Assembly (NCBI GenBank): GCA_014240285.1
Contig: JAAZXI010000001.1
Coordinates: forward strand, 15,593-79,592
Length of the DNA stretch: 64,000 nt
Source: Methanobacteriota archaeon
GTDB taxonomy: Archaea; Thermoplasmatota; Poseidoniia; Poseidoniales; Thalassarchaeaceae
Reading direction: 5' to 3'
In this document: positions 1 through 64,000 of the stretch, one piece after another
Position numbering within the stretch: the first letter of the stretch is position 1
Layout of the letters: each line of letters opens with the position of its first letter
Translations under genes and position numbers: made by a program
Notes under the pieces: generated by a model
Told to the model about the DNA's origin: nothing
The model's database searches: none
What the model saw: the letters and a program-made list of their open reading frames with translations, nothing else

Positions 1-1242
1 GCCAACGATTGCAATCCCAAAGGCCCCTCCAACTTCCCTACTCGCATCGTTCGTCGCACTGCCCACTCCTGCCTTGTCATGTGGTATGGAATCCATCACC
101 ATGGTCGTCGACGGGGCCATCGTGAGGCCCATTCCCATCCCGGTCAGCAAGAATATCAGAGCCAGAACGACGTAGTCCGTGTCGACCTCTACGGTCGTGA
201 AGATTAGCATCGCCGTGCCAACCAGAGTGAGCCCGACGGCGACCACGTTGTTGCTACCGAACTTCTCACAGAGACGGTCGCTAAGAGCAGCCGCTGGCAT
301 CAGCCCCACAGGCAGTGGCAGGAAGTGCAGAGCCGCATCAAAGGCACCGAGGTCGCGGACCAGTTGGAAGTGAAGCATTTGGGTGAACATGAACGAGAAC
401 ATCACGAAGAAGGCTAGGCTGATGGCGATCAGACCCAGAGCGAAACCCCGGTCCCGGAAGAACTCAATGGGCAGCATTGGGTGCTCCACCCGTCTCTCCC
501 ATCGCACGAACAGGAAAGCGAGAATCAGACCCATTGTCCCAAGGCCCACGACCTCATTACTGGTCCACCCGGCGCTTGGCCCCTCTATGATGGCGTACAG
601 TATCGAGCCTAGCGCACCGACTGATAGCGCGGCTCCGACAGGATCCATAGGAGTCTCCTTCTCGTCGCGTGAGTTGGGCACCAGTAGCATACACAGAGCC
701 ATAGCTAGAGCGATTATCGGGGGGTTAATCCAGAAGACCATCCTCCAGTCGAAGTTCTCCACCGCCCATCCCCCTACCAGCAGGCCGATGGGCGCACCTA
801 TCCCGGCCATGCCGACCCAGATACCGACCGCCTTACCCCTCTCCTCTGGGGGGAACACCACGACGATGATCGACAGGGTGGCCGGCATCACCAGAGCCGC
901 TCCTAGCCCCATCAGAGCTCTAGCTCCGATCACATGATCAGATGTCGTGGCATACTGGGCGGTTAGTGCGGAAACCAGCCCCACCACTGCTAGACCCATC
1001 ATCAGAGCCGGCTTGCGCCCGAAACGATCCCCTACGGCTCCCATAACCAGCAACATCCCACCGAACACCACGACGTATGCATCCATAATCCACTGGAGTT
1101 CGGTATTGTCCGCCCCCAAATCCTTTGAGAGCTCGGGTAAAGCCACATTGACGGTGACGTTATTCAGCAGGGTGATTACTAGGCTCAGACTCATCACAGC
1201 GAGGATCTGCCATCGCCGCTCGTGCACCTTCTGCGTGTCCAT
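1..1242 (-). CDS. MFS-family drug/metabolite efflux transporter (C-terminus runs off window start)
   Basis: Reverse-strand translation from the ATG at 1242 reads MDTQKVHERRWQILAVMSLSLVITLLNNVTVNVALPELSKDLGADNTELQWIMDAYVVVFGGMLLVMGAVGDRFGRKPAL. This is a classic EmrB/QacA-type MFS N-terminus with multiple TM segments. The plus-strand ORFs 383..937 and 947..1270 are its shadows. Confidence 0.7.
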   Translation of the reverse strand, partial: MDTQKVHERRWQILAVMSLSLVITLLNNVTVNVALPELSKDLGADNTELQWIMDAYVVVFGGMLLVMGAVGDRFGRKPALMMGLAVVGLVSALTAQYATTSDHVIGARALMGLGAALVMPATLSIIVVVFPPEERGKAVGIWVGMAGIGAPIGLLVGGWAVENFDWRMVFWINPPIIALAMALCMLLVPNSRDEKETPMDPVGAALSVGALGSILYAIIEGPSAGWTSNEVVGLGTMGLILAFLFVRWERRVEHPMLPIEFFRDRGFALGLIAISLAFFVMFSFMFTQMLHFQLVRDLGAFDAALHFLPLPVGLMPAAALSDRLCEKFGSNNVVAVGLTLVGTAMLIFTTVEVDTDYVVLALIFLLTGMGMGLTMAPSTTMVMDSIPHDKAGVGSATNDASREVGGAFGIAIVG

Positions 1243-1320
1243 GGCCTATGCAACAACAGGCGACACATGAATGCACAGGCCGTGAGTAGGATTGATGACG
1301 GTCGAGGCGGAGCGGAGCAC

Positions 1321-1836
1321 ATGAGCCTGCCCCGGTCCTCGATGAACATGATGGGTTTCGCCGTCTGCTGCCTATGCTGCGACGAGCCTGATGTCGCCGG
1401 CTCGGAGCGCTGTCGCTCATGTATAGCGTCGCATGCCAAGACGAGGGAGAGACTCTCAACTCAGGCCACATCTAAGGCAGACAGACTGTCGAGGGAACTC
1501 GTAATCATGCTCTCCAATCCTGCCAATCACACTGAGGACTCGTTGCACGGAGAGATGATGATCCACTACACCGCACTCATCAATGCGCATCAGGGCAAGG
1601 CCCCTGCCAAGACCATAGAGGAAATTGTCGCAGTGTTCGAGAAGCAGAAGAACAAGAGACAGAAATCTCTGATTCGTGATGTCGCCAATAACAACGAGTG
1701 GCACGATGTGGAACTCAGTGCAGACCAGAGAGAGGAGATGTTGGCAAAGATTACCGGTGAGAGACCCAAGCACATGCCATCTTGGGATGAGCTTCTTTCC
1801 GAGGTTGAAAAACTCCTGGAAGAGGATGAGAGATGA
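1321..1836 (+). CDS. hypothetical zinc-ribbon protein
   Basis: The track ORF is 1222..1836. I placed the start at the internal ATG at 1321 (MSLPRSS...) because the upstream part crowds the divergent MFS start. It has a CCLCC...CRSC zinc-ribbon-like Cys cluster and an acidic C-terminus. It overlaps the next gene by 4 bp. Confidence 0.4.
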   Translation: MSLPRSSMNMMGFAVCCLCCDEPDVAGSERCRSCIASHAKTRERLSTQATSKADRLSRELVIMLSNPANHTEDSLHGEMMIHYTALINAHQGKAPAKTIEEIVAVFEKQKNKRQKSLIRDVANNNEWHDVELSADQREEMLAKITGERPKHMPSWDELLSEVEKLLEEDER

Positions 1837-2669
1837 GTGGCGAGAGGGACCCGAGGGCCCACTGGCTCGATGACGACCCATTCGAAAAGAAGACCCCTCC
1901 TGGCAGCCACAGCGCCGCTCGCGATGACGGGAACTGGCGCCAGCCGCATATTCGGGTGGTTCACGCGTCCGGCTCAGGCGCGCCTTTCATGAGGATTTTT
2001 GGTGTCGAAGAGCAGGCCAGACCCATCCCGGTTCACACCGGTTCCATCTGGCACTTTTCAAAGACCGAGATTAGCCATCTAACTCAGGCCACACTGGCCT
2101 TCTCTCTAGCACTGGCTTTCATGTCAGTTGGTGGGATAATGGGGGCCCTGAATAGTCCCCTCATTTTCATTGTAGGCGGCATTGTGTATGCCATTGCAAT
2201 AGCACCGGCATTCCTAGTTCATGAGACAGCTCACAAAGTGGTTGCACGAAAATATGGTTGCTGGGCGGAGTTCAGAGCCTCACCAGGAGGACTCAGATTT
2301 GGCATATTCATAGCAGCCCTGACAGGAATAGTATTCATGGCTCCAGGAGCAGTGATGGTGGCAGGAAATACAACTCGATCCCAGTTCGGCAAAATAGCCC
2401 TCGCAGGCCCCATTTCCAATGTTGCTCTATGGGGGCTGGGTCTAGGGGCAATACTCTTGGGGGCGGCAAATAGTACGCTTGGGGGGTTGATTCTTGTTCC
2501 CTGGCTTTGGGGGAATGCCATTTTGGGGCTGTTCAATATGTTGCCGTTCGGTCCATTGGATGGGAAGAAGATTCGAACATGGTCGGTCCCGATTTTCTGG
2601 ATCTGGCTGATTATTTGTGTGAGTATGGTATGGTTCAATTTCACACAACTCAACGCTTTCCTTGGTTAA
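1833..2669 (+). CDS. site-2 protease (M50 family intramembrane zinc metalloprotease)
   Basis: HExxH motif (LVHETAHKVV), a second motif NMLPFGPLDG, and multiple TM helices. Confidence 0.8.
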   Translation: MSGERDPRAHWLDDDPFEKKTPPGSHSAARDDGNWRQPHIRVVHASGSGAPFMRIFGVEEQARPIPVHTGSIWHFSKTEISHLTQATLAFSLALAFMSVGGIMGALNSPLIFIVGGIVYAIAIAPAFLVHETAHKVVARKYGCWAEFRASPGGLRFGIFIAALTGIVFMAPGAVMVAGNTTRSQFGKIALAGPISNVALWGLGLGAILLGAANSTLGGLILVPWLWGNAILGLFNMLPFGPLDGKKIRTWSVPIFWIWLIICVSMVWFNFTQLNAFLG

Positions 2670-2953
2670 ATGGCATCTTCAAAAGTGTCTGGGCTGAGAA
2701 CCTCTTCAGCATCATCACGGGCCGAGAAGCCCACAAATCTCGCTAGAGCAGAACCCGACAGAGAGTCAACAAACCCTCCTAGAAATACCTTGGAGAGAAC
2801 TTCGTCCTTGGAGCCCTTTTGGGACATTCGCTTGAGCTTGCGCAACTGGTAGGCCACAGAGGGTTGACTCACACCAATCTCTTCAGCAATCTCTCGCTGA
2901 CTGTAGCCCAATGCGCGCATTTTGGCGATGGTGGCGAGTTTACCTGGTTCCAT
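2666..2953 (-). CDS. small HTH-domain transcriptional regulator
   Basis: N-terminal HTH (LGYSQREIAEEIGVSQPSVAYQLRKLK). Confidence 0.5.
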   Translation of the reverse strand: MEPGKLATIAKMRALGYSQREIAEEIGVSQPSVAYQLRKLKRMSQKGSKDEVLSKVFLGGFVDSLSGSALARFVGFSARDDAEEVLSPDTFEDAI

Positions 2954-3022
2954 GAAGTGTGGAAAACCGCCATTTTATTGAATGTGCCTATCAATGATAG
3001 GAATAAGCCCGCAGTTATTCGA

Positions 3023-4750
3023 TTACTCAATAGCATTCAGCACAGGCTTCTCATCGCAGTGGAAGAAGGTCATCAGTGCCCACCAAGTAATCATATCAAG
3101 GCTGTTTACGAGATTCGAGACACCCGTGTTTTCCTCCCCGTAGTCCTTGCCGGTGGTGTCCATCCAATCCTCCATCTCATCCAGAGTGTCACAGGTCTGG
3201 TGGTAACACCAGTAGCCGTCGACCAGCCCTCCGAAACCCACAGTGACGGTGCCGAGGTTGTCCTGAAAGCTTGCATGATCACTCCTCGCAGTGGTGTCCT
3301 CGTAGACAATAATCTCAGGTCTGTCCATATCCATCCAGACATCAGTCTTCCATGTGTCTGCCGTGTAGTTCAACCCGACCAGTGTACCCATCTGCTCTTC
3401 AAGTCCGAGAGCATCTCCTCCTATCCATTGAGACAGCCCTACCATCCCTGGCTGGTCTAGACGGTCGTGGTTAGGTCCGGGGCCAATGTAAACCCGCATC
3501 GGCCAAACCTCGGAGTCCTTTGGGTAACCGTCCTCGTCGATTTGTGGGTCAGGATCTCCATGCGGTGCCCCACCCCCGCCGGGCCAGTTCACTCCAGCCA
3601 TGTCGAGATTGATGTAATTCGTGACCGTGACTTCAGGATGATCTTCCTTGACGTAATACTCTGTCCAGTAATCGGAACCACGCTTACCCCCCTCCTCTCC
3701 AGACCACAGGCAGAACACCATCGTCCGGCGCGACTCGAATCCAGCTAGGACCTTTGCAGTCTCCAAAACCATCGAGGTACCTGCTGTGTTGTCATAGGCA
3801 CCCACACGCGTGCCATAGGTTCTCGAGCCGGTTGTGTGTGGATCGAGTATGACGGCGTTGGCAGGCGGTGCAATATCGAAGTGTGCTCCGAATACCAACC
3901 ATTCATTGGGCGTCTCGGAACCCCATTTGTACGCGCAGACGTTGTACGCCTCAGGATTTTGAATGTTGAAGATGTCAGTAAACTCGAAGCGATGAGTCAT
4001 CACCTCTAATCCGAATGAATCTAATTCGGAAATGAGGTATTGAGCCGCATCCTCGTAGGCCGGGTTGCCCTGTCCGGCCCACCTGTCCCAGTAGCCGGAG
4101 CGGCCGTCTACGTCGAGAGCTAGGCTCGGGTCAGTGATTTCGTGCAGCCTGTCGTACACTATCCTACCATGCAGTAACCCACTGGAATGTGCACCACCCT
4201 GGTCAAGTCCTATGGTCTCTGGTCTGAGGGAGTCAACGGTCTTGGTTGAGACACGCCCACCCTGCTCGCTACTGTGGTTGACAGTGTCGAGTGTCGAGTT
4301 CTCATCATGGGCAACGCGCATCACACCGTTACCATCTTTCCCAGCGTCCCCTCCTCTCATCAACCAACTCATCCAGGACTCGCTGGCATCACGTGCAGGC
4401 CAATGCTCCCGCCCTCTTACTCCAACCATCAGTAGAACGCTATCTATCCTCGGCGGCGCGAGCAGTTCCAGGGTGACACTTGATCCGGAGGAGAGGTCAA
4501 TCACGGTTGAGTTCTGCACGTATCCAGTTGCTGGGTCGATGACCAAATATGGGACATAGACCGACATGGCGGCCTTGGCACTGAGTTCGACCTGCTGGAA
4601 TACTCCTGCCTCTAAGACCTCAGGATTAACGCTTAGACTAGATGCGTTCGCCGGACTCTCTTCTTCGGGGAATATGCACCCACCGAGCGGCGCTGAGACC
4701 ATCACAGCGACCAGCAGGAAGGCGATTCCACTTCGCGAGCGCACGCCCAT
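3023..4750 (-). CDS. secreted M28-family zinc aminopeptidase (lipoprotein-like signal)
   Basis: Signal peptide with LGGC lipobox-like motif. M28 hallmarks: FGAHFD, a GAYDNTAGTSMVLE-type segment, SGEEGG. Confidence 0.75.
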   Translation of the reverse strand: MGVRSRSGIAFLLVAVMVSAPLGGCIFPEEESPANASSLSVNPEVLEAGVFQQVELSAKAAMSVYVPYLVIDPATGYVQNSTVIDLSSGSSVTLELLAPPRIDSVLLMVGVRGREHWPARDASESWMSWLMRGGDAGKDGNGVMRVAHDENSTLDTVNHSSEQGGRVSTKTVDSLRPETIGLDQGGAHSSGLLHGRIVYDRLHEITDPSLALDVDGRSGYWDRWAGQGNPAYEDAAQYLISELDSFGLEVMTHRFEFTDIFNIQNPEAYNVCAYKWGSETPNEWLVFGAHFDIAPPANAVILDPHTTGSRTYGTRVGAYDNTAGTSMVLETAKVLAGFESRRTMVFCLWSGEEGGKRGSDYWTEYYVKEDHPEVTVTNYINLDMAGVNWPGGGGAPHGDPDPQIDEDGYPKDSEVWPMRVYIGPGPNHDRLDQPGMVGLSQWIGGDALGLEEQMGTLVGLNYTADTWKTDVWMDMDRPEIIVYEDTTARSDHASFQDNLGTVTVGFGGLVDGYWCYHQTCDTLDEMEDWMDTTGKDYGEENTGVSNLVNSLDMITWWALMTFFHCDEKPVLNAIE

Positions 4751-4781
4751 GCGAGCGACGGCTTCGTGTTCAATGCCTCGG

Positions 4782-5477
4782 TCAGACTGACGGAGGCATC
4801 TGTATCTGAGTCGCTTCCTTCGGATCTTTCAGCACGAGGGCCAGAATGCCTCCAAGAAGTAGGAAGCAGACACCACAGCCGGAAAGACCCACTCCACCCA
4901 GAATCCCCATAACGCCACCTAAACCCCCGGTAACGCCTTCAACTAACTTCCCGAGAAGGTAATCATCGTTCGTAACCGAAACCTCCACATTCGACTCGAA
5001 TTCCATCGGTCCCGCGTAGCAAGCAAGGCAAGCTCTTCCCACTTTGATTAGACCTTCACCTTCTCTGTCACGATTCACGTTTTCTTCATCTGCCTCGCAC
5101 CCATCATACCACTCATTGACCTCGTAGTAGAATGAGCCATTTAGTTCTCGAGCATCTTCTCCGAACCACTCATCATCACTGATTTCAGGGTGTGATAGTA
5201 TGGTGATGTTTGTCGCTGCACAGTGGTCCCACCTTCCATCTCCATCCTCATCGAGGTACTCACCCTCAATCCAGAAGGTGAAACCCAGATCTCCCTTCCC
5301 GTCTTCGTCTGTCACATTGACCGTGCCTGAGTTAGCGTTCTCGATGGCAAAGTCATCCAAATCTTCGAATGAGTCTCCTACTTCTTCTAGGGTTTTTCCA
5401 CCCGAATTCGCCATCACAAGCCCGAGTACTAGAAACAATACTCCGAGCCCAAGGAATACCTTTCCAGCTACATGCAT
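4782..5477 (-). CDS. acidic membrane-anchored hypothetical protein
   Basis: N-terminal signal/TM, a D/E-rich ectodomain, and a C-terminal Gly-rich TM segment. Confidence 0.45.
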   Translation of the reverse strand: MHVAGKVFLGLGVLFLVLGLVMANSGGKTLEEVGDSFEDLDDFAIENANSGTVNVTDEDGKGDLGFTFWIEGEYLDEDGDGRWDHCAATNITILSHPEISDDEWFGEDARELNGSFYYEVNEWYDGCEADEENVNRDREGEGLIKVGRACLACYAGPMEFESNVEVSVTNDDYLLGKLVEGVTGGLGGVMGILGGVGLSGCGVCFLLLGGILALVLKDPKEATQIQMPPSV

Positions 5478-5521
5478 TAGTTACTGCTGGGGGGCTAGTC
5501 CCCTTCAGCATTGGGCCTGCG

Positions 5522-6337
5522 TCACCGGTTGAATACGGATAGGCAGGTCAGAGAACCATCGGCTTGCCTGATAGCGTCCATGTCGACACTGGTGATTGAG
5601 AAGCCAGCATCCAGCATGACCTGCCTCGTGGAGGCGTATCCGTCAGCGATGATCACGCGGTCACCCGAGTAGCCGATGGTGTTGGCCGCGTACGAGTCTG
5701 AGTTAGGGACCCACAGTATCTCTTCTGCCAGATGACCTATTTGTTTTGGAGTCAGGTGCCCCTCAGCTGCGAGCAGTGTACCCTCACGGGGTGAGGAGCA
5801 TACAGTGGTCAGGTGCAGTGTCGAGGAGGGGATATTGATGAGCTCCACATCGAAACCTTCCTCTCTGACCTGTTCAGTCAGAAAGGCCGCTCCAGCCTGA
5901 TTTGTGCGGGTTGAAACCCCAATCAGGTAACGGTCGTCGAAGAACACAACATCACCTCCGTCGAGGGTTGCGCCCTTTGGCATCCTGAGGATGTTGGAGC
6001 CTTCAGAGAGGTACTCGGCCACGGCCTCTTCCTCCCCCCTTCGGCTGGGCGCACCTAGATTGCTGATCAGAGCGACTCCGTCAATCATTACAGCGCAGTC
6101 CTCGACGAAGCAGCAGTCAGGATGAGTATCCAAGGCGTCTAGGACCTCAACATCCGTGCCATGCGCTCGGAGTGCCATCACGTACGCATCGTGGGAGCCC
6201 TGTGCGGCCACAGGATCGGGGGTTTGTGTGCCGAAATACTTTGATAAAGCTCTGTCAAAATTTGGGGAAACACGCCTCACAACAGCCGCGCGGCGACTTC
6301 TGTCGTAGGCTCCAGGCACGGCAGGCCGTCCGACCAA
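5522..6337 (-). CDS. dimethylarginine dimethylaminohydrolase (DDAH, amidinotransferase superfamily)
   Basis: The C-terminal catalytic-Cys motif GSLTCLSV matches the DDAH LTCCSV motif. Size is about 270 aa. Confidence 0.75.
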   Translation of the reverse strand: MVGRPAVPGAYDRSRRAAVVRRVSPNFDRALSKYFGTQTPDPVAAQGSHDAYVMALRAHGTDVEVLDALDTHPDCCFVEDCAVMIDGVALISNLGAPSRRGEEEAVAEYLSEGSNILRMPKGATLDGGDVVFFDDRYLIGVSTRTNQAGAAFLTEQVREEGFDVELINIPSSTLHLTTVCSSPREGTLLAAEGHLTPKQIGHLAEEILWVPNSDSYAANTIGYSGDRVIIADGYASTRQVMLDAGFSITSVDMDAIRQADGSLTCLSVFNR

Positions 6338-6343
6338 TCTCTC

Positions 6344-6850
6344 TTGAACGATTCGGAATCCGGGAACCCCCTTCCGAAATCAGGAATTCAGGAACGAGGC
6401 ATTATGGACGGTTTCGCACCGCTTACAGGCATGGACCTGGTCGATAAGACCGACGAGTCTGGAAAGCACATCAGCCCAGGATTGCCTGAGGGGATGAAAA
6501 ATTACCTCGTCGACATTGATGGCACTGTCGGCGAGGACGTACCCAATGAGGAAGCCCACAGAATGTCCTCCGCAGAGGCCTACCCGGATGCTATCGAGAC
6601 AATCAATGGCTGGTACGACGAGGGTCACCGGATATGCTTCTTCACGGCTAGGGTCGAGGAGCATCGAGAGGTCACCGAGGCCTGGCTGGCCGAGAAGGGG
6701 TTCCACTACCACACCTTACTGATGGGCAAACCAAGGGGAGGTAACTACCATTGGATAGACAACCACGTAGTACGGGCCACCCGTTATTCTTCGAGGTTCA
6801 CTGACCTCATCAAACGCAAGGTCGAAATCGAGGTCTTCGATGACGAGTGA
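6344..6850 (+). CDS. HAD-superfamily hydrolase/phosphatase
   Basis: HAD motif I, YLVDIDGTV. The start could instead be the internal ATG at 6404. Confidence 0.55.
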   Translation: MNDSESGNPLPKSGIQERGIMDGFAPLTGMDLVDKTDESGKHISPGLPEGMKNYLVDIDGTVGEDVPNEEAHRMSSAEAYPDAIETINGWYDEGHRICFFTARVEEHREVTEAWLAEKGFHYHTLLMGKPRGGNYHWIDNHVVRATRYSSRFTDLIKRKVEIEVFDDE

Positions 6851-8114
6851 TCCCCTGACTCCGCTGGACGAGCTTCTCAAACAACGTGAAGCGCATCTCG
6901 GAAAGGCCCTCTCCATCGCTCATGGAAAGCCCCTTCACATTACTCACGGACGCATGCAGTACTTGTTCGCTGCAGACGGCACTCGATACCTAGATCTCGT
7001 GAACAATGTATGCCATGTTGGCCACTCGAACCCCAGAGTAGTCGAGGCGGGCCAGCGTCAGATGGCTTTACTGAACACTAACACCAGATACGTCTACGAC
7101 GGCCTCACCGAGTATCTCGGCAGGCTCGCAGCAACCCTCCCCGAGAGGCTCTGCGTTGGTTTCCTAGTCAATTCAGGCAGCGAGGCCAACGAGTTGGCTG
7201 TACGTATAGCACGCGCACATACGGGTGCCCACGATATGGTGGTGGTCGAAGGCGCCTATCATGGGCACACAGGGATGCTAATCGAACTCAGTCCGTACAA
7301 ATTCAGGGGGCCGGGTGGAAAGGGGGAGCCCGAGCCATGGGTACATGTGGTTCCAATTCCGGACACCTACAGGGGTGTCGAGCGAGACTACGCAGCCGAG
7401 TTGGGTGAAATTGTAGCCGACGCTGCCCCGATTGCTGGCTTCCTAGTTGAGTCGATGCTGTCGTGCGCCGGACAAATACCGCTACCGTCCGATTACCTTC
7501 CAGCAGCTTTCGAACACGTTCGTGCAGCAGGTGGGTTGTGCATAGCCGACGAAGTCCAAGTCGGATTCGGTAGAGTTGGCACACATATGTGGGCCTTCGA
7601 GGAGCATGGGGTGGTGCCCGACATCGTGGTGATGGGCAAGCCGATGGGAAACGGACATCCGATGGCTGCGGTGTTCACAACACCTGAGATAGCAGCCTCG
7701 TTCGGGGAGATGGAATTCTTCTCGACCTTCGGTGGCAATCCCGTGTCATGCGCTGTCGGGATGGCAGTGCTCGATGCCATCGAGGAGGATGGGCTAATGC
7801 AGCGTGCCACAGAGTTGGGAGGACGTTTCATGGCAGGGCTCCGTGAGTTGCAAAAACGTCATTCAATCATCGGCGATGTCAGAGGGAGAGGACTGTTCCT
7901 CGGAATCGAGTTGGTGCGCGACCGCGAAACACAGGAGCCAGCCACCGAAGAAACAGCTAGTATTGTCGATGAGATGCGAGACAGAAATGTACTACTGAGC
8001 ACTGACGGACCGCATCACAATGTCATCAAAATCAAGCCGCCTATGGTACTCTCCAAGGAAGATGTCGACACAACTCTGCACTTACTAAACGAATCCCTCA
8101 ATCAGTCTCTTTGA
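6840..8114 (+). CDS. class III PLP-dependent aminotransferase (AGXT2 / ethanolamine-phosphate phospho-lyase-like)
   Basis: Class III AT motifs: NSGSEANE, IADEVQVGFGRVG, and the YHGHT pattern. Confidence 0.8.
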   Translation: MTSDPLTPLDELLKQREAHLGKALSIAHGKPLHITHGRMQYLFAADGTRYLDLVNNVCHVGHSNPRVVEAGQRQMALLNTNTRYVYDGLTEYLGRLAATLPERLCVGFLVNSGSEANELAVRIARAHTGAHDMVVVEGAYHGHTGMLIELSPYKFRGPGGKGEPEPWVHVVPIPDTYRGVERDYAAELGEIVADAAPIAGFLVESMLSCAGQIPLPSDYLPAAFEHVRAAGGLCIADEVQVGFGRVGTHMWAFEEHGVVPDIVVMGKPMGNGHPMAAVFTTPEIAASFGEMEFFSTFGGNPVSCAVGMAVLDAIEEDGLMQRATELGGRFMAGLRELQKRHSIIGDVRGRGLFLGIELVRDRETQEPATEETASIVDEMRDRNVLLSTDGPHHNVIKIKPPMVLSKEDVDTTLHLLNESLNQSL

Positions 8115-8118
8115 AATA

Positions 8119-8140
8119 GGGCGGGCTAGGCGGCCCGCCC
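8119..8140. other. perfect 8-bp GC hairpin (GGGCGGGC-TAGGCG-GCCCGCCC)
   Basis: It sits between the aminotransferase stop at 8114 and the MarC start at 8141. There is no T-tract. Confidence 0.3.
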
Positions 8141-8767
8141 ATGGATTTCACCGCCTTCACACTAGTCTGCATCCCACTCTTGGTTGTGGTCAACCCTCCC
8201 GCTTCTCTCGCACTCTTCCTAACCTTAGGAAAGGATCTCGATAGGAGTGAATTGCGGACAATAGCTCGGCGTGCTTGCACATTTGCTGCTGTGGTCCTGA
8301 TGGTTTTCCTAGTATCTGGAGAAGACCTCCTTCATCACTTGGGAATAGAACTCTACAGTCTCCGTGTTGCTGGCGGTCTGATGCTCGGTATAGCAGGAAT
8401 CAATATGCTCAAAGAAGGGCAAAAACTCTCTAAGAAACAATTCTCACTTGATTCAGGAGACGAGATCTCAACTGATGAATTGATTGATTTCGGACTAGTA
8501 CCTATAGGAATGCCAATGCTCGCTGGCCCTGGTTCGATTAGTCTGATTATTCTCCTAGGAACTACCAACAGTGCACCGATGGTAGCGGGGGCAATCCTTC
8601 TAGTGATGCTGGTATCAATGCTGATATTCTATGTTGTTTCCAGCATGCAGCACGCCATAGGTGAGAACAGCACTAGAGTAATCACGCGTGTGATGGGCTT
8701 GCTCACGGTTACCATCGCAGTGCAGTACTTCTTCGATGGGTTAGAGGGCTGGTACCTCACACTTTGA
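8141..8767 (+). CDS. MarC-family (UPF0056) integral membrane protein
   Basis: About 200 aa with six TM segments and a MarC-like pattern (…LGTTNSAP…). Confidence 0.7.
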   Translation: MDFTAFTLVCIPLLVVVNPPASLALFLTLGKDLDRSELRTIARRACTFAAVVLMVFLVSGEDLLHHLGIELYSLRVAGGLMLGIAGINMLKEGQKLSKKQFSLDSGDEISTDELIDFGLVPIGMPMLAGPGSISLIILLGTTNSAPMVAGAILLVMLVSMLIFYVVSSMQHAIGENSTRVITRVMGLLTVTIAVQYFFDGLEGWYLTL

Positions 8768-8844
8768 TGGTGGACGTAGCGAGATTTGAACTCGCGGCCT
8801 CTTCGTTGCGAACGAAGCGATCTTCCAGGCTGATCTATACGCCC
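8768..8844 (-). tRNA. tRNA-Ala (anticodon CGC), CCA encoded
   Basis: Manual fold: 7-bp acceptor stem with G3:U70 (the Ala identity element), anticodon loop TTCGCAA, T-arm GCGAG-TTCAAAT-CTCGC, 3' ACCA. Confidence 0.85.
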
Positions 8845-8865
8845 TCGGTTCTATTCGCAGCCCGC

Positions 8866-8887
8866 CCGGCTTTAGTATTCACTAGCC
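8866..8887. repeat. 22-bp direct repeat, left copy (CCGGCTTTAGTATTCACTAGCC)
   Basis: 20 of 22 positions identical to the copy at 9829..9850. Confidence 0.6.
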
Positions 8888-8908
8888 TTATTTTCACCGT
8901 TCAGATTT

Positions 8909-9841
8909 CTAATCGGTTTTGACTCGATACGCAAATGGCACAGTCGAACCATATTTCACAAATTCATTGCTCGATGGATGCAAGAAACCGAGCGAAGTTG
9001 CATGTAAACAGATTCGGTTTAGAGGGTTCATTGTGGCCCCATGTACTATGTCGCCAACCACCGGACAGCCTAGAAATTGCATCGCCATTCGTATTTGGTG
9101 TCGGCGCCCAGTCTCTATTTTGATTTCAATCAAAGATACAAATTCATCTTGATCTTCAACTCGCCAATGCGTGATGGATTCTTTCGATCCTTTGAAGGTT
9201 GATTTGACACGTTTAACGTGCAGATGTTTGTCTTCCACAAGCCAAGATGAATCTATCCCTTCAGAATTTTTAGGTCTTCCCTCCACAAGGGCATGGTAGA
9301 CACGTTCTACATCACGTTGAGCAAATTGAGTCTGCAGAATTTCTTTAATTTCGTGATTTTTAGCAAATACCATGACCCCAGATGTATCACGGTCCAATCG
9401 ATGCACGATGTGGCACCATGCTCGCTCTGATTGGCGCTTTACATAATCCACACAGCGACTGTGTAGGGTATCATCCTCAAGCTTGTCTGTGGCGACAGAA
9501 AGTAGACCTGCTGGTTTTTCTACAACTAAAATAAAATCATCCTCGAACAGAATTTTCAATTTAGAAAATTGCCTTTTTGGCTTTGGTGGAGGTGATTTTT
9601 CCACCGCATCCGCGTGATTGATAACCTGTATTTCGTCGCCACTAACGAGCAATTCTTTGGCCCTATAAACCGGTGTTCCATTGACCAAAACTCTACCCTC
9701 TGTCAGCATTTTCCTCAATTTGGTTTTCGTCGATTGGGGGAACATCAACGCCAATGTAGGGAGTAGAAAACTCCCTTCTTTGACATTGAATTCCATATTG
9801 GGACCCCTCAGTCTGATTCTCAGGGCATCCGGCTTTAGCAT
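8909..9841 (-). CDS. RluA/RluD-family pseudouridine synthase with S4 domain
   Basis: HRLDRDTSG catalytic motif plus an N-terminal S4-like segment. The ORF is visibly AT-richer than its flanks. Confidence 0.8.
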   Translation of the reverse strand: MLKPDALRIRLRGPNMEFNVKEGSFLLPTLALMFPQSTKTKLRKMLTEGRVLVNGTPVYRAKELLVSGDEIQVINHADAVEKSPPPKPKRQFSKLKILFEDDFILVVEKPAGLLSVATDKLEDDTLHSRCVDYVKRQSERAWCHIVHRLDRDTSGVMVFAKNHEIKEILQTQFAQRDVERVYHALVEGRPKNSEGIDSSWLVEDKHLHVKRVKSTFKGSKESITHWRVEDQDEFVSLIEIKIETGRRHQIRMAMQFLGCPVVGDIVHGATMNPLNRICLHATSLGFLHPSSNEFVKYGSTVPFAYRVKTD

Positions 9842-9850
9842 TCACTAGTC
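9829..9850. repeat. 22-bp direct repeat, right copy (CCGGCTTTAGCATTCACTAGTC)
   Basis: It overlaps the stop of the esterase gene and the ATG of the RluA gene. Confidence 0.6.
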
Positions 9851-12019
9851 ATCATCGGCTCGTTGCCAGCCCAACCAACGCCGAACAGAGTCTGTGGTAG
9901 CCACCATGATGAACAGAGCTACCACTATGCCGCCTAGAAGCATCAGCGTGCGATCAACCTCCTCCTCCCACCGAGCGGCATCATTCGGGTAGAAGTCAAC
10001 ATTATCTCCAAACCCATCTCCATCAGAGTCCATCGTCTCATTAGGATCCAGGGGAAAAGCATCACTGTTGTCACCGACCCCATCTTCATCTGTGTCTAAC
10101 CATTCGTCTGCGTCGGAGGGAAACACGTCCATATTATCCCCAAACCCATCTCCATCAGAGTCTATCCATTCATTGGGGTCCTCTAGGAACGCGTCGGAGT
10201 TGTCGCCAACACCGTCTTCATCTGTGTCCAGCCATTCAGAAGCGTCTTCGGGAAAAGCGTCGGAATTGTCTCCAACACCATCCTCATCAAAATCGGACCA
10301 TTCCGAAGCATCTTGGGGAAACACATCACCGTTGTCACCGACCCCATCGAGATCACTGTCTACGGTCTCCAAATTATCATCCGGAAAAGCATCAGCATTG
10401 TCACCGACACCGTCTTCATCACTATCGTCCCACTCGCTTGCGTCCATCGGGAATTGATCGTCGACATCGGGGGCGCCGTCGCCGTCATCATCATTGTCCA
10501 CTACATCGCACTGCGAATCTCCGTCGCTGTCCACCGGAACCTCATCGGAATCCATCGGGTCAGTCAGGCAACTCGACTCGTCTGCGTCCGTCCACCCATC
10601 ATTATCGTCATCATTGTCAGCGTTGTCGCCAATCCCATCATTGTCGTTGTCTGAGTGCTCGGAAGCATCCAAACGAAAAGCATCCTCTGAATCCATCCAA
10701 CCGTCGTTGTCATCATCATCATCACTGTTGTCGCCGAAACCATCGCCGTCAGTGTCCACCCATTCATAGGGGTTCAAGGGAAAAGCATCCTCTGAATCCA
10801 TCCAACCGTCGTTGTCGTCATCTGGGTCGGAGTTGTCCCCCATTCCATCACCATCTGTGTCCTCCCACTCCATCGGATCACTTGGGAAAACATCCGAATT
10901 GTCCCCCACTCCATCACCATCTGTGTCCTCCCACTCCGTCGGATCACTTGGGAAAACATCCGAGTTATCTCCCACCAAATCGCCATCGGAATCGGCCCAC
11001 TCGTTCGGGTTGTAGATGAAGGCATCAACATCATCTCGGTAGTCGTCACCATCGGAATCGCGCACGAAGTCCTCTAGCGCCCACTCTAGTGACAGATTAG
11101 CCCACCCCGGGGCATTCATCGAGGGCGCGTGGCTGCCCCCGTTAATTCTCCAGTGCGACACCCTGTTGCCGTCGGCGCAGTTCAGATGCTCAAGCTCATC
11201 GGTCTCTGCAACATCATCAGAGCCGGTGATGTCGATGCTGCCGAGGTTTGTCCAACTCGCATCGCATCCCGATCTATCTGCCCAATACTCTGTTGATTCT
11301 GGTGCTGAAGGGTATGCCCCTCCCGTCAAGGTGCCTCCGTTGTACTGTATGACGCTGTCAGCTGTGCCGTGGACGTGCAGGATGTTTGGACTCCCTGTGT
11401 TCGGGCAGTCGTTTGAGAAATCCTCCCAAGTCGCTCCGTTTAGAGACACGATTGACTCGATGATACCACCCCTTTCACAAGCCATCCTGTGACTCATGAA
11501 AGCACCGTTGGAGTGCCCAATCAGTACCACACCCTCGGGGTCCGCCCCATAATTAAGGACAGCCTGATCAATCAGACTCTCGAGGAAACTCACATCGTCC
11601 ACCGAGGTCCCGAACAGGTTACAGCAGGCATTGGTAGCATTCCAGTACCGCATGGCTATGATATTCGAGGTACCGTCAGGGGTGATTAGAAGATGCTCAT
11701 TTTCGTGGACGCTGTCATACAAACTCATCCACGCGGCGTTGAGTGAGCCCCAACTAGAGTAACCATGCAAGGAGATGACCAGCGGCAACGGTCGGTCGTA
11801 AACGTGCCCCCCTGGCATAATCAGGGTGGCCGACCTGCCTTGCGAGGAAATCGTGGTAGTAGTGTGTTCATCGGTGTAGTTGATAGGGCCATAGCCATCG
11901 TTTGAGTCGGCCCATCGCCTATCTTCAGCCCCCCAAATCCCCTCCAGCTCGGAGCCAAATAACCCGGTCGCCACCAGCATCATGCAGACGAGAACCGGTG
12001 CGTAGAAGCGGGTGCTCAC
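9845..12019 (-). CDS. secreted alpha/beta-hydrolase (PHB-depolymerase/esterase-like) with about 18 thrombospondin type-3 Ca-binding repeats and a C-terminal TM anchor
   Basis: GHSNG nucleophile elbow, a long DxDxDGxGDNxD repeat array, and a C-terminal TM. The six-frame ORF (to 12289) runs through tRNA-Leu. The true start is therefore downstream of 12078; I placed it at about 12019 (V91 as a GTG start) or 11983 (M103). Confidence 0.7.
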   Translation of the reverse strand: MSTRFYAPVLVCMMLVATGLFGSELEGIWGAEDRRWADSNDGYGPINYTDEHTTTTISSQGRSATLIMPGGHVYDRPLPLVISLHGYSSWGSLNAAWMSLYDSVHENEHLLITPDGTSNIIAMRYWNATNACCNLFGTSVDDVSFLESLIDQAVLNYGADPEGVVLIGHSNGAFMSHRMACERGGIIESIVSLNGATWEDFSNDCPNTGSPNILHVHGTADSVIQYNGGTLTGGAYPSAPESTEYWADRSGCDASWTNLGSIDITGSDDVAETDELEHLNCADGNRVSHWRINGGSHAPSMNAPGWANLSLEWALEDFVRDSDGDDYRDDVDAFIYNPNEWADSDGDLVGDNSDVFPSDPTEWEDTDGDGVGDNSDVFPSDPMEWEDTDGDGMGDNSDPDDDNDGWMDSEDAFPLNPYEWVDTDGDGFGDNSDDDDDNDGWMDSEDAFRLDASEHSDNDNDGIGDNADNDDDNDGWTDADESSCLTDPMDSDEVPVDSDGDSQCDVVDNDDDGDGAPDVDDQFPMDASEWDDSDEDGVGDNADAFPDDNLETVDSDLDGVGDNGDVFPQDASEWSDFDEDGVGDNSDAFPEDASEWLDTDEDGVGDNSDAFLEDPNEWIDSDGDGFGDNMDVFPSDADEWLDTDEDGVGDNSDAFPLDPNETMDSDGDGFGDNVDFYPNDAARWEEEVDRTLMLLGGIVVALFIMVATTDSVRRWLGWQRADDD
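9920..11060. repeat. intragenic tandem repeats encoding the TSP3 motifs
   Basis: Periodic units of about 54-57 bp. They produce many spurious overlapping ORFs on both strands. Confidence 0.6.
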
Positions 12020-12077
12020 ACACTCTTCCTCCCGCACGCTGCTAAGAAACTGCCTCAGCAGCGCGTTTGTCAGTAGG

Positions 12078-12162
12078 TGGTGCAGAGGACAGGATTTGAA
12101 CCTGCGAAGCACTACGCACTGGGACCTCATCCCAGCCCCTTTGACCACTCGGGTACCTCTGC
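12078..12162 (-). tRNA. tRNA-Leu (anticodon GAG), long variable arm, CCA encoded
   Basis: Manual fold: acceptor GCAGAGG/CCTCTGC, anticodon loop ATGAGGT, variable arm TGCGTAGTGCTTCGCA, T-arm GGTTCAAATCC. Length 85 nt. Confidence 0.85.
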
Positions 12163-12215
12163 TTGCAGCATTAGCGAGACACCCGGCGTATATCAGAATG
12201 GCGAAGCGCCACCAC

Positions 12216-13082
12216 TCAGAAATCGAGCCCGTACTTCTGAGCCAACGGAGGCGACTCTCCAGTCTTGGCGAAGTAGTACAAAGAGACACGATTCACTGCT
12301 TCGCATGCACTGAAGAACAGAACGGAGATGGCTATTCCAGCGAACATAACCAAGATTCCCAACCCGCTTCCAATTTCCCCCAGTGCGAACAGTGGTAGAC
12401 AGATTACCACAATCAGTAGACAAACCAAGATGTTGATTATTCCAGTTCCAGTCGTCGAAACCACATCCTCCCCCCAAGTCTGCTTGAACAATTCCGGACT
12501 CTTCGACATACTCTCGCCAACGCCAATATTATCCAACACGATCATTGGAACGACGAAGAACGTCGCAATCCACCAAGCGACCTGTACGATGAAGGAGGCG
12601 ATGTGTCCGAATATACTCACTACAAGATTGTCCGATTGTTGCATACTTTGGAAGGCCGTTATAATCAAACCAACCGTACCTGAGATTAACCCCCATATGA
12701 CAATCTGGGGCAGGCACTTCATTGCCTGCTTAATACCATATGAAAAACTTGGATTTGTTCCAGCAGTCAGTCTCTCATGGGCGCTTGCGATTATAGCCGC
12801 GTTCCAGAATACAGTGATTATCGCTATTACCATGTAACTAAGGAAAGCGCCCACATAGACTCCACTCTCAGCACCTTCTTCACCTCCGACGAAGAATCCT
12901 AGGCCACCGGTTAGCGCCAAAATAGTAATTGCAGCAATAATTGAGAATATTCCTGAGAACAGCATGTAGGCCATGAGTTCGGGATCGGCTCTAACCACAT
13001 GCATCCCTAGTTTGGTTACCCTCCAGCCACGCCCTATTCTTGCTCTGAAACCCATCTTGGGCCCCTCACTTCTCATCATCAT
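12216..13082 (-). CDS. polytopic membrane protein, function unknown
   Basis: Six or more TM helices. Low GC. Confidence 0.5.
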   Translation of the reverse strand: MMMRSEGPKMGFRARIGRGWRVTKLGMHVVRADPELMAYMLFSGIFSIIAAITILALTGGLGFFVGGEEGAESGVYVGAFLSYMVIAIITVFWNAAIIASAHERLTAGTNPSFSYGIKQAMKCLPQIVIWGLISGTVGLIITAFQSMQQSDNLVVSIFGHIASFIVQVAWWIATFFVVPMIVLDNIGVGESMSKSPELFKQTWGEDVVSTTGTGIINILVCLLIVVICLPLFALGEIGSGLGILVMFAGIAISVLFFSACEAVNRVSLYYFAKTGESPPLAQKYGLDF

Positions 13083-13122
13083 ACCGTCGCCTGTATGGCC
13101 CCTACCTTCAAGATTGACCCGG

Positions 13123-13590
13123 TTATTCGAAGCTTACAGCATCACCAGGGATAACCACACCTTCGTCGACTACTGATGCGAGCCATCTGGACCAACCCAT
13201 CTCCAAATTGTGATCAATTCTGGAGAATTTCTGTTCTTTGAACGATTCACTAATCACACTACAAGGAGCACACGGCTCACTCAATTCAATAATCGCTCCT
13301 CCAACCTTGAACTTCATTCCCACTTTGAGAGTGGGCCAGTCAAGACCTTCGATTGTCAAGTTCTCGCCAGTAGATCCAATTTCGATAGGATGTCCCTCCC
13401 TCTGCAGATCATATATTCTTTCCAGAGAGAAAATACAAACTGCTCGTCCCGCATCATTATTCCTTTTCTCAGTACGGAACCTATTGTAATCCCCTTCGAC
13501 TCCATCAAGCCGTAGAGTTGCTGCCCTAACTGGTAGTTTAGGTACACCTCCATCACCTCGTACGTTCACGGAATGGACAATAGCGTTCAA
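13123..13590 (-). CDS. MOSC-domain protein
   Basis: Segment GENLTIEGLD…ELSEPCAPC is typical of MOSC. Confidence 0.65.
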   Translation of the reverse strand: MNAIVHSVNVRGDGGVPKLPVRAATLRLDGVEGDYNRFRTEKRNNDAGRAVCIFSLERIYDLQREGHPIEIGSTGENLTIEGLDWPTLKVGMKFKVGGAIIELSEPCAPCSVISESFKEQKFSRIDHNLEMGWSRWLASVVDEGVVIPGDAVSFE

Positions 13591-13654
13591 TCGAATGACC
13601 CCATGAAGTCCAACTCGATTTCAAGTCTATCAACCATTTCGAGGCTGCGAACCT

Positions 13655-14701
13655 TCAGAATGGCAACGACTTATCCAACCGATCGACCATTTCCAGATAT
13701 CGATTGGTGTGTTCTGTTCCAGGCACATTAACCACGAATTGCCAATAACGCCAGGCTGCGACTGCTAGGACCGCATAGCGATGCAGATCAGGAAGGGCTG
13801 TATGTTCTGCATCTGTCAATGGTCGAACTGACTGGTATCCGGCCAACAACGCATCCCACAATTCAGGAACTGGAAAACCACCCTTCCAGCCAAACCCAAC
13901 ATAGGTTGTCGCAAGATCCATCGCGAACGATTCTATACAGATTTCCTCAAAATCAAGTAGGGCGAGAACCTCCCCCTTCCGCCCAATCACATTGTCAGGG
14001 TACAGATCACCATGGATAATGCCACAGGGAAGGTCCTTCGAAATTCTTTGTTTGAGAAGATGTGTCTCCTCCTCCAGCATCTGTAGGAATGGCGTCATTG
14101 AATCCTCCTTCCGCGCATCTTTGACAAGCTTCTCCCAGAGGACATATCCAATCGAGAACGTGGTAGGAATGCTTTCATGAATTGGAACCCCATGCAACTG
14201 TGCCTGCGTCTTACCGAGTTCGTAGAGTGATGCAGTATCTGAGGGCAGCCAACCACCGTCGATATACGGCATCAACATCCACGCTAGATTATCCTTGACA
14301 AGCATCCATTCATTCTCTCCCAGTAGCAACGGGACAGGTGTCGGTACGCCGTGATCTGCGAGCCAACATGTATGCTTGATTAGCAGCTCCACTTCATCTG
14401 GAGACCTTTCATCCCAGATCTTCAGAACAAGCTGTGAGCCATCATTTAGGGTTAGTAGATAATTCGAATTTGCCCACCCCCCAGTAAGTGGCTGCATCTT
14501 ACTCAGTGGTGCCACTCCAGCAGCTGTCAACAGCCATGACGCATCTTCCACAGTGACATCGGTATACGCCATCAAGCCACCTTCACCGTTGGAGTTCATC
14601 ACTGATGACAATCGAGTACAGTCTCCCACCATCTCCGAGAGAGACCCCGACTGCCATGCAGAAACGTCAGCACGAGCACATATTGCTTCATCGGTCATCA
14701 T
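13655..14701 (-). CDS. APH/ChoK-family phosphotransferase (aminoglycoside/homoserine-kinase-like)
   Basis: GIIHGDLYPDNV (HGD catalytic loop) and DFEE motif. Confidence 0.65.
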   Translation of the reverse strand: MMTDEAICARADVSAWQSGSLSEMVGDCTRLSSVMNSNGEGGLMAYTDVTVEDASWLLTAAGVAPLSKMQPLTGGWANSNYLLTLNDGSQLVLKIWDERSPDEVELLIKHTCWLADHGVPTPVPLLLGENEWMLVKDNLAWMLMPYIDGGWLPSDTASLYELGKTQAQLHGVPIHESIPTTFSIGYVLWEKLVKDARKEDSMTPFLQMLEEETHLLKQRISKDLPCGIIHGDLYPDNVIGRKGEVLALLDFEEICIESFAMDLATTYVGFGWKGGFPVPELWDALLAGYQSVRPLTDAEHTALPDLHRYAVLAVAAWRYWQFVVNVPGTEHTNRYLEMVDRLDKSLPF

Positions 14702-14805
14702 TTTCTCTCAAATAACTCCAACCACTCTCGGCATACTTTTCATACAGGCACTCGGGGCCGCGGATATACAGACTGCGATATGCGACTCTGGTTGAGGAAG
14801 AGAAG

Positions 14806-15483
14806 ATGAAACCAATCTTGAGGAACCTATACCAGTTCATCAGGGACGCGGCCCATGTGCTCTTGCATGGAAATCTCGATTCTTCGGACTATATCATACT
14901 CGACGATAAAGAAGTCGTTTTCGCGAGCGTTGCCAAATCTGCGTGCACATCCATCAAGACCTCCATTGCGGAGGAGCCCCCCAATAGTCCTACGATACAC
15001 AAACACATCAGAGAGTTTTCACACAAGAGAATCCCTAAGGACAAACACTCTTACTTCGTTTTCACTTATGTCAGAAATCCATATGAGAGACTTGCTTCGT
15101 GCTACCGCAGTAAATTCAATCTTGAAGATAAATCAAAGTTTCTCTATAGCCACTATTTGTTCGGATATATGGGTAATAATGACACATTCGAGGAATTTGT
15201 CCGGAAAGTATCGAAAATCCCCGACTTCATGTGCGATCGCCACTTCAAGTCCCAGCACAGCATCATCTTCTCCAGCGGCGCAAAAGTCGATTATGTAGGC
15301 AAGGTTGAGGAATTACCTTCGGACTTCGAAGAGATTCGTCAGCGCTACGGATTCAGCGAACTCAAGGTCTTGAACAAATCTCAGGGGAAAAGCGCCGAGA
15401 TGCTCCTCACCGATGAGATTAGAGAACTAATTTACAACCGATTTAAGAAAGACTTTGAGACATTTGGATATGAAAAAGAATAA
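14806..15483 (+). CDS. carbohydrate sulfotransferase (Sulfotransfer_2 / CHST-like)
   Basis: 5'-PSB VAKSACTS, 3'-PB FTYVRNPYERLASCY, C-terminal DFETFGY. Very AT-rich codon usage. Confidence 0.75.
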   Translation: MKPILRNLYQFIRDAAHVLLHGNLDSSDYIILDDKEVVFASVAKSACTSIKTSIAEEPPNSPTIHKHIREFSHKRIPKDKHSYFVFTYVRNPYERLASCYRSKFNLEDKSKFLYSHYLFGYMGNNDTFEEFVRKVSKIPDFMCDRHFKSQHSIIFSSGAKVDYVGKVEELPSDFEEIRQRYGFSELKVLNKSQGKSAEMLLTDEIRELIYNRFKKDFETFGYEKE

Positions 15484-15572
15484 TCCTCAATTATTCAAAG
15501 AAGAAGTTTCGGACCTCATATTGCTTCTTCTCTCCGGTTAGGACTTAACATATCCTCAGCCACGCAACCCGC

Positions 15573-16514
15573 ATGCGCGCCATCCTTCCACAGCCAAACC
15601 TGCTCATTGTCGGGGCCCCGAAATCCGGAACTACGTCCCTTCTGATGTGGCTCAGAAGCCACCCAGAGGTCTACCACCCGTGGTTTGGAGCCGGACCTGA
15701 GGCCGTCGAGAGCGGATTCCTAATAGCAGGACCCACCGATATCCCCATTTCACCATCTAGGCCGAGAGGAACACTTCTGTTACCACATGATACCGACGTC
15801 GATCGCTACAAAGGGGAACCTTGGGTAATAGACAAATCCCCGCAGCACCTGTACTCAAGACGGGCGTTGGAGACCGTGCGTGATTTGATGCCTGACGCAA
15901 AGGTCATCATAGCCCTCAGAGACCCCTACGATCTTCTAATCAGTCAATATATGCAAATGTGGAAGGGCGTGAATTTTGACACCCCATTCGAGGAGCTGTA
16001 CGAAAAGATGCAGTCCCAAGGATGGGAGGCCAACACTGAGATTGCAGAGACCTGGGCCTTTCTCACATATCCCCGGTATTCCGAATTTGTTCGTGCATGG
16101 GTATCCGAACTTGGCTCCGACAGGGTGAGGGTTGTGAGGCTGGCCTCAATCGCAGGTAATGCATCAGGTGTGCTTCGGGAAATTTCTGAGTGGCTGGAAA
16201 TTAGCCCGAGTAAGATGCCTAGCAATCCCACGGCGAGGAACACTAGGGGAAAACTATCCAACTCTCCGATTAGAAAGTTCCTGAGGGAACCTCCCAAATG
16301 GGTGTTTACCTCTGCTAGGCTGCTGTTACCTAGCAGATCCGCTAGGAAGGCGCTCCTAGATCCAATTAGGAGGAGGGGGTGGAAGCACATTCCAGCGGAC
16401 AAGCCCGAGATCCCGCCAGAAATGGAGAGCGAAATCAGAGCGAGGCTGAAGGAGGATACCGAATTCTTCGAGGCACTCGATTCGCATTTACCCAGTGGCA
16501 CAATGATTGGCTAG
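15573..16514 (+). CDS. PAPS-dependent sulfotransferase
   Basis: 5'-PSB GAPKSGTTSL; 3'-PB IIALRDP. Confidence 0.7.
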   Translation: MRAILPQPNLLIVGAPKSGTTSLLMWLRSHPEVYHPWFGAGPEAVESGFLIAGPTDIPISPSRPRGTLLLPHDTDVDRYKGEPWVIDKSPQHLYSRRALETVRDLMPDAKVIIALRDPYDLLISQYMQMWKGVNFDTPFEELYEKMQSQGWEANTEIAETWAFLTYPRYSEFVRAWVSELGSDRVRVVRLASIAGNASGVLREISEWLEISPSKMPSNPTARNTRGKLSNSPIRKFLREPPKWVFTSARLLLPSRSARKALLDPIRRRGWKHIPADKPEIPPEMESEIRARLKEDTEFFEALDSHLPSGTMIG

Positions 16515-17428
16515 CGTTCGAACGATTCCAACCAATGACCGGTCGAGAATCCGGTTAGTTCCTCAAACTTCTCTAAGTCAGGCACAACCTCTCCTTCACA
16601 GATTTGATAGTGCCCCTTAGTCAGTAACGAATCCTCCCCCTTCCTACTTATGAGGGGGAGGTCATAGATGTTCAGAGATCGTTTCTGTAGGGGCTTCGCA
16701 AGCACATCCCTTACTGACTTTGGAAGTATGCGTACTGCGGATTTGAAGACCCTTCCCAAGGTAGTGGCCCCCCTCCTTCCTTGTGAGGTGTTCGCATTCT
16801 TCTGAGACAGGTAATCGTATTCGAATTTTCCTAGACCGAAATGAGAATTGATTTCCCCGAGGACAACATCGGGCGCAGTTCTCATTTTCTTACTATCGAT
16901 AATCAGAAAACTCTCTCTTTCAAATCCCTCCAACCAGCGAGCCATTGAGGCTGACCAGACTGAATCGTCCTTCAGCCTCTGGTCTCCCCACGCGGTCTCG
17001 AAGTCGGACCAATCTGCTCCATGCCTACGGTCTGCCATGTTGTCCCGGACCATCTTCCAATGACTGAAAGCCCTCTCAATTGGCTCCCTTAGGCAAATCA
17101 CAAAACGGGCTCCAGGGTTGATCTGGAGCACCCTGTTTGGGGCCAAGGGGCAGGAAAACGCATGTACCGAACCATCGACTCTGAAACCATTGCCTGAGAA
17201 AGCCCGTCCATATTCATCTAGATCCGGGTCGGATGCGTCTCTCCCAAAGGTTCCATGATGACTGGCCAAGATATTAGGCTCCTTGGGGGAAGAGAAGTCA
17301 ACACTGGGATTCTGTGAAAGGACTCCCGCTAGCCAAGTCGTACCACACTTTGGCAGACCAAGCAGGAAGCCGTCCACCAGAGGCCTTTCTTCCACACATG
17401 CATACTTCCCCGAGCGCTTATGAGTCAA
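16511..17428 (-). CDS. PAPS-dependent sulfotransferase
   Basis: 5'-PSB GLPKCGTTWL; 3'-PB ICLREPIERAFS. There is a 4-bp overlap with the upstream GT2 gene. Confidence 0.7.
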   Translation of the reverse strand: MTHKRSGKYACVEERPLVDGFLLGLPKCGTTWLAGVLSQNPSVDFSSPKEPNILASHHGTFGRDASDPDLDEYGRAFSGNGFRVDGSVHAFSCPLAPNRVLQINPGARFVICLREPIERAFSHWKMVRDNMADRRHGADWSDFETAWGDQRLKDDSVWSASMARWLEGFERESFLIIDSKKMRTAPDVVLGEINSHFGLGKFEYDYLSQKNANTSQGRRGATTLGRVFKSAVRILPKSVRDVLAKPLQKRSLNIYDLPLISRKGEDSLLTKGHYQICEGEVVPDLEKFEELTGFSTGHWLESFER

Positions 17429-18258
17429 TCGGGCCTTTCTATCGAATGTCTGGGCGCTACCGGCTCATCTTTCACAACTCTCCTCACCGCCCAGAAGATT
17501 GCGAGTAGCCAGGCCCTTGTCCACAGCGACCACGATTGGGTAGATGTTAGTGGCTTCACATCTCCCGGCTTGTGAACCGATCTCATCTCTTTTCTGAGTT
17601 TTCTAAGGTCACCATTCATCACACTTCTTCTAGAAATCATTCCGGCCCCACATTCGACAAACTTCTTGGGATTGCAATGGTAGAGAAGTTGCTCAGAACG
17701 AGGGTAGGCACCGTAGACCGCTCCGTGGATTCCTATTGGTTCGGGATGGTGGACCTTGCACTGAGGCGCCCAGGCCATCTCCTGCCCTGCATCGATTATC
17801 CTCCAAGCAAGATCGGTGTCCTCTCGGTGCAGAAAGTACCTCTCGTCAAACCCCCCAATCTGCTCTAGCACATCCCTTCTGACCGCCATGTTTGCGGTCT
17901 TGAAACGGTCCCACTTGAGCCGGTTTGGAGGATCAAAATCGATTATTTTACCATCTTGTCCAGTGGTACTAATGCTACCCTCAATTCCTCCCAAATCATG
18001 ATTCTGAAACACTTCTTGGATGTTCTCAATCCAAGACTCATCAGCGATACAATCGTCATCGATGAATGCGACGTACTTCGCAGAACCTCTCCGCCAACCG
18101 ATGTTTCGGGATATCCCAGGCCCTTGATCCAATTCCGAATCATCCACTACCTCGATAGATTTCGCCAACAGGGTTTGCCTTTCTAAAGAGGCCAAACACG
18201 ACGCCAACGCCTCGGGCCTTCTGAAGGTAGGAATCACCACATCTACTTCCGAATTCAC
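17425..18258 (-). CDS. family 2 glycosyltransferase
   Basis: VVIPTFRRPE…IDDDC (GT2 DxD region). Confidence 0.75.
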   Translation of the reverse strand: MNSEVDVVIPTFRRPEALASCLASLERQTLLAKSIEVVDDSELDQGPGISRNIGWRRGSAKYVAFIDDDCIADESWIENIQEVFQNHDLGGIEGSISTTGQDGKIIDFDPPNRLKWDRFKTANMAVRRDVLEQIGGFDERYFLHREDTDLAWRIIDAGQEMAWAPQCKVHHPEPIGIHGAVYGAYPRSEQLLYHCNPKKFVECGAGMISRRSVMNGDLRKLRKEMRSVHKPGDVKPLTSTQSWSLWTRAWLLAIFWAVRRVVKDEPVAPRHSIERPD

Positions 18259-18286
18259 AGCTCTTGCAGACGTTCTGTGGTAATTA

Positions 18287-18655
18287 GTGTCGCGTACAAT
18301 TCAAGAATCGGTAGTGTCACCCAAGGGCATGGTCAACCTAGCCGCGCCGGTTCTCGGAGGATTTCAAGATTCTTTGGATACTGCTTTCGGAGTAACAGCT
18401 GGGTGGTGGGTCGGGCACCTGCTCGTAGTCGGCATACTGGCTCTCAGCGTGGTCGCGCTACAGAACCGACATCACATCACCAACCATTCCGGATTCGGGC
18501 GCAGCACGCTGATGGACGCATCCGCGACACTTGCTCTCACAGCCGTCCAATACAGCGTTTTCACCGGCTCTTTCGGGTGGCCCGATGGAATATCTCTTTC
18601 TCTATCGATAATCTGCACTCTGGCACTCAGGTGGCACGTGCTAATCGTCGAATGA
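18287..18655 (+). CDS. small membrane protein (hypothetical)
   Basis: TM-like stretches. An alternative frame (18277..18693) is Arg-rich junk. Confidence 0.3.
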   Translation: MSRTIQESVVSPKGMVNLAAPVLGGFQDSLDTAFGVTAGWWVGHLLVVGILALSVVALQNRHHITNHSGFGRSTLMDASATLALTAVQYSVFTGSFGWPDGISLSLSIICTLALRWHVLIVE

Positions 18656-19594
18656 AGTCCTTCTACGCCTCACCAGGACAACAGCAACGGTGAGCACCAG
18701 CACCACGATCACCCCACCGATGATGATTGGTGCCTCGTCTGAGTACTCTCCGAAGACTGAGTTGTTGCCAGTAAGGTCGATGGTACCGATTCCGATACTC
18801 TTCGGCTCGACTTTAACATCAATCGCATTGGTGCTGGGACATGATTTTGGCTCTGACCCATCATCCTCGAGCACTATAATGCAACCCTCCCATGTGGTTC
18901 CGAGGTTTGATGGGGTGGCTATTTGGAACTGACAGTTCTTTGAGGAATCACTAGATTGAATCGCAATGTTGCAGGGTGCACTTTGATCAACGAAACCAGA
19001 CGGCCAAGAAGAAACTCCGTCATCATTAATCATCACAGCACGGTATTTGATCGAGGAACCCTCATTACTTGTGCAAGAAATAGAAGTTGAGAACACAATC
19101 ACTTCTCCAGCCTCTACTGTACCTCCTCCTTGTCCAAGATTATGGGTACAACTCGTGAACTCAGCAACGATAATCGTGACTTCCACGGATTCGGGCGAAG
19201 TGATGAAACTCACATCCACTCCACTGGCTTGAGTTACTTGGGCGGTAACATTGGCTACATAGGATCCCGAACTATGGCCTAGATCACCTCGAAAAATTAC
19301 CTCAAACCCCATTTCTGAATTTGCAGGAACAGTCATGCTACCAGGTGCGGCGTAAGCGAAACCACCACTTTGTACAGTAATATCAACTTCCTCAGGATGC
19401 ACTGAGGGATTCTCCAACATGCAGTTTGAAATGGCAGTTCTAGTCGAACCAGGAGACACGTCCATCTCAGGCGGATCATCGCAGGAAATGCTAATCTCGG
19501 GGAAAATTCCGGTTTGAGCTGAAATCGTTGGCATGCACCCTACCAATAACCCCATGAGGAGTACTAATACGAGCACAATAACCCTTCTTGACAC
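18641..19594 (-). CDS. secreted cell-surface protein with C-terminal TM anchor and many N-glycosylation sequons
   Basis: Signal peptide, several N-x-S/T sequons, and a C-terminal TM followed by RRRR. Confidence 0.5.
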   Translation of the reverse strand: MSRRVIVLVLVLLMGLLVGCMPTISAQTGIFPEISISCDDPPEMDVSPGSTRTAISNCMLENPSVHPEEVDITVQSGGFAYAAPGSMTVPANSEMGFEVIFRGDLGHSSGSYVANVTAQVTQASGVDVSFITSPESVEVTIIVAEFTSCTHNLGQGGGTVEAGEVIVFSTSISCTSNEGSSIKYRAVMINDDGVSSWPSGFVDQSAPCNIAIQSSDSSKNCQFQIATPSNLGTTWEGCIIVLEDDGSEPKSCPSTNAIDVKVEPKSIGIGTIDLTGNNSVFGEYSDEAPIIIGGVIVVLVLTVAVVLVRRRRTSFDD

Positions 19595-19675
19595 GACCCT
19601 GGCTTATGCCTCAACCGGATAGATATTCTCCATTCTACCTTCACTTTGGTACGGTTTCTGACTCAAAGCATTCAT

Positions 19676-19694
19676 GGCGACCCCTAGGGTCGCC
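19676..19694. promoter_or_regulatory. perfect 19-bp palindrome GGCGACCCCTAGGGTCGCC in the chaperonin leader
   Basis: An 8-bp inverted repeat around CTA, ending 8 nt before the ATG at 19702. Confidence 0.3.
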
Positions 19695-19701
19695 CGAATC
19701 C

Positions 19702-21273
19702 ATGAGCGAGGGTGCGGCCAAGCCTCCTGTCGAAATTGTCAAGCCGGAGACAAATGTCACCAGCGGCACCGATGTCCAAGACAAGCTAATCAGCGCGGCC
19801 CGTGTCTTCTCGGACCTCCTGAAACCGACTTTCGGGCCACGCGGACTCGACAAGATGCTGTACAAGACGGACGGCACCACTGCAGTCACCAACGACGGCG
19901 CCAAGATAGTCGCCGAGTTGATGGTGAAGCACCCTGCTGCCAAAATGATGGTCTCGATGGGAAACTCTCAGGAGGAGGCGTGTGGTGACGGCGTCACCAC
20001 CACCATGCTGCTGTGTGGTTCTCTGCTCCAGGAGGCCAGCAATCTACTGCGCAAAGGTCTGCACCCACTAACTCTAGTCGACGGCTACCGCTCGGCACTC
20101 ATCGCAGCCGTCGGGCAGATGAACCAAGACACCCATAGTGTGAGTGATGCACGCCTTGCTGCAGTTGCCGAGACGGCACTGCGTGGCAAGGGCGCGGAAG
20201 CAGCGCTAGACCACTTCTCCCCAATCATAACTGACGCTCTGAGCATACTCGCCGCCAACCGCAACGATGCCGGTGCCGAGCATGTGGCGATGTTCAAGAC
20301 CGGCACTGGTGGGTTGCGCGATTCCCGACTCATCCGAGGTGTCGTGGTCAACCGCCGTGTCTTGATGGACAGCCTGCCGAACCGACTGAACGATGCCAAG
20401 GTGGCGGTGCTCGGAGGCGATCTGAAAATTCGATCAATGACTCGCGACGTCGAGATTCAAATCACCAACGCTGATCAACTCGACTCCTTTGTTGACGCCG
20501 AACAAGCCCGCAAGCAGGCACTTGCAGACGCGGTAATCGCCAGCGGAGCTGGCGTGGTACTATGCACGGGCGAGGTTGACCGAGACATCCTGCATCATCT
20601 GGCAGAAGCCGAGGTGCTCGCGGTGGGAGAACTAGATGAGTCGGAAATTCGCAACGCGGCAGACTCGGTAGGGGCCAACATCGTCGAGTCAATACTCGAC
20701 ATCGAAACCGCGGACCTCGGAGTTTGTGGTTCGTTGGTTTGGGAACGTCGCGAAGCTTCGGACCAAGTCGAGGACATCATCAGAATCGACGATTGCCCCA
20801 ATCCGAGAGTAGTCACTATCGAAGTCGGCGGAGGTGGCGATACCGGCACTGAGGAGATCATCCGTGGACTGCATGATGCTCTGAGAGCGACCTCACTGGC
20901 TCTCGCTGTCGGCGAGCTGCTGCCTGGCGCTGGTTCAATCCATGCCCGTATGGCCCACGCTGTTCGACGTGCCTCTGAGGCCGAACCAGGCCGGGCGAGA
21001 CTGGCTATGGATGCCTACGCCCGCGCCCTCGAAACAATTCCAGCGGCCTTGGTCGAGAACTCCGGTGGCGATGCGCTGGATCAGATTCTCGAGCTGAGAG
21101 CCGCTGCGAGGGAGGACGGCGACTTCGTCGGAATCACCCCCGAGGGAGTAGTGGGGTCGGCAGAGGGAGTATGGCATCCAAGGGCTGTCATCGAGGACGG
21201 TCTGGAGTCAGCGACCGAGACCGCTATGAGCATGCTCAGGATAGACCAAGTCATCTCCGCGAGAGGCGACTAG
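19702..21273 (+). CDS. ths: thermosome / group II chaperonin (Cpn60/TCP-1 family), divergent
   Basis: GPRGLDKML (compare GPKGMDKML), GDGVTTT, and a C-terminal equatorial domain. Start taken at the internal ATG at 19702 (MSEGAAK...). Confidence 0.8.
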   Translation: MSEGAAKPPVEIVKPETNVTSGTDVQDKLISAARVFSDLLKPTFGPRGLDKMLYKTDGTTAVTNDGAKIVAELMVKHPAAKMMVSMGNSQEEACGDGVTTTMLLCGSLLQEASNLLRKGLHPLTLVDGYRSALIAAVGQMNQDTHSVSDARLAAVAETALRGKGAEAALDHFSPIITDALSILAANRNDAGAEHVAMFKTGTGGLRDSRLIRGVVVNRRVLMDSLPNRLNDAKVAVLGGDLKIRSMTRDVEIQITNADQLDSFVDAEQARKQALADAVIASGAGVVLCTGEVDRDILHHLAEAEVLAVGELDESEIRNAADSVGANIVESILDIETADLGVCGSLVWERREASDQVEDIIRIDDCPNPRVVTIEVGGGGDTGTEEIIRGLHDALRATSLALAVGELLPGAGSIHARMAHAVRRASEAEPGRARLAMDAYARALETIPAALVENSGGDALDQILELRAAAREDGDFVGITPEGVVGSAEGVWHPRAVIEDGLESATETAMSMLRIDQVISARGD

Positions 21274-21317
21274 GGCGCCACGCGAACCCTTCAAGGCCGC
21301 CGCACTAACGCATTGCC

Positions 21318-22901
21318 ATGGCTCAACCCCGCGCCCTGCTCAGCGTTTGGGAGAAGTCCGGCATCGAGGTCCTCGGCAAAGCCCTCACAGAGATGGGCTG
21401 GGAGTTGCTTTCCACTGGTGGAACAGCCCGCGCGCTAAGGGGTGCGGGGCTCGAAGTTACTGACGTTTCCGAGGCCACCGGACACCCAGAGGTGTTCGAT
21501 GGACGCGTCAAGACACTTCACCCGGCTGTTCACGGAGGAATACTTGCCCGTCGCGACAGGGAAGACGACATGGCGACACTCGCAGAGCTCGGCTACGGGG
21601 CAATCAACCTAGTCTGCGTCAACCTGTACCCATTCGAGGAGACTGCCGCACGCAACCCACCGGCTAGTGATGCAGAACTCATCGAAATGATTGACATCGG
21701 TGGGCCAACCATGGTCCGCTCCGCCGCCAAGAACCACGCGGACGTCATCATTATGACCCATCCCGACCAGTATCTCGGTGTTCTGGATTCTCTCTCGGAA
21801 TCAAACGGCGATCCCTGCGGGGTCGACAATACCACTAGACAGTCTCTAGCCCTCACCGCCTACCAGAGCACCGCCGCCTACGACGCCGCAGTCTCCAACG
21901 AGCTCGAGAGCAGATTCATCCCGAGCGACGTTCCCTCTCGCATTCAGGTCTCCTCCGGTTCCGGCTCGGAGTTGCGCTATGGGGAGAACCCACACCAACC
22001 TGCAGCGTTCTATGCGGCGGCCGGGGCTGTGTCCGGACTCGCGGCGGCTGTCCAGCATGGTGGCAAGCCACTATCATACAACAACTACCTCGATCTAGAC
22101 GGGGCCCTAAGACTTGCTCGAACCATGGTATCAACATGCTCGGATTTCGAGCATGGATGCGTAGTAATCAAGCACACCAATCCATGCGGGGCCTCAGTCG
22201 ACGAAACTCAGATCAGAGCATGGGAGAGTGCTCTTGCAAGCGATCCAGAGAGCGCCTTCGGCTGCGTTATAGCCTTCACCAAGCCCGTCGAGATAGAGAC
22301 CGCCGAAGCCATTGGCGGCCACTTCTTCGAGTGTATGATAGCGCCTAGTTACGCGCCCGAGGCCCTAGAAATCCTATCGGCCAAGAAGAACCGCAGGTTG
22401 CTGACTCTCGATCCTATCGAGCCACGGGTTGACGAGATTAGAATCCGTCAACTCGACGGTGGCTGGTTGGCTCAGGTGCAGGGGCCGCCAAGTATCGACT
22501 GGGATGAGGTGGATTGCATCACCGACAAGCAGGTCGACGCCTCAGAAATAGCCCTCGCCCGCTTCGGTGCCACAGTGCTCGCTGAAGTCAAGTCGAACGC
22601 GATCATTCTTGTCTCTAGGACAGCTACAGGTTGCGCTACCGTCGGTGTCGGACCTGGACAGACGAGCAGGGTCGAGGCGGTCAAGATCGCCTCCCGCAGG
22701 GCGGGCGAGCGGGCCACTGGCTCGATGATGGTCTCGGACGCCTTCTTCCCGTTCCGCGACGGCATTGATGCGGCCAACGAAATCGGGGTCGCAACTGTGG
22801 TCCAGCCAGGCGGCTCGGTCAGAGATCAGGAGTCGATTGACGCGGCCAACGAGCACGGGATGGCGATGCTGTTCACTGGGACTAGACTCTTCCTCCACTG
22901 A
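21318..22901 (+). CDS. purH: bifunctional AICAR transformylase / IMP cyclohydrolase
   Basis: MGS-like N-terminal domain (VKTLHPAVHGGILARRD) plus a C-terminal AICARFT domain. Confidence 0.9.
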   Translation: MAQPRALLSVWEKSGIEVLGKALTEMGWELLSTGGTARALRGAGLEVTDVSEATGHPEVFDGRVKTLHPAVHGGILARRDREDDMATLAELGYGAINLVCVNLYPFEETAARNPPASDAELIEMIDIGGPTMVRSAAKNHADVIIMTHPDQYLGVLDSLSESNGDPCGVDNTTRQSLALTAYQSTAAYDAAVSNELESRFIPSDVPSRIQVSSGSGSELRYGENPHQPAAFYAAAGAVSGLAAAVQHGGKPLSYNNYLDLDGALRLARTMVSTCSDFEHGCVVIKHTNPCGASVDETQIRAWESALASDPESAFGCVIAFTKPVEIETAEAIGGHFFECMIAPSYAPEALEILSAKKNRRLLTLDPIEPRVDEIRIRQLDGGWLAQVQGPPSIDWDEVDCITDKQVDASEIALARFGATVLAEVKSNAIILVSRTATGCATVGVGPGQTSRVEAVKIASRRAGERATGSMMVSDAFFPFRDGIDAANEIGVATVVQPGGSVRDQESIDAANEHGMAMLFTGTRLFLH

Positions 22902-22971
22902 AAATACAGTAGCAAAGCTTCCCTCTGGGTTGAGGGACAACATAATCCCGTTATCGCGCCGCCGCCAGAAC

Positions 22972-24456
22972 ATGCAGGCCAAGGTCTTGCTAGTCGGGAT
23001 TCTGATGCTGTCGGCATCTCTCGCTGGTTGCTTCAAGGATAATACCCCTCCACCACCACCTCCAGAACCGACTCTGCCGGACGGGGTCTTCATCACCGGG
23101 CCGGACGGCGAGAGCCTCTCACTGGATGACTACCAACCGCTAAAACTCAATTTCGTGTTCAGCAACGTCGGCGAGGATGGGGCCGAGCCCAGCATCGGCG
23201 TCACGTCGAGTGGTTGCATTTTCTTCATCGCCTTTGAGAAGGTCATGCGTTCTTGTGACCACGGTGAATCCTGGGAGGACGTCGCAGGTCCCATGTGTGC
23301 GTTCCAAACCAATGACCCGTGGGGCTGGGTGGATCCGATAACGGATCGGATATTCAACGTGCAGATGCAGGGCTTGGAGACGTCTTGGATATGTTATAGC
23401 GATGATGATGGGGCAACGTGGGTGGGTAATCCACACGATTCTGGTACGACTCCGATTAATGATCACATCAAACTGGCAACCGGCCCTTGGACGGGCAGTG
23501 GGTATGGAATCGGCGGCCAGTTTACTCAGGCTTACTACGAGACGGCTGTGTACTATTGTTACAACAAACTCGCCGGAATATTCTGCTTCACCAGTTTTGA
23601 TGGCGGTGCTACGTTTAACACGGGTGGACTGATTTTTGGATTGGCCACCACCAATGGGGGACTGCATGGGGCCATCACTTCTGCACCGGATGGCACAGTC
23701 TATGTCACGCCTCGAGTTGGGACACCAACCGTCATCGTTTCCGATGACAATGGTTTGACTTGGTTTGATCGATCCATGGGTGAAGATGTAGGGACACCCA
23801 ATCCCCGCAAGAATTCGGAGGTTGCGACCGACACTGAATCCAATGCATATCACATCTGGACAGGGGCAGACGAAGGCGTCTACATGTCTAGAAGTACTAA
23901 TTCAGGAGAGACATGGGAACAGACCAGTATCCGAATCAGTCCGAGCGCGGTTATCTCGACAGTATTCCCTCAGATTGATGCAGGCGACCCAGGAAGGATT
24001 GCGATTACTTACCTTGGAAGTGAGAACGCGAGTGAATTGAACCAATCCGACATCGACGGGGAACCGTGGGATGGTAATGCGCACTACGCATCTGCCAATG
24101 TCAGCTACTACCTATACATCACTTACAGCCTCAACGCACTGGATCCTGTGCCGGTGTTCCACACCGTCAGGGTCTCTCCCGACCCCGTACAGATAGGGAG
24201 TATCTGCCTGAACAGCGGCGACTGCCGGGACATTGGGGGCTCGAACCGCAACCTGCTGGACTTCAACGACCTGCATATCGATCTCGAGGGACGGGTGTAT
24301 GTGGCCTTCGCAGACGGCTGCACCGACTCGTGCGCCACCGGCAACAACTCCACGCCAGAGGATTCGCGCAGCAGACTGGGTTCGGTCTACTTCCTCGGTA
24401 GTGGCCCTAGTCTGTTCGAGTCAGTGGGTGATCTCGCAGAATTTGAGAGCCAATAA
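22972..24456 (+). CDS. lipoprotein with BNR/Asp-box repeats (sialidase-like beta-propeller)
   Basis: LAGC lipobox at the internal start at 22972. SxDxGxTW motifs (YSDDDGATW, SDDNGLTW, STNSGETW). Confidence 0.65.
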   Translation: MQAKVLLVGILMLSASLAGCFKDNTPPPPPPEPTLPDGVFITGPDGESLSLDDYQPLKLNFVFSNVGEDGAEPSIGVTSSGCIFFIAFEKVMRSCDHGESWEDVAGPMCAFQTNDPWGWVDPITDRIFNVQMQGLETSWICYSDDDGATWVGNPHDSGTTPINDHIKLATGPWTGSGYGIGGQFTQAYYETAVYYCYNKLAGIFCFTSFDGGATFNTGGLIFGLATTNGGLHGAITSAPDGTVYVTPRVGTPTVIVSDDNGLTWFDRSMGEDVGTPNPRKNSEVATDTESNAYHIWTGADEGVYMSRSTNSGETWEQTSIRISPSAVISTVFPQIDAGDPGRIAITYLGSENASELNQSDIDGEPWDGNAHYASANVSYYLYITYSLNALDPVPVFHTVRVSPDPVQIGSICLNSGDCRDIGGSNRNLLDFNDLHIDLEGRVYVAFADGCTDSCATGNNSTPEDSRSRLGSVYFLGSGPSLFESVGDLAEFESQ

Positions 24457-24460
24457 TCAA

Positions 24461-25000
24461 CTATCGAGAAGGCACCTTGAATCCGACATACCACATTCCG
24501 ATGAGCCCTACCAGAATCACGGTCCCTGCACCGAACCCCGGGTCAGCTCCATTCCATGACGATGGGTCGGTCAGTACACCGTTACCTTTGGTGGAGACGT
24601 GCCAGACGAAATAAGACGAGATTGAGGCCATGAGTGCGATGAGCCCGACGGTGACGTACTTAGCGTGCTTAGGAATGGTCTTTCCTGTAGCATAGTAGTC
24701 GAACATCGCTGAACCGAAGTAGCGGTTGGTCAACGTCAGGCGAAACATCCTCTCACTGGAGAGGGAGAATAGGAAGGCCGCGGGGACCGCCCAGGAGACG
24801 GTAGGCCAGCCTGGTATCCAGACGCCGATAACAGCAAACACGAGGAACAGTGAGCCGAGGCCGACATACAGACGACTCTTAGCTGGACTGCTTGCTACAC
24901 AATACCTCTCGACGACCTCGTCGATAGTCTCCAAGCGTTCCATGGCCCATGGCGGCTGTATTCTAGCCATAATATCAGTGTTCGTGCCGCTGGGGCTCAC
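24461..25000 (-). CDS. YbaN/DUF454-like small membrane protein
   Basis: Two TM hairpins. Start uncertain. Confidence 0.45.
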   Translation of the reverse strand: MSPSGTNTDIMARIQPPWAMERLETIDEVVERYCVASSPAKSRLYVGLGSLFLVFAVIGVWIPGWPTVSWAVPAAFLFSLSSERMFRLTLTNRYFGSAMFDYYATGKTIPKHAKYVTVGLIALMASISSYFVWHVSTKGNGVLTDPSSWNGADPGFGAGTVILVGLIGMWYVGFKVPSR

Positions 25001-25038
25001 GCCCCAATTCTCAAGCCCCGGCGACCCGCCTAGACGCC

Positions 25039-25671
25039 ATGAGCGAAGGCTTCGTTCTCCCCAGATCCGGGTCGGAAGCCAATCCAGTTAGACTGGCAGT
25101 GCTGGTCTCCGGTGGTGGATCAGGACTCGCAGCGCTGCTCAGGTACCAGCGGGCCCAGCGTTGCCACCGCACCGTGCTCGTACTCGCGGACAAGGTCGAC
25201 GCCGGTGGCCTACAACACGGCCGCGACGCTGGCGTCAGAAGCATCGGAGTACCTCTGCCGATGAATCTGGATAAGTCCGAGCGGCGAGAGGCCCATGAAC
25301 GGCTCGTGAATGCGGAACTGGAGGCCGCGGAGGTTGAACTCGTGGTGCTCAGTGGTTACATGCGTATTCTCACACCATGGTTCGTCAGGCGCTGGAAGGG
25401 TCGACTGGTCAATATCCATCCCTCATTGCTGCCCAACTTCCCAGGAGCCCACGCCCACCGCGATGCCTTGGCGGCCGGGGCGAGCGTCACGGGGTGCACG
25501 GTGCACTTGGTGGATGAGGGGGTGGACTCGGGGCCGATACTCGCGCAGCGCGAGATTGAGGTGTTGCCCGGAGATGACGAGGAGGCCCTGCAGGAACGAA
25601 TCAAGCTGGAGGAGCATGTGCTCTACCCCGAAGTGCTCGACCGACTCTGCTCGGGGCGAATATCACTCTAG
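25039..25671 (+). CDS. purN: phosphoribosylglycinamide formyltransferase
   Basis: LAVLVSGGGSG, NIHPSLLP, HLVDEGVDSGPIL. Confidence 0.85.
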   Translation: MSEGFVLPRSGSEANPVRLAVLVSGGGSGLAALLRYQRAQRCHRTVLVLADKVDAGGLQHGRDAGVRSIGVPLPMNLDKSERREAHERLVNAELEAAEVELVVLSGYMRILTPWFVRRWKGRLVNIHPSLLPNFPGAHAHRDALAAGASVTGCTVHLVDEGVDSGPILAQREIEVLPGDDEEALQERIKLEEHVLYPEVLDRLCSGRISL

Positions 25672-26226
25672 GTCGGCAGGCGTGTTGACGTTGCGCAGGA
25701 GAGAAGAGTCCTCAAGCATCAGTGAGTGCTCCATCTCCGAGAACTGGACGTGCAGTGGTCTACGGTCACCTTTCTTCAGCCGTCCTACCACCATCTCCGG
25801 GCGGACCAGTGCCAGTAGTGGGTGCGCCCACAACCCGTCGCTTGGCATTGCGAGACAATCCGAGGGCCCTAGTGCACCCTCTAGCCCGGCGAACAGCGCA
25901 GAGTTCACCCAAGGAACATCGACTGGGGCAAGTTGCAAGGTCTCCCCGACTACCAATGGGTCCTCAAAGGCCTCGATTAGTGCCTCGATTGGACCCGAAT
26001 GGGGCTCGGCATCCAGCACCCACTCGACTTGGATTGTGGTGTCGATGACCGCACCGTATCGTTCAATGTCCTCGGGTCCGGCGACGGCGATTCTGATTGG
26101 CTCACGACCCGCCTCCGCCAGAGCCATCGCAACCCGGGAGATGCAGGCCTCGCCATCGACTTCCAGTAGTGCCTTGTCGCGACCCATGCGCGACGAGCGG
26201 CCCCCAGCTAGAAGCAGCGCCCGCAT
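25663..26226 (-). CDS. mobA: molybdenum cofactor guanylyltransferase
   Basis: LLAGGRSSRMGRDKALL. Confidence 0.7.
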   Translation of the reverse strand: MRALLLAGGRSSRMGRDKALLEVDGEACISRVAMALAEAGREPIRIAVAGPEDIERYGAVIDTTIQVEWVLDAEPHSGPIEALIEAFEDPLVVGETLQLAPVDVPWVNSALFAGLEGALGPSDCLAMPSDGLWAHPLLALVRPEMVVGRLKKGDRRPLHVQFSEMEHSLMLEDSSLLRNVNTPADLE

Positions 26227-26230
26227 GCCA

Positions 26231-26440
26231 TCACCGCAGCTCGTCTAGCCGCCGCATCGCGTGCTGGATCTCGTCCATCAGGTCGAGAGCGCGGTTGAGC
26301 AGGATTGCCCTGTCTTTCCTCGACTTCTTGGTTTCCATCCACCTCATCAGCTGCCTGATGTCGTGTGCATCGCGCTGTATCGTCCACTCCAGCACTTGCT
26401 CGGCGACCGGGTCGTCAGACGGCAACAGCCGGTTGATCAT
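26231..26440 (-). CDS. small hypothetical protein
   Basis: Translationally coupled to mobA. Confidence 0.3.
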   Translation of the reverse strand: MINRLLPSDDPVAEQVLEWTIQRDAHDIRQLMRWMETKKSRKDRAILLNRALDLMDEIQHAMRRLDELR

Positions 26441-26465
26441 ATTGGGCGGCAGGTGGCCCCGCCCA

Positions 26466-27155
26466 TCAGTCCTGCGCCTGTTCCTCTTGCAGCCGCTGCT
26501 TTACTCGACCCAACAGAGAATCGCCGTCGGGTATCTTGACGGAGGACAACCGCCTCAACACCTCCTCACTGGCCGCATGCCCCCGCACCGTGCCTGCGTA
26601 ACTGACGAGGAGGGCCATGTGACCATCCACCGTACGACCGTCGCACCATGCAACTAAGGCCTCTTTGCTTGGCATCTCTCGACCTGCTCGCAGAAGCTCC
26701 TCGATACTCAGCAGCAGCGCCTCGGCCGGCTCACTGCTTCTAGTCGAGCTGGCGAGCACCGCCCACGGGTCGACACCCAGCGCTACATGATCGAGATTAG
26801 CCAAAAGGAGAGCCGCGAGAGCCACGTCCTCGCGGCCGTGGCGGACCCACAGGCGCCCCACTAGGCGCAGCAGTACTCTCTGGTCATCACCAGCGTTTGT
26901 CAGCAGCCACGAGGCGATGCGACGCAGCAACTCATCCGGCGTCCCGAGATGGAAGGCGTAGCCCGCTGACTCACCAAGCCTGTCGGTACTTGACTTCATG
27001 ATCAGTGCCGGCACCCCGATGGGGTAGGCCTCGCGCACCGCTCTTGCTAGGCGCCTATCGGAGCGATGTAACTTTGGCGGCTGCTCGGCAAGGAAACCAT
27101 CGAGTGCCTCGTCGTGAGCCATGCCAACCTCAAATCTGGAAGCCGAGCCTGTCAA
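26466..27155 (-). CDS. hypothetical helical-repeat protein (possibly AlkD-like)
   Basis: All-alpha, HEAT-like. Weak resemblance only. Confidence 0.35.
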   Translation of the reverse strand: MTGSASRFEVGMAHDEALDGFLAEQPPKLHRSDRRLARAVREAYPIGVPALIMKSSTDRLGESAGYAFHLGTPDELLRRIASWLLTNAGDDQRVLLRLVGRLWVRHGREDVALAALLLANLDHVALGVDPWAVLASSTRSSEPAEALLLSIEELLRAGREMPSKEALVAWCDGRTVDGHMALLVSYAGTVRGHAASEEVLRRLSSVKIPDGDSLLGRVKQRLQEEQAQD

Positions 27156-27597
27156 AGATGCCGCCGATACGCTCCATAGTATCGTCCAGTCTCATTCGGA
27201 AGTCCTGTAGGACGTTCCTGTGAATCGTCTCCTCGAGTTGGCGGTCAAGGCTGCGGGTTATCGCCCGGTGTTCGGCATCGCTGATTGAGAAGGCACGGCG
27301 CAGATAGGCCACTAGAGTGAGCTCGTCGTCAGAGCGGTCAGTGTGAATCAGAACAGCCTCGAGTACCTGCCCGTAGACCATCCCCTTCTCCAACTCACTA
27401 ATCTTCCTGCCCTCACCTGGGCTCCTGCCCTCGACTACCGCGTCGTACACTTGCTTTGGCTCCTCCTCGTCCAACCTCAGTGCGTGGGCCAGCTTGACCA
27501 GCAGACGCTTCTCTCCATTCGAGAGCTGACCGTCGCGGAGCGCTATCCTCGTCGCTCCGTGAAAAATCCCCCTACAGTCGCTCAGCCCCGCTTCCAT
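27130..27597 (-). CDS. TerB-domain-like protein
   Basis: LRDGQLSNGEKRLLVKLAHAL resembles the TerB motif. Confidence 0.4.
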   Translation of the reverse strand: MEAGLSDCRGIFHGATRIALRDGQLSNGEKRLLVKLAHALRLDEEEPKQVYDAVVEGRSPGEGRKISELEKGMVYGQVLEAVLIHTDRSDDELTLVAYLRRAFSISDAEHRAITRSLDRQLEETIHRNVLQDFRMRLDDTMERIGGIFDRLGFQI

Positions 27598-27816
27598 GCG
27601 TCACGATTGGAGACATGTCCCTTAATGGCTCGCGCAGACCATTCCACCGATAATCACTCATTCCACCAATAGGAGCGTTCATGAAGGGTCCGTTGGTCGC
27701 ACGGACTGCAGGTACTCTGCCACACTCGCGGGCGCTTTGTGCCCATCCACCGAACCGCCAACTGGCGAAAACCGGGAGCGAGGCCCCGAAAGTGGGGCCG
27801 AGAGCCTAAGGAAGAA

Positions 27817-28989
27817 ATGAAAATGACAAATGAAGGAAAATACGTGATACACGCGACCATCCGCACTGACGGAACGGTTGCGCGCAAGGACGTTGTGGGG
27901 GCAATCTTCGGCCAGACCGAAGGCCTCCTCGGCGAGGAGCTACAGCTCAGGAAGCTGCAGCGGACCGGGCGCATAGGCCATGTCGACGTCATCCTTCACC
28001 AGAACAAGGGCAAGGTAAACGGGGAGATACAACTCTCCTCGTCTATTGACCAAGTAAGCACCGCTGTGATTGGCGCCGCACTCGAGACGATCGATAGGAT
28101 CGGTCCGTGCAAGGCGATAATCAAGGTCAAGAAGATCGAGAACATAACCTCGGTCAAGAAGGACACGGTAATCGACAGAGCCAAGGAGCTCCTACTCGAT
28201 ATCGTGAACTCCGGTGCCGACGAGTCGAAGAACATCCTCGACGAGGTCCGTTCAGTCCTAAATCTGGGGAAGGAAGCCGACTACAAAGGAATGACAGCTG
28301 GTCCGAACGTGACCAAGTCCGAGGCGATAATTATCGTCGAGGGCCGCAACGACGTTCGCAACCTGCTGAAGTACGACATCAAGAACGCCATAGCTACGAT
28401 GGGTTCAGGCATCATGCCAGAACTAGTCACGCTCGCCAAATCGAAAAAGACGGTGACTGCGTTCCTCGATGGCGACCGCGGCGGCAAGCTGCTACTCATG
28501 GAGCTGGAAGGCGAAATGGGCAAGTCTCTGACCCATGTCGCGTTCGCGCCGACAAGCCGAGAGGTCGAGCACCTCGAGATGAAGGTCGTAACGAAGGCGC
28601 TGTCTCAGAAGGAGACGGCCGGAAAGGTCGTCGCCCGCATCAAGACCGAGATTAACAGAGATGATGACCGCGCGGTCGGACGAGGCCGAGAGGCTCTCAC
28701 CGCACCCGATGAGGTCAAGGCCTGGGCAGGGATGCTCGATGGTCTGTCCCGCAATCAAGCAGTGATCGTCCAAGAGGACGGCTCCGGATCTGAGCCCATA
28801 GGTGCTCGCAGTCTAGAGACCGCTCTGACCGATTCTACCGGTGCCCAGGGTCTGGTGTTTGCCGGTAAAGTGACCGCCCGCATCTTCGACCTCGCCTCTG
28901 GCGCAGGGATTGAAAACGTGCTGGGCTCGTCCGTCGGAAAGGTCACCCGAAAGTCCGGTGTGCAAGCCTACTCGTCTGAAGACCTCTGA
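27817..28989 (+). CDS. dnaG: archaeal DnaG-type primase (TOPRIM)
   Basis: KYVIHATIRTDGTVARKDVVGAIFGQTEGLLG N-terminus and a TOPRIM segment IVEGRNDVRNL. Confidence 0.85.
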   Translation: MKMTNEGKYVIHATIRTDGTVARKDVVGAIFGQTEGLLGEELQLRKLQRTGRIGHVDVILHQNKGKVNGEIQLSSSIDQVSTAVIGAALETIDRIGPCKAIIKVKKIENITSVKKDTVIDRAKELLLDIVNSGADESKNILDEVRSVLNLGKEADYKGMTAGPNVTKSEAIIIVEGRNDVRNLLKYDIKNAIATMGSGIMPELVTLAKSKKTVTAFLDGDRGGKLLLMELEGEMGKSLTHVAFAPTSREVEHLEMKVVTKALSQKETAGKVVARIKTEINRDDDRAVGRGREALTAPDEVKAWAGMLDGLSRNQAVIVQEDGSGSEPIGARSLETALTDSTGAQGLVFAGKVTARIFDLASGAGIENVLGSSVGKVTRKSGVQAYSSEDL

Positions 28990-29098
28990 TTCGCTCAACA
29001 GCGAATCCTCCGGCGGGACATAGTCCCGCCTACAATGACGGCGAGAGCCTTGTCATCCGCAGAAGCCATCAAAAGTCGTACAGGTCCGCTGGGACTGG

Positions 29099-31399
29099 AT
29101 GGAAGACTCGACGTTGGGCGTTATGGCATTGTATGCCCTGCTGGGGCTGGCGCTCCTGACCCTCTGGCTCAGGCATCAGGCGGTGCTTCGTCAAAGAGAG
29201 AGGATGAGGGAGAAGATGGGGGCCCTACAGGGCGACCTCTCAGACACCTCACAACGGCTCGACCTCCTTTCTAGGGGCGTCGACACCGTGCTCAGCGAGA
29301 CTCCGGGGATGCAGGGCCTGCTGGATGCCCACAAATCCCTCGAGTCAGCCGAGACCCTGTTGTTCGAGCAAGACGTCAATGTAAGTTCCAGCGAATCGGT
29401 CGCGATAGCGAGCCACGCAGCCAAGACCATCCTCGTGCACTACCCCGGGCTCGCCGATGAGGACGGTCACAAGGATGTCGTTCCCGGCTTGCTCCCCCTA
29501 GTCGAGCGACTGGATGCGATACTCAACGAGGCCGAGATGCAGTCCGAGGACCTCGAGCTGACAGGTAATCAGCACCGCAGACTCGGAGAGCTGTTCCACG
29601 GCATTGACCGGACGATTCGAGCATCAGATTTCTACAGACGCGCACACAGCCTCAGCGCTGAGGATGCCGACGCTCTACGCTCCCTTGCATCTATTCACCG
29701 AGAGGAAGGCGACATGGAAGCCCTCGATCGCAGCCTAGAGAGGCTACTCGCAGTCGACCCGGATGACATCGCCGTGCTCAAGGAACAAGCTCTGTTGCTC
29801 TCAGGCGCCGACGAGGAGAGGGTCACTCGCAACTACCGTAGGCTGGAGGGACTCGGAGTCGAGTTCGACATCTCTCTGGCGACAACCGAGCTCTCTGACA
29901 TCGTCGAAAGGGCAAGGGAGGTCAATAGGGAGGTCGACCCGAGGACGATAGAGCCCGAGACATCCACAGGATGGCTCGAACGCGCAGCTAGGCTGCTGAT
30001 GATAGGAGAGATTACCGTCGCCCTAGAATCAGTTGAGAAAGCAATCGAAACTAATCCTGACAACGGTGAGGCGTGGATGCTGCACGCCAAGTTACTGTCG
30101 GTTGATGAGGAGAGGACGAAGGAGTCTCTACAGAGCATACGTCGGGCCACCACTTTGGGTCAGTACGGAGTCATTCTCGAGTCGGAGATATTCGAGAACG
30201 ACGGCAGGCTCGACGCGGCTAGGGCCGTGCTTGAGGAAAGGCTCGAGACCAATCCCGAGGACGCCGAGGCCAGAGCCCGCCTGAGTCTTGTGCTTCTCCG
30301 GGCCGGGGCGAACGAGTGGTCACGCAAAGTGCTCGACGAGGCTCCGCCTGGATCATGGGAGAGCGCCCCATTGCATGTCATGGATGGAAGACTCCACCTA
30401 CTTACCAGTGAGAGCCACCGTGATAATACCGGTCACCATGACCAGTTGACCCTGCTCGACGCGCTGGTTGCCTTCGACGGAGCAATTGATCGAGATAGGG
30501 AATCCGGCCTAGCCTGGCTGGGCCGATCTAGGGCCCTGCGCTACCAGGGCGCCCCCAACGAAGCCGAAGTCGCACTCACACGAGCCCGGCGACTAATCCC
30601 CGAGCACCCCTCCATTCCCCTCGAGGAGGCACAACTGTGCCTCGACCTAGGCCGTCTTGAGCAGGCCGACACACTGGTGTCCGAGGCTGCCACTCAGTTG
30701 AATGACCACTCGGCCATACCCTTCGTCAGGGGTATGATTGCTGCCCGTCAGAACAGGCTCACTGAGGCAATATCCCTGTTCAGTAAGGTGCTCGCGAATG
30801 AGCCCGACCACGTCCGCGCCCGTCTCAACAAATGCTCGGCCTCGTTACTGAAGGGCGACCTAGCTACCGCCCTCGATGACGCCGATTATCTGGTGTCCAA
30901 CCGGCCCAGACTCGACATGGCGCGGCTGCGCCGCTCAGAGATTCTGATGAGTCACGGAGACTGGGATGAAGCCGAGGCCGAGTTACGCAGGCTGCTTGGG
31001 AACAGGCCCGACCACACAATGGCACTGGTCCACCTCGGGACCTGTCTAATCGCAAGGGGCCGGGCTGAACAGGCTGAGAAACCCCTCAACACAGCGTTAC
31101 AGATTGATTCCACACATTCCGATGCGTGGTATCAACGCGGACTCCTGTACCTCGACTTCGGTCGCCTCGAAGACGCCATGCACGACTTCGAGAATGCAGC
31201 CGAGAATGACGAGTTCCACATCGACGCTCGACTCAGGATAGCCACCTTGTTGCACGAGGCCGAGGACATGAAGGGGGCCACAGCAGCCTGGAGAAATGTC
31301 CTCGATGTGGACCCAGAGCATCGGCTGGCAAGGCGTCGACTGGAGGAGTGCAGGGGGAGTTCGAACCCTCCCAAACCCAATCCTCGGTCAGAGGGTTGA
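29099..31399 (+). CDS. membrane-anchored TPR-repeat protein
   Basis: N-terminal TM, then more than 10 TPR-like repeats. Confidence 0.7.
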   Translation: MEDSTLGVMALYALLGLALLTLWLRHQAVLRQRERMREKMGALQGDLSDTSQRLDLLSRGVDTVLSETPGMQGLLDAHKSLESAETLLFEQDVNVSSSESVAIASHAAKTILVHYPGLADEDGHKDVVPGLLPLVERLDAILNEAEMQSEDLELTGNQHRRLGELFHGIDRTIRASDFYRRAHSLSAEDADALRSLASIHREEGDMEALDRSLERLLAVDPDDIAVLKEQALLLSGADEERVTRNYRRLEGLGVEFDISLATTELSDIVERAREVNREVDPRTIEPETSTGWLERAARLLMIGEITVALESVEKAIETNPDNGEAWMLHAKLLSVDEERTKESLQSIRRATTLGQYGVILESEIFENDGRLDAARAVLEERLETNPEDAEARARLSLVLLRAGANEWSRKVLDEAPPGSWESAPLHVMDGRLHLLTSESHRDNTGHHDQLTLLDALVAFDGAIDRDRESGLAWLGRSRALRYQGAPNEAEVALTRARRLIPEHPSIPLEEAQLCLDLGRLEQADTLVSEAATQLNDHSAIPFVRGMIAARQNRLTEAISLFSKVLANEPDHVRARLNKCSASLLKGDLATALDDADYLVSNRPRLDMARLRRSEILMSHGDWDEAEAELRRLLGNRPDHTMALVHLGTCLIARGRAEQAEKPLNTALQIDSTHSDAWYQRGLLYLDFGRLEDAMHDFENAAENDEFHIDARLRIATLLHEAEDMKGATAAWRNVLDVDPEHRLARRRLEECRGSSNPPKPNPRSEG

Positions 31400-31425
31400 A
31401 CTGCTTCCCATCACTCCCTAGTAAC

Positions 31426-31980
31426 ATGCAGGAACTACGAGGAATCGAACCAGGTGACGCCGCCCCCAATTTTCATCTCCCGAATGCCAATCCCCCCATA
31501 GGCGGCGAAGCGATGTCGTTGAGCGATGTCATCGGGCCGAACGGAGCCGTCATCATGTTCACTTGCAACCACTGTCCGTACGTTGTCGGCTCCGAGCCGC
31601 GGATCGAAGCGATGGCCGCAAGGGCACGTTCTGAAGGCCTCGGTTTTGCCGGAATCAACTCCAATGACCCGGTGAACTACGAGTCGGACTCTTGGGGGAA
31701 CATGCTCAAACGGGCAGGCCGAGGAATGAGTTACTCCTACCTGCATGACGACAATCAAGACATCGCGCGTGCGTATGGGGCCGAGAGGACGCCCGAGTTC
31801 TACCTCCTCGACTCCTTGGGTGCGGTCACATACCGTGGTCGACTCGACGACTCACCTCGGGATCCATCCCACTCCTCGACCTCAGAACTGGCAGATGCCA
31901 TGGACGACATGGCCGCCGGACGCAGCGTAGTCAAACCCCGAACGGTCAGTATCGGCTGCTCAGTCAAGTGGAAGATGTAG
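31426..31980 (+). CDS. thioredoxin-fold redoxin (AhpC/TSA-like)
   Basis: FTCNHCPYV motif. Start taken at the internal ATG at 31426. Confidence 0.6.
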   Translation: MQELRGIEPGDAAPNFHLPNANPPIGGEAMSLSDVIGPNGAVIMFTCNHCPYVVGSEPRIEAMAARARSEGLGFAGINSNDPVNYESDSWGNMLKRAGRGMSYSYLHDDNQDIARAYGAERTPEFYLLDSLGAVTYRGRLDDSPRDPSHSSTSELADAMDDMAAGRSVVKPRTVSIGCSVKWKM

Positions 31981-31989
31981 GCCTAGCAT

Positions 31990-32412
31990 TCAGTACTGTT
32001 CCAGTACTAACTCTGTCTGCGTCGAGCCTATCTCTCCGGGTGCGGCGAGCCACATCTCGTCGAGCAGGTCGCGCAGCGCCACGGTGTCATCGACGTGCAC
32101 AACAGCGATTAGGTCAGCATCCCCGCTAATCTCGTAGACGCACTCGATACCGGACCATGTGGAGAACTCCCCGGCAAGCGACCCAATCTCAGTACCCGGG
32201 CCGACCTTGAGACGGACCAGAGCAGTCAGCCCAATGCCCGCCTCGCGGATAGTGTAGCCGCGGATTACCCCATCGTCCTCCAGCCTGCGCATGCGGGTGC
32301 GAACAGTCCGCTCAGTCACCCCGACTTGCTTCGCGATATCTACGAAGGGGGCTCTGCCAGAGTCTCTCAGGACTGAGAGGATGGCTCTGTCAAGACTGTC
32401 TACTTCAATCAC
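31990..32412 (-). CDS. lrp: Lrp/AsnC-family transcriptional regulator
   Basis: HTH plus a RAM domain, about 140 aa. Confidence 0.8.
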   Translation of the reverse strand: MIEVDSLDRAILSVLRDSGRAPFVDIAKQVGVTERTVRTRMRRLEDDGVIRGYTIREAGIGLTALVRLKVGPGTEIGSLAGEFSTWSGIECVYEISGDADLIAVVHVDDTVALRDLLDEMWLAAPGEIGSTQTELVLEQY

Positions 32413-32555
32413 GGGTTGCGCCGAAAATAGACCTCTATTTGTATGTTCTCTACCTGATGTGTGAAATATGAATACTGATTATTTCCTGATTATGTATCAA
32501 AATCCAACAACGAAGAAAAGTCGGATTCAAATGGGATGGCGTAAATTCGCGTCCG
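32413..32555. promoter_or_regulatory. AT-rich divergent promoter region (lrp and a hypothetical gene)
   Basis: TATA-like tracts (TATTTGTATG, ATGAATACTGATTATTT). Confidence 0.3.
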
Positions 32556-32990
32556 ATGTCGGCGGAGGAGACGATGGCCCACCTCCGTGTCCAAGAGTAT
32601 CTCGACGACGTCTCCGAGCTGGACATACCCTCCTCCCAGACAGAGTGGTACAACGTCGATGTCGCTTCGCTCCTCACAGGCAGCAAGGTGCTCGGACACG
32701 AGGTCGATCGGTGCACAGGCGACTCGCTGCTGTTCCTTGAGAAGAGCGTCATGCTGTGCAGCCCGTCAGCGGGCAAGATGCAGCACTTTCCCAAACACCT
32801 CCTCCATTGCTTCGTCGATGACAACCGCTGTGAGTGCAGCGAGCACGACGGTGTGCTGTTCCGCGCTGAGTTATTCTCAATATCCCCAACTGAGGAGCAA
32901 CTATGCTGGGAACGCTGCTGCCGCTCCGAGATGGAAATCCCAGATGTTCAAAGCAGGGTCTCTCACTGGCTGAGTTGGCTCAACACGTGA
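32556..32990 (+). CDS. Cys-rich hypothetical protein
   Basis: ORF only. Confidence 0.3.
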   Translation: MSAEETMAHLRVQEYLDDVSELDIPSSQTEWYNVDVASLLTGSKVLGHEVDRCTGDSLLFLEKSVMLCSPSAGKMQHFPKHLLHCFVDDNRCECSEHDGVLFRAELFSISPTEEQLCWERCCRSEMEIPDVQSRVSHWLSWLNT

Positions 32991-33039
32991 ATCACCTCCC
33001 AGCGCAACCTTGAGAGGGGGGCTGTAGGTCGCCGCACCA

Positions 33040-34281
33040 ATGAGTGGCGCTGTCAGCGACCTCTCGGCCCGCATGATACTAGATTCTCGTGGCAACCCCA
33101 CAGTTGAGGTCGACTGCTACGTGAACGGCGTACTGCGAGGCCGTGCAGCGGTCCCTTCGGGGGCCAGCACAGGTAGCTATGAGGCTGTTGAACTGCGTGA
33201 TGGAGGCTCCGATTGGGCCGGTAGAGGTGTAGCCTCGGCAATAGCCCACGTCAACGGTGAGATCCGCGACGTCCTCATCGGGATGGAGGTATCCGACCAG
33301 GAAGAAATCGACATCGCTCTAGTCGCGCTTGATGGTACTGCCAACAAGAGCAGACTCGGGGCCAACGCCATACTAGGCGCCTCGATGGCCTGTTTGAGAG
33401 CGGCAACGAACGGCCCTCTATGGGTCCACATCGCATCAGATGGTCCGAGCAGCTTACCGGTACCGCAGATGAATATCCTCAACGGAGGGGCTCACGCTGC
33501 TTCGAACGTCGACGTCCAGGAATTCATGGTCGTCCCGCACGGATTCGACAGCCTGCCGGAGGCTCTGCGCGCGGGCGTCGAGACCTACCACGCACTGAAG
33601 TCGGTGCTCAAAGAAGAAGGATTACTCGGGGGTGTGGGCGACGAAGGCGGATTTGCCCCCAACCTGCCTCGCAATGAGGACGGACTGCGTCACGTACTCG
33701 GAGCCATCGAGCGAGCTGGATACACACCTGGGGAGCAGATATCAATCGCACTCGACTGCGCAGCGCAGGAGTTCTTTCATGAGGACGGTTACCACATCGA
33801 CGGTAAGGTACTGTCCGGCTCAGAGTTGGGTACCCTGTACTCTTCTTGGCTCGACAACTACCCAATCGTCTCGCTTGAGGACGCCTTTGGAGAGGATGAT
33901 TGGGACTCGTGGACAGAGTTCACCGCTCGCGAGGGACACCGCGTGCAGATTGTCGGTGATGACCTGTACGTCACCAATCCAACCAGACTCGCCAGAGGTA
34001 TAGCCGAGGGAGCAAGCAATGCCATTCTCATCAAGCTCAACCAGATAGGCACGGTTAGTGAGACGTTGAGAGTCATCGAGTTGGCGCGCACCGCAGACTT
34101 TGCCACAGTCATCAGCCACCGTTCCGGCGAGACCAGCGACGACATCATCGCCGATTTCGCGGTCGGTACCAACGCCGGTCAGATCAAGACCGGCGCCCCG
34201 GCTAGGAGTGACCGCACCTCAAAGTACAATCAATTGCTCAGGATAGCCGAGCAATGCAACATATTCACTGACCTATTCTAA
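33040..34281 (+). CDS. eno: enolase
   Basis: ILDSRGNPTVEVD…SHRSGETSD. Confidence 0.9.
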   Translation: MSGAVSDLSARMILDSRGNPTVEVDCYVNGVLRGRAAVPSGASTGSYEAVELRDGGSDWAGRGVASAIAHVNGEIRDVLIGMEVSDQEEIDIALVALDGTANKSRLGANAILGASMACLRAATNGPLWVHIASDGPSSLPVPQMNILNGGAHAASNVDVQEFMVVPHGFDSLPEALRAGVETYHALKSVLKEEGLLGGVGDEGGFAPNLPRNEDGLRHVLGAIERAGYTPGEQISIALDCAAQEFFHEDGYHIDGKVLSGSELGTLYSSWLDNYPIVSLEDAFGEDDWDSWTEFTAREGHRVQIVGDDLYVTNPTRLARGIAEGASNAILIKLNQIGTVSETLRVIELARTADFATVISHRSGETSDDIIADFAVGTNAGQIKTGAPARSDRTSKYNQLLRIAEQCNIFTDLF

Positions 34282-35223
34282 TGCTGCTAGCAGCAGCGGA
34301 AGCACAATAGTCGCATCCGACTCTATGACGAACCTAGGTGTGTCGGGACCCAGTTTCTCCCAACTTATTTTCTCGTTGGGCGGCGCGCCCGAGTAACCGC
34401 CGTAGGACGGGCGTGACTCGGATATCTGCGCGAACCACGCCCACAGCGAAACATCGACCTTCGCATCTTGTCGTAGCATCGGCACCACAGAGATTGCGAA
34501 GTCACCCGCAATCCCCCCGCCGACCTGCAGCAGCCCGGTCGGGGAGTCGTCCTCGCGATACCAATCGGCTAGGGCCTGCATTGCATGCAAGCCTCCCCTG
34601 ACTATGTCCGCTCCCTTCAATGAACAGTCGAGGATTCGTGCGGCGAGTATGTTGCCAAGCGTCGAATCCTCCCACCCCGGGGTGAAGATTGGTAAGTTTG
34701 CATCTGCCGCAGCCATCAGCCACGACTCGTTTGGATCAGCATCGAACTCCAGTTCGCTGTGCAGCAGCAGGTCGTACAGATACTCGTGCGGAAACCGCCG
34801 GTCGCCAGCCGCTTCAGCGTCCTCCCACAGTGACATCAGCGGCCCTTCGATGCGGCGTATCGCCTCCTCTTCGGGTATCGCGACGTCGGTGACCCGGTTC
34901 ATCCCACGCTTGTGAAGTGCTACCTCGTCACTGGCTGTCAGCTCACGCCAATCCACAATACTCTCGTAGTGTGAGCGAGCGACTAGACTGAACAGGTCCT
35001 CCTCGAGGTTCGCTCCGGTACAGCAGATAGCGTGCACTCTCTGAGACCTGATGGCTGGTGCCAGCGTTCGCCCTATCTCAGCTGTCGACATGGCTCCGGC
35101 GAGAGTGACAATCAGGCGCCCTCCATTATCTAGAAAATCTCGTAGTGAATCGGCGCATTGCGCCAACGCGCCAGCGTTGAAATGCCGGTAGTTTGAATCG
35201 ATAAAATCGCGTACGGACACCAC
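34273..35223 (-). CDS. dhs: deoxyhypusine synthase
   Basis: DHS-like pattern (NLPIFTPGWEDSTLGN), about 316 aa. Confidence 0.65.
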   Translation of the reverse strand: MVSVRDFIDSNYRHFNAGALAQCADSLRDFLDNGGRLIVTLAGAMSTAEIGRTLAPAIRSQRVHAICCTGANLEEDLFSLVARSHYESIVDWRELTASDEVALHKRGMNRVTDVAIPEEEAIRRIEGPLMSLWEDAEAAGDRRFPHEYLYDLLLHSELEFDADPNESWLMAAADANLPIFTPGWEDSTLGNILAARILDCSLKGADIVRGGLHAMQALADWYREDDSPTGLLQVGGGIAGDFAISVVPMLRQDAKVDVSLWAWFAQISESRPSYGGYSGAPPNEKISWEKLGPDTPRFVIESDATIVLPLLLAALE

Positions 35224-35229
35224 CTCACC

Positions 35230-35604
35230 TCAGAATCTATCCAAACGCCCTCGACCTGACAGCACAAGACTAGGAACAGCGTCGACGACGACGCTGTGAA
35301 TCTTGTCGGCCAGCGACCCTGGGTCACTATCACCACAGGTGAAGATATCGATTGCCAGAAGCCCGCTCTCGGAATAGCAGTGCGCGCTGACATGACTCTC
35401 GTCGATGAGGACGACGGCTGCGAAGCCGGGCGGACTCTCACTGCCGTCAAACTGTGCTACATGTGAATGGACCTCGCGGATGCCAGCTTTGCGAACACAG
35501 TCTCGCAGAACCTGAAGCATCCACTCGCCGTCGTCATCAACCGGTGGCGAGTAGTCCGTGTAGTCCAGCACGACGTGCCCGCCACGCGAAGTGGAGCCGC
35601 TCAT
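35230..35604 (-). CDS. speH: S-adenosylmethionine decarboxylase proenzyme
   Basis: VVLIDESHVSAHCYSE processing-site motif. Start taken at the internal ATG at 35604. Confidence 0.7.
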   Translation of the reverse strand: MSGSTSRGGHVVLDYTDYSPPVDDDGEWMLQVLRDCVRKAGIREVHSHVAQFDGSESPPGFAAVVLIDESHVSAHCYSESGLLAIDIFTCGDSDPGSLADKIHSVVVDAVPSLVLSGRGRLDRF

Positions 35605-35639
35605 GTGCAGGCTGCATCGATTTTCCGATTTCAAGGTGA

Positions 35640-36773
35640 CTAATCGACAAGCCACACCCGCAACCGCCGCAGACCCTCGTAAATGGCCTCCTCGTCGGTG
35701 GCGTACGAAATCCTGACGAAGCCCTCGCCACCGGTGATTAGTGAGGTCGGAATGAGTTGAACACCCGCTTCCAGCGCACCATCAGCGAACTCGATATCAG
35801 TCATGCCCGTACCAGTGACATCGACGAACACGTAGAACGCACCCTCGGGCTCAACAATCCTCAGTCCGGGCAACTCTGAGAGCCCGGCAGTCATTATCCC
35901 ACGCCGCTTCAGGTACTGTCGGTTGAATTCCTCGACCGAGTCGTCGCACCCTAGAGCAACTGCGGCTGCGTGCATCATGAATGTGGGGACGTGAGAGGCG
36001 GAGTTGGCCTGACTCTTGATAGCGGCGCGCATAGCATTCGGAGGACCGGTCAGGAAGCCCAATCTCATCCCCGTCATCGCCCAGGACTTCGACCAGCCGT
36101 TGACAATCAGAGTGCGCTCCGCGCCACCTGGGAGAGCATAGGGGGAGACGTGAGGGTAGTCCATCCAGACCAGTCTAGCATAGATCTCGTCGGAGACAAT
36201 CCAGAGGTCGTGCTCGACAGCGATGTCGACGATGGCCTGCAATTCGTCCGGGGTGAACACTGCTCCGGTGGGGTTGCAGGGGGAATTGACCAGTATCATT
36301 CGAGTCCTGTCGGTGACCGCGGCTCTGATGGCATCGATGTCGGGATGGAAGTTGTCCTTGCGAACCGGCACGTTCACCGGAACCGCCCCGATAAGCTCCA
36401 GCATCGGCTCGTACGAGGCCCAAGAGGGGGCTAGCAGAATTGCCTCGTCTCCCGGCATCGTGGTGATGAGGAACGAATACAGCAGCGCCTGCTTGGCGCC
36501 AGGCGTGATGACCACATCGTCTGCACCGACCTCGACAGAATGATGCCTTGCTAGGTAGTTGGACACCGCTTGGCACAGTTCCATCGAACCCGCACCCCTA
36601 GTGTACTTCGTGTTACCATCTTCCAGCCCCTTGATCGCCGCTTCGATGACCGCGCGCGGGGTGTCGAAACCAGGCTCTCCCACCGTCCAACGGATGACCC
36701 CGGGTTCTGGAGGTTGCAGATACGGCGCGAAGCCGACGCCAAGACCCTCGTAGCGAGAGGAAATCTCAGGCAT
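35640..36773 (-). CDS. class I PLP aminotransferase (aspartate aminotransferase-like)
   Basis: NGWSKSWAMTGMRLGF (SK…R motif). Confidence 0.8.
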   Translation of the reverse strand: MPEISSRYEGLGVGFAPYLQPPEPGVIRWTVGEPGFDTPRAVIEAAIKGLEDGNTKYTRGAGSMELCQAVSNYLARHHSVEVGADDVVITPGAKQALLYSFLITTMPGDEAILLAPSWASYEPMLELIGAVPVNVPVRKDNFHPDIDAIRAAVTDRTRMILVNSPCNPTGAVFTPDELQAIVDIAVEHDLWIVSDEIYARLVWMDYPHVSPYALPGGAERTLIVNGWSKSWAMTGMRLGFLTGPPNAMRAAIKSQANSASHVPTFMMHAAAVALGCDDSVEEFNRQYLKRRGIMTAGLSELPGLRIVEPEGAFYVFVDVTGTGMTDIEFADGALEAGVQLIPTSLITGGEGFVRISYATDEEAIYEGLRRLRVWLVD

Positions 36774-36883
36774 GCCTCACGCGGGAGGCTGAATGAAGAT
36801 GAACATACCCTCTAAGGTTCCTGAAAGTACTACCCTCACCCTGCAAAGAGTCTTCAAGGGAGCCTCGGGGGTCGGGAGTCGCT

Positions 36884-36957
36884 GCACGGGTGGCAGAGCA
36901 GCTATGCAATGGACTGCAGATCCATGGACCCGGGTGCAAATCCCGGCCCGTGCTCCA
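36884..36957 (+). tRNA. tRNA-Cys (anticodon GCA), CCA encoded
   Basis: Perfect 7-bp acceptor stem, U73 discriminator (the Cys identity element), anticodon loop CTGCAGA. The T-loop is TGCAAAT, with an unusual G at position 55. Confidence 0.7.
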
Positions 36958-36977
36958 ATTCTCGACCAGTGGTCGCT

Positions 36978-37928
36978 CTAGAACTCGACGAGCCCCGGAT
37001 CGACGTTGCCGCCGGAGAGAATGACTCCGACCCTGTCTATATTCTCGAGAGCTCTGAACTCGGGTCCGAGAACTGCTGCCAGCGAGGCAGCACCGCTGGG
37101 CTCAACCACCATACCCAAGTGCTTGAGAAGCAATCGCATTGCCTCGATGACCTCTTCGTCGCTGACAGTGAAAATCGCCTCTAGATGATCCCTGATAATC
37201 GGCCAAGTATGCTCTCCCATGCTTGTCAGCAGACCGTCGCAAATGGTGTCCGGTCCGGTCTGCGGCAACAGTTCGCCGGCTTCTAGAGAACGTGCTGCGT
37301 CATCAGCCCCCTCTGGCTCAGCCCCAAATATTCTAGTGTCTGGGAACAGTGCTCTAGTGGCGATGCAGGTTCCAGAAATTAGTCCACCACCCCCTATGGG
37401 GGTGATGACGGCATCCAACGCCCCACCTTGTTCGAACAGTTCTATCGAAGCAGTACCCTGCCCTGCGATGACGTCCGGGTTGTCATAGGGGTGGATTAGA
37501 GTAGCCCCGGTCTGCTCAATAATCCCTGCAGCTGTGGATTCCCTAGCAGCGAGATTGGGCTCGCAGAAGGTTATCTCGGCATCGTGACTCTTCACCCCCA
37601 TCACCTTGACTCGAGGCGCGGTTTTTGGCATCACGATGTAGGCTGGCACACCGCGCTGTTTGGCTGCCAGAGCCAGCGCTTGAGCGTGGTTGCCGCTGCT
37701 GTGCGTGCAGACCCCCCTCTCAGCAACATCATCGAGTAGCATCACGGCGTTGCTGGCACCCCGGAACTTGAACGCACCAACGTGCTGCAGGTTCTCACAC
37801 TTCAGCAGCACTTCCCTGCCTGCGATACGATTGATATCTTCGGAGGATACCACAGCCGTACGCTTGATCACCCCATCCAGCCTCTGTGCCGCTGCATGCA
37901 CGTCATCGATGCTCACCGAGTATCCCAT
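36978..37928 (-). CDS. threonine/serine dehydratase (PLP fold type II)
   Basis: LQHVGAFKFRGASNAV PLP-lysine motif. Start taken at MGYSVS (37928); a longer start at 38039 is possible. Confidence 0.7.
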   Translation of the reverse strand: MGYSVSIDDVHAAAQRLDGVIKRTAVVSSEDINRIAGREVLLKCENLQHVGAFKFRGASNAVMLLDDVAERGVCTHSSGNHAQALALAAKQRGVPAYIVMPKTAPRVKVMGVKSHDAEITFCEPNLAARESTAAGIIEQTGATLIHPYDNPDVIAGQGTASIELFEQGGALDAVITPIGGGGLISGTCIATRALFPDTRIFGAEPEGADDAARSLEAGELLPQTGPDTICDGLLTSMGEHTWPIIRDHLEAIFTVSDEEVIEAMRLLLKHLGMVVEPSGAASLAAVLGPEFRALENIDRVGVILSGGNVDPGLVEF

Positions 37929-38003
37929 GACAGCCCGCCTGAGAGAGGGCATAGATGACATCATCGGCGTGGATTTCAAGCCTGAGCCCCGCTTCGTTGC
38001 GGC

Positions 38004-38420
38004 ATGGCGGAGCAGAACGCGCCGGAATGGAGGGCCCACGCAGCGGCGGGAGCGTTGCTACTGCTCGACACTTTGACTCTAGGCTACGCCCCTGCTGGTC
38101 CATGGGACACTCCGTCGTTCTCTCTCGGGGTGATAGGACTGACTGGCATAGTGTTGCTCTACGTGGCTTGGTACCGATTCACGTTCAAGCGGCGGGGGTT
38201 GATTCCATGGCTCGACCTGTGGCAGGATCCAGCAGGTTCCTCTCAGAAAGCCATCATCGCCGGAGTGGCGACCATAGCCCTCGCCTGGGTTCTCGGCAAC
38301 CCGTTGCAGGAGCAGATGCCTGATCCTTCGGGGTTGATTCTGACCCTAATCGGTCTGTTGATGCTGCTCAATGGAATCTACGTGAAACTCAGCATCGGCC
38401 CTCTGGCTGATTCCGAGTAG
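38004..38420 (+). CDS. small membrane protein (hypothetical)
   Basis: Three TM-like segments. Confidence 0.35.
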   Translation: MAEQNAPEWRAHAAAGALLLLDTLTLGYAPAGPWDTPSFSLGVIGLTGIVLLYVAWYRFTFKRRGLIPWLDLWQDPAGSSQKAIIAGVATIALAWVLGNPLQEQMPDPSGLILTLIGLLMLLNGIYVKLSIGPLADSE

Positions 38421-38963
38421 TCAGCGAGCTCCCGGTTTCCAGAACTGCAGGGGCAACGCGTCCTCTCCCTGCATGGCCCTGAACGCGAGGTGATCCGCCC
38501 GCTCGTTCCAGCGGTGCCCCCGGTGCGCGCGGACATGCTCCGCACAGAGCGAGTGTAGAGACGCGACCTCGGACCACAACGCCTGCACCGAACCAGCGAG
38601 CTCCTTGTTCGCCTTAGCCCGCCACTCTCCTGAGGCTATGTTCAGAGCGTATTGTGAGTCACCTCGTAGCACCACGTCGTGGCTATCGCCCTCGGACAGA
38701 AGCCAGCGCATCGCATGAGCTATTGCGGAGAGTTCGGCAGTGTTGTTGGATCCCACTTCGGCACCAAGAAAGCCATCTACAGACTCCTCTGTGACTACCG
38801 GTCCACTCCTCTCGAAGATGACATCACCACCGCCTTTGCCGATTCCACTGTCACCCGAGATGACGCAGAATCCCCAACCCGCCGGTGTCTTGCCGGTGAC
38901 GTTTCTGTTCTCTTCGCATGATCCATCCACATAGATGTACAGCGCTCTGCCAGCCATCGTCAT
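38421..38963 (-). CDS. rnhA: ribonuclease HI
   Basis: YVDGSC…NNTAELSAI…RAHRGHRWNERAD. Confidence 0.8.
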   Translation of the reverse strand: MTMAGRALYIYVDGSCEENRNVTGKTPAGWGFCVISGDSGIGKGGGDVIFERSGPVVTEESVDGFLGAEVGSNNTAELSAIAHAMRWLLSEGDSHDVVLRGDSQYALNIASGEWRAKANKELAGSVQALWSEVASLHSLCAEHVRAHRGHRWNERADHLAFRAMQGEDALPLQFWKPGAR

Positions 38964-39343
38964 TCTCCGATTAGGGCTGTGTACGCAGCAGCGTCCAACA
39001 ACCCCTCGATATCCGAGATATCAGTCGGTTGGAGCCTGAAGATCCAGCCATCTCCGTACGGATCATCGTTGATTATCTCCGGATTGTCCTCGAGAGCGGT
39101 GTTCGATTCGAGAACCTCACCCCCTATCGGGGAATTGACCTCGCTCACCGACTTAACCGACTCGACGCTGGCACAGGCTCCCATCGTCTGCACTGTGGTG
39201 CCGACTTCAGCTAAATCGACCCAGACGACTTCGGTAAGCGCGTTCTGTGCGAAGTCGGTGATTCCGACGACCAGCACGTCTCCTTCGATTCTCAACCACT
39301 CGTGGGACTCGGTGTAATGCAGATTAGAGGGTACTTCACTCAT
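38960..39343 (-). CDS. gcvH: glycine cleavage system H protein
   Basis: Lipoyl-Lys motif ESVKSVSEV. Confidence 0.85.
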   Translation of the reverse strand: MSEVPSNLHYTESHEWLRIEGDVLVVGITDFAQNALTEVVWVDLAEVGTTVQTMGACASVESVKSVSEVNSPIGGEVLESNTALEDNPEIINDDPYGDGWIFRLQPTDISDIEGLLDAAAYTALIGE

Positions 39344-39390
39344 GGCTCTCGACTATCCGTGATGTATTCGGAGAGTGAAGGTTTCGATTC

Positions 39391-39789
39391 TCACTCCTCT
39401 TCTCCCAGAGTGCGTTCGAGATGATCCTTCTCCATCTCGGCCCAAGCCGAACTCATGCTTGAGACGTCCGCTTCCTGCTGCTCCACCCTAAGTCGACTGA
39501 GCATTTCCTCTTCAGACTCGCGGCTGAACACCTGATCGAGCGGCGAGGAGCCATGTGGTTTTGAGCCAAGATAGCGAATGTAGGCGTAGAGCAGAGTCGA
39601 AAGGATTGCGAGCGAACCGAACAGCATAGCCCACGAATCCTCATTTGGGCCTGGGTCCGAAAGCAGCGCTATCCTGCCTTCGGCGAATGCTAGGGCAGTC
39701 AGCAGATAGAGGGGAACGGCGAAGCCGATTAGCACCCTCTCAACGCGACCCGCAGCCGAATCCATCGAGCACCGAGCCCGGCTCCCCAT
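39391..39789 (-). CDS. small membrane protein (hypothetical)
   Basis: Two TM segments with an acidic tail. Confidence 0.35.
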   Translation of the reverse strand: MGSRARCSMDSAAGRVERVLIGFAVPLYLLTALAFAEGRIALLSDPGPNEDSWAMLFGSLAILSTLLYAYIRYLGSKPHGSSPLDQVFSRESEEEMLSRLRVEQQEADVSSMSSAWAEMEKDHLERTLGEEE

Positions 39790-39815
39790 GCATCAACTTG
39801 ACTTCATCGTCCAAT

Positions 39816-40394
39816 TCACGGTGACTGTCGGATAAGCTTGAGAATCTTGTACGGAAGCAGCGCCCGATTAACAGGAGTCACCTCGAGAATCCTACCGTCG
39901 TCACGCCTTCTGATGTCCTGCAGTAGTGGGTGACGGCTCTTCTTGTGCAGCGTCAATAGCGTCGGCATATCGTATTCGAGAGCCGCTCTGACCACGCCTA
40001 CGAAACCCTCGCTCTCGACCGAGAACTTCCCGACCTCGTCGACGACGAGTATCTCGCAGTTACCCACGGCGTTCTGGATAGCCGGCACACCGACCCTGTC
40101 AATCTCGCTAGGGTCTATGCCGTATCCTAGGATTCGATTCCGCGAATCTATCTCTCGATGTGCCATGACCCCGCGCTCCCCTGTTTCGATATCTATGCAT
40201 GCGAATCCGACCCTCTCACCATCCTCGATGATTGCCTCGGTTCTCATTCCTCCTATCACTCTCGGGGCAGAGGAGACAGAACCACGGGCCTCCGCTTTGT
40301 ACTCGTCAATGACCATACTGACGACCTTGTCTAGGACTGCGGACTTCCCAGATCGGGGCAGACCCGTGATTCCTATTTTCGGATATATACCCAT
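39816..40394 (-). CDS. THEP1-type nucleoside triphosphatase
   Basis: P-loop GITGLPRSGKS, and the DEVGKFS…LTLH pattern of the THEP1/MJ1559 family. Confidence 0.7.
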   Translation of the reverse strand: MGIYPKIGITGLPRSGKSAVLDKVVSMVIDEYKAEARGSVSSAPRVIGGMRTEAIIEDGERVGFACIDIETGERGVMAHREIDSRNRILGYGIDPSEIDRVGVPAIQNAVGNCEILVVDEVGKFSVESEGFVGVVRAALEYDMPTLLTLHKKSRHPLLQDIRRRDDGRILEVTPVNRALLPYKILKLIRQSP

Positions 40395-40537
40395 TTCTTG
40401 TTCCTCGTATACCACCGCATAAGCGATGGAACGCTCCTCGTACGGCACCCTCGGATAATAGTCTGTTTGGTGCTAAGGCATGATTGATGTCGGAATACGG
40501 AAAATTAATTCCGACAATTTGACTTCTGACTTCCGCT

Positions 40538-42535
40538 TTACTGCCTCAAAGCGTAATTTAGGGCACCTTCGGTGGATGGCGGAGGCAACGGCAAACTCTC
40601 AATCTCGTAGTTGTTCACATTGTTGTTAGCTGCCCACGCCCTTGACCACAGATTGAGGGCCTCAGAGTTAAGTTGGGCGGCCACAAAGAGAAGACCCTCA
40701 TCGACACTGCCGTGTTCCTCGGCGAGACTGTCGAGGACAGCCTCGGGAAGTTGCAGGAAGTTCACCGAGTTGCCCAGCACGCAGTCCGGTGCGACGACCG
40801 CCCAACGAAGACGACGCTCTTTCTGGGCATTGACGATGGCCTGACAGGCCACTCTGGAGATGCCGCGTGGCTCGATCGGACCCTTCCACAGAGCCTGAGA
40901 GCGCTCGATGGACTCCTCGTCGATTTCGACGTCGTAGGCCGGGTGACTGATTCTGACTTCTCGGTCTTCAAGGCAAAAATGAGCTCCTCTGATGAATGGG
41001 ACGCCTTGCGAATCAGTACACCAGTCACTGATACCAGCCGACCAGTTGGTCTGATCGATCTCACCGACCCTGACGCGAATCGGCTCATCGGTCGGGTTGA
41101 GCCAGTTACCTTCCTCGCCCAAACGAGGCTGGTCGGCGAGATCACCTATCGCCTTGAGCACGGCGTTCCTAGTGTAGCGGTCGCGGGGCATCCTAGGGAC
41201 GGCCCAAGTCATATCGGTCCAAACAGACCACGGGCCGCGCTCCATCTCAAGGAAAGGGGTCTTGCTGTCCAAGCCTGTGCTAGCCGAGAGATCATGGATT
41301 TCGAGTGGGCCGAAACTGGTCATCACCTCGGTGCTGCCACCAATGGTCAGCCCGACGACTAAGACTCCTTGGGAGGCGCCTGGGAATACTCTCTGAGGCT
41401 CGGGGAACGACCACGATGACACCCATTGGTTACCCTCCACCATCAACTTGCGTAGAGCCACGCTGCTCTTCTCGCGAAGCAGGGCGTCAGGAATAATCAT
41501 GCGAATCCTGCCACCCGCTCGAACCAATTTCATGGAACGCTCTAGGAACAGCCTGTATAGATTCACGTTGCCACGCAGAGCTGCGAACCTAGGGCTACCG
41601 TCGGACTCGGTCGTACTACGCAGCGACTGTGATAGTTGCTTACGTAACTCGCTGCCGTCAGGATAACCTCGAAAACGGTCCTTGATGCGCAGCCACGGCG
41701 GCCGGCTGACTAGCAGCCTTGGAGACTCAGTCCACGGCCAGTCGCCGCGCAGGGAGTCAGCGCAACAGATGCTCTCCTCCAGAATCAACTCAGCCTCGCT
41801 CCGGCCGATTCTGGCCTCGTCTCCTTCACCGAGAAGATTGACTAGACCAACTTTTGCTAGAGTCAGAAGCACCCTCCTCCTAGTACAGGCCACGGCGATT
41901 TCGGAGGAGTCAACCATCTGCATGCCACGCAGCAGCCGCAGGGTGTCTGCCCGAATTTCGTTCGGCGAGAAACCCTCGCTCCGGAGAATATGGATTTTGA
42001 TGGCCCGACAGGGCACCACGCCACCACCCACAGCAGGATCCGCGAAAGGCAGGGGGATCCCCGAACGGGTTCGCTCCCCTGCTTCGACCGCCTCGTCACC
42101 GGGCTCCTCGCAGCCGCCCCTCGCAGCCTCGTTAAGGCGCTCTGCGTATTCCCTGAAGCCAGGTGGCATCGCTGCCAGTGAAAGGGTGGCCGGGGGCCTC
42201 TTGTTGGCCTTGTTACGTGTACTCTTCAACTCATCCGCCAAGACAGCTTGAACTAGCTTGCTGGGAGTGGAGTAGGCACCTCTGGGAGACCTTCCGTCGT
42301 TGTCCGCCTCATAGCGTGAGAGCAGGTGCTCGACAACTGCTCCGGGCTCTGAGAGTAGTCCGGCAGGCAGTGTGGGCCAGTGGTTTGGCATGGTGGCTGC
42401 GACTGGAGTTCCATGGGTGACTGCCTCCTCCCACGAATCCAGCCAACCTGAGATCTGCTCGACCCGGTCCGGGCACACGTGGTCGAGGCGTGCGTACCAT
42501 CCCGATGCATCGCTCGCCATGGTACTACAAGCCAC
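40538..42535 (-). CDS. TaqI/Eco57I-like gamma-class N6-adenine DNA methyltransferase with TaqI_C-like C-terminal domain
   Basis: Motif X GAYSTPSKLV, motif I DPAVGGGVV, an atypical motif IV LLVSRPPW, and a C-terminal LNSEALNLW…ESLPLPPP (TaqI_C-like). Confidence 0.55.
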   Translation of the reverse strand: MACSTMASDASGWYARLDHVCPDRVEQISGWLDSWEEAVTHGTPVAATMPNHWPTLPAGLLSEPGAVVEHLLSRYEADNDGRSPRGAYSTPSKLVQAVLADELKSTRNKANKRPPATLSLAAMPPGFREYAERLNEAARGGCEEPGDEAVEAGERTRSGIPLPFADPAVGGGVVPCRAIKIHILRSEGFSPNEIRADTLRLLRGMQMVDSSEIAVACTRRRVLLTLAKVGLVNLLGEGDEARIGRSEAELILEESICCADSLRGDWPWTESPRLLVSRPPWLRIKDRFRGYPDGSELRKQLSQSLRSTTESDGSPRFAALRGNVNLYRLFLERSMKLVRAGGRIRMIIPDALLREKSSVALRKLMVEGNQWVSSWSFPEPQRVFPGASQGVLVVGLTIGGSTEVMTSFGPLEIHDLSASTGLDSKTPFLEMERGPWSVWTDMTWAVPRMPRDRYTRNAVLKAIGDLADQPRLGEEGNWLNPTDEPIRVRVGEIDQTNWSAGISDWCTDSQGVPFIRGAHFCLEDREVRISHPAYDVEIDEESIERSQALWKGPIEPRGISRVACQAIVNAQKERRLRWAVVAPDCVLGNSVNFLQLPEAVLDSLAEEHGSVDEGLLFVAAQLNSEALNLWSRAWAANNNVNNYEIESLPLPPPSTEGALNYALRQ

Positions 42536-42593
42536 GCGACCGGACGCCCTTCTTTGAAGGGCACGGTCGCTTGTTAAACGGTCTCAACAGTAA

Positions 42594-43202
42594 TCACAAG
42601 CCAAGTCCGAAACAGTCCTGCTCCAACTCGGTTATGACTCTCTTCTGCAGCAACCAGGCGACTGCTTCGTCTACCTCATCAGTGCGGATACCAACCACAT
42701 CCAGTTTGTCCACAAAGAGGTCGAAGTGAACCTGGTCGTCACCGCTTTCCAAAGCCTCCTCGATGATGCTCAGTACGTGCTCGGCCACGATGGCTAGTAG
42801 GGGGTCGTCCCCAGCGTCCAGCGAGCCGTAATCGACCGCGGCCACGCCCTCATCGACCTCATCATCCGAGATCTTCTCGGAGACGTTCTTCTCGTACACG
42901 TCGAAGAGATTCCTCTGGTGTGGATCGGTCCAAGTGGTCCTCTCGACGACCTCCCTCTGGCGGCGCAGACGCTTCACCAGAGTCTCGATGCGATGCAGCC
43001 GCTGCTCTAGGCGCAGGCGTTCGCGGCCCAGATGACCCTCGACGAGCTCGAGTTCGTCGGTGGCGCACTCGTCCAGCCATTCAGACAGATTCCAAGACGG
43101 GTCCAGCCTAAGCATGGTCTCCCACAACCTCGCAACCGAGTCAGGCAGTGACCTGACATCTATTCGTGAGCTTCCACTTCCATCGTCTGCCGAACGGTCC
43201 AT
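42594..43202 (-). CDS. acidic hypothetical protein, co-oriented upstream of the methyltransferase
   Basis: ORF only. I recognised no domain. Confidence 0.4.
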   Translation of the reverse strand: MDRSADDGSGSSRIDVRSLPDSVARLWETMLRLDPSWNLSEWLDECATDELELVEGHLGRERLRLEQRLHRIETLVKRLRRQREVVERTTWTDPHQRNLFDVYEKNVSEKISDDEVDEGVAAVDYGSLDAGDDPLLAIVAEHVLSIIEEALESGDDQVHFDLFVDKLDVVGIRTDEVDEAVAWLLQKRVITELEQDCFGLGL

Positions 43203-43300
43203 GCTTCGTCTGTTCGCATTGACCGTCTATCAAGTATCGCTTCAGCCAGAGGTGGCTGTGAGGGGGTTGGGTTGATGAATGAAAAGCAAGTGCCCCAGCC

Positions 43301-44491
43301 ATGAGCGGGTATCGTTTGACAGTCCTTCCCGGCGACGGCACGGGGCGCGAGGTCACAGCGGCCGCCAGACGCATTATCGAGGTGTTCGAGAAGCACAGCC
43401 CGCTGTCTTTCGATATCACTGAGATTCCTTGTGGCGGACAGCACTTCCTAGAGACTGGGGAGGAGTGGCCCGAAGGGTCGTTTGAGCACTGCCGCGACAA
43501 CACCGACGCGATCCTCCTCGGAGCCATTGGATGGCCCGGGGCAACGATGCCTAACGGCGACATAGCCGGAGGACAGGTCATACTCGGGCTGCGCTCAGGC
43601 CTAGGTCTCTACGCTAACATTAGACCGGTCAAACTCTACCATGGAGTCCAGCACAAGGTGCACGGAGAACACACTGACATCTGGGACCCAGATCTGGTCG
43701 ACATGGTACTGATCAGGGAGAACACCGAGGGGCTGTACCACAGTCTCTTGCGGCGTTCAGCCCAAGCCGCCGTCGGAGCCAAGGACGAACCTATCGTCAT
43801 CGATGAGTTCCCCGGTCTTGAGGGCGAGGTGTCATGGGACCCGCGCCCGATATCTCGCAATGGCAGCGAGCGCGTCATCAGGTTCGCCTTCGAACTGGCC
43901 AAGCGCAGAGAGAGTCAGTTGCAGGCGCCTCAGCGAGTCACCTGCGTGGACAAGAGCAACGTCCTGCGCGGCTGCAGGCTATTCAGGAAGGTATTCGACG
44001 AAATCGCTGAGGAGTACGAGAGCGTCGAGACGACGAAGGCCTTCATCGACGCATTCACGATGTGGTTGGTCCGGGATCCGGAGGACTTGGACGTAGTCGT
44101 CTTACCGAATATGTTCGGGGATATCGCCACTGATATGACCTCCGTGCTGCAAGGCGGCATGGGTATGGCGGCAAGCGCCAACATAGGTGATGAGCACATG
44201 CTGTTCGAACCGGTCCACGGCTCCTCGCCAAAGTACGCCGGGCAGGACAAAGTCAACCCGATAGCAGCGATATCATCAGTACAACTGATGTTCGACAACC
44301 TCGGCGCGCGCCACGACGACCCTGACGCTCTGATGTGCGCCGACATTCTAGACACTGCAATCTCCTCCCATCTCTCCAACGGCGGTACAGTTACCTACGA
44401 CCTCGGAGGGACAGCCAGTACCAGTGAGGTCGGCCAAGCCATCGCCGAGCGCTGCAGAAAACTGCTGCAGGAGCAATACTCATCCGCCTGA
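43301..44491 (+). CDS. isocitrate/isopropylmalate dehydrogenase family (tartrate dehydrogenase-like)
   Basis: NMFGDIATDMTSVLQGGMGMAASAN. Confidence 0.75.
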   Translation: MSGYRLTVLPGDGTGREVTAAARRIIEVFEKHSPLSFDITEIPCGGQHFLETGEEWPEGSFEHCRDNTDAILLGAIGWPGATMPNGDIAGGQVILGLRSGLGLYANIRPVKLYHGVQHKVHGEHTDIWDPDLVDMVLIRENTEGLYHSLLRRSAQAAVGAKDEPIVIDEFPGLEGEVSWDPRPISRNGSERVIRFAFELAKRRESQLQAPQRVTCVDKSNVLRGCRLFRKVFDEIAEEYESVETTKAFIDAFTMWLVRDPEDLDVVVLPNMFGDIATDMTSVLQGGMGMAASANIGDEHMLFEPVHGSSPKYAGQDKVNPIAAISSVQLMFDNLGARHDDPDALMCADILDTAISSHLSNGGTVTYDLGGTASTSEVGQAIAERCRKLLQEQYSSA

Positions 44492-45277
44492 TTATGCATC
44501 AACAGATGCATCCGAGATGACACTGAGAGCGGCATTCAGAGCTGCCGTGTTGTTCCATTGACTCGACTCGCAGCCTCCCGAGACGACTTCACCGAGAAGT
44601 TCTGAGGAGGCCCTAGAGACCTCGTCCACGATGGTCACCGTTGCCGTCATTGAGGTGCGAGAGAGTGGATTGAGGTCGACTACGAGCACTTGTTTGCCAG
44701 CGGCAACCAGAGCCTCGCACCTGTCCCCGTCCTCGAGTGGGACTAGGACGACGTCGGCCTGTCCGATACCTTCCCAGCAGCATTTGGCTCGAGGTCCCCC
44801 GAGACCGGATATACTGTGATCGGCCGCGTCTCCCAGTAGGACGACCGAGCCGACTGTTTCCTGCCAATCCCCCTCCCAGCCACCAGGAGCTGCTTCGGCA
44901 GCTACCGCGTCGCGTTGCTCCGACAGCCTGGCGAGCAGACCCGATACCCTCTCGGGCGTCCGATAGTACAGATTTACCTCAATCGGGCACCCCACAACTG
45001 CAGCGACTCGAATCAGCTCCTCTCCTGCCAGTACAACGGTATTCCCATTCACTGATATGACCGGACGCTCAGCAGCCAACAGTCTGGCTGCGACCTCTCG
45101 AATGGCTTCCATAGCCGAATCCGAGGTCGTCTCTCCGAGCAGGTAGTCGAAGGCCTCGCCCCTACCATGCGCTATCATCGCAGAGTCTGCTAGCAGGCCC
45201 TCGGCAGCAGCTTCAACAAGGCTCTGCCGAGCCAACAGAGAAGCCCTCCTCGGGTGGCTGTCAGGAACCTCACCCAT
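44492..45277 (-). CDS. archaeal 4-phosphopantoate--beta-alanine ligase-like (COG1701)
   Basis: HGRGEAFDYL-type N-terminal motif. Assignment is tentative. Confidence 0.45.
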   Translation of the reverse strand: MGEVPDSHPRRASLLARQSLVEAAAEGLLADSAMIAHGRGEAFDYLLGETTSDSAMEAIREVAARLLAAERPVISVNGNTVVLAGEELIRVAAVVGCPIEVNLYYRTPERVSGLLARLSEQRDAVAAEAAPGGWEGDWQETVGSVVLLGDAADHSISGLGGPRAKCCWEGIGQADVVLVPLEDGDRCEALVAAGKQVLVVDLNPLSRTSMTATVTIVDEVSRASSELLGEVVSGGCESSQWNNTAALNAALSVISDASVDA

Positions 45278-46281
45278 TACTCGCCACCCCCTATCAGCAT
45301 CGACATGTCGAGTGGGACAACGCCTCTGTTGAGGGCGCTTGATGAGACCAAATCAACCCCGCTTTCGGACCAGTCTCCCAAGGACTCGAACTCTACCCCT
45401 CCAGAACCCTCCAGAATGCATCGCCGGCGCAGACCTACCTCGGAAAGGGCGCGCTGAGTCCCGCCGGCTCCTGCCGCACCCATGTTGTCAAGCAGAAGCA
45501 CAAGCTTCTCGTCACCACCGCGAGCATTCTGCATGGAGTCCCAGGCAGCTGCTGCTGCGACTGATTGCTCTACACTCTGCACCTCGATGACGGTGAAACC
45601 TGCATGCTCATTCATGTCAATCGACAAGACCACGCGCAGGATGGCATCGAGACCATCCTCACCATCCTTGGCCATCGCAGAGAAGTCATTCTCCTTGAGC
45701 ATCAATGCATCGCTACGATCGAGTCTGTGAGTCAGCCCACCGCCGCTGTGAATCGCCCACTTGTCCAGAAGACCCCACTCGGTTTTACGGGTCGCTGCGA
45801 CCCTGATTGGTCGCGCAGCAGAAGCCCAATTGGCGGTGTTCGTGGCTATTCCAGACAACCTGCCTAGCAGATTTAGAAGAATTCTCTCTAGTCTCAGTAC
45901 ATCATCCGCCGGCCCGTGCAGCGTTGCCACTGAATCGCCCTCCGAAATCGCACCTCCCTCGTTGCAATCCCACTGGGCCGAGCACTCCGGAAAGTGCCTT
46001 TCCAGCAGTCTTTCGGCGATCGGCCTTCCACACAGGAGCCCCGGAACCTTCGCAGTGATGCTCGCCTCGACGAGCCCGCTGGGACCAACTCCCCCGCCGT
46101 GCTCGTCGGCCACCATTGCATCGACCCACCTGTCTATGGAATCGAGGAAAAGAGCGGTGGGCTCATCGCCCGACCAAAGCAGTTCGGAGCGGTCGTGAGG
46201 CAGTCTGGCCACGCCATGACGTGTGGTAGCCCTGCCTTGAATGGTCCGAAACGACATTTGACCATCCTCGCTGTGATTCAA
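45277..46281 (-). CDS. nadC: nicotinate-nucleotide pyrophosphorylase (quinolinate PRTase)
   Basis: LLGRLSGIAT…ATRKT…LLLDNM. Confidence 0.8.
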   Translation of the reverse strand: MNHSEDGQMSFRTIQGRATTRHGVARLPHDRSELLWSGDEPTALFLDSIDRWVDAMVADEHGGGVGPSGLVEASITAKVPGLLCGRPIAERLLERHFPECSAQWDCNEGGAISEGDSVATLHGPADDVLRLERILLNLLGRLSGIATNTANWASAARPIRVAATRKTEWGLLDKWAIHSGGGLTHRLDRSDALMLKENDFSAMAKDGEDGLDAILRVVLSIDMNEHAGFTVIEVQSVEQSVAAAAAWDSMQNARGGDEKLVLLLDNMGAAGAGGTQRALSEVGLRRRCILEGSGGVEFESLGDWSESGVDLVSSSALNRGVVPLDMSMLIGGGE

Positions 46282-46283
46282 GG

Positions 46284-47312
46284 ATGCGCAGCATCGTCAT
46301 CGGCGGAGGAGTCGCTGGTCTTGCGGCCGCCGTGCAACTCGCTGTCGACGGTTCCACCGTCCTTTTGGTCGAGTCGAAGGACATCCTTGGCGGTCGCGTC
46401 AGGATGCGCGACTCTAGTAGTTGGCTGCTCGATCCAGGACTGCATCTGCTGCGGCGCAAGGGGCCGCTGAACCAGTTGCTCAGGAAGCTGCGAGCTCCGA
46501 GGGTGCTGGGGCCGAGGTGGAATAACGGGGAGATGCTGGCGATTGACACCGATGCGAGTCAAGAACTGACCGCCCTAGCGACGATGTCGATAGGTGCTGA
46601 GGGAGTGAAGAGACCCGAATTCGTTGTACCAAGAGGTGGCTGGTCAAGTCTGGTGGGCCGTCTGATTGTGGCTGCCAACCAGTTGGATGTGATGTTCGAT
46701 GTCGGCAGTCATGTTGAGGCACTCGCTCTCGGGCCTGACGGCAGGCTAGCATCGGTACGAGTCGCGGGTAACGACATCGAGTGCGATGAGCTGGTCCTTG
46801 CAGCACCACCTTCCGAGAGCGCCCGTCTGCTGGAGAGCGCTGGCCTTGATGCGTCTGAGTTGAGGCGGTGCACCGCGCAAAGGGCCGCGGCACTGGACAT
46901 CGCATTGGAAGGTAGGCCGATGAGACCCTACACAGGTCTTTTCGATGCGAACAGAGGCATCATCGCAATCGATGCCACTGCTGAAGACAGGATTCCTGAA
47001 GGGGCTGATCCTAGCGATTGCACCATCCTGCACGCAGTCAATCTAGCAGGTGACGGCCCGGAGGCTCTACAGGGCATCAAAGAGTTCCTCGACTCACGCT
47101 GCTCCGGTTGGAGGGACATGGCCGCAGCACGTCGTTCTACGAACTCAATCATGCTCCACCCATGCTCACGCAGCGAGCGGGTTGACGGCTCGACATTCAT
47201 CGACTCCGGAATCACCATGGCTGGCTGCCACGTCATCTCCGAGTATCACCTGAGTGACGCTGCAGTGGACACCGGTAGGAGCGCGGCGAAGTCACTCAAG
47301 CTCCATCGTTGA
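46284..47312 (+). CDS. FAD/NAD(P)-binding oxidoreductase
   Basis: IVIGGGVAGLAAA Rossmann motif. Confidence 0.55.
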   Translation: MRSIVIGGGVAGLAAAVQLAVDGSTVLLVESKDILGGRVRMRDSSSWLLDPGLHLLRRKGPLNQLLRKLRAPRVLGPRWNNGEMLAIDTDASQELTALATMSIGAEGVKRPEFVVPRGGWSSLVGRLIVAANQLDVMFDVGSHVEALALGPDGRLASVRVAGNDIECDELVLAAPPSESARLLESAGLDASELRRCTAQRAAALDIALEGRPMRPYTGLFDANRGIIAIDATAEDRIPEGADPSDCTILHAVNLAGDGPEALQGIKEFLDSRCSGWRDMAAARRSTNSIMLHPCSRSERVDGSTFIDSGITMAGCHVISEYHLSDAAVDTGRSAAKSLKLHR

Positions 47313-47541
47313 TATCGAGGCTGGACTCGGCGGCCGCTAGACACGCCAGCAAATCGTCTACCGTGGATCGCACTGTCTTGAGATGCTCTCCGACCACGCG
47401 AATGCGCAACTCCGCAGCCCCATCGACCTCGACAATCTCCGCTTCGAAGGAATCCGGGTCGTCAGGGGAGACGGCAGCCAGCAGGGCCCGGGCCTTCTCA
47501 GGAGATCCACTCCATACGATCTCGGTCTCTGCTCTGCCCAT
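47296..47541 (-). CDS. KEOPS subunit Pcc1-like
   Basis: About 81 aa from the internal ATG at 47541. The pattern KARALLAAVSPDD…LRIRVVGEHLKTVRSTVDDLL is Pcc1-like. Confidence 0.4.
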   Translation of the reverse strand: MGRAETEIVWSGSPEKARALLAAVSPDDPDSFEAEIVEVDGAAELRIRVVGEHLKTVRSTVDDLLACLAAAESSLDINDGA

Positions 47542-47615
47542 GATGCCGCGAGCAGCATCCCGGTTTTCGCTACTGCGGTCGCCGCCTTCATGAAGGAACG
47601 CCTTCTCGCCGCCCC

Positions 47616-48884
47616 ATGTCCGACTGGCTTGCTCCAATCACCACTGCGGAATCGGTCACAGCAGGCCATCCGGACAAGCTCTGCGATTCCATCTCTGACG
47701 CAATCCTTGACGCCTGCCTGACTATCGATTCAGAGGCTAGAGTCGCAGTGGAGACACTGGTCAAGGGCATGGAGGGCAAGGCGGCAATAGTGCTCGCAGG
47801 CGAGGTCAGCTTGAACGGCACAGCCCCTGACTACGAGGCAATAGCCCGCAATACTGCAGCCTCGATAGGTTACACGGACCACTCCATTGGCATGGACGCC
47901 ACTTCCCCCGAACTCTGTAAGGTCCACACCTACATCACCACCCAATCAGAGTACATCAGCCAGGGCATTGATGGCGACCTAGACTCTCAAGGAGCAGGCG
48001 ACCAGGGGATAATGTTCGGATATGCCTGCAACGAAACCGAGGACACGGCCGAACTGCGCGGGAGACACTTCCCGATTGCTGCTGCACTCTCTCAGAGATT
48101 GACCCGCCGCCTAGACATCATCCAGCGCGCCAAAAAGATTCCATGGATGCGCCCGGATGGCAAGAGTCAGGTCTCGATTCACCTCGATGGCAACAGGATC
48201 CACGAGGGCGATGGGATGCGTTACCCCCAGCACGTCAACAATGTCGTGATAGCAGTGCAGCACGCAAGGGATGCTGGCGGTTTGGCAGAGGATGCCCAGA
48301 GGGAGTTCATCCGAGATACCGTCTGGGAGCAGGTGGTCAAGCATGCTATCCCGGAGCGCTGGTTGGATGGATTCGACACTAGCAACCTCATCGTCAACGG
48401 CACCGGCTCATTCCCTGACCCGGGCGGCCCGTACTCGGATGCCGGACTCACCGGTCGCAAGATCATCGTCGACACGTACGGCGGTGGGAAACACGGTGGA
48501 GGGGCATTCAGCGGCAAGGACCCATCCAAGGTAGATCGCTCGGCTGCATACAATGCTAGATGGGCAGCCAAGCATGTAGTAGCAGCGGGTCTGGCGGACC
48601 GATGCGAGATCCAAGTTTCCTACGCTATCGGGAGGGCGCAGCCGATTGGGTTACTCGCAAACACCTTTGGAACTGGCAGCATCTCTGACCTGGAACTGTC
48701 CAACAGAATCCTGAATGTGTTCGACTGGAGGCCGGCTGGGATGATTAGGGATCTCGATTTGAAGCGACCAATCTACCTAGCCACAGCCTCAGGCGGACAC
48801 TTCGGTCGCAGCCCGACCGAGGACGGGCACTTCCCGTGGGAGCGAATCCACGAGGATAGACTAGAAGCCCTCAGAAGCGAATGA
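47616..48884 (+). CDS. metK: S-adenosylmethionine synthetase, bacterial/eukaryotic type
   Basis: N-terminal GHPDKLCDSISDAILDA. Confidence 0.9.
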   Translation: MSDWLAPITTAESVTAGHPDKLCDSISDAILDACLTIDSEARVAVETLVKGMEGKAAIVLAGEVSLNGTAPDYEAIARNTAASIGYTDHSIGMDATSPELCKVHTYITTQSEYISQGIDGDLDSQGAGDQGIMFGYACNETEDTAELRGRHFPIAAALSQRLTRRLDIIQRAKKIPWMRPDGKSQVSIHLDGNRIHEGDGMRYPQHVNNVVIAVQHARDAGGLAEDAQREFIRDTVWEQVVKHAIPERWLDGFDTSNLIVNGTGSFPDPGGPYSDAGLTGRKIIVDTYGGGKHGGGAFSGKDPSKVDRSAAYNARWAAKHVVAAGLADRCEIQVSYAIGRAQPIGLLANTFGTGSISDLELSNRILNVFDWRPAGMIRDLDLKRPIYLATASGGHFGRSPTEDGHFPWERIHEDRLEALRSE

Positions 48885-50105
48885 GTCCAATCGCGTCTGA
48901 CGACCTCTCTTGACGAACCAGCTGTTACGCAGGTCGTCAGGGGCTGATACTCGCGGAGAGACGTAGTTGATGGCTTGCTTGAGCGAGTCGAACTGCCTCG
49001 CAGTCCCTTTCATCGCCTCACGAACAGTCTCTCGAATCAGCCAGACTCCGACTGGCGCCCAGTATTCCGGACCGATATCTCGCCAGATCAGGCAGGCTCC
49101 CGAGCGCCGCATCGAATCCATATGCTCGAGCACACCCAGTCTAGCCGAATAGTAGGCTCCAGTTATCTGGTGCGCGTACTCGGTGCGCGGTTTGAGATCC
49201 TCCCAATCTCCCAACACCTTCCCCGTACCGGTCCAAACGCTGCCCCGAGTCCAGGCTTCTAGCATGTGGAAGGCCCACAGGCCAGGTGTCAGGATGATAT
49301 GGAATATATTGTCAAGATAAGTGGCTTCGTAGACCAGCACTTTATCGAGTGAAGGATGGTCCCTTACCCTGTCCCAAAGCCGCTTGCCAAGCATGTCGTC
49401 AGTAGCCGTGATGCCCCAACGTGTGGGAACCAGTTTCCTACTACCTTCTCTGCCAAGAAGCCCGGAAGAGAGCAGGCGCGAGATCTGCGCTTCTCCAATA
49501 GAGGCCTCAGTCAACTCCTCCATCGCATCGACAGCCAACAGATCTTCCTCGTTGGCTATCGAGTCCACCTTCCTTGGGATACTGGCATGTCCGACCACTT
49601 CGGCACGCAGCACCTCGCCTGAAGGTCCTAAGGGAGTGCTCATGCTATCGAAAGTGGGATTCCTCCCGACCATAATTGGCTTGGCGAAATCGAGTTCAAC
49701 GTCAACACTTTTCTCAGCCATCGCTATCTCTTGGGTGGTCTCTAGCATCGCACCGGGAGAAGAGGTGCTGTTGACAGGCATTACACTGCCACCTGTGATG
49801 AGATTAGCGTGACGGGCCGCAACCTCCTCCAGCGGCCTGCCGAATAGATCGGCTGGGTCGCCGCTGGCTAGAGGCGCGGCATTGGAGTCGTCAGGGACCC
49901 AAGCTGCGCTTGGACCTGCCCTGACATCGGGGTAGCCGTACCTGCCTACGAATAGCGCCGGCGGGCTAGGTCCTACCAGCTCGCTTACAGAGCCGGATTG
50001 CACCACTGGGAGCCTGCCCCGGATGTCAGCGAGCAGAGGGCACGGGGAGATGCCGCACATACCCCGAGTGCCACGGCACTCGATGCATTCGGGAAACATC
50101 ACCAT
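48861..50105 (-). CDS. Nre-family DNA repair protein-like
   Basis: N-terminal CIECRGTRGMCGISPCPLL zinc motif. Start taken at the internal ATG at 50105. Confidence 0.5.
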   Translation of the reverse strand: MVMFPECIECRGTRGMCGISPCPLLADIRGRLPVVQSGSVSELVGPSPPALFVGRYGYPDVRAGPSAAWVPDDSNAAPLASGDPADLFGRPLEEVAARHANLITGGSVMPVNSTSSPGAMLETTQEIAMAEKSVDVELDFAKPIMVGRNPTFDSMSTPLGPSGEVLRAEVVGHASIPRKVDSIANEEDLLAVDAMEELTEASIGEAQISRLLSSGLLGREGSRKLVPTRWGITATDDMLGKRLWDRVRDHPSLDKVLVYEATYLDNIFHIILTPGLWAFHMLEAWTRGSVWTGTGKVLGDWEDLKPRTEYAHQITGAYYSARLGVLEHMDSMRRSGACLIWRDIGPEYWAPVGVWLIRETVREAMKGTARQFDSLKQAINYVSPRVSAPDDLRNSWFVKRGRQTRLDSFASEGF

Positions 50106-50200
50106 GCAATCGCAATCGGATGCTCTTAGGCATACTGCTCTACGAACGCAGGAAGGCGGCATTCAAAGGGACGACTTCGCTCCGGCAGCTGGGGAGATAG

Positions 50201-50632
50201 ATGGCTAGGATTCCAGCGACCATCTTGCAGCATTTCATCGGTCTCTCGGACTACGAGCGCAGGCTAGCCATAGACAAGGCATCTAGAGAACTCGGCATGA
50301 CCGTCGAGCAGATAGAGGCCGAGATTGAGAATTTCCAGAAAGGTGACTTCAATCAGGATCAGCCTATCGCTGAATCCCCAGCTGAAGTGCCTCGCAGAAA
50401 GTCGATTTTCAATAGATCGAAGAAGCAGAAGGAGGGCGGTCCAGAGTTCGTCGACGACTCCCACAAATACCGATTCCGATACGACCCCAGCGTAGCCGGC
50501 AAGGCCCGTCAGGACAAGGCGACCCAAGCCATCTCATGCCCTCACTGCAAGGCTGCTCTCGGAATCCCAGATAAACGACCAATCAGGGTCACTTGCCCTG
50601 CTTGTATGATGGACTCGACCTTTGAGGACTGA
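50201..50632 (+). CDS. hypothetical protein with C-terminal zinc ribbon
   Basis: CPHC…CPAC. Confidence 0.4.
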   Translation: MARIPATILQHFIGLSDYERRLAIDKASRELGMTVEQIEAEIENFQKGDFNQDQPIAESPAEVPRRKSIFNRSKKQKEGGPEFVDDSHKYRFRYDPSVAGKARQDKATQAISCPHCKAALGIPDKRPIRVTCPACMMDSTFED

Positions 50633-51802
50633 TCAGACGCCCCAGAACCGATTTTCTCCAGTGACGCCTTCGTCCTCAGTCACTGATTGCACAGCTGTCC
50701 TCAGCAAGTAGTAGGCGATAATTGCGAACACCGGCATACCCCAAGTGTCTGAGACGTTCTGGTAGTCGAGGCTGAAGTCCGATCCTCCCATCTCTACGAG
50801 GATGACCACCAGTGAGGCCCTAGCGAAGAAGTACACCACACCCCCCAGGCCCAACAGCAGCACGCTGCGTCCGGTGAAGCTGCCCTCCTTCCATCTAAGC
50901 ACGCCCAGAGAAAGGGCGAACGAGAAGGCCGAGACAACGATCCACGTGAGGGCCTCGTTGATGGCTATGGCCCAGACGGTTACGTCCCTGTTCACGGCGT
51001 CGACGTTGAATTCGCCGCCTAGTCCGGCTACGTAACTGTCAATCTCGATGTTCGTGGCTGAGAAAACTTGGTAGGCGGTGAGGATGGATAGGAGTACCGA
51101 GACGATTGAGAGGCCCCAGAGTAGGGATGACCAGATTCCACCGGTGGCACTTTCCCGCATGTCAATCATCAGACGTTCCAGCTGCTGTTCCCAGCCAAGC
51201 CCCTTGGCTAGCACCCAGATACCGATGAACAGCGGCATTGCGCCGATGAGAGCACCACCACCTGGGATGATGAGTCCGAGACCAAGGATCATCAGGAAGA
51301 TGGCGACAGGAACCAGTAGTTTGGCTCGCCAACGCGGGTCGTCGATGGCCTTGGCGATGTAGTAGTAAGTACTCTCGATACCCTTGGACTGTCTAACAAT
51401 CACCTTCTCGACGTGATCGACCCGCACCCTTGAGGTGATTATGGGAAGCGAAGCCTCGTCATCCGCGCCATCGGTAATCAGGACAGCGGAGTCAGGCTGG
51501 AACTCCTGGATGACCTCGTCCAGTTGCATCGCGATGGCCCGGTCACTGCGTGGACCGACCCGTACATCGCCTGTCAGCAGGGCGATTTCTATCTCGTCAT
51601 TACCCTGAGCGTTCTCAACCAGCCTGTCATGATGGTGCAAGGCTCCCAAGATGGCGTTGGTGTCGGATTCTTCAGGATCGGCAATACCCAGTCGCAGTGC
51701 GGCCGTAAGGGTGGGCTTGCGACCGATGACGGGGCCTCTGATGCCGGCCTTCACTCCGAGGTCGTTGTCTCGGTCGACAGTCAGTACGAGAGTCCTCACC
51801 AT
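50633..51802 (-). CDS. DUF373-family archaeal membrane protein
   Basis: N-terminal LVLTVDRDNDLG plus a polytopic C-terminal half. Confidence 0.5.
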   Translation of the reverse strand: MVRTLVLTVDRDNDLGVKAGIRGPVIGRKPTLTAALRLGIADPEESDTNAILGALHHHDRLVENAQGNDEIEIALLTGDVRVGPRSDRAIAMQLDEVIQEFQPDSAVLITDGADDEASLPIITSRVRVDHVEKVIVRQSKGIESTYYYIAKAIDDPRWRAKLLVPVAIFLMILGLGLIIPGGGALIGAMPLFIGIWVLAKGLGWEQQLERLMIDMRESATGGIWSSLLWGLSIVSVLLSILTAYQVFSATNIEIDSYVAGLGGEFNVDAVNRDVTVWAIAINEALTWIVVSAFSFALSLGVLRWKEGSFTGRSVLLLGLGGVVYFFARASLVVILVEMGGSDFSLDYQNVSDTWGMPVFAIIAYYLLRTAVQSVTEDEGVTGENRFWGV

Positions 51803-51845
51803 GTCTATTCATCCGGTATGGGCCGCGATGTAGTGCTGGCCCATA

Positions 51846-53036
51846 TCAAGAATTGGCCGACTCGACCTCGTCCTCGGCGACTTCAGGCTCTTCCTTTGCC
51901 TGCGAACTCTCATGATAGCGGCTACGCTGCTTGGCTCTGATATACTTCAGCGGGTGGGTCAACCACTCCTGGTCGCACAGTCTGTCGTCGCCCGGCTGCA
52001 CCGGGCACCTAGCGGAGGTTTTCAGGGCGGCGCAGCCATGTGGTGTGTAGTCGCGCTCGTAGATTTGATTCACCTGGTAAGAGGTTGTGTCCGCGCTGTA
52101 GTCGGGGGCGTTGGCGAAGAACGAGCAGGTCTGCTCCTGCGACATCCCGATGGACTTCGAGAAGGCAGCTAGAAACACCCTCCCGGTATGGTTTACGTTA
52201 ACTCCCTGATTCAACTCGGAAACCGCCGACTCAAAGCATGGTGGCCAGTCATCCCTGACCGCAGCCGACATCGGCATCTCGGCCTCAACTTGCTCGGAGA
52301 GCAACCCAGTGATACGCTCGACCGGATCGGCGAACAGAGCCGCGAACTCCTCACTCATCTTGTCCATTCTGTCTGTGCAGGTCCGGTTCAGGTTCTCTCG
52401 GATTCTCTCCTTCAGCAACCTCGCAGTACGTTGCCTACTGCTCTCACCCACAGCAGCGTCCATGCAGACCCATCCTCTGATGACCGGTCGGTTGGCCAGA
52501 TGCCAGTAGGCGCCAGAGATTCTTGGACACAATTCGATGAAGTCAGCCATGGGAATCCAGTAAACCATCTCGTCAGAACCCGAGGCCATCTCGCTTCGAA
52601 TTCCCGACAGGTAAGAAGTTGCCAGCAGTTCGAAATTCTCCGAGTCCATGCCGAACAGCTGATCGGCCCTAGTCGCCTCACCCTCTATCCACCGAGCCAG
52701 CAATCTCTCGTTGAAGGAGGCGCAGACGACCAGCATAGCGTGCAGGAACGAAAGCACCTCGGTCATCCTACCCACTTCGGTCGATAGGTCGACAGTGGTC
52801 GCGATGTCAGCACCGTCCTTGTGCATCACACTGTCGAGCAGGCGCAGTCTACCGCGAGTTCTGATGTCCTCTAACCAAGGGGCCTCTATCAGATTCTCGA
52901 CTGAGATACCATTGTTCTCTAGTACGCTGCGCATGTGCTCCCTGCCTTGAGGCAGGAAAGGATAGCGAGCTAGCAGGACCTCGTCCTCCACCGATGGTAG
53001 TGCAAGCGGCATCGGCATTGGCAAGCAGTGGGCCAC
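51846..53036 (-). CDS. priL: DNA primase large subunit
   Basis: C-terminal Fe-S Cys residues (WPPCF, HGCAALKTSARC…LC). Confidence 0.6.
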   Translation of the reverse strand: MAHCLPMPMPLALPSVEDEVLLARYPFLPQGREHMRSVLENNGISVENLIEAPWLEDIRTRGRLRLLDSVMHKDGADIATTVDLSTEVGRMTEVLSFLHAMLVVCASFNERLLARWIEGEATRADQLFGMDSENFELLATSYLSGIRSEMASGSDEMVYWIPMADFIELCPRISGAYWHLANRPVIRGWVCMDAAVGESSRQRTARLLKERIRENLNRTCTDRMDKMSEEFAALFADPVERITGLLSEQVEAEMPMSAAVRDDWPPCFESAVSELNQGVNVNHTGRVFLAAFSKSIGMSQEQTCSFFANAPDYSADTTSYQVNQIYERDYTPHGCAALKTSARCPVQPGDDRLCDQEWLTHPLKYIRAKQRSRYHESSQAKEEPEVAEDEVESANS

Positions 53037-53083
53037 GAGGGTTATTCAACACTCACCGTGCCCTTCTACTGGAGCGAGGCCAG

Positions 53084-53839
53084 ATGAATAGACCGACCGA
53101 CCTGCTTCCCGTCGACGACGAACTGCTCGCTATCCAGACGGAGGTACGAGAGCACTTCGGATGGAAACTCGACACCGACACCAGCAGCGCTAGATCCATG
53201 CTCGAAGCAGTTGAGGCGTCGCAGATCGACAACTGGACCCGCCCACGCAGGGCCGCCAACGTTGCGGGCCTGATTAGAAGGATGGTGCTCAGACCCACTG
53301 AAGTCGCAGTCCTCGGTGCGGCCGTGGAAGCCGACGAGGTCTTGCAAGTGCTTGAGCGCCCGACTCTCCTAGTCGCTGCCGACGGCTCCGCGGGTGTTCT
53401 CTCGACACTGCCCGATTCGACGGCGGAGAGAGCTTGGTCGCGCCTAGCATGCATCGTCAGCGACGGCGACGGCGGCCAAGGAACCCTCGAGGCAGTCAAG
53501 CGGGGCATACCAGTCTTCCTGCACGCCCACGGCGACAACTTCGCCGAGTGGGAGTCACTACTGGAGATAGCAGCAGGGACAGCAACGCCCTCGCCTCTGG
53601 TGCTGACTCATCAAACTCCTACAACAATTCCGGGTATGCACAACCCTGGTGGATTCACCGACGGCGACAGGGCCGCTTGCGTGGTCCGCTCTATGGGCGT
53701 GCCTAACGAGGCGATTACGATGCTGGGTACTAGGATCGATGTCGTAGGCAGGTGGTCGGGAGTGACTGATCCTGATACCAAGATGCAGAAGCTTCAGTGG
53801 ATGGACAGGGTCCTGCGGACCCTACAAATCGATTACTAG
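53084..53839 (+). CDS. MptE-like (DUF115) putative 6-hydroxymethylpterin diphosphokinase
   Basis: VAADGSAG…IVSDGDGG…HAHGDN. Start taken at the internal ATG at 53084. Assignment is tentative. Confidence 0.4.
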   Translation: MNRPTDLLPVDDELLAIQTEVREHFGWKLDTDTSSARSMLEAVEASQIDNWTRPRRAANVAGLIRRMVLRPTEVAVLGAAVEADEVLQVLERPTLLVAADGSAGVLSTLPDSTAERAWSRLACIVSDGDGGQGTLEAVKRGIPVFLHAHGDNFAEWESLLEIAAGTATPSPLVLTHQTPTTIPGMHNPGGFTDGDRAACVVRSMGVPNEAITMLGTRIDVVGRWSGVTDPDTKMQKLQWMDRVLRTLQIDY

Positions 53840-56800
53840 ACGAAGTCGTTGAGTGTCATCACGGTGACCGTGTCGTCGTTGAACAGCGAGTCAACGCTGT
53901 CAGTCATCCAATCAACGCGCTGTTTGGTGTAATCGTCGACGCCGTACCTCTCGATGACGTTCCGGGTAATCTCGATGTACTTGCGAACCGCTCCCTCGGA
54001 GACTGTCAGAACAACATTGCCCCCGCACAGGGTGCTGTCACCGTCTCTCGAACCGGCTAGACCACCACCTGTCGAAACAGTCTGTATGCATCTGCCGGCT
54101 AGCGGCATCCTGCGGTACGAAGCGGCACACTTGACGCAGCGAACCTTCTGACGTGTGAAGGCCATGAGATTTCCACGCAGGTCAGGAAGGAAGTGGGATT
54201 CGATGACCTGCGAGGCTACGCGCTGCGCACTGACAGGTCTCAGATTAGTTCCGAGAGCCAACTGAGCGAGCATTTTGTCCTCCATCGTCTTGAGGGTCTT
54301 GTACGACGAGTTCTTCGGGCCGGCGTCGAGTCGACCCGAGTCATGAGTCCAACCGTACCCGCGAATCTCCCCTACAGCACCAACCCTGTTACTGACCAAG
54401 TCGACGAGACCCTCTATCTCGCTAGGGTGCGGCTGCGACTTCGTCGCTTCGTAGAAGGCTCGGCTGTAGGACCACGAGCAGTCGACGTTGAGAGCCTCCT
54501 TGTCTATCTCGCTCGGATTGATGCGTGTGCTCAGTACCAGCGGAGCGTCCATTCGGCCGCCCCTGCCCGCTGGCAAAATCAATTTTGAGAAGTTTAGCAG
54601 ACCGTCTAGCAGCATCATCAAACTGTCCTCATCACCGTCACAGTTTCGCCGCTTCGCGGCATGGAACAGTGGATGGGCATATCCGGCAGAGGCACTGGTC
54701 CATCCGATGATTCGACACAGCACACCACCCGACGTGTGCGGCGCGAGACCAATAGCCAGATGACCCACCAAATCGGACTCGTCAGCGGCCTCATAGAAGG
54801 GAGCCATCTCGTAGAACCGTACCAACAGGTCGTCGACGAAACGGCATATGTTCAGGAGGTGTTCTTTGGCTAGAATCGAAGGCACGAAGTCCTGCGGTAG
54901 AAGTTCAAGCATCTGCTCGTCCGAATCGAGAGGTGCACCGAAGATATCGTGAGAATATCCCAGATCGTGCAGCTTGTTCCAAGGGGTGCCAATTTCACTA
55001 GGTTTGAAATGAGTAATCGGAACATCGCTCATGTCGTAGCGCGAGGTTCCATCGCGGAACACCGAGACCCCGTGCTTTGCTCGCAGTAACCCCTTTTCTA
55101 TCGGCTCGGGCGTCTGTCCTATCGAAATCAGGCCCTTGACTGCTTTGATTCTGTTCGGCAACCTGTCTAGGCCGAGCGCACGCCTCTTGACTTCTAGAAT
55201 GCCGCCGAGTGGAACACTGGTTCTTTGCCCCATCCTACGCCTGAACTGCCCGCTTCGACGCTTGCTCGCCTGGGTGCGTCCCCCACACTCAATCGCCTCG
55301 CCTGAGACTAGTCGGTTGTGACATCTCAGATGGGGGGACTCCTGCCCGCACTTTTCGCACACACGCGGCCCCATTTCGACCCGGATGACACCTTGGCCGG
55401 CGGCCTGCCCCAGCAGTCGCTGCGGACCCCCATTCTCGCCTATCGGGTATAGAGCGTGGACCATTGGCTTCATCTCGCGCGCGCCGGCTTTCTCCGGCCG
55501 ACCCATGCGTGAGCCCACCCTGCAGGGCGCAGAGTCCTCCCAGCGCAGTTTGGACAGACGCCTGACTAGCCAAAGCGAACGATCGACTTCGTGTTCGTCC
55601 AGCAGAACCCGGGCAGCCCGGAGGGCTGCGAGGTCATCAGGCCCGGAGTCGTCGATCTCCTCCGCAGCGGCCCGACCAGCGGTATCGGTATCTTGTATGC
55701 CGAGTCCTTCCTGCCTCGCTGCTGTTTCGGCCTTCATCCTGACGACCGCTCTCCGGCCTTCCAGATCCGCCCGACGAGCGTTCTCCTGTGTGATGACCGC
55801 CGTCGCTTTGCGAATCCTGCCTACTCTGTCTTCGATATGTGGTCCCGCCTCGACTGCGACACGCACGGATCCGTTGTGGACCTCGAGCCCGAGACCCTCG
55901 ACCAGTCCCTCCCAGTGCGATGCTATCACGATGTCATCGCCCTCGTGGTAATGCTCGACCCCAAGGGTCATCAGAGCAGATTTCAGGATGCCGTGATTGT
56001 GCACCATGGTCCATCGGGGCCAGACTCCGGTGGAGGGGGTCGGTAGCCCAATGTCCTCGACGAAGGTGTCTGGAGACCAAGCAGCGGCGCCATCGTGTAA
56101 GCGCAGCCCTCCGTCTTCAAAGGACGAACTCACAAGCGCCTCAATGACCGCGGGAGCGAACGACATCGGCAGGTCTGACCACCACAGGTTCCACGGTGGT
56201 GGAACCGCCGCGCCGTATTCCAGATTCATGGCTCGCGCAGATTCCCACTCCACCTCCAAATCGCGCAGGAACAGGAACCAGTCTCGCCGGCGCCAACTGC
56301 GATCAAGAGTGCTCTCGCCACCTCGTTTGATAGCACCGTTGAAGGGTATTCCAGATGGAAGTTCGGACCTATCGACTCCAAGAATCTTAGCGAAACCGTC
56401 GACCTTGTCGGGATGATCTAGGGAATCCGAGAGGTCGGCTGACCACCAATCTCGGTTGTAGGCCGAGGGGACAAGTTCCTTGTTGTTCTCAAGGAACTCG
56501 CCGAAGCCAGACAGTATCTCTCCAGAGTCCCAGATGCTGAGGACTTCCTGAGAGCATCCCTCCCATTCTTCGATAGTAGAGATTCTGCGGAAGGAACCGT
56601 CTCTGAGTAGGACTGTAGGCCCGTCGATATCGATACATGGGGTCACTGCGCAGGCCTTTCCGGGCCTTTCCGTCTTCATCTGGGTCCCAACGGATAGAAA
56701 TCCCCCTAGAGCCTGCATCGAGACCGGGTTCACTCCGGCGGCGGCGAGCCCGGAGGCACGACTCCTACCGTATCTGAGTCTGAACCCACCAGGCTCACAG

Positions 56801-57801
56801 GGCTCGCCGAAGACCGGCCGCCCGGCGATGACGTCCTCCATGTACCGGCCCACTTTGCCTATCTCGCGCTTCTTAATGCCGCTAGCAGCATCGCTCTTGC
56901 CCTTGCCGGCGAACTGGGCTATGAAGTCCCATCCAGGTATCTCCAACCTTGTGGTATGCTTGAGAATCTTCGGAGCCTTGAGGCACAGCCCCTCTCCGAT
57001 GACCAGCATCACGCCTCCTCGAATTCTTGTACGGGGAGAGTCGTTCGAATTCACGATGTTACGGACCTCTTTGTAGCCTGCACACTCCTGTTTCTCAGTC
57101 TCCTCTCCGTTGACCATCACCGGGCAGGCCCGCACGATGACCTCTATCTCCTCAGGGGGTGGCTTGTACTGCAGGCCGACGCGGTATAGGCCGAACTCCT
57201 CCTTGACTCGCTCCACCTCAGGTGTAGTCGGGACGTACCTGCCGATGCCGAGCTCACGACGGATCATGTCACCAATCAAGACTCCCAACGCCTGGGCTGT
57301 ACCTCCAGCTGCTCGAATCGGGCCAGCGTAGTCTATCGATAGGAATTCTGAACCATCGGCGTTGTTCATGATGCGGACGCCGCCGATGCCCTCGAGCGGT
57401 GCCACCAGAACCGCTTCGGTCAGCACCGCGAGACCGACTCTAAGTCCTGAATCTATGGCCTTGGTGATGTCACTGGTCCTAGCGTGCATCCTCCGTGCTA
57501 CATCGAGCGCTATCTCGATGGCTGCAGTCTCTCTGTCGGAGGTCCTCAGGAGGTTCCGCAGGTCGTCTTCTATGCTCATCCCATCGAGATACTCCTCAAG
57601 CAGCTTCTCGGTTCTGCTAGCGAGGTCGGCGGTACGCGGGATTTCAACCTCATCTGAGAAATCAAGGCCCTTGGCCTTGGCCTCGCCGGCGATGAGAAAG
57701 ACTTCGTCTGCGCGTCGGTCCAACCAACTCTGATACGACGTGCGCTCGCCGTTCAGGCGAGCCTCGTCGTACTCCGCAACACGCCTCTTATCCGAACTCA
57801 T
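53836..57801 (-). CDS. polC: DNA polymerase II (PolD) large subunit DP2
   Basis: 1321 aa. It has DP2-specific conserved blocks and C-terminal Zn-finger Cys clusters (CEKCG…C; CVKCAA…C). Confidence 0.85.
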   Translation of the reverse strand: MSSDKRRVAEYDEARLNGERTSYQSWLDRRADEVFLIAGEAKAKGLDFSDEVEIPRTADLASRTEKLLEEYLDGMSIEDDLRNLLRTSDRETAAIEIALDVARRMHARTSDITKAIDSGLRVGLAVLTEAVLVAPLEGIGGVRIMNNADGSEFLSIDYAGPIRAAGGTAQALGVLIGDMIRRELGIGRYVPTTPEVERVKEEFGLYRVGLQYKPPPEEIEVIVRACPVMVNGEETEKQECAGYKEVRNIVNSNDSPRTRIRGGVMLVIGEGLCLKAPKILKHTTRLEIPGWDFIAQFAGKGKSDAASGIKKREIGKVGRYMEDVIAGRPVFGEPCEPGGFRLRYGRSRASGLAAAGVNPVSMQALGGFLSVGTQMKTERPGKACAVTPCIDIDGPTVLLRDGSFRRISTIEEWEGCSQEVLSIWDSGEILSGFGEFLENNKELVPSAYNRDWWSADLSDSLDHPDKVDGFAKILGVDRSELPSGIPFNGAIKRGGESTLDRSWRRRDWFLFLRDLEVEWESARAMNLEYGAAVPPPWNLWWSDLPMSFAPAVIEALVSSSFEDGGLRLHDGAAAWSPDTFVEDIGLPTPSTGVWPRWTMVHNHGILKSALMTLGVEHYHEGDDIVIASHWEGLVEGLGLEVHNGSVRVAVEAGPHIEDRVGRIRKATAVITQENARRADLEGRRAVVRMKAETAARQEGLGIQDTDTAGRAAAEEIDDSGPDDLAALRAARVLLDEHEVDRSLWLVRRLSKLRWEDSAPCRVGSRMGRPEKAGAREMKPMVHALYPIGENGGPQRLLGQAAGQGVIRVEMGPRVCEKCGQESPHLRCHNRLVSGEAIECGGRTQASKRRSGQFRRRMGQRTSVPLGGILEVKRRALGLDRLPNRIKAVKGLISIGQTPEPIEKGLLRAKHGVSVFRDGTSRYDMSDVPITHFKPSEIGTPWNKLHDLGYSHDIFGAPLDSDEQMLELLPQDFVPSILAKEHLLNICRFVDDLLVRFYEMAPFYEAADESDLVGHLAIGLAPHTSGGVLCRIIGWTSASAGYAHPLFHAAKRRNCDGDEDSLMMLLDGLLNFSKLILPAGRGGRMDAPLVLSTRINPSEIDKEALNVDCSWSYSRAFYEATKSQPHPSEIEGLVDLVSNRVGAVGEIRGYGWTHDSGRLDAGPKNSSYKTLKTMEDKMLAQLALGTNLRPVSAQRVASQVIESHFLPDLRGNLMAFTRQKVRCVKCAASYRRMPLAGRCIQTVSTGGGLAGSRDGDSTLCGGNVVLTVSEGAVRKYIEITRNVIERYGVDDYTKQRVDWMTDSVDSLFNDDTVTVMTLNDFV

Positions 57802-57936
57802 GTATACACGCTCCGCTGCTGAACATCCTCATACTGTTGGAGGCCGTCCAAGAACATTCACCGAAATGCCCGCCAATCTGCCTGTCCGGAGTGCGAACCT
57901 TCATCCGACCCCTGCCGAGCCGAAGCGAAGGAGAAG

Positions 57937-58524
57937 ATGGCGTCAACCAGCGTGGACGAAGCGAGATCGAGACTGGTCGACAGGGTCCGTGACTTGGCTT
58001 ATCTTCACTCTCCTGACGAACCATTCACACTCGCTAGCGGCCGTCAAAGCACTCACTTCTTCGACATGAAGCCGGTGATGATGGACCCTGACTGTGCCCA
58101 CCTGCTTGGCGTGCTCATCCACGCTGAGATTGAAGACATTGGCGCCGTGGACGCGGTCGGTGGCCTCGAGCTCGGCGCAATCCCCCTCACTGGGATCGCT
58201 ATTGCCAAGGCAGGCAGAGGATCTAGCCTGCGCGGCTTCCTCGTGCGTAAGGAGCCCAAGGGCCGCGGTGGCCGTAAGACCGGAAATCCCCCTGGTATCG
58301 AAGGATCGAGCCTTGCTGCTGGTGACAGAGTAGTGCTTCTTGAGGACGTTACTACAACAGGAGGCTCTGCTTTACAGGCCGCAGCCCGACTCAGCGAGAT
58401 GGGCTGCGAAGTCGCCGCATGTATCACTATCCTAGATCGCGAAGAGGGTGGGGCGCAAGCGTTCGCCGAGGCTGGAATAAATCTCCGACCCTTGATTCTG
58501 AAATCAGATGTCGCAGGTGGGTGA
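57937..58524 (+). CDS. pyrE: orotate phosphoribosyltransferase
   Basis: PRPP-binding VVLLEDVTTTGGS. Confidence 0.75.
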   Translation: MASTSVDEARSRLVDRVRDLAYLHSPDEPFTLASGRQSTHFFDMKPVMMDPDCAHLLGVLIHAEIEDIGAVDAVGGLELGAIPLTGIAIAKAGRGSSLRGFLVRKEPKGRGGRKTGNPPGIEGSSLAAGDRVVLLEDVTTTGGSALQAAARLSEMGCEVAACITILDREEGGAQAFAEAGINLRPLILKSDVAGG

Positions 58525-58920
58525 ATGAGCCAGCATATCATCGACTCGAGCGAGCCCTACCATCCTGAGAAGCTCGACAAGAAGGAGTATGTGGGCGCAG
58601 CGGCCTACTTCGAGCTCGACATGCGTGCAGGCGTGGTTCTCGAGGTCGAGGAGTTCCCTGAGATGCGTAAGCCCTCATACAAGATACACGTCAACTTCGG
58701 TCCTGTCATTGGCAGACTGTGGAGTTCTGCACAAATCACCAACTACTCGCGCGCCCAGTTGATTGGCCGCACTGTGGTAGGCGCAGTCAACCTCGGTGAC
58801 AAGACCCTGCCCACGGGATTCATCTCTCAGTTCCTCGTCCTCGGAGCACTCGACCCCGATGGCACGGTTCGCCTGCTTGAGTTGCCCGACGGAGTTCTCC
58901 CCGGCTCCATGGTCGCCTGA
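58525..58920 (+). CDS. tRNA-binding domain protein (CsaA/Trbp111-like)
   Basis: GVVLEVEEFPEMRKPSYKIHVNFG OB-fold pattern. Confidence 0.65.
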   Translation: MSQHIIDSSEPYHPEKLDKKEYVGAAAYFELDMRAGVVLEVEEFPEMRKPSYKIHVNFGPVIGRLWSSAQITNYSRAQLIGRTVVGAVNLGDKTLPTGFISQFLVLGALDPDGTVRLLELPDGVLPGSMVA

Positions 58921-60117
58921 TTACTCCCTCTTGTGCATGTAGCAGTAACCGGACTTACGGTATACCATCCTGCGGCACCTTTTGACATCGCCAATGTGCA
59001 GGCAGTGGGTCTGTGATTTCAGGAAATCTTCCATCTGGGAACTCTTTGAATCGGTATCCTCGACCTTCTCGGTGAAAGCATCGACAACATCCAAAGGCTC
59101 CTCCAATTTCACTCCCTTTTTTTCGGCATGGGTTGTAGATGGAGTGGCGAACTGAAGGGCCCCCATCTCTTTCTTACATTCCTTGCAGACTAGCAAATCC
59201 TCCTTCTCATCTTCGTCGCCGAAAATCAATTCCGCCCCCAGAGCCGCTGGGACGAACCCCGCCTCTCCTGCAGCCCCCTCTGTGACGATAAGGAGGCCAA
59301 TGCCAAGCACTCCTCCTGCCACCACCAATGCCCCACCGCCTAGAGTTTTCACGTATGTCTCGACCGGATCGTCTCCCACGGACCTGCAGGTGGTGCAGAT
59401 GGGGGCCTCACAACCAGCTCTCTGGCAAGTCCAACCAATCGTTTTGTTGAGGCCGCATCGGCTGCAGGCACCTCCCTCAAGACCAGTCTCCGGGGCGGTG
59501 GTAAGGGCGAGAATGCCCCCTCCTATTGCCAATAGTAAGCCTAGGGCCAAGCTACAGAAATTCCCACTCACAGCCCAACCAAGACCGATGAGAAGGATTA
59601 GTGCTCCCGCCCCCCTCCTCATCGTCACCGGCGTGCTTTCGGGGTTTACATGGGCCTCCATCTTCATGGCATTTTCCTTCATCTGCACCCGTCGGAGTTT
59701 CGGCTTGATGCCGTTCAAGGTGTCTAGCTCACCTGCGTCAAACCAGATTGTGGCGCAGTCCCCACAGATGTCTATCTTCACGTCGGGCTCGCTCGCCCGG
59801 TCTTCTGATCCGAATGGTTTGGGTACCGCTATTTCCAACATCATAGAGGGACAAACCGGGCAACTGTGCCCTTCTGGGTGCTTTACTCCCGTGTCCTCTA
59901 TTTTCTCCCGTACTTCGTCTGGGACGACCCCGTGCATCGTCTTGGCCTGTACTGCGAGACCCCAGCATTTGGTGCATACTAACAGATCTACACCATCTAC
60001 TCCCTCGGCTGACTCCACTCTCAGTTTCTTCGAGCACTGGGGGCAGTCGTAGTCACTAGTTGCACTCACATTGGACCAGTTGCGAACCCCCATCATTAGG
60101 CTTAGGGCGGCACACAT
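58921..60117 (-). CDS. membrane protein with multiple zinc-ribbon (CxxC) modules
   Basis: At least eight CxxC pairs flanking a central block of 4-5 TM helices. Confidence 0.45.
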   Translation of the reverse strand: MCAALSLMMGVRNWSNVSATSDYDCPQCSKKLRVESAEGVDGVDLLVCTKCWGLAVQAKTMHGVVPDEVREKIEDTGVKHPEGHSCPVCPSMMLEIAVPKPFGSEDRASEPDVKIDICGDCATIWFDAGELDTLNGIKPKLRRVQMKENAMKMEAHVNPESTPVTMRRGAGALILLIGLGWAVSGNFCSLALGLLLAIGGGILALTTAPETGLEGGACSRCGLNKTIGWTCQRAGCEAPICTTCRSVGDDPVETYVKTLGGGALVVAGGVLGIGLLIVTEGAAGEAGFVPAALGAELIFGDEDEKEDLLVCKECKKEMGALQFATPSTTHAEKKGVKLEEPLDVVDAFTEKVEDTDSKSSQMEDFLKSQTHCLHIGDVKRCRRMVYRKSGYCYMHKRE

Positions 60118-60167
60118 ATGCTCTTGTGCCTGTGAGCGCTCCCAACTGCATGCCTACTGTAGTCAAG

Positions 60168-60635
60168 ATGACAACCAGCGCTGGAGAGATAATGATTGGA
60201 CTGTACACCGAGGACTGCCCTGAGACCACGGGGAACTTCCTCAAGCTCGTCGATGATGGGTTCTACAACGGCCTGCACTTCCACCGCGTAATCAAGGATT
60301 TCATGATTCAAGGAGGGTGCCCTCACTCAAGGGATGCTAACAACGGCCGAGCCGGTACGGGTAGCCCTGGGTGGAAGATTGACTGTGAGCCATCAGCATT
60401 AGCCAAGAGTCATGACAGACCCGGGCTGTTCTCTATGGCGAACGCGGGCCCGAACACGGGTGGATCCCAGTTCTTCCTCACCACCGTGCCCACACCTTGG
60501 CTCGACGGCAACCATGCGGTGTTCGGAGAGGTCATCGAGGGCATGGAGAACGTGTACAGGATAGAGAATTGCGACACCAAACCCGGTGACAGGCCCCACG
60601 ACCCCCAGAAGATAATCAATGTAGAGCGGATATGA
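60168..60635 (+). CDS. ppiB: cyclophilin-type peptidyl-prolyl cis-trans isomerase
   Basis: FHRVIKDFMIQGG…SMANAGPNTGGSQFF. Start taken at the internal ATG at 60168. Confidence 0.85.
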   Translation: MTTSAGEIMIGLYTEDCPETTGNFLKLVDDGFYNGLHFHRVIKDFMIQGGCPHSRDANNGRAGTGSPGWKIDCEPSALAKSHDRPGLFSMANAGPNTGGSQFFLTTVPTPWLDGNHAVFGEVIEGMENVYRIENCDTKPGDRPHDPQKIINVERI

Positions 60636-60717
60636 GATCGCTAATTGATTTCTGCTACCAAACAATACGTTGCATTGCGGCTATATAGTCTGAGTTTATT
60701 AATAACCAATTAACGCG
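60636..60717. promoter_or_regulatory. AT-rich putative promoter (TTTATTAATAA) upstream of the RHH-fumarase gene
   Basis: A TATA-like element lies about 35 nt upstream of the ATG at 60718. Confidence 0.3.
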
Positions 60718-62328
60718 ATGCGAAATATGGCCAAACATCGCGCTGGGGATCGCAGAATAGTCAGTATAAGCATACCAGAAGACCTCGCTAAGAGGCTCGA
60801 TCGCAGAGTAGGCAAGGGCCGAGAGAAGGGCCGTTCCGCAACCATCTCCAGAATGATACAGGACTCGATTGATTCGGAGTCTGAGGAGCGCACGGGACAG
60901 CCAGCAGCAGCAGCTCGTAGCGCTAGGGCGAAACCCGATGCCATCAGGATAGAGAAGGACACGATGGGAGAGGTCGAGGTCCCAGCAGACAGGTATTACG
61001 GGGCTCAGACTGCACGATCCCTAGTCAACTTCGACATCGGGAATGACATCATGCCCCGTTCGGTCGTCCGCGCTTTCGGTGTTCTCAAGCAGGCCGCGGC
61101 CCAGACCAACGTCGATCTTGGCCAGATGGACCCCAACATCGGCTCGTTGATCTCAGCGGCCTGTGACGAGGTCGTCTCTGGCTCTCTTGACGAGCACTTC
61201 CCTCTGAGAATCTGGCAGACAGGCTCGGGCACTCAGACCAACATGAACGCGAATGAGGTGATAGCTAACCGAGCGATAGAAATCTCTGGAGGTGCCGTGG
61301 GCAGCAAGACCCCAGTGCACCCGAATGACCATGTCAACCGGGCCCAGTCGAGCAATGACACCTTCCCAACGGCTATGCACATCGCTGCAGCCGAGGAAAC
61401 ACAACATCGATTGTTGCCCGCAGTACGTCATTTACGAGGTAATCTGGCAAACAAGGCACGGGACTTCAAGAGTACGGTGAAGATTGGTAGGACCCACCTG
61501 ATGGATGCAGTCCCCCTGACCCTAGGGCAGGAGTTCAGCGGGTATGTCTCGATGCTCGACGCCGACATCACACGCATTGAGAGTGCCATGGGAGATTTGC
61601 TTGAACTGGCATTAGGAGGGACCGCCGTCGGGACCGGTCTAAACACACATCCCGAGTTCGCTGACACAGTAGCGGCACACATTGCGGACAACACTGGGAT
61701 GTCTTTTGTCAGTGCTGACAACAAGTTTGCACAGTTGGCAGGTCACGATGCGCTGGTAGCCGCCTCGGGAGCGCTGAACACACTTGCAGCTTCTCTGATG
61801 AAGATAGCCAATGACATCAGATGGCTCGGTTCAGGTCCGAGATGCGGCTTTGGGGAACTCTCACTTCCTGCTAACGAGCCTGGATCAAGCATAATGCCAG
61901 GCAAGGTCAATCCCACTCAGGCAGAGGCGATGACGATGGTCTGCTGCCAGGTTATGGGCAACCACACCGCTATCTCAGTCGGAGGCAGTCAGGGCAATTT
62001 TGAACTCAATGTGTACAAACCGATGATAATTCACAACTTCCTGCACAGTGTGCGCCTGCTTTCGGACACCTGTCGCTCGTTCACGGACAAATGCGTGGTA
62101 GGGCTAGAGGCTAACGAGGACAGAATTGCAACTCATCTAGAGAATTCACTCATGCTGGTAACTGCACTCAATCCTCACATCGGCTATGACAACGCCGCGA
62201 AGATAGCCAAGAATGCACACTCAAAAGGAACCACACTCAGGGAGAGCGCGCTCGAACTCAATCTACTGACAGATGAGCAATTCACCAAGTGGGTCAAGGC
62301 CGAGGACATGATTGGACCACGAGACTGA
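60718..62328 (+). CDS. fumC: class II fumarate hydratase/aspartase-family lyase with N-terminal ribbon-helix-helix extension
   Basis: [16 protein letters not shown] signature and an [22 protein letters not shown] core. It is preceded in frame by about 75 aa ([19 protein letters not shown]…ISRMIQDSI) that looks like a CopG/RHH domain. Confidence 0.75.
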
Positions 62329-62556
62329 AGGAACTGGAAACCCCTAATCGATTATTCAGGAGCGAAACGCTCCGCAAACATTGCAATAAAATCTTGAGGG
62401 CCGATTACAGGTGGGAGCAGGCAGGAGAGGTTCCGCACATGGGGGAGCTTCCCCCCTCCTGTTCTACTCCGCAGGGTCCGGATGTCCCCCGGGCCTCTCG
62501 GCCCGAGTTTCTCCGGGTAGACTCCTCCGGGACCTCTAGTGCCCCTTTGTCGCGTT

Positions 62557-63009
62557 CCGTTTCCTTCCCCTTCCTTGCGTCCAGTTCTCTCCACTTCACT
62601 CATCTTCTCTCTCTAGGGGCGTTTCCCCCCCCTTCGCGTTCTCCGTTTCCTTCCCTTTCCTTCCCCTTCCTTGCGTCCAGTTCTCTCCAGTTCTCTCCAC
62701 GTTCCGATACAGCTTCCTCCACGGATCTCTCCGCCCTTGTCCACTCGTGTTTCCCTCTGCTTCCTTCCCGTTCCTTCCCCTTCCTTGCGTCCGGTTCCCG
62801 TCGGTCTTTCCACTTCGTTCCTCACACCGCTTCCAGGTTCGTTCTCCTCCCCTTTCCACGCATATCTCCTCGGGATAGTACTCTGCCTCGGTTGCGTTTT
62901 CCCCGTTGCCGGTTCGGTTGCGTTTTCCTCAGCTTCCTCCTCCGTTTCCTCCAGTTTCCTTCCCCTTCCTTCCCCTTCCTTTCGTCCAGTTCTCTCCAGT
63001 TCTCTCCAC
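62557..63009. repeat. four irregularly spaced copies of a pyrimidine-rich repeat of about 38 bp (CCGTTTCCTTCCCCTTCCTTGCGTCCAGTTCTCTCCAC)
   Basis: Copies at 62557-62594, 62643-62700, 62768-62797 and 62942-63009, with internal CCTTCC and GTTCTCTCCA micro-duplications. Confidence 0.6.
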
Positions 63010-63270
63010 TCTCGTCCTCTTCGGTTCTCCCGTCGTCTTCCCGCCCATATGGCGTTCCGACTCTTCCCCGATCTCCTTCCGAATCTCGGGTTCCGCCGCC
63101 GCTCTCTCGCGGCTCGGTTTCTGTGGCCCGCGGGTCGCGCCGAGGCGCCCCCACACCACTCCAGAGAAGCGGCAAAGTTGACAGGGACGGGGACGCTACA
63201 TAAACCTTTCTTGAATACAGCCGCAGTCTACTGGAAATAAGGGTCTGGAACAGTTATTTTCCACTGCACC

Positions 63271-64000
63271 TCATGCCTCTCTGAGTTTCCTAAGACGACC
63301 CATCAATCGGCTTCTGCGCTCATCATCCCTGCCCCCATCATCATCTTCCAAGCGCCTAGATAGAACTCTTCCTTCGACTAGGTGGATTCGCCCGCCGGAG
63401 TCTCCCAGAGCGATGTTGCTGCCCGCTGAATCAATGTGCCTGATTCGATGAGCATGCTCAAGCTCTAGAATAGTGCTACCATCCTTAGCGTCTAGGACGA
63501 CGATGCTGGAATCCCCATCGTTCCACCTGGAGGTCCAAATCCCGATGCCTTCGGAATCGGTGGGCCCCAGTGCTAACGATTCCACGGCGCCTAACGCTGA
63601 GACGCCCCAGCCGTGACTTGAGAAGACTTCACCTGAGGCGTGTCCCGAGAACCAGTCGTGTTTGGAGTTGCATATCGCTCGCACTTGAGAAGACCTCTCT
63701 TCACCCGCTGATGCATCAGATCCACTCAATATGCTGACACTGCCATCGGAGTGCCCGATTAGGAACCGTCCATCAGACCCACACACTCCAACAGTCACAG
63801 GACTACTCCCCTCTAGGGTGTGGTGTACTGACTTCTCTCCACTGCGAATCCGGAGGAAACCGCATCGCGGCCTGCCCAGCCCAAGTAACACCCCTCCATC
63901 ATCGTGCAGACCGAAGTGCCATGCGCGCTCGGGGAAGGACCATCGTTGCTGAAGTGAACCTTCGGAGTCGAACATCCATACGGTCGACTCAACATAGTCG
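63271..64000 (-). CDS. WD40-like beta-propeller protein (N-terminus runs off window end)
   Basis: Repeated GHSDGSVSIL-type blades. The reading frame stays open to position 64000. Confidence 0.5.
   Translation of the reverse strand, partial: DYVESTVWMFDSEGSLQQRWSFPERAWHFGLHDDGGVLLGLGRPRCGFLRIRSGEKSVHHTLEGSSPVTVGVCGSDGRFLIGHSDGSVSILSGSDASAGEERSSQVRAICNSKHDWFSGHASGEVFSSHGWGVSALGAVESLALGPTDSEGIGIWTSRWNDGDSSIVVLDAKDGSTILELEHAHRIRHIDSAGSNIALGDSGGRIHLVEGRVLSRRLEDDDGGRDDERRSRLMGRLRKLREA

Follow-up and report, generated by a model that had tools for sequence, protein, structure and literature searches.

Promoter duplication or capture is known in prokaryotes as the copying of a short regulatory segment within 1 kb, such that adjacent genes are each served, with no mobile-element genes involved and with microhomology at the limits of the copies. 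Direct repeats are also left by IS elements, transposons, and casposons, whose target-site duplications measure 2-15 nt, flank the inserted segment exactly and may lie beside a tRNA gene, and by SSV-type and pNOB8-type elements, whose att sites in tRNA genes form a direct repeat of ~45 nt tied to the tRNA gene in a variable neighborhood (the SSV1 att core is 44 bp). We analyzed a 64-kb stretch of DNA from a Thalassarchaeaceae archaeon (the window), in which an RluA-family pseudouridine synthase gene next to tRNA-Ala(CGC) is bracketed by two copies of a 46-nt sequence (Table 1). The locus shares the listed features of known promoter duplications, except that here a putative tRNA promoter would be reused for a protein-coding RNA-modification gene, that the preceding gene has its stop codon within the copy, and that RluA is bracketed elsewhere, in a second genomic context, by a parallel duplication involving a different promoter-like box. 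Unlike target-site duplications, the copies are accompanied by neither terminal inverted repeats nor a transposase or Cas1, and they are old and apparently kept by selection. Unlike att sites, the repeat covers a promoter-like region rather than the tRNA body, and what it encloses is a single 0.9-kb housekeeping-type gene with no integrase.

Table 1. Features of the RluA/tRNA-Ala locus (positions in the window)
Feature	Position	Strand	Evidence or remark
marC-family membrane protein gene, convergent with the tRNA	8141..8767	+	PF01914, 142 bits
tRNA-Ala(CGC), encoded CCA, 3' end abutting the marC stop codon	8768..8844	-	ARAGORN; Rfam RF00005, 64.3 bits
Left repeat copy, putative tRNA-Ala(CGC) promoter region	8842..8887	-	-43 to +3, counted from the mature tRNA 5' end
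BRE/TATA-like core of the left copy, GTGAATACTAAA	8882-8871	-	
RluA tail, GAAATCTGAACGGTG	8909-8895	-	Conserved with homologues in another genomic context
RluA-family pseudouridine synthase, N-terminal S4 domain, 295 aa	8909..9796	-	PF00849, 116.6 bits; PF01479, 24.4 bits
True RluA start, ATG (MEFNV...)	9796-9794	-	Homologue alignment
Shine-Dalgarno-like GAGGGG	9809-9804	-	Upstream of the RluA start
Right repeat copy, paralogue of the putative tRNA-Ala promoter region, ahead of RluA	9805..9850	-	35/46 identity with the left copy
Core of the right copy, GTGAATGCTAAA	9845-9834	-	
Esterase stop TAG, inside the right copy	9847-9845	-	
Non-functional ATG, inside the right copy	9841-9839	-	
Esterase-like protein, secreted or membrane-anchored, thrombospondin-type-3-like repeats	9845..11983	-	PF02230; 66-nt repeats

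The repeat pair and its two settings

The repeat pair is real and non-random, and it flanks RluA exactly. The two 22-mers reported by the sequence-only reading (8866-8887 and 9829-9850) are indeed identical at 20 of 22 positions, and the expectation that they are not a frequent intergenic motif was borne out, as these are the only two matches with ≤3 mismatches in the window (0 in 100 shuffles). In-register similarity spans 46 nt in total (8842-8887 vs. 9805-9850), with 15 of the 24 nt outside the 22-mer also matching (P=2.8e-4), while none was seen between the two copies beyond these limits. Therefore, the left copy takes in the first three bases of the tRNA, which is the full extent of its overlap with tRNA-Ala (3 nt). 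Microhomology (GAGGG, CTG) is present at the repeat limits. No inverted repeat pairing the two segment ends was found. Scans of both copies for sigma-70 promoters and intrinsic terminators, together with RNA folding, yielded nothing above shuffles, so the repeat is neither a terminator nor a structured RNA.

The left copy is conserved and linked to the tRNA. Its 22-mer lies 21 nt from the tRNA-Ala 5' end, as originally proposed, and the core GTGAATNCTAAA shows no variation among 23 distinct upstream sequences (29 loci; Ca. Thalassarchaeum, Marine Group IIb contigs), where it occupies positions -38 to -27 from the mature tRNA 5' end at a distance of 26 nt from tRNA +1 (25 in two sequences of one group). 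This spacing is kept across at least five unrelated upstream contexts (RluA, a 104-aa ORF, an Era-like gene, a 652-aa ORF, and a 2150-aa ORF). Archaeal BRE/TATA elements are located at about -38 to -24, and the tRNA copy likewise contains a conserved, context-independent box with A/T bases ~24-38 nt upstream, as measured from the mature 5' end. From these features, we infer that the left copy functions as a promoter. The upstream region of tRNA-Leu similarly has an A/T box followed by GCCGG at equal spacing. A de novo promoter consensus sought among 35 upstream regions of the window gave no clear motif, the start-codon calls being too uncertain. To our knowledge, next to nothing has been established about promoters in the uncultured Marine Group II archaea, and a literature search for RluA-family enzymes or promoters in this group found no paper. 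The region upstream of the putative tRNA-Ala promoter is hypervariable among relatives. In the other, non-RluA upstream contexts, a second repeat copy is absent within those contigs, and in the sister clade only a probable remnant of the tRNA is left.

The right copy is homologous to the left copy and is confined to a subset of lineages. A tRNA-upstream profile (nhmmer) matched it with E=4.4e-6 in the window, 1.7e-8 in L010, and 0.007 in L041, with no further significant non-tRNA matches in ~0.45 Mb, and the right-copy spacer alone took ranks 1-4 of 826,000 scanned windows. Among related loci, the full right copy is restricted to the window, L034, L010, and L041 (long type). Most relatives with the same gene order, including the 93% relative L060, are missing its 5' half (short type). 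Since most relatives keep RluA without the BRE/TATA-like half, the right copy is dispensable. All four long-type loci conserve GAATGCTAAAGC, a 12-nt segment that lies outside the esterase ORF and is unchanged across three long-type lineages. The variable position in the core carries G in all copies on the RluA side, whereas the tRNA copies in RluA contexts all carry A; because the two copies differ consistently across species, the duplication is old and has not undergone homogenization. Judging from sequence, the right copy is most likely the promoter of RluA, with the caveat that the position equivalent to tRNA +1 (9807) falls inside the Shine-Dalgarno-like box, so this geometry is only approximately right. 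The esterase stop codon lies within the right copy, as had been noted from the sequence. The C-terminal extension of this protein (...WLGWQRADDD*) accordingly ends inside the repeat, and the long esterase C-terminus occurs only in loci with the full right repeat; where the esterase gene begins is uncertain, as its mechanical ORF extends to 12289 and thereby overlaps tRNA-Leu. The further suggestion that the repeat supplies the RluA start codon (ATG 9841-9839) did not hold. Every aligned sequence starts with MEFNV behind a conserved GGAGG-like box, most of the listed homologues are 297-298 aa, and the upstream ATG of L010 is out of frame. Thus, the true start of RluA is ATG 9796 and not the ATG within the repeat.

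An archaeal RluA gene and its relocation

Assignment of the enclosed gene to the RluA family is secure at the family level, with PF00849 at 116.6 bits against a cut-off of 26.8 and TIGR00005 at 213.1 against 192.7. The HRLD consensus of pseudouridine synthases (PMC3753934) is present with its catalytic Asp as CHIVHRLDRDTSGVMVFAK in the translation, and both the HRLDRDTSG motif and the S4 domain listed by the sequence-only reading were recovered. The best solved-structure match, E. coli RluD (PDB 1v9f, 102 bits), is alike in its PF00849 domain, HRLDRDTSG motif, and N-terminal S4 domain. However, the protein scored 132.1 bits against the cut-off of 351 for the RluD equivalog NF008385; therefore, the JGI name 'RluD-type' carried by its homologues is a family-level label only. 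None of the NCBIfam equivalog cut-offs for RluD, RluC, RluA, or TruC was reached, and the window protein further differs from the bacterial RluD, RluC, and RluA enzymes in belonging to a large marine-metagenome clade.

A bacterial source had been proposed for this gene, and the evidence speaks against it. The 120 homologues listed, at 75-93% identity, all come from marine metagenomes, and the only organism named for them is a Ca. Thermoplasmatota archaeon, and most of the nearest homologues sit between purP and a tryptophan dioxygenase (TDO) gene. The GC3 of RluA is 0.35-0.42 in all Thalassarchaeum loci and is alike in the lower-GC purP-TDO genomes, where neighboring genes have values of 0.32-0.49. 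Grouping of RluA with archaeal homologues had been set beforehand as a test, and its outcome went against the earlier claim: RluA is archaeal and is not a recent bacterial import. The proposed AT-richness of the enclosed segment was confirmed, as the sequence between the repeats has 43.3% GC vs. 50.0% and 52.7% in the flanks and 56.3% in the window. RluA itself is compositionally foreign to its host genome, having 43.2% GC and a GC3 of 0.395 compared to 0.560±0.044 and 0.625±0.073, respectively, in a set of 50 ORFs (z about -3). The repeats do not delimit the low-GC stretch, since marC, located beyond the tRNA, likewise has low values (48% GC, GC4 0.43). The window and the purP-RluA-TDO loci also have in common a 15-nt tail after RluA. 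Together, composition and this 3' tail suggest a purP-RluA-TDO locus of lower-GC marine Thermoplasmatota as the donor. Other genes of L005 and L006 were sought in the window for a comparison of their divergence with that of RluA, but none is present there.

In seven purP-RluA-TDO loci, RluA is also bracketed by a repeat, which contains the TDO-proximal box AAGACATTCAAG and measures 28-41 nt in L005, L006, L055, and L057. In L055, L061, and L062, the tail of RluA itself, GAAACCT(G)AACGGTG, is part of the upstream copy, which is thus derived from sequence downstream of RluA. The long purP-RluA spacer of L055 was searched for a decayed second RluA and holds the 41-nt repeat only, with no tblastn match. 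The layout of the purP-TDO loci is loosely similar to that of the window, with a box followed 11-12 nt later by TGCGAA(A/T). We do not claim homology between the Thalassarchaeum and purP-TDO repeats, as the tRNA-upstream profile found no match in the purP-TDO loci and the box-N11-TGCGAA pattern was drawn up post hoc.

We used marC as the anchor for locus comparison and for retrieval of L007-L022. The Pfam calls in the syntenic 11 kb of L001-L004 were APH, MOSC, DUF6159, esterase, RluA, MarC, aminotransferase, HAD-like, DDAH, and peptidase M28, with no transposase or integrase among them, in agreement with the sequence-only reading, and the segment between the repeats holds RluA only. The relatives do not all show the identical arrangement, as that reading had required. 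Some Thalassarchaeum-like contigs have the esterase gene or tRNA-Ala without RluA, and the RluA-less tRNA-Ala loci carry other genes upstream. The predicted empty site, with the esterase, a single repeat, and tRNA-Ala, was not found in ~40 related loci among the contigs fetched. Nor is the insertion recent, since the arrangement is common to species whose RluA proteins differ by 8-13%. Thus, only part of the proposed insertion stands. RluA has been relocated, given its purP-TDO site in relatives and the occurrence of the esterase or tRNA-Ala without it, but not with a transposon-type target-site duplication. For the latter, 46 nt is far too long, terminal inverted repeats, a transposase or integrase (syntenic 11 kb) and an empty site are all lacking, and most relatives with the same gene order are without the 5' half of one copy.

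Origin of the second copy

Our preferred explanation, which we consider reasonably probable, is that both repeats are copies of the tRNA-Ala(CGC) promoter region and that the right copy arose by local copying after RluA had been placed upstream of the tRNA. The regulatory segment would comprise the BRE/TATA-like box GTGAATNCTAAA and the 26-nt spacer to the tRNA. An RluA segment of ~0.9 kb would first have been placed immediately upstream of tRNA-Ala, and local copying of the tRNA promoter region would then have made the right copy now found between the esterase gene and RluA. This copy would drive RluA from a predicted start that precedes the Shine-Dalgarno-like box and lies ~25 nt upstream of ATG 9796. 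The probable mechanism is a template switch, or else a microhomology-mediated tandem duplication from which one copy of RluA was subsequently lost. Neither transposition nor site-specific integration was involved. A 3' remnant of RluA upstream of the right copy was not significant in the window, L010, or L041 (p=0.4-0.97), so a tandem duplication is not directly seen there. Overall, the locus is an ordinary, well-resolved gene relocation with duplication of a putative promoter, and not a fresh bacterial insertion.

With respect to timing, tree parsimony favors a late gain of the right copy, as the short state is found both in the sister clade and in two of the four sublineages, although monophyly of the long type receives only 19-33% bootstrap; the short esterase tails of outgroups point in the same direction. 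The G/A core difference and the in-register similarity of the short-type spacers would instead favor an early full duplication that was later deleted in most lineages. Neighbor-joining bootstrap trees of RluA and marC left the long and short states unpolarized, and the disagreement between the two genes points to recombination.

A one-step insertion in the genus ancestor, which shifts the original insertion proposal to an earlier time, would account for several of the same observations, although we regard it as unlikely. Here, a promoter-less RluA would have entered between the tRNA-Ala promoter and the tRNA, with staggered breaks ~46 nt apart being filled so that the promoter was doubled, and the 5' half (~26-35 nt) would later have been deleted in some lineages. 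The limits of the RluA segment found in both contexts (about 9804 to 8895) coincide almost exactly with the two copies, and the repeat ends at GAGGG, in the tRNA start region and the RluA Shine-Dalgarno region, which could be junction microhomology. Furthermore, most tRNA promoters outside RluA contexts have G at the variable core base, and in short-type loci the sequence upstream of RluA retains an in-register resemblance to the tRNA spacer. However, no known enzyme was found nearby, 46 nt exceeds the target duplications of IS elements and casposons known to us, the esterase/promoter/tRNA empty site is absent among the ~40 loci, and the outgroup esterase tails look like the short state. Under this model, the short state would also have to result from two or more identical deletions or from inter-lineage recombination, and a target duplication cannot yield the purP-TDO upstream copies that include the RluA tail.

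The two bracketed contexts could also be viewed together. RluA might be a small gene lacking a promoter of its own that has come to rest in front of another gene on two or more occasions, and a dedicated mechanism might each time have bracketed it with a copied promoter-like region from that gene (28-46 nt where measured). We hold this to be quite improbable. Candidate mechanisms would be an integrase with widely staggered cuts, such as those made by Cas1-type enzymes, or recurrent template switching seeded at the RluA tail; if no such mechanism exists, two independent accidents plus selection would be the alternative.

Still harder to sustain is the idea that the repeats are the attL/attR remnant of an integrative element that targeted tRNA-Ala by site-specific recombination and left RluA as its surviving cargo, which we consider highly improbable. 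The repeat does adjoin a tRNA gene, archaeal att cores have comparable lengths, and relatives are hypervariable upstream of the tRNA promoter. On the other hand, an integrase is called neither inside the segment nor elsewhere in the syntenic 11 kb, the repeat enters the tRNA body by 3 nt only, and the enclosed 0.94 kb consists of one housekeeping-type gene conserved across the sampled related lineages. The other upstream contexts also have no second copy within their contigs, and a viral-contig scan with the 18-mer core gave 4 matches, none with a tRNA gene. The match that was examined (L052) falls within a coding sequence of a phage, and all four were judged to be chance. Convergence without any duplication, in which both sites bind the same factor or fit a generic promoter grammar, could draw upon the loosely similar purP-TDO loci and the A/T box and GCCGG of the tRNA-Leu promoter, but is very hard to reconcile with 35/46 identity that includes 15/24 in a poorly constrained spacer, with profile E-values down to 1e-8, and with the occurrence of the loose grammar at only these two sites in 64 kb vs. 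0.42 expected, for a pattern designed post hoc.

Implications for Marine Group II archaea

These findings leave the current understanding of pseudouridine synthases and mobile elements unchanged, and they bear instead upon the biology of an abundant ocean archaeon. The probable loss of the tRNA gene in the sister clade, the hypervariable upstream region, and transfer between lineages depict a dynamic locus, at which a gene appears to have passed between related archaeal lineages of differing GC content. The invariant GTGAATNCTAAA at a fixed distance from tRNA-Ala is a concrete candidate promoter element that is open to testing, and the right copy, placed before an RNA-modification gene, would be a clean natural example of promoter reuse. 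If a dedicated mechanism did bracket RluA in both contexts, it would represent an unrecognized route of archaeal gene movement and promoter acquisition.

The repeat pair and the probable tRNA-Ala promoter

The sequence-only reading had described two near-identical 22-mers flanking an RluA-family gene, and this was confirmed: CCGGCTTTAGTATTCACTAGCC (8866-8887) and CCGGCTTTAGCATTCACTAGTC (9829-9850) are identical at 20 of 22 positions. The repeat finder extended the pair in register, and by a position-by-position count 8842-8887 and 9805-9850 agree at 35 of 46 positions, including 15 of the 24 nt past the 22-mer (P=2.8e-4). Outside these limits, similarity falls to chance level (4/12 and 2/12 in the next 12 nt per side); thus, the repeat is 46 nt long and its copies are 963 nt apart. 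With ≤3 mismatches allowed, the 22-mer has only these two matches in the 64-kb window and none in 100 shuffles, so a frequent intergenic motif, the alternative checked here, does not apply. At its inner end, the left copy runs into tRNA-Ala(CGC) and covers bases 1-3 of the tRNA.

Related loci were fetched via marC in species-representative genomes, via RluA homologues, and via the tRNA-Ala 5' half in metagenomes. The marC scan places the window in Candidatus Thalassarchaeum (Thalassarchaeaceae, Marine Group IIb, Poseidoniales). Upstream of tRNA-Ala, GTGAATNCTAAA is invariant in 29 loci (23 distinct sequences) and lies 26 nt from the tRNA +1 position (25 in two sequences of one group), while the spacer is variable and the sequence farther upstream is unrelated between contexts. 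Such invariance at a fixed distance, next to unrelated upstream sequence, is characteristic of a promoter element. Archaeal BRE/TATA promoter geometry fits the position of GTGAATNCTAAA (-38 to -27), and at the tRNA-Leu of the window an A/T box likewise precedes GCCGG, spaced as in tRNA-Ala. From this pattern we infer that the left copy is the tRNA-Ala promoter.

Several features of the neighbouring genes were also observed. No nucleotide separates the marC stop TGA (8765-8767) from the 3' CCA that the convergent tRNA-Ala gene encodes (8768), and no terminator-like sequence was seen at this junction. In other Thalassarchaeaceae/Poseidoniales genera (marC 60-67% identical), an opposite-strand tRNA abuts the marC 3' end as well, there tRNA-Ser(CGA) or tRNA-Arg(TCG) rather than tRNA-Ala(CGC). 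The mechanical ORF of the esterase-like gene (9845-12289, 814 aa) crosses tRNA-Leu(GAG) at 12078-12162, and its true start is probably ATG 11983 or 11980 (MMLVATG...). This gene carries 66-nt (22-aa) thrombospondin-type-3-like repeats (9995-11023) and is the fastest-evolving of the neighbourhood (67-83% identity among relatives). Elsewhere, an ARAGORN tRNA-Ile(GAT) call at 35741-35822, with its anticodon at position 40, has no Rfam tRNA-model match, is enclosed by a long ORF (35640-36773), and is probably a false positive.

Features of the window and of related loci (long type, full right copy; short type, right copy lacking its BRE/TATA-like half; TDO, tryptophan 2,3-dioxygenase gene)
Feature or locus	Position	Strand or gene order	Details
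tRNA-Ala(CGC)	8768-8844	minus	
Esterase-like protein with thrombospondin-type repeats	stop TAG 9847-9845, within right copy	minus	
RluA-family pseudouridine synthase with S4 domain	between right copy and tRNA-Ala	minus	
marC		opposite strand to esterase, RluA and tRNA	convergent with tRNA-Ala
Class-III aminotransferase	beside marC	not minus, unlike esterase, RluA and tRNA	
Long type: window, L034, L010/L024, L041			L034: same species, RluA 99.7%
Short type with intact tRNA: L060, L011/L025/L039/L040, L030, L047, L048			L060: RluA 93%
Sister clade: L001-L004, L007-L009			RluA 87%; RluA upstream short-type; tRNA promoter absent
RluA-less, Thalassarchaeum-like: L012		esterase, 118-aa membrane ORF, marC	
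RluA-less, Thalassarchaeum-like: L028, L045		esterase, 118-aa ORF, 104-aa ORF (minus), promoter, tRNA-Ala	
RluA-less, Thalassarchaeum-like: L050, L033, L044		Era-like gene / 652-aa ORF / 2150-aa ORF, then promoter and tRNA	
purP-RluA-TDO (other lineages)		purP (minus), RluA, TDO	RluA 76-83%; locus GC ~47%
Repeat, L006	4940-4971 / 5912-5943		32 nt, 81%, spacing 972
Repeat, L057	2955-2982 / 3927-3954		28 nt, 86%
Repeat, L005	4934-4965 / 5908-5939		32 nt, 75%
Repeat, L055	3917-3956 / 4888-4928		41 nt, 85%, E=2e-8
marC-abutting tRNA, L014 and L022	6632-6717		
marC-abutting tRNA, L017	6632-6708		
marC-abutting tRNA, L018	6636-6706		

The RluA gene and its base composition

The RluA protein matches PF00849, scores above the TIGR00005 cut-off, and carries the HRLDRDTSG motif, while its nearest solved structure is E. 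coli RluD. By these features it is classed as a bona fide RluA-family enzyme of bacterial type; it reached none of the equivalog cut-offs, so the assignment is at the family level only and names no specific substrate. The 120 homologues listed (75-93% identity) all come from marine metagenomes, and the sole organism name among them is 'Ca. Thermoplasmatota archaeon', which speaks against the bacterial source that had been proposed. RluA is a long-term resident of these archaea. Most of the listed matches have 297-298 aa, and coverage of the 310-aa ORF is 84-97% throughout. The repeat had also been credited with supplying the RluA start codon, and this did not hold: ATG-GAA-TTC-AAT-GT (MEFNV; window 9796-9794) opens RluA in all 20 aligned loci, with a conserved GGAGG-like box 7-8 nt 5' of it, and in the long-type locus L010 the repeat-borne ATG lies out of frame, 44 nt away from the true start codon. 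The ATG within the right copy is due solely to the G at a variable core base, and the same ATG is found ahead of tRNA-Ala in other lineages.

The segment between the repeats is indeed AT-richer than its surroundings (43.3% GC; the 1-kb flanks have 50.0% and 52.7%, the window 56.3%), and the RluA GC3 of 0.395 is the lowest among 50 long ORFs (0.625±0.073; z=-3.2). Since marC is low too (48% GC; GC4 0.43, versus 0.55 in the adjacent aminotransferase), low synonymous-site GC extends beyond RluA (window 8141-9841), and the low-GC stretch is not delimited by the repeats.

The locus in related genomes

Long-type loci share the order esterase, full right repeat, RluA, left repeat, tRNA-Ala, marC, and their esterase C-terminus (...WLGW(Q/K)..DDD*) lies inside the repeat. 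Short-type loci keep this gene order without the BRE/TATA-like half of the right copy; their esterase ends in ..GRRK* (TAA), followed by GCAGGCTG.CC.G.GAAT..GAC..GGAGGGG..AATATG. Sister-clade loci carry, where tRNA-Ala would stand between RluA and marC, a stretch of ~40 nt (L001 5895-5937), agacatctagatggccttgaagagt / gttacatacacca, with a recognisable tRNA 5' part and an internal deletion of ~39 nt. Of its final 13 nt, 10 agree with the 3' end of the tRNA, in register with the marC stop, and alignment of the whole remnant to tRNA-Ala is no more than suggestive (p=0.065); this is probably a decayed tRNA-Ala(CGC) gene, lost at this locus. An 'empty site' with esterase, single repeat and tRNA was found in none of the related loci fetched.

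The DNA directly 5' of the tRNA-Ala promoter is wholly different among close contigs (L023, L028, L029, L031, L033, L036, L037, L044, L045, L050), with contents comprising RluA and esterase, a 104-aa ORF, an Era-like gene, a 652-aa ORF or a 2150-aa ORF. Some tRNA-Ala contigs also lack the downstream marC and aminotransferase. The position ~-50 from tRNA-Ala is a breakpoint or island hotspot.

Homology and origin of the right copy

An nhmmer profile of the 44 nt upstream of tRNA-Ala, searched against ~0.45 Mb of related DNA, gave significant non-tRNA matches only upstream of long-type RluA genes (L010, 1.7e-8; window and L034, 4.4e-6; L041, 0.007), and a weight matrix built from only the 26-nt spacer, core excluded, ranked the four long-type sites 1-4 among 826,000 windows. 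Thus, the right copy is homologous to the tRNA-Ala upstream rather than a generic motif. The core occurs nowhere else with ≤1 mismatch in Thalassarchaeum and related loci, and a loose 'box-spacer-TGNGAA' pattern finds only the two repeat sites within the window. At the variable core base, all four RluA-side copies have G; where the locus bears RluA, every tRNA-side copy has A, and in other tRNA contexts the base is G or, rarely, T. This fixed difference indicates that the copies have been diverging since before these species split, without homogenisation. GAATGCTAAAGC, which lies outside the esterase ORF, is unchanged in three independent long-type lineages while the adjacent spacer varies, which is modest evidence that the right copy is under selection, most simply as an RluA promoter. 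By analogy with the tRNA copy, the RluA transcript is predicted to start at ~9807-9815, leaving a 5' UTR of some 11-20 nt, which may or may not hold the whole Shine-Dalgarno-like box; the geometry is satisfactory only approximately.

Two polarities, to which we give about equal weight, could account for this copy. The short state may be ancestral, and a templated patch of ~26-41 nt would later have brought in the core: in the RluA tree, the sister clade, which is short-type, falls outside a tRNA-bearing clade (93% support) in which both states occur, monophyly of the long type, at 19-33% bootstrap, is not rejected, and outgroup esterase ends are short-type-like. Alternatively, the full duplication may be ancestral and followed by deletion in the short types, as favoured by the G at the variable core base and by the short-type upstreams, which align in register with the tRNA spacer, give nhmmer E-values of 36-85 over the whole search space (~1e-4 for one pre-specified place), and score within the top ~30 of 826,000 weight-matrix windows; nor could untemplated insertion create the 11-13-nt identity extension by chance. 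Under either polarity, the right copy derives from the tRNA-Ala promoter region. Neighbour-joining trees of RluA and marC (L001-L011, L047, L048) conflict, with the tRNA-less clade supported at 100% and 3.8%, respectively, indicating recombination at a mosaic locus; L041 groups with the window by esterase identity and with L010 by RluA.

Seven purP-RluA-TDO loci (including L058 and the short contigs L061 and L062, both placed in this group by flanking sequence) have a different repeat on the two sides of RluA; it contains AAGACATTCAAG, and its copies lie ~50-60 nt before RluA and directly after it, the latter ~20 nt before the dioxygenase ATG. In L055, L061 and L062, GAAACCT(G)AACGGTG is part of the upstream copy; its counterpart in the downstream copy spans the last RluA codons, the stop and the first bases beyond. 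The window, too, has this 15-mer after RluA (8909-8895), so it belongs to the RluA unit, which in both contexts runs from the Shine-Dalgarno region to ...ACGGTG. Since the upstream copy in those three loci holds the RluA tail, it is a copy of that tail plus the promoter-like box of the next gene, which fits local duplication and not target-site duplication. Such duplication might proceed by tandem duplication and loss of one gene copy, or by template switch. RluA GC3 is 0.35-0.42 in every Thalassarchaeum locus despite 26-34% four-fold-site divergence, like the purP-TDO genomes (neighbours there 0.32-0.49) and unlike the present host. With four-fold sites differing by just 0.26-0.34 among these lineages, incomplete amelioration is plausible, and we infer that Thalassarchaeum RluA may be a transfer from a lower-GC relative. 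L005 and L006 share no other gene with the window by which divergence could be calibrated.

Integrative-element att sites were rejected given the 3-nt tRNA overlap, the single enclosed 0.9-kb gene and the lack of an integrase in the syntenic 11 kb; a core search of viral contigs gave four matches, all on contigs lacking a tRNA gene, and one of them was examined and sits in phage coding sequence. A transposon-type insertion was also rejected: the 46-nt repeat is too long, it has no inverted ends, and neither a transposase in the syntenic 11 kb nor an empty site in the related loci fetched was found. No terminator or structured RNA was detected in the repeat.

Of the insertion originally proposed, a relocated, compositionally foreign gene bracketed by a duplicated stretch beside tRNA-Ala stands, whereas the mechanism, age, source and start codon do not. 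What lies here is a duplicated segment of the tRNA promoter, and RluA is most likely driven by it. The window locus neatly exemplifies a type of event already known; its parallel in related lineages is intriguing and merits a wider survey.

Follow-up and report, generated by a model that had tools for sequence, protein, structure and literature searches.

The interval between tRNA-Leu(GAG) and the thermosome gene of a Marine Group IIb (MGIIb) archaeon (Ca. Thalassarchaeum, Thalassarchaeaceae) is probably a replacement-type flexible glycan island and not an element inserted at the tRNA. It is a variable island of a familiar kind: one slot is refilled from strain to strain with differing surface-glycan genes. 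There is good reason to regard the whole interval as a recombination hot region of MGIIb (Thalassarchaeaceae) genomes. The window, a stretch of 64,000 nucleotides, had originally been predicted to hold a horizontally acquired glycan-sulfation module abutting the tRNA. This prediction was partly confirmed in what it observed and partly supported in how it was interpreted.

A conserved backbone with one replaceable slot

The thermosome gene was used as the anchor for collecting 160 related loci. The backbone order is tRNA-Leu, DUF6159 gene (optional), MOSC gene, APH gene (optional), slot, c0, choice-of-anchor-T (anchor-T) surface protein, thermosome and PurH, and this synteny is kept in 80 GTDB loci. 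The features of the window are as follows.

12078..12162, minus strand: tRNA-Leu(GAG), called by ARAGORN; conserved left landmark of the variable interval
12216..13082, minus strand: DUF6159 polytopic membrane protein (Pfam PF19656, 3e-20)
13123..13590, minus strand: MOSC-domain protein (Pfam PF03473); backbone gene
13655..14599, minus strand: APH-family kinase, homoserine-kinase-type-II-like (Pfam PF01636, 6e-30); backbone gene
~14621..18327, unstranded: replaceable cassette, occupant of the family-wide variable slot, delimited by homology breakpoints and including both divergent promoter regions
14806..15483, plus strand: ST_A, Sulfotransfer_2-family PAPS-type sulfotransferase (Pfam, above gathering score)
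15573..16514, plus strand: ST_B, Sulfotransfer_3/1 PAPS-type sulfotransferase (Pfam; PDB 3rnl, 3e-15)
16511..17428, minus strand: ST_C, Sulfotransfer_1/3 PAPS-type sulfotransferase (Pfam; PDB 3rnl, NDST, 3-OST)
17425..18258, minus strand: GT2 glycosyltransferase (Pfam PF00535, 3e-14)
18329..18655, plus strand: c0, conserved 108-aa hydrophobic ORF; right edge of the slot
18641..19594, minus strand: choice-of-anchor-T surface protein (NCBIfam NF041740, 8e-31, above cut-off)
19702..21273, plus strand: thermosome subunit, conserved right anchor (Pfam Cpn60_TCP1 in neighbouring-contig annotations)

The cassette is bounded by sharp breakpoints at gene boundaries (14620/14643, 18328 and 18937). In the closest relatives, L005 and L006, homology ends at 14620 and restarts at 18328, and L001, L002, L088 and L089 match the window from 14632/14643 to 18937 at 96–99.7%. 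The island had been drawn from 12163 to 18660; only ~14621–18327 (3.7 kb) is swapped, the rest of that stretch being syntenic backbone. Here the cassette comprises ST_A, ST_B, ST_C and GT2; the four genes form two convergent pairs that have promoter regions of their own. The same cassette occurs on another backbone: L001 and L088 carry it at 96–100%, with an APH only 49% identical and a diverged anchor-T N-terminus, and L090 likewise combines the cassette with an APH at 49%. Conversely, relatives carry non-homologous cassettes between flanks that are 92–99% identical. The GT2 gene is itself a mosaic that breaks near 17785: what L097 and L098 have in common with it is confined to the portion from 17785 onward, at 92–94% DNA identity.

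The flanks vary in their own way. MOSC adjoins tRNA-Leu in nearly all loci as deeply divergent alleles, which among loci with at least 90% thermosome identity fall into classes of 82–95%, 63–70% and 48–49%. APH exists as two deep alleles, and the flank alleles reassort: L106, L109 and L112 pair a MOSC at 48–49% with an APH at 87–91%. The start of APH is probably 14599 or 14572, preferred because the ORF extension to 14701 falls in cassette-side DNA. On the right, c0 has no Pfam match; it lies between slot and anchor-T gene as a called ORF in 31 of 46 species-level loci and was detected by tblastn in most metagenome loci. The anchor-T protein carries a signal peptide with a lipobox-like Cys and a C-terminal TM anchor. 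The N-terminal two-thirds of this protein (18938–19584) are hypervariable: it is 51–57% identical in relatives whose thermosomes are 90–93% identical, and DNA homology ends at 18937 in every comparison made.

Across the 46 species-level loci, the slot accommodates about 16 gene families in 21 architectures. The PAPS-type sulfotransferases in the pool belong to four Pfam families; alongside them are glycosyltransferases (GT4 and GT2), methyltransferases and a small number of unknowns. One or more PAPS-type sulfotransferases occur in 26 of the 46 loci and a glycosyltransferase in 34, so the initial view that PAPS sulfotransferases are rare in archaea fails for this lineage on the strength of this slot alone. 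The module was expected to vary among close relatives, and it does: the sister population L097/L098 (thermosome 97%) harbours Sulfotransfer_2, Sulfotransfer_1, Sulfotransfer_4 and a chimeric GT2, and around 20 loci with 90–93% thermosome identity have a single GT4. The DUF6159/MOSC/APH order is family-wide; the slot contents change.

Cassette similarity is discordant with phylogeny. L093, from a distant lineage, is 91% identical in ST_B and 85% in ST_C (P0094), whereas its flanks reach only 72% (thermosome), 76% (PurH), 52% (MOSC) and 34% (anchor-T). Horizontal acquisition therefore holds as lateral exchange and not as import from a foreign donor: the donors are other MGIIb archaea. Sulfotransferase homologues with at least 52–56% identity are all marine, and every one with a named source is MGII or Thermoplasmatota; after a gap, the next homologues are at 43% or lower and their named matches are bacterial.

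The tRNA border and base composition

GC content is 0.497 across 12163–18660 and 0.582 in the background (19595–64000), whose lowest 6.5-kb segment is at least 0.562; GC profiling, proposed at the outset as a check, sets the stretch apart from this background. The two-part mosaic is also borne out, with GC 0.474 at 12216–15500 and 0.518 at 15573–18258; the cassette has a GC of 0.500. Gene-level z-scores range from -2.5 to -7.6 for GC and from -1.6 to -6.2 for GC3 (0.39 in MOSC). The AT-rich DNA had been thought to begin at tRNA-Leu, but beyond the tRNA MarC (8141–8767; GC 0.48, z -5.3) and RluA (8909–9841; GC 0.44, z -7.5) are equally low or lower. Low GC extends over 8.1–19.6 kb on either side of the tRNA, tetranucleotide atypicality spans ~1–20 kb, and the background restarts at the thermosome gene (GC 0.59). 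Low GC is not peculiar to the sulfation genes.

These profiles bear on the proposal that 12163–18660 is a single horizontally acquired island, placed at tRNA-Leu by integrase-type site-specific insertion from a foreign lower-GC donor. The drop in GC immediately after the tRNA and the variable presence of the tRNA-abutting DUF6159 gene among close relatives speak for it. DUF6159 is an accessory gene that is gained or lost as a gene-sized indel between tRNA-Leu and MOSC: L006, L007 and L009 have it, L005, L010, L049 and L088 do not, and in L088, which keeps the cassette, exactly 12217–13084 is missing between flanks 90–96% identical. Set against this, low GC runs on past the tRNA, and the nearest sulfotransferase homologues are those of MGII archaea. 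More than 40 related loci have the tRNA at this position, and MOSC and APH follow it family-wide, down to 61% thermosome identity; the DNA from 12216 to ~14600 is syntenic backbone and not an island abutting the tRNA. Pfam and NCBIfam identified no integrase among the ORFs of 8–20 kb, and the tRNA end has no direct repeat (att). The block adjoins the 5' end of the tRNA (12162), whereas integrative elements use the 3' end; the T-arm sequence, which lies towards the lower coordinates, confirms this orientation. An ORF at 9845–12289 that reads through the tRNA has an over-called 5' end. Insertion at the tRNA is already largely refuted and is the least credible of the readings considered here.

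A second alternative is that composition is local, reflecting relaxed codon bias and amino-acid composition of envelope or low-expression genes, with content inherited vertically and lost differentially. Slot GC lies below that of thermosome and PurH in most lineages, whichever cassette is present; the conserved RluA is also low (0.42–0.43 in L006 and L007); and thermosome and PurH are highly expressed and may inflate the contrast. Relaxed codon selection, not origin, could be a partial cause of the lower GC of slot genes. Differential loss, however, cannot give the sulfotransferase identities of L093 alongside its thermosome, nor can it yield non-homologous cassettes between nearly identical flanks. 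MOSC and APH alleles of close relatives also differ by ~0.10 in GC: the window type, in L005 and L006, is low (0.48–0.50), and the alternative alleles of L007 and L009 are at the background value of 0.58. Vertical descent with local composition is very improbable.

In the replacement-type island favoured here, the cassette would move by homologous recombination in the conserved flanks, with no site-specific integration, a mechanism read from breakpoints in a handful of contigs of a kind, metagenome contigs, that can be chimeric. Tracts of variable length would bring along divergent, often lower-GC flank alleles (MOSC, APH, the N-terminal part of anchor-T), and the slot would be restocked from a family-wide pool of glycan-decoration genes.

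Cassette enzymes, acceptors and sulfate donor

All gene assignments made initially stood: DUF6159, MOSC, APH, Sulfotransfer_2, two Sulfotransfer_3/1 and GT2 each score above the Pfam gathering threshold, and the window does contain a glycan-modification module of three PAPS-type sulfotransferases and a GT2. APH matches PDB 2ppq (2e-26) and, below cut-off, an NCBIfam homoserine kinase. The fold of ST_A matches PAPS sulfotransferases. ST_B aligns with heparan-sulfate 3-OST-3 (7e-07) over the PKxGT and RDPxxRxxS motifs, and its K17, R116 and S124 recur in 90% or more of 29 family members. ST_C, convergent with ST_B and overlapping the GT2 stop by 4 nt, conserves K27, R114 and S122. The PAPS-binding residues (5'-PSB Lys, 3'-PB Arg/Ser) are conserved. 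The catalytic base aligns as Asp in both, at the position of the catalytic Glu of heparan-sulfate 3-OSTs, and for this reason their activity is termed putative. GT2 shows a DDD motif and a C-terminal hydrophobic helix, with NCBIfam matches to EpsD, MftF and AglG-like proteins, all below cut-off. No signal peptides were found in the ST_A, ST_B, ST_C and GT2 products, which are therefore expected to act in the cytoplasm.

From family membership, GT2 would extend a lipid-linked oligosaccharide by a sugar, and the three sulfotransferases, with PAPS as donor, would form sulfate esters at different hydroxyls. Export of the sulfated glycan would follow, with surface proteins or some other glycoconjugate of the envelope as its destination. 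Sulfated surface glycans are thus an inferred product of the locus. It is rather unlikely, if conceivable, that the cassette is real and mobile and the acceptors are non-glycan: membrane lipids, small metabolites or osmolytes, or tyrosine residues in the adjacent surface protein. Such acceptors would fit with the lack of AglB, flippase and dolichol-pathway genes within the window. They would also fit with the anchor-T protein, predicted to be sequon-rich: its 317 aa hold 2 N-X-S/T sites (shuffled mean 2.5), and the sequon argument fails. Glycan acceptors are favoured by the usual company of slot sulfotransferases, namely GT2/GT4 glycosyltransferases and sugar-type methyltransferases, and by the best matches of ST_B and ST_C after 3rnl, heparan-sulfate 3-OST and NDST, which are carbohydrate sulfotransferases. 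ST_A points the same way through its membership of Sulfotransfer_2, the carbohydrate sulfotransferase family of Pfam.

As originally noted, PAPS-synthesis genes are missing from the window: no APS kinase, ATP sulfurylase or PAPS reductase was found in a non-overlapping, longest-first set of ORFs of at least 100 aa. MGIIb genomes reportedly make PAPS with cysDN/cysC located elsewhere, a literature statement at the level of the family: Orellana et al. 2019 (PMC6864105) describe cysDN and cysC as prevalent among MGIIb and missing from MGIIa. Speculatively, swapping the sulfotransferase set from strain to strain would alter the surface sulfation pattern, with virus or grazer recognition as the likely selective agent.

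Comparison with known systems

Halobacterium salinarum Agl30 and Agl31 (VNG1056C, VNG1057C) are the only experimentally defined archaeal N-glycan sulfotransferases, and their sulfation is reported on the dolichol-phosphate-bound glycan at the cytoplasmic side, in likeness to the proposal made here (PMC11980604). Both systems have two or more distinct enzymes, each for a different sugar of one glycan, and genes clustered with glycosylation genes. Agl30/Agl31, however, belong to an alkaline-phosphatase/sulfatase-like superfamily, whereas the window enzymes are classical Sulfotransfer_1/2/3 proteins with PAPS-binding motifs and no aglB near their cassette.

With the heparan-sulfate 3-OST, NDST, 2-O- and 6-O-sulfotransferases and 3rnl (Alicyclobacillus), the window sulfotransferases align at the 5'-PSB PKxGT[TS] and the 3'-PB RxPxxRxxS, at only 11–21% identity. 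They differ from 3-OSTs in the Asp of ST_B and ST_C, and are predicted to be soluble proteins of the cytoplasm, not type-II membrane proteins of the Golgi.

The locus resembles tRNA-linked integrative islands in its tRNA neighbour, atypical composition and variable gene content; it departs from them in having neither integrase nor att repeat, in facing the tRNA 5' end, and in having conserved backbone genes closest to the tRNA.

Replacement-type surface-glycan islands are known as the O-antigen (rfb) loci of Enterobacteria and the 'glycotype' or metagenomic islands of marine bacteria and Haloquadratum. The MGIIb locus differs from these in its uncultured host, in a very small cargo of 1–5 genes, mainly PAPS-type sulfotransferases and not sugar-nucleotide synthesis, polymerase or flippase genes, and in a hypervariable surface-protein gene inside the same hot region. 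It shares with them a fixed position between conserved flanks, a GC content under that of the genome, the lack of an integrase, and the exchange between strains of non-homologous sets of one functional class. Breakpoints likewise lie in the flanks, with divergent flank alleles hitch-hiking, a drag that resembles the hitch-hiking of gnd beside the E. coli O-antigen locus.

A conserved position with variable occupants

MAGs that bear the names Candidatus Thalassarchaeum and Marine Group II (MGIIb, Poseidoniales) have thermosome genes 90-92% identical to the one at 19702-21273. Near this gene lies a small flexible island of the replacement type, dominated by sulfotransferases, whose position is conserved throughout Thalassarchaeaceae. 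The island is embedded in a wider mosaic interval that extends from tRNA-Leu to the thermosome gene. The original prediction had listed a polytopic membrane protein, a MOSC protein, an APH-like kinase, three sulfotransferases and a glycosyltransferase here, and these assignments are borne out by Pfam and NCBIfam, the membrane protein being of the DUF6159 family. Taken as a whole, what the prediction observed holds in part, and so does its interpretation.

Features of the interval (tRNA by ARAGORN; protein families by Pfam/NCBIfam)
12078-12162, minus strand: tRNA-Leu(GAG)
12216-13082: DUF6159 protein
13123-13590: MOSC protein
13655 to ~14599, minus strand: APH-family kinase, homoserine-kinase-II-like
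14806-15483: ST_A, predicted sulfotransferase (Sulfotransfer_2)
15573-16514: ST_B, predicted sulfotransferase (Sulfotransfer_3/1)
16511-17428: ST_C, predicted sulfotransferase (Sulfotransfer_3/1)
17425-18258: GT2, glycosyltransferase
18329-18655, plus strand: c0, 108-aa hydrophobic ORF without Pfam family
18641-19594, minus strand: anchor-T, choice-of-anchor-T family surface protein

The window proteins and tRNAs were mapped onto thermosome-anchored segments (±10 kb) from 80 GTDB species representatives. The order that recurs is (esterase/TSP3), tRNA-Leu(GAG), (DUF6159), MOSC, (APH), a variable slot, c0, anchor-T, thermosome and PurH. As this order is encountered down to 61% thermosome identity, DUF6159, MOSC and APH belong to the backbone and not to an acquired island. 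DUF6159 is an indel, missing in L005, L010, L049 and L088 (in the last precisely so, 12217-13084), and MOSC and APH come after the tRNA in most relatives. The small ORF c0 overlaps the 3' end of the anchor-T gene by 15 nt and is kept between slot and anchor-T across MGIIb. The block beside tRNA-Leu had been expected to vary among relatives: 14621-18327 is indeed replaced, but MOSC and APH are kept next to the tRNA.

The slot, which stretches from APH or MOSC to c0 and measures 1.5-6 kb, is found in the same position in 46 GTDB loci and in upwards of 50 loci from metagenomes. Its commonest genes, as judged by ORF clustering and Pfam, belong to the ST_B/ST_C-like Sulfotransfer_1/3 family (29 ORFs). 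Other occupants are two GT4 families, one GT2 family, sulfotransferases of the Sulfotransfer_3, _1, _2 and _4 types, methyltransferases and some unknowns. The 46 loci with a defined slot display 21 architectures: 26 harbour at least one sulfotransferase, 19 at least two, 34 a glycosyltransferase, and a single locus has nothing in its slot. The gene combination of the window is absent from these 46 loci and present in metagenome contigs. A metagenome scan anchored on the thermosome gave the contigs listed next.

Slot occupants in metagenome contigs
L096 (99.5% DNA identity to the window over 7 kb): same cassette
L097, L098 (thermosome 97% aa, flanks 92-94% DNA): Sulfotransfer_2 (70% to ST_A), Sulfotransfer_1 (45% to ST_C), Sulfotransfer_4, and GT2 matching only from 17785 onward
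L099 (thermosome 94%): ST_C (69%) and GT2 (91%)
15 contigs (thermosome 90-93%): GT4 only

Close relatives carry non-homologous sets of the same functional class, as illustrated by the window, L098 and the single-GT4 relatives at 90-93%. Gene sets are swapped at a fixed position between conserved flanks, and the slot is a replacement-type flexible island, a type of genomic feature that is in itself well known.

The APH kinase and MOSC protein were considered as members of a sulfation module and rejected, since both are retained regardless of which cassette is present. In O1-clade MGIIb loci (L039, L045, L048, L050, L051, L062, L073) they lie directly beside a phospho-lyase orthologue. The corresponding gene of the window, a class-III 'aminotransferase' at 6840-8114 (plus strand), encodes a protein closely related to ethanolamine-phosphate phospho-lyase (PDB 6tor, 1e-129). 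This arrangement suggests that APH kinase and phospho-lyase constitute an amino-alcohol catabolic pair, split in the window by ~5.5 kb of variable DNA.

The remainder of the window accommodates archaeal housekeeping genes, including those for PolD DP2, primase large subunit, enolase, deoxyhypusine synthase and Nre. Amid these is a 665-aa ORF with an Eco57I-type restriction-modification methylase domain (40538-42535, minus strand). The S-adenosylmethionine synthetase (47616-48884, plus strand) is of the bacterial/eukaryotic MetK type (PF00438, PF02772, PF02773) and not of the archaeal MAT type. A tRNA-Ile(GAT) at 35741-35822 (minus strand) is unusual in its reported length of 82 nt and its anticodon at position 40, perhaps because of an intron or an extended 5' end. 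The sole long ORF in 25000-26460 (25310-26248, plus strand) is probably in the wrong frame, given its GC2 of 0.73 and lack of a Pfam match.

Boundaries, base composition and lateral exchange

Compared with the closest reference relatives, L005 and L006, DNA homology extends up to 14620 and resumes at 18328, with a single GT4 gene in between. The window cassette (14632/14643-18937) recurs at 96-99.7% DNA identity in L001, L002, L088, L089 and L090. APH in these contigs is an allele of only 49% identity, 13645-14642 is unalignable and the N-terminal two-thirds of anchor-T (18938-19584) has diverged. The breakpoint at 18937 within the anchor-T gene is a feature of every comparison: the N-terminal two-thirds is hypervariable, 51-57% identical where the thermosome is 90-93%, and the C-terminal anchor region is conserved. 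The description of this surface protein as sequon-rich proved wrong, as its 317 residues contain 2 N-X-S/T sites against 2.5 expected by shuffling. A further breakpoint, at 17785, is intragenic to GT2: L097 and L098 match the donor-binding N-terminal half at 92-94% DNA identity and differ in the C-terminal half. MOSC and APH fall into deep allele classes that reassort among relatives at 90-93% (e.g. L106, L109, L112). The window-type alleles are low in GC (0.48-0.50 in L005 and L006), and the alternative alleles, at 0.58, are equal to the background (L007, L009).

The 76-kb contig L093 derives from a lineage whose thermosome and PurH are 72% and 76% identical to those of the window. Its slot, in the same position, encodes ST_B, ST_C and GT2 at 91%, 85% and 74% identity, in flanks that are far more divergent (MOSC 52%, DUF6159 51%, c0 49%, anchor-T 34%). 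With a cassette so much closer than thermosome, PurH and flanks, vertical descent cannot yield this pattern. For ST_A, 64 database clusters reach at least 56% identity, and all the source-named ones are labelled Thalassarchaeaceae, Poseidoniales or Thermoplasmatota. A gap then separates these from matches at 43% and below, among which the named ones are bacterial; ST_C displays a comparable gap. ST_A orthologues on long contigs occupy the same slot. Judged from these sequence comparisons, cassette exchange appears to stay inside the MGII archaea. A search of IMG/VR for viral carriers of the cassette found no relatives of ST_C. GC content gives no direction of transfer, because donor-like and recipient lineages alike combine a background of ~0.58-0.60 with a cassette of ~0.50.

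An AT-rich block in two parts, beginning at tRNA-Leu, had been proposed. The GC dip is clear (0.497 in 12163-18660 versus 0.582 in 19595-64000, where the lowest 6.5-kb segment is still at least 0.562), and so is the two-part pattern (0.474 in 12216-15500, 0.518 in 15573-18258). All genes at 12.2-19.6 kb deviate from a background set of 42 genes (GC 0.581±0.019, GC3 0.661±0.043), with GC z-scores from -1.8 to -7.6. The tRNA, however, is not the boundary of the block, as genes on its other side, MarC (8141-8767, z -5.3) and RluA (8909-9841, z -7.5), are equally extreme. GC is likewise low in an unannotated ORF at 4782-5477 (z -4.2), and tetranucleotide likeness to the background is reduced across approximately the first 20 kb. 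Low GC next to a tRNA is a misleading island signature in this case, and the true boundaries came only from the comparison with relatives.

The segment 8141-9841, comprising MarC, tRNA-Ala(CGC) and the RluA-type pseudouridine synthase, is a second flexible spot and has the lowest GC (0.46). RluA (8886-9804) is precisely missing in L088, with flanks 94-98% identical, and both MarC and RluA are missing in L009 and L123. Next to it, a listed 814-aa ORF (9845-12289, minus strand) is artefactual in its 5' part, since it reads across tRNA-Leu. The actual product is a secreted Abhydrolase_2 esterase that continues into Asp-rich, thrombospondin-type-3-like repeats, for which 66-nt tandem units at 9995-11023 code.

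A tRNA-targeted integrative island was considered and rejected. No integrase domain was detected by Pfam/NCBIfam in any ORF at 8.1-21.3 kb, and no att-type repeat of the tRNA sequence in 8-20 kb. The interval adjoins the 5' end of the minus-strand tRNA-Leu, and the idea of an acquired island abutting this tRNA has to be abandoned: the genes beside it are conserved backbone and only 14621-18327 is exchanged. Breakpoints fall at gene boundaries or within genes, inside otherwise homologous flanks. The simplest mechanism would be homologous recombination with variable tract length, which would also explain the divergent, lower-GC flank alleles as hitch-hikers.

Predicted enzymes of the cassette

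On PF13469 (cut-off 27), ST_B reaches 64.1 bits and ST_C 34.8; on PF00685 (cut-off 22) their scores are 36.8 and 31.3, respectively. The 5'-PSB loop PKxGT[TS], with its catalytic Lys, reads GAPKSGTT in ST_B (K17) and GLPKCGTT in ST_C (K27), and its G, P, K, G, T and T are kept in at least 90% of 29 slot homologues. The 3'-PB motif is LRDPYDLLIS in ST_B (R116 and S124) and LREPIERAFS in ST_C (R114 and S122), Arg and Ser again both being kept in at least 90% of the 29. When the two proteins are aligned with the bacterial sulfotransferase 3rnl, heparan-sulfate 3-OST/3-OST-3 and NST/NDST, PKxGT[TS] and RxPxxRxxS are in register. At the aligned position of the EKxP-motif Glu of 3-OST and NST, both proteins have a conserved Asp, D87 of ST_B and D85 of ST_C. 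The catalytic base is Glu in heparan-sulfate 3-OST and NST and His in cytosolic SULTs; Asp in this role would be chemically plausible in ST_B and ST_C.

ST_A matches the fold of PAPS sulfotransferases and reaches 63.9 bits on PF03567 (cut-off 22), and its K44, R90, P92, R95, S98 and H146 are invariant in 37 sequences. Profiles and PAPS-binding motifs together identify ST_A, ST_B and ST_C as predicted PAPS-type sulfotransferases. The objection that PAPS-binding residues might have been lost fails, since K44, R90, S98 and H146 are invariant in ST_A and the motifs of ST_B and ST_C are conserved. GT2 scores 53.8 bits on PF00535 (cut-off 23.3) and contains an Asp-rich DxD donor-binding motif (...YVAFIDDDCIADE...). 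As read from the sequence, all four enzymes are without an N-terminal signal sequence, and GT2 has a C-terminal hydrophobic helix. The most likely role of the cassette would be cytoplasmic sulfation of a lipid-linked glycan bound for the envelope, with the sulfotransferases acting at distinct positions, although the acceptor may be a lipid or small molecule instead.

PAPS supply and possible surface sulfation

The prediction that PAPS-synthesis genes are absent from the window is upheld by two scans. In window ORFs of at least 100 aa (non-overlapping longest-first set), Pfam finds neither a domain of APS kinase, ATP sulfurylase or PAPS reductase nor one of STT3/AglB. Motif expressions for APS kinase, ATP sulfurylase, CysD and CysH are without a match in the six frames of the window. 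According to Orellana et al. 2019 (PMC6864105), cysDN and cysC, and with them the capacity for PAPS synthesis, are present in MGIIb MAGs and not in those of MGIIa, which removes the supply objection at the level of the family, not for this genome specifically. Beyond that study, the literature search yielded nothing specific on cysH/sir in MGIIb or on MGII glycosylation islands.

A broader reading, to which we give somewhat less than an even chance, is that the slot represents a family-wide 'sulfotype' locus, where exchange of classical PAPS-type sulfotransferases changes the sulfation pattern of a sulfated-glycan coat from one MGIIb strain to another. The interest of the region beyond a known type of island lies in this reading, a testable hypothesis, and in its link to MGIIb PAPS synthesis. 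If true, the MGIIb-specific cysDN and cysC, until now interpreted as a pathway of assimilatory sulfate reduction, would chiefly supply surface sulfation, which would give the difference in PAPS synthesis between MGIIb and MGIIa a concrete function. Marine Group II is among the most abundant planktonic archaea and is uncultured. On the sulfotype reading, the slot would also be a candidate for what determines susceptibility to viruses or attachment to particles in one of the ocean's most abundant archaeal groups. As one fixed, recognisable locus, from MOSC/APH to the thermosome, carries strain-specific sets of sulfotransferases and glycosyltransferases, surface diversity becomes tractable in metagenomes.

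The slot is also a source of candidate classical-type glycan sulfotransferases, of which we know of none characterised in any archaeal study, and, if the sulfotype reading is true, Archaea would here have their first system of glycan sulfation that is of PAPS type. To our knowledge, the only characterised archaeal enzymes of glycan sulfation are Agl30 and Agl31, of sulfatase-like fold. These Halobacterium proteins have an alkaline-phosphatase/sulfatase-like fold and belong to an aglB-anchored cluster (PMC11980604). By contrast, the enzymes of the window match Sulfotransfer_1/2/3 and not sulfatase families, in a window devoid of STT3/AglB, and are thus not members of the Agl30/Agl31 family. The parallel is one of logic only: several sulfotransferases acting on one lipid-linked glycan.

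Follow-up and report, generated by a model that had tools for sequence, protein, structure and literature searches.

Arginine in place of the motif IV asparagine in an orphan adenine-methyltransferase homologue of Marine Group II archaea

Archaea of Marine Group II are among the most abundant in the surface ocean and remain uncultured, so that core genes without a known role in their genomes are worth defining. One such gene lies in a 64,000-nucleotide stretch, here called the window, of contig JAAZXI010000001.1 from a member of the Thalassarchaeaceae (assembly GCA_014240285.1). Its product resembles a DNA adenine methyltransferase with an arginine in motif IV, at the position where characterised N6-adenine and N4-cytosine methyltransferases have D, N or S as hydrogen-bond acceptor for the target amino group. 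Does the protein still transfer methyl groups and, if not, what may it have been kept for? A first-pass annotation had considered an orphan or inactivated methyltransferase, a diverged restriction-modification (R-M) or defence module, and an enzyme of altered chemistry.

A methyltransferase homologue in a housekeeping setting

The two open reading frames, the gap between them, motifs X, I and IV and the C-terminal motifs LNSEALNLW (residues 622-630) and ESLPLPPP (residues 646-653) are all present in the sequence where they had been reported (Table 1). Alignment with homologues places the likely true start of the methyltransferase homologue at the ATG at 42520 (MASDASGWY...), which gives 660 residues and a gap of 73 bp to the upstream reading frame.

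Table 1. Features of the locus (positions in the window)
Feature	Position	Strand	Remarks
THEP1-type NTPase (PF03266)	39816..40448	-	Pfam E 4.7e-36; invariant downstream neighbour
Methyltransferase homologue	40538..42535	-	ORF, 665 aa, GTG start
C-terminal domain, equivalent of TaqI/Alw26I-type target-recognition domain	40541..41068	-	Residues 490-665
Motif IV LLVSRPPW	41693..41716	-	Residues 274-281; R278 = CGG at 41702-41704
Motif I DPAVGGGVV, SAM-binding loop	42014..42040	-	Residues 166-174
Motif X GAYSTPSKLV	42251..42280	-	Residues 86-95
N-terminal helical, Trp-rich extension of about 80 residues	42296..42535	-	Specific to the Poseidoniales family
Intergenic hairpin/palindrome with CCTTCAAAGAAGG at 42548-42560	42536..42570	-	MFE -30.7 kcal/mol, z -3.5
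Acidic hypothetical protein	42594..43202	-	ORF, 202 aa; 58-bp gap to 665-aa ORF

Judged from its sequence, the product is a gamma-class homologue of the TaqI/CamA/Alw26I-like adenine methyltransferases. Motifs X, I, II, III and IV to VIII follow each other in the linear order of this class, with the recognition domain at the C-terminus, and the SAM-binding signature is present, with (D/E)-x-x-x-G-x-G in motif I and acidic residues in motifs II (D209) and III (D260). In motif X, all family members have G86 and P91, and G86, T90 and P91 occur in 6/6 outgroups. D166 of motif I is found in all sequences but one (an E among 42 homologues with Asn in motif IV, here called Asn-type) and G172 is invariant in family and outgroups; residue 174 is V in the protein from the window versus the usual Phe. 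The catalytic motif IV, (D/N/S)-P-P-(Y/F/W) in this class, reads RPPW instead.

The description as a TaqI/Eco57I-like homologue devoid of a nuclease domain is borne out by profile and structure searches. Of the three Pfam models proposed for checking it, PF07669 scores above its gathering threshold (31.4 versus 25.3 bits, E 2.4e-7) with a match downstream of motif IV (residues 319-384, model positions 105-171) and recognises 15/15 family members; PF12950 (TaqI_C) and PF02384 (N6_Mtase) gave no match to the protein from the window at E<=1 or to the 15 members at E<=0.1, and the likeness to the TaqI C-terminal domain is one of fold, seen with Foldseek. TIGR02987 matches residues 491-655 (E 1.6e-25), its 89.8 bits lying far under the 353.5-bit cut-off, with Asn-type homologues at 83-91 bits, and PDLC03237 matches residues 301-654. 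For the AlphaFold2 (AF2) model (pLDDT 79) the best Foldseek matches are CamA, M.BseCI, M.TaqI, BrxX/PglX and BpuSI (E 1e-14 to 1e-10), with alignments to CamA and TaqI of 500-670 columns. No nuclease domain was found in the protein.

Relatives of the gene occur in 331 GTDB species-representative genomes, and every named contig or record title shown is a Poseidoniales/MGII-type metagenome label. The 80 best loci each stem from a different genome, apparently with one copy per genome. The gene order methyltransferase homologue, NTPase_1, small protein, GcvH and RNase H is fixed; in each of the 89 loci examined, the THEP1-type NTPase is the next gene downstream and has the same orientation, and the neighbours are housekeeping genes. 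The GC content of the gene is native. Taken together, the sequence comparisons identify it as the form taken in Thalassarchaeaceae (MGIIb) by an orphan homologue that is inherited vertically in the core genome of Poseidoniales, and the label "orphan" given earlier is apt.

These observations bear directly on the suggestion of a diverged R-M or anti-phage defence module in which the acidic 202-aa protein would be the nuclease or effector partner. It can point to weak matches to PADLOC models for type II methyltransferases, MADS2 and BREX PglX, to the PGAP label BREX-1 PglX on one homologue, and to the co-orientation and adjacency of the two genes in 83/83 close loci. Every defence-model score is, however, far under its cut-off, and a near-universal, apparently single-copy gene that is syntenic across an archaeal order, has native GC content and sits beside an IDH-like dehydrogenase, NTPase, GcvH and RNase H shows neither the adjacent cognate endonuclease nor the sporadic, mobile distribution of type II R-M systems. 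Neither a nuclease fold nor a nuclease family could be assigned to the 202-aa protein, and its place is taken by TerB-domain genes in deeper lineages. Given the conserved gene order, the near-universal occurrence, the native GC content and the lack of a nuclease, we have rejected this reading and regard it as very improbable.

The upstream protein is indeed acidic, as had been noted (pI 4.4; 48 D+E versus 23 K+R). A long helix, a disordered acidic linker and a C-terminal three-helix bundle are predicted (AF2, pLDDT 65), with no PDB match under E 1, weak winged-helix hints only, and no Pfam, NCBIfam or PHROG family; structure prediction thus gave no nuclease fold of the kind for which it had been proposed. 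The source names shown for its 959 homologues are all Poseidoniales, Thermoplasmatota or Euryarchaeota metagenome labels, bar one JGI functional label. The gene lies upstream on the same strand in all 83 loci of the clade with Arg or Lys in motif IV (the Arg/Lys clade) and its Asn-type sister clade, whereas TerB-domain genes occupy the slot in 6/6 deeper Asn-type lineages, so that conservation alongside the methyltransferase homologue holds for the close loci and ends there. That the 202-aa protein is homologous to these TerB-domain products is unproven: one BLASTP comparison gave E 0.004 and three collinear patches can be seen by eye, whereas hhalign with profiles on both sides gave a probability <2%. 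An operon is only a possibility: the two genes are co-oriented and closely spaced as described, but the gap holds a conserved promoter- or operator-like element whose distance from the start codon is fixed. This element is unique within the window, and an Rfam search of the region returned no family. With <=1 mismatch, TTCAAAGAA is found in 69/88 loci; in 66 of them, including two Asn-type deep-lineage loci, it precedes the GWYAR codons by 51-59 nt, and in the other three by 134-136 nt. The palindrome could serve the methyltransferase-like gene as promoter or operator.

The family is isolated, with only two full-length representatives at 50% identity, and beyond it the score drops from 866 to 119 bits, where Alw26I-like enzymes come next. 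Outgroups match the family profile from about position 150 at the earliest and mostly from about position 250. The N-terminal extension is highly conserved in the family alignment and confidently modelled (pLDDT 84-95 over residues 11-80; helices 10-20, 24-41 and 64-79), and an acidic insert is present as well. It is thus conceivable that the whole Poseidoniales family, Asn- and Arg-type alike, comprises no DNA methyltransferases and that its members act on RNA, protein or a small molecule or serve as scaffolds, the look being inherited from an Alw26I-like ancestor. The drop in score to genuine type II enzymes, the unique extension and insert and the housekeeping setting would fit, as would published marine metagenome methylomes, for which clade-level statements give GATC as motif across archaeal MAGs and mention no second clade-wide m6A motif (PMC8919816). 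Still, the best structural matches of both domains are all DNA-bound DNA adenine methyltransferases, the region resembling a recognition domain is strongly conserved in Asn-type proteins, and their NPPWxRxK fits the NPPYxRxK of the outgroups. We consider a family of this kind rather improbable.

Asn to Arg/Lys at motif IV position 278

That Arg stands in for an otherwise invariant residue is confirmed by the alignment. At position 278, N is found in 42/42 non-redundant Asn-type sequences and in 6/6 outgroups, and the Arg/Lys clade has R in 34 and K in two sequences, which also answers the question raised previously of whether Arg is conserved among homologues. On the P0242 side, each of the 104 homologues, Poseidoniaceae-labelled proteins included, has NPPW, the MGIIb-O1 sister clade carries N, and all 80 full-length bacterial-type outgroups have NPP[YFW]. 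In about 150 sequences of the Arg/Lys clade, with identities down to 51%, Arg and rarely Lys are the only residues at this position, and PPW, D166, G172 and D260 are retained in 36/36 of them in the non-redundant set. Homologues and outgroups align through hh-(N/R/K)-P-P-(W/Y)-x-R-x-K without indel and with the N of Asn-type proteins in the very column of the Arg, by which the canonical but shifted NPPW that had been considered as a simpler solution, and any alignment shift, are rejected. A sequencing error was dismissed because 58 independent genomes carry the Arg codons AGA, AGG or CGN. The codons can be arranged in single steps as AAY->AAR->AGR->CGN. Residue 441, where most Asn-type proteins have Arg and the Arg/Lys clade has Asp, was tried as a compensating charge swap and discarded, since the Asn-type sister clade has D441 and a Cys-Arg subclade R441.

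In a rooted tree the Arg/Lys clade is nested within Asn-type groups. The methyltransferase homologue by itself could not decide between a single origin and reversal: the clade was monophyletic in 15/60 bootstraps and the Asn-type sister clade joined one Arg subclade in 22/50, so that a reversal or parallel change would be possible. We therefore turned to a tree of NTPase, GcvH and RNase H, which yields the same clades as the methyltransferase homologue and in which the genomes carrying Arg or Lys are monophyletic in 57/60 bootstraps. These comparisons indicate that Asn is ancestral at position 278 and that the catalytic Asn was exchanged for a cationic Lys or Arg at the base of one large MGIIb (Thalassarchaeaceae) clade and has been retained in that form since. 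N278R/K has become fixed in a clade represented by at least 58 loci at species level, within which identity falls to about 51-55%. An Arg-type genome is already contained in long-read marine metagenomes, as CM1_200m.P32 from the study PMC8919816 corresponds to our locus L019.

Selective regime and possible function

Asn-type genes have a median dN/dS of 0.046 and Arg-type genes one of 0.062 (five loci were left out of the codon analysis) and substitutions per branch length are equal (6748/9.31 versus 5347/7.43), i.e., a catalytic residue has been replaced in a gene under purifying selection, as is characteristic of pseudoenzymes. A recently inactivated orphan gene that decays and is heading for loss could explain the replaced residue and the relaxation of cofactor and recognition-domain residues in some sub-lineages, but is the least probable of all readings in view of a reading frame that is full length in nearly all 83 close loci, dN/dS and overall substitution rates equal to those of Asn-type genes and the age of the Arg/Lys state apparent from the within-clade divergence.

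Position 278 alone is conserved to at least 90% within each group but with a different residue in the two. Twenty-five sites have zero changes in Asn-type clades and at least three in the Arg/Lys clade, and 13 of these fall at residues >=490; they include R545 (19 changes), T496 (12), W617 (10) and D209 of motif II. The opposite pattern was found at 18 sites, none of which lies beyond residue 474 (Fisher p 1.6e-4). F174 of motif I and F384 of motif VIII are relaxed in the Arg/Lys clade only; for residue 174, F occurs in 41/42 Asn-type and 6/6 outgroup sequences and F21/V13/L2 are counted in the Arg/Lys clade. The substitution patterns indicate that the selective regime changed in this clade and that some of its lineages lost formerly invariant residues of recognition domain and cofactor pocket. 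The protein from the window has itself diverged little, as it retains 139/145 residues invariant in all 121 Asn-type sequences and shows 2.5 deviations over 49 recognition-domain sites versus 1.3 in the Asn-type sister clade. The argument from relaxation therefore rests mainly on other Arg/Lys lineages.

With defence set aside, inactivation and altered chemistry are the alternatives of the first-pass annotation that are still live questions. A SAM-dependent transferase that is still active, with (R/K)PPW either tolerated or redirecting the reaction to another atom, base or substrate or to an altered SAM geometry, for example to a nucleophile helped by a cationic hydrogen-bond donor, is a possibility we take seriously although we would bet against it. 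The exclusive use of Arg and Lys at 278 speaks for selection on the residue itself, the complete retention of PPW, D166, G172 and D260, the low dN/dS and the 139 retained residues suit an enzyme, and recognition-domain changes elsewhere could be mere shifts in specificity. On the other hand, not one of the 80 outgroup enzymes deviates from N, a literature search found no methyltransferase paper with RPPW, KPPW or RPPY, and D209, F174 and F384, which are invariant in Asn-type proteins and outgroups, are eroded in parts of the Arg/Lys clade. A cation beside N6 is anti-catalytic for amino-group methylation.

As the catalytic Asn was replaced long ago and the rest is strongly conserved, a repurposed or "dead" enzyme is probable and a defence system is not. 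The reading we favour, with about an even chance of being correct, is that of a vertically inherited homologue retained to bind DNA and SAM without catalysis, in a regulatory or structural capacity. The predicted fold is that of a Rossmann methyltransferase carrying a TaqI-like recognition domain, and SAM-binding motifs X, I (D166, G172), II (D209) and III (D260) appear intact. Since nearly all ancestral recognition-domain residues are kept in the lineage of the window, binding of SAM and of a DNA target is probably retained. Methyl transfer to adenine N6 would most likely be lost, given the role of D, N or S in motif IV: an Asn acceptor, which holds the N6 amino group in place and polarises it, would have given way to a positive donor that disfavours the developing positive charge. 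The strict retention of Arg or Lys suggests a role of its own for a long cationic side chain; R278 possibly fills the aromatic cage for adenine (W281/F384), held there by cation-pi stacking, or touches the cofactor. With transfer lost and binding kept, the protein would persist as a binding factor, and it may act on the conserved palindrome before its own gene.

A working active site would account equally well for the strictness with which PPW, motifs I and III and Arg/Lys itself are conserved.

It is unlikely that (R/K)PPW represents a selected, functional variant of the active site, in which the conserved cation beside the SAM methyl group and the Trp/Phe cage would open up another transfer chemistry or target to this clade or make the protein a "reader" that flips bases. 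The target would then be an acceptor, an anionic nucleophile or another atom of the base; a reader could respond to SAM or to modified bases and regulate genes through the palindrome that precedes its own coding sequence. In both cases the amino-methyltransferase scaffold would be put to a use not described before, in some of the most abundant planktonic archaea. Whichever reading applies, an order-wide orphan homologue in which the catalytic Asn was switched once to Arg/Lys, with Asn-type sisters as controls, makes up a natural experiment. It can inform on roles of orphan methyltransferases beyond methylation, on the origin and upkeep of pseudoenzymes and on how motif IV tolerates or uses a cation. 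Present labels such as "Eco57I R-M methylase domain" or "BREX PglX" suggest defence systems that are absent.

Comparison with known systems

The best sequence-family match of the protein is to the Alw26I/Eco31I/Esp3I type IIS adenine methyltransferases (TIGR02987), on which the nearest outgroup proteins score 235-293 bits. Both share the gamma-class motif order and the motif IV context NPP(Y/W)-x-R-x-K. The Poseidoniales protein differs by its score below the family cut-off, by the lack of a partner endonuclease and of a fused C5-methyltransferase (cf. P0306), by being encoded in a chromosomal core gene of one archaeal order, and by its N-terminal extension, its acidic insert and the Arg of motif IV.

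M.TaqI (2ADM/1G38), M.BseCI (7QW5) and CamA (7LNI) are the best Foldseek matches for Rossmann and recognition domains (E 1e-14 to 1e-11, TM 0.5-0.64 target-normalised) at a sequence identity of 12-15%; for M.TaqI, motifs V and VI also align at the sequence level. CamA is, like the Poseidoniales homologue, an orphan conserved within its lineage. All three enzymes have a canonical (D/N)PPY and proven m6A activity, whereas Arg stands at the catalytic residue here.

BREX PglX/BrxX and MADS2 have an Eco57I-type methyltransferase domain in common with the protein from the window. There are structural matches to PglX/BrxX (9EWZ, 8C45) and weak HMM matches; in one profile search the BREX models did not match, the MADS2 model gave 18.3 bits against a cut-off of 720, and the protein has about half the size of PglX. 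Scores over cut-off and further genes of the system nearby, by which BREX and MADS are recognised, are both missing, none of the 89 loci containing BREX or MADS genes.

A motif search for a second amino-methyltransferase within the window, which could be an active paralogue, found none. METTL14, with EPPL in place of DPPW, and DNMT3L are dead methyltransferase homologues kept as partners or regulators. An analogy can be drawn between them and the Poseidoniales protein: motif IV or catalytic residues are replaced, and the fold and a large part of the surface stay conserved under purifying selection. METTL14 and DNMT3L come from unrelated lineages and form heterodimers with an active paralogue, whereas the substitution here is a conserved cation.

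Motif IV and the place of the gene in the genome

The first-pass annotation had described two ORFs separated by 58 bp, the longer one with motifs X, I and IV and the stretches LNSEALNLW and ESLPLPPP, and all of these were found where it had placed them (see table); according to the alignment of homologues, the likely true start of the methyltransferase homologue is the ATG at 42520. The unusual Arg at motif IV, residue 278, is conserved, with about 100 of the 120 closest homologues carrying RPPW, 19 NPPW and one KPPW. NPPW is present in all 104 homologues from the other side of the family, those labelled Poseidoniaceae included, and NPP(Y/F/W) in 80 of 80 full-length outgroup proteins. The motif aligns without indel as hh-(N/R/K)-PP-(W/Y)-x-R-x-K, and a canonical NPPW displaced by an indel can be dismissed because the Asn-type homologues have their Asn in the very same column. 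In the large Thalassarchaeaceae (MGIIb) clade with Arg or Lys at 278, no sequence has any other residue at this position. The codons used at 83 genomic loci, AAT/AAC (Asn, 22), AAA/AAG (Lys, 3), AGA/AGG (Arg, 48) and CGN (Arg, 10), form a chain of single-nucleotide steps.

Features of the methyltransferase homologue and its neighbourhood (window coordinates unless a locus is named)
Feature	Position	Strand	Remarks
THEP1-type NTPase (PF03266)	39816-40448	-	directly downstream
Methyltransferase-homologue ORF	40538-42535	-	665 aa from GTG start
Motif X GAYSTPSKLV	residues 86-95	-	
Motif I DPAVGGGVV	residues 166-174	-	
Motif IV LLVSRPPW	residues 274-281	-	R278 codon CGG at 41702-41704
Hairpin/palindrome GACCGTGCCCTTCAAAGAAGGGCGTCCGGTC	42536-42570	-	strong, z -3.5; core TTCAAAGAA at 42548-42560
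Palindrome CCCTTCAAAGAAGGG	42546-42562		in 58-bp gap before methyltransferase-like gene
202-aa acidic protein ORF	42594-43202	-	pI 4.4; 58-bp gap to methyltransferase homologue
TerB-domain slot, L084	4481-5842		
TerB-domain slot, L085	4689-5917		
TerB-domain slot, L086	2993-3880		
TerB-domain slot, L087	3072-3923		
TerB-domain slot, L088	3133-4029		
TerB-domain slot, L089	3054-3939		

With each GTDB species represented by a single genome, relatives of the methyltransferase homologue turn up in 331 genomes. Its neighbouring genes, together with the source names attached to some of the closest homologues, assign it to Marine Group II archaea (Poseidoniales). Among 1.84 billion representative proteins, searched exhaustively, there are only two full-length family representatives at 50% identity, after which the score drops from 866 to 119 bits, to Alw26I-like enzymes of about 480-1170 aa (mostly about 550-750 aa). 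The family hence forms an isolated branch of type II adenine methyltransferases that is confined to one lineage. The THEP1-type NTPase gene follows immediately 3' on the same strand in 89 of 89 loci, which may reflect a functional link or merely conserved synteny, and in almost all of these loci the next genes encode a small protein, GcvH and RNase H. The small protein (about 113-133 aa) is without family match, and its copy in the window shows, by eye, two hydrophobic, membrane-like segments. With its conserved gene order in the 89 loci and its native GC content, the methyltransferase homologue is a vertically inherited core gene and does not belong to a mobile restriction-modification (R-M) or defence island. 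The diverged R-M or defence module, one option of the first-pass annotation, is thus abandoned; the annotation's description of an orphan with unusual motif IV and no nuclease domain was correct. Public names of two homologues, P0451 from Candidatus Poseidonia sp. and P0047, include "BREX-1 system adenine-specific DNA-methyltransferase PglX". As neither BREX nor R-M genes were found near family members in comparable loci, such names over-interpret the methylase domain. Among the deeper Asn-type lineages, locus L084 (ERZ26167216 contig, 3.0 Mb) has the NTPase neighbour, lies beside Ser/Thr protein kinase genes and carries GcvH and RNase H outside their usual positions; its source may be a relative of Marine Group II with a larger genome.

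Elsewhere in the window, GC content falls to 0.47-0.52 at about 8000-20000, versus about 0.58 outside. This region, possibly a variable genomic island, has tRNA-Ala (8768-8844) at its start and tRNA-Leu (12078-12162, minus strand) inside. ARAGORN places the latter within a long ORF (9845-12289) and tRNA-Ile (35741-35822, minus strand) within an aminotransferase-like ORF (35640-36773), so that in each case one of the two predictions must be wrong, the tRNA itself or the length of the ORF.

The intergenic element and the acidic neighbour

The hairpin core TTCAAAGAA, unique in the window, keeps a fixed distance to the start codon across the family, lying 51-59 nt ahead of the GWYAR codons, in 66 of 88 loci, two deep Asn-type loci among them. 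The hairpin matches no Rfam family and looks like a candidate gene-specific promoter or operator. Of the operon proposed in the first pass, the adjacent, co-oriented genes and the short gap stand, but with such a putative element in the gap co-transcription with the 202-aa gene is not established.

The 202-aa gene is found upstream and co-oriented in 83 of 83 loci of the Arg/Lys clade and of MGIIb-O1, its Asn-type sister clade; its conservation alongside the methyltransferase homologue ends there, as all six deeper Asn-type loci have TerB-domain (PF05099) proteins, one or two, in this slot. That the 202-aa and TerB-domain proteins are homologous is unsupported (hhalign probability <2%, a single BLASTP E-value of 0.004). 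The arrival of the 202-aa gene predates the change from Asn to Arg and is therefore not specifically tied to it. Its AlphaFold2 model (pLDDT 65) predicts a long helix at residues 39-89 and, at the C-terminus, a bundle of three helices (134-186), joined by an acidic linker (91-130) that is disordered; neither a nuclease fold nor a significant PDB match was found with it, and the idea of a nuclease partner was not borne out.

Origin of the cationic residue and selection

In an outgroup-rooted NJ tree a large Asn-type clade branches first, and MGIIb-O1 is sister to a clade containing only Arg or Lys. The methyltransferase alignment recovers MGIIb-O1 plus Arg/Lys in 60 of 60 bootstraps and monophyly of the Arg/Lys clade in 15 of 60. 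In an independent tree built from three genes of the neighbourhood (NTPase, GcvH, RNase H) the Arg/Lys-carrying genomes are monophyletic in 57 of 60 replicates, which renders a single ancient change from Asn to Lys/Arg most parsimonious and a reversal to Asn in MGIIb-O1 a less likely alternative.

Both groups are at least 90% conserved at position 278 yet differ in the residue, and no other column combines these two features. Median pairwise dN/dS is 0.046 for Asn-type and 0.062 for Arg-type genes, and the Asn-type and Arg/Lys groups accumulate parsimony changes at equal rates per unit of branch length. The gene is not decaying, and selection acts on the cationic residue itself. What emerges is a selected, lineage-wide replacement of the catalytic Asn by Arg or Lys in a core archaeal methyltransferase homologue.

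Twenty-five sites have zero changes across the Asn-type clades and at least three in the Arg/Lys clade. The C-terminal recognition-type domain holds thirteen of these sites, including R545 (19 changes), T496 (12) and W617 (10), and D209 of motif II is also affected; the opposite pattern is seen at 18 sites, all before residue 475 (Fisher p 1.6e-4). F174 of motif I and F384 of motif VIII, invariant in Asn-type proteins and outgroups, vary in the Arg/Lys clade. These patterns are evidence for an altered functional regime, with erosion that is uneven among lineages. The window's protein retains the residue at 139 of the 145 positions where all 121 Asn-type sequences agree, and its change is thus essentially limited to the catalytic residue (plus F174V).

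Average deviations from the big Asn-type clade at its 156 invariant sites, of which 49 belong to the recognition domain
Lineage	All sites	Recognition domain
MGIIb-O1 (Asn-type sister)	5.9	1.3
Window's clade	11.9	2.5
Cys-Arg subclade	8.0	1.7
S2 lineage	13.4	6.2
T lineage	17.7	9.3
K lineage	23.0	13.5

Possible functions and relation to known methyltransferases

In amino-methyltransferases, the D/N/S side chain of motif IV and the carbonyl of the following Pro act as hydrogen-bond acceptors for the amino group to be methylated. Guanidinium or ammonium cannot take this role, and a cation there should disfavour the positive charge developing on N6. On this mechanism, loss of adenine-N6 methylation is the most likely consequence in the Arg-type protein, and we give it about an even chance. 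The protein would then be kept as a SAM- and DNA-binding factor, in which the conserved cation perhaps occupies a Trp281/Phe384 cage. PPW, motifs I and III and the Arg/Lys itself are all strictly retained, which makes a working enzyme of changed chemistry or target a serious, if less likely, rival. It is conceivable but improbable that the family as a whole, with its Asn-type members, serves a purpose other than methylating DNA; in favour of this, published marine metagenome methylomes report GATC across archaeal MAGs (mostly Poseidoniia) and other motifs only sporadically (PMC8919816). The same PacBio study contains MAG CM1_200m.P32, our locus L019 (BPDA01000038.1), with an Arg-type protein (CGG codon) 83% identical to that of the window, so that raw kinetic data already exist for a genome of the Arg type. 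Long-read sets from ALOHA and the Mediterranean have yielded genomes of MGIIb-O1 (Asn-type) and Thalassarchaeum (Arg-type).

The sole Pfam match is PF07669 (Eco57I methylase), one of the families suggested in the first pass, above threshold and covering only residues 319-384; the other two suggested, PF12950 and PF02384, gave none. The NCBIfam Alw26I/Eco31I/Esp3I family matches residues 491-655 below threshold, and PADLOC returned generic type II methyltransferase matches. The AlphaFold2 model of the protein (pLDDT 79, pTM 0.75) resembles the structures of CamA, M.BseCI, M.TaqI, BrxX/PglX and BpuSI (E-values of 1e-14 to 1e-10), and the predicted similarity spans both the catalytic and the recognition domains of these solved DNA adenine methyltransferases.
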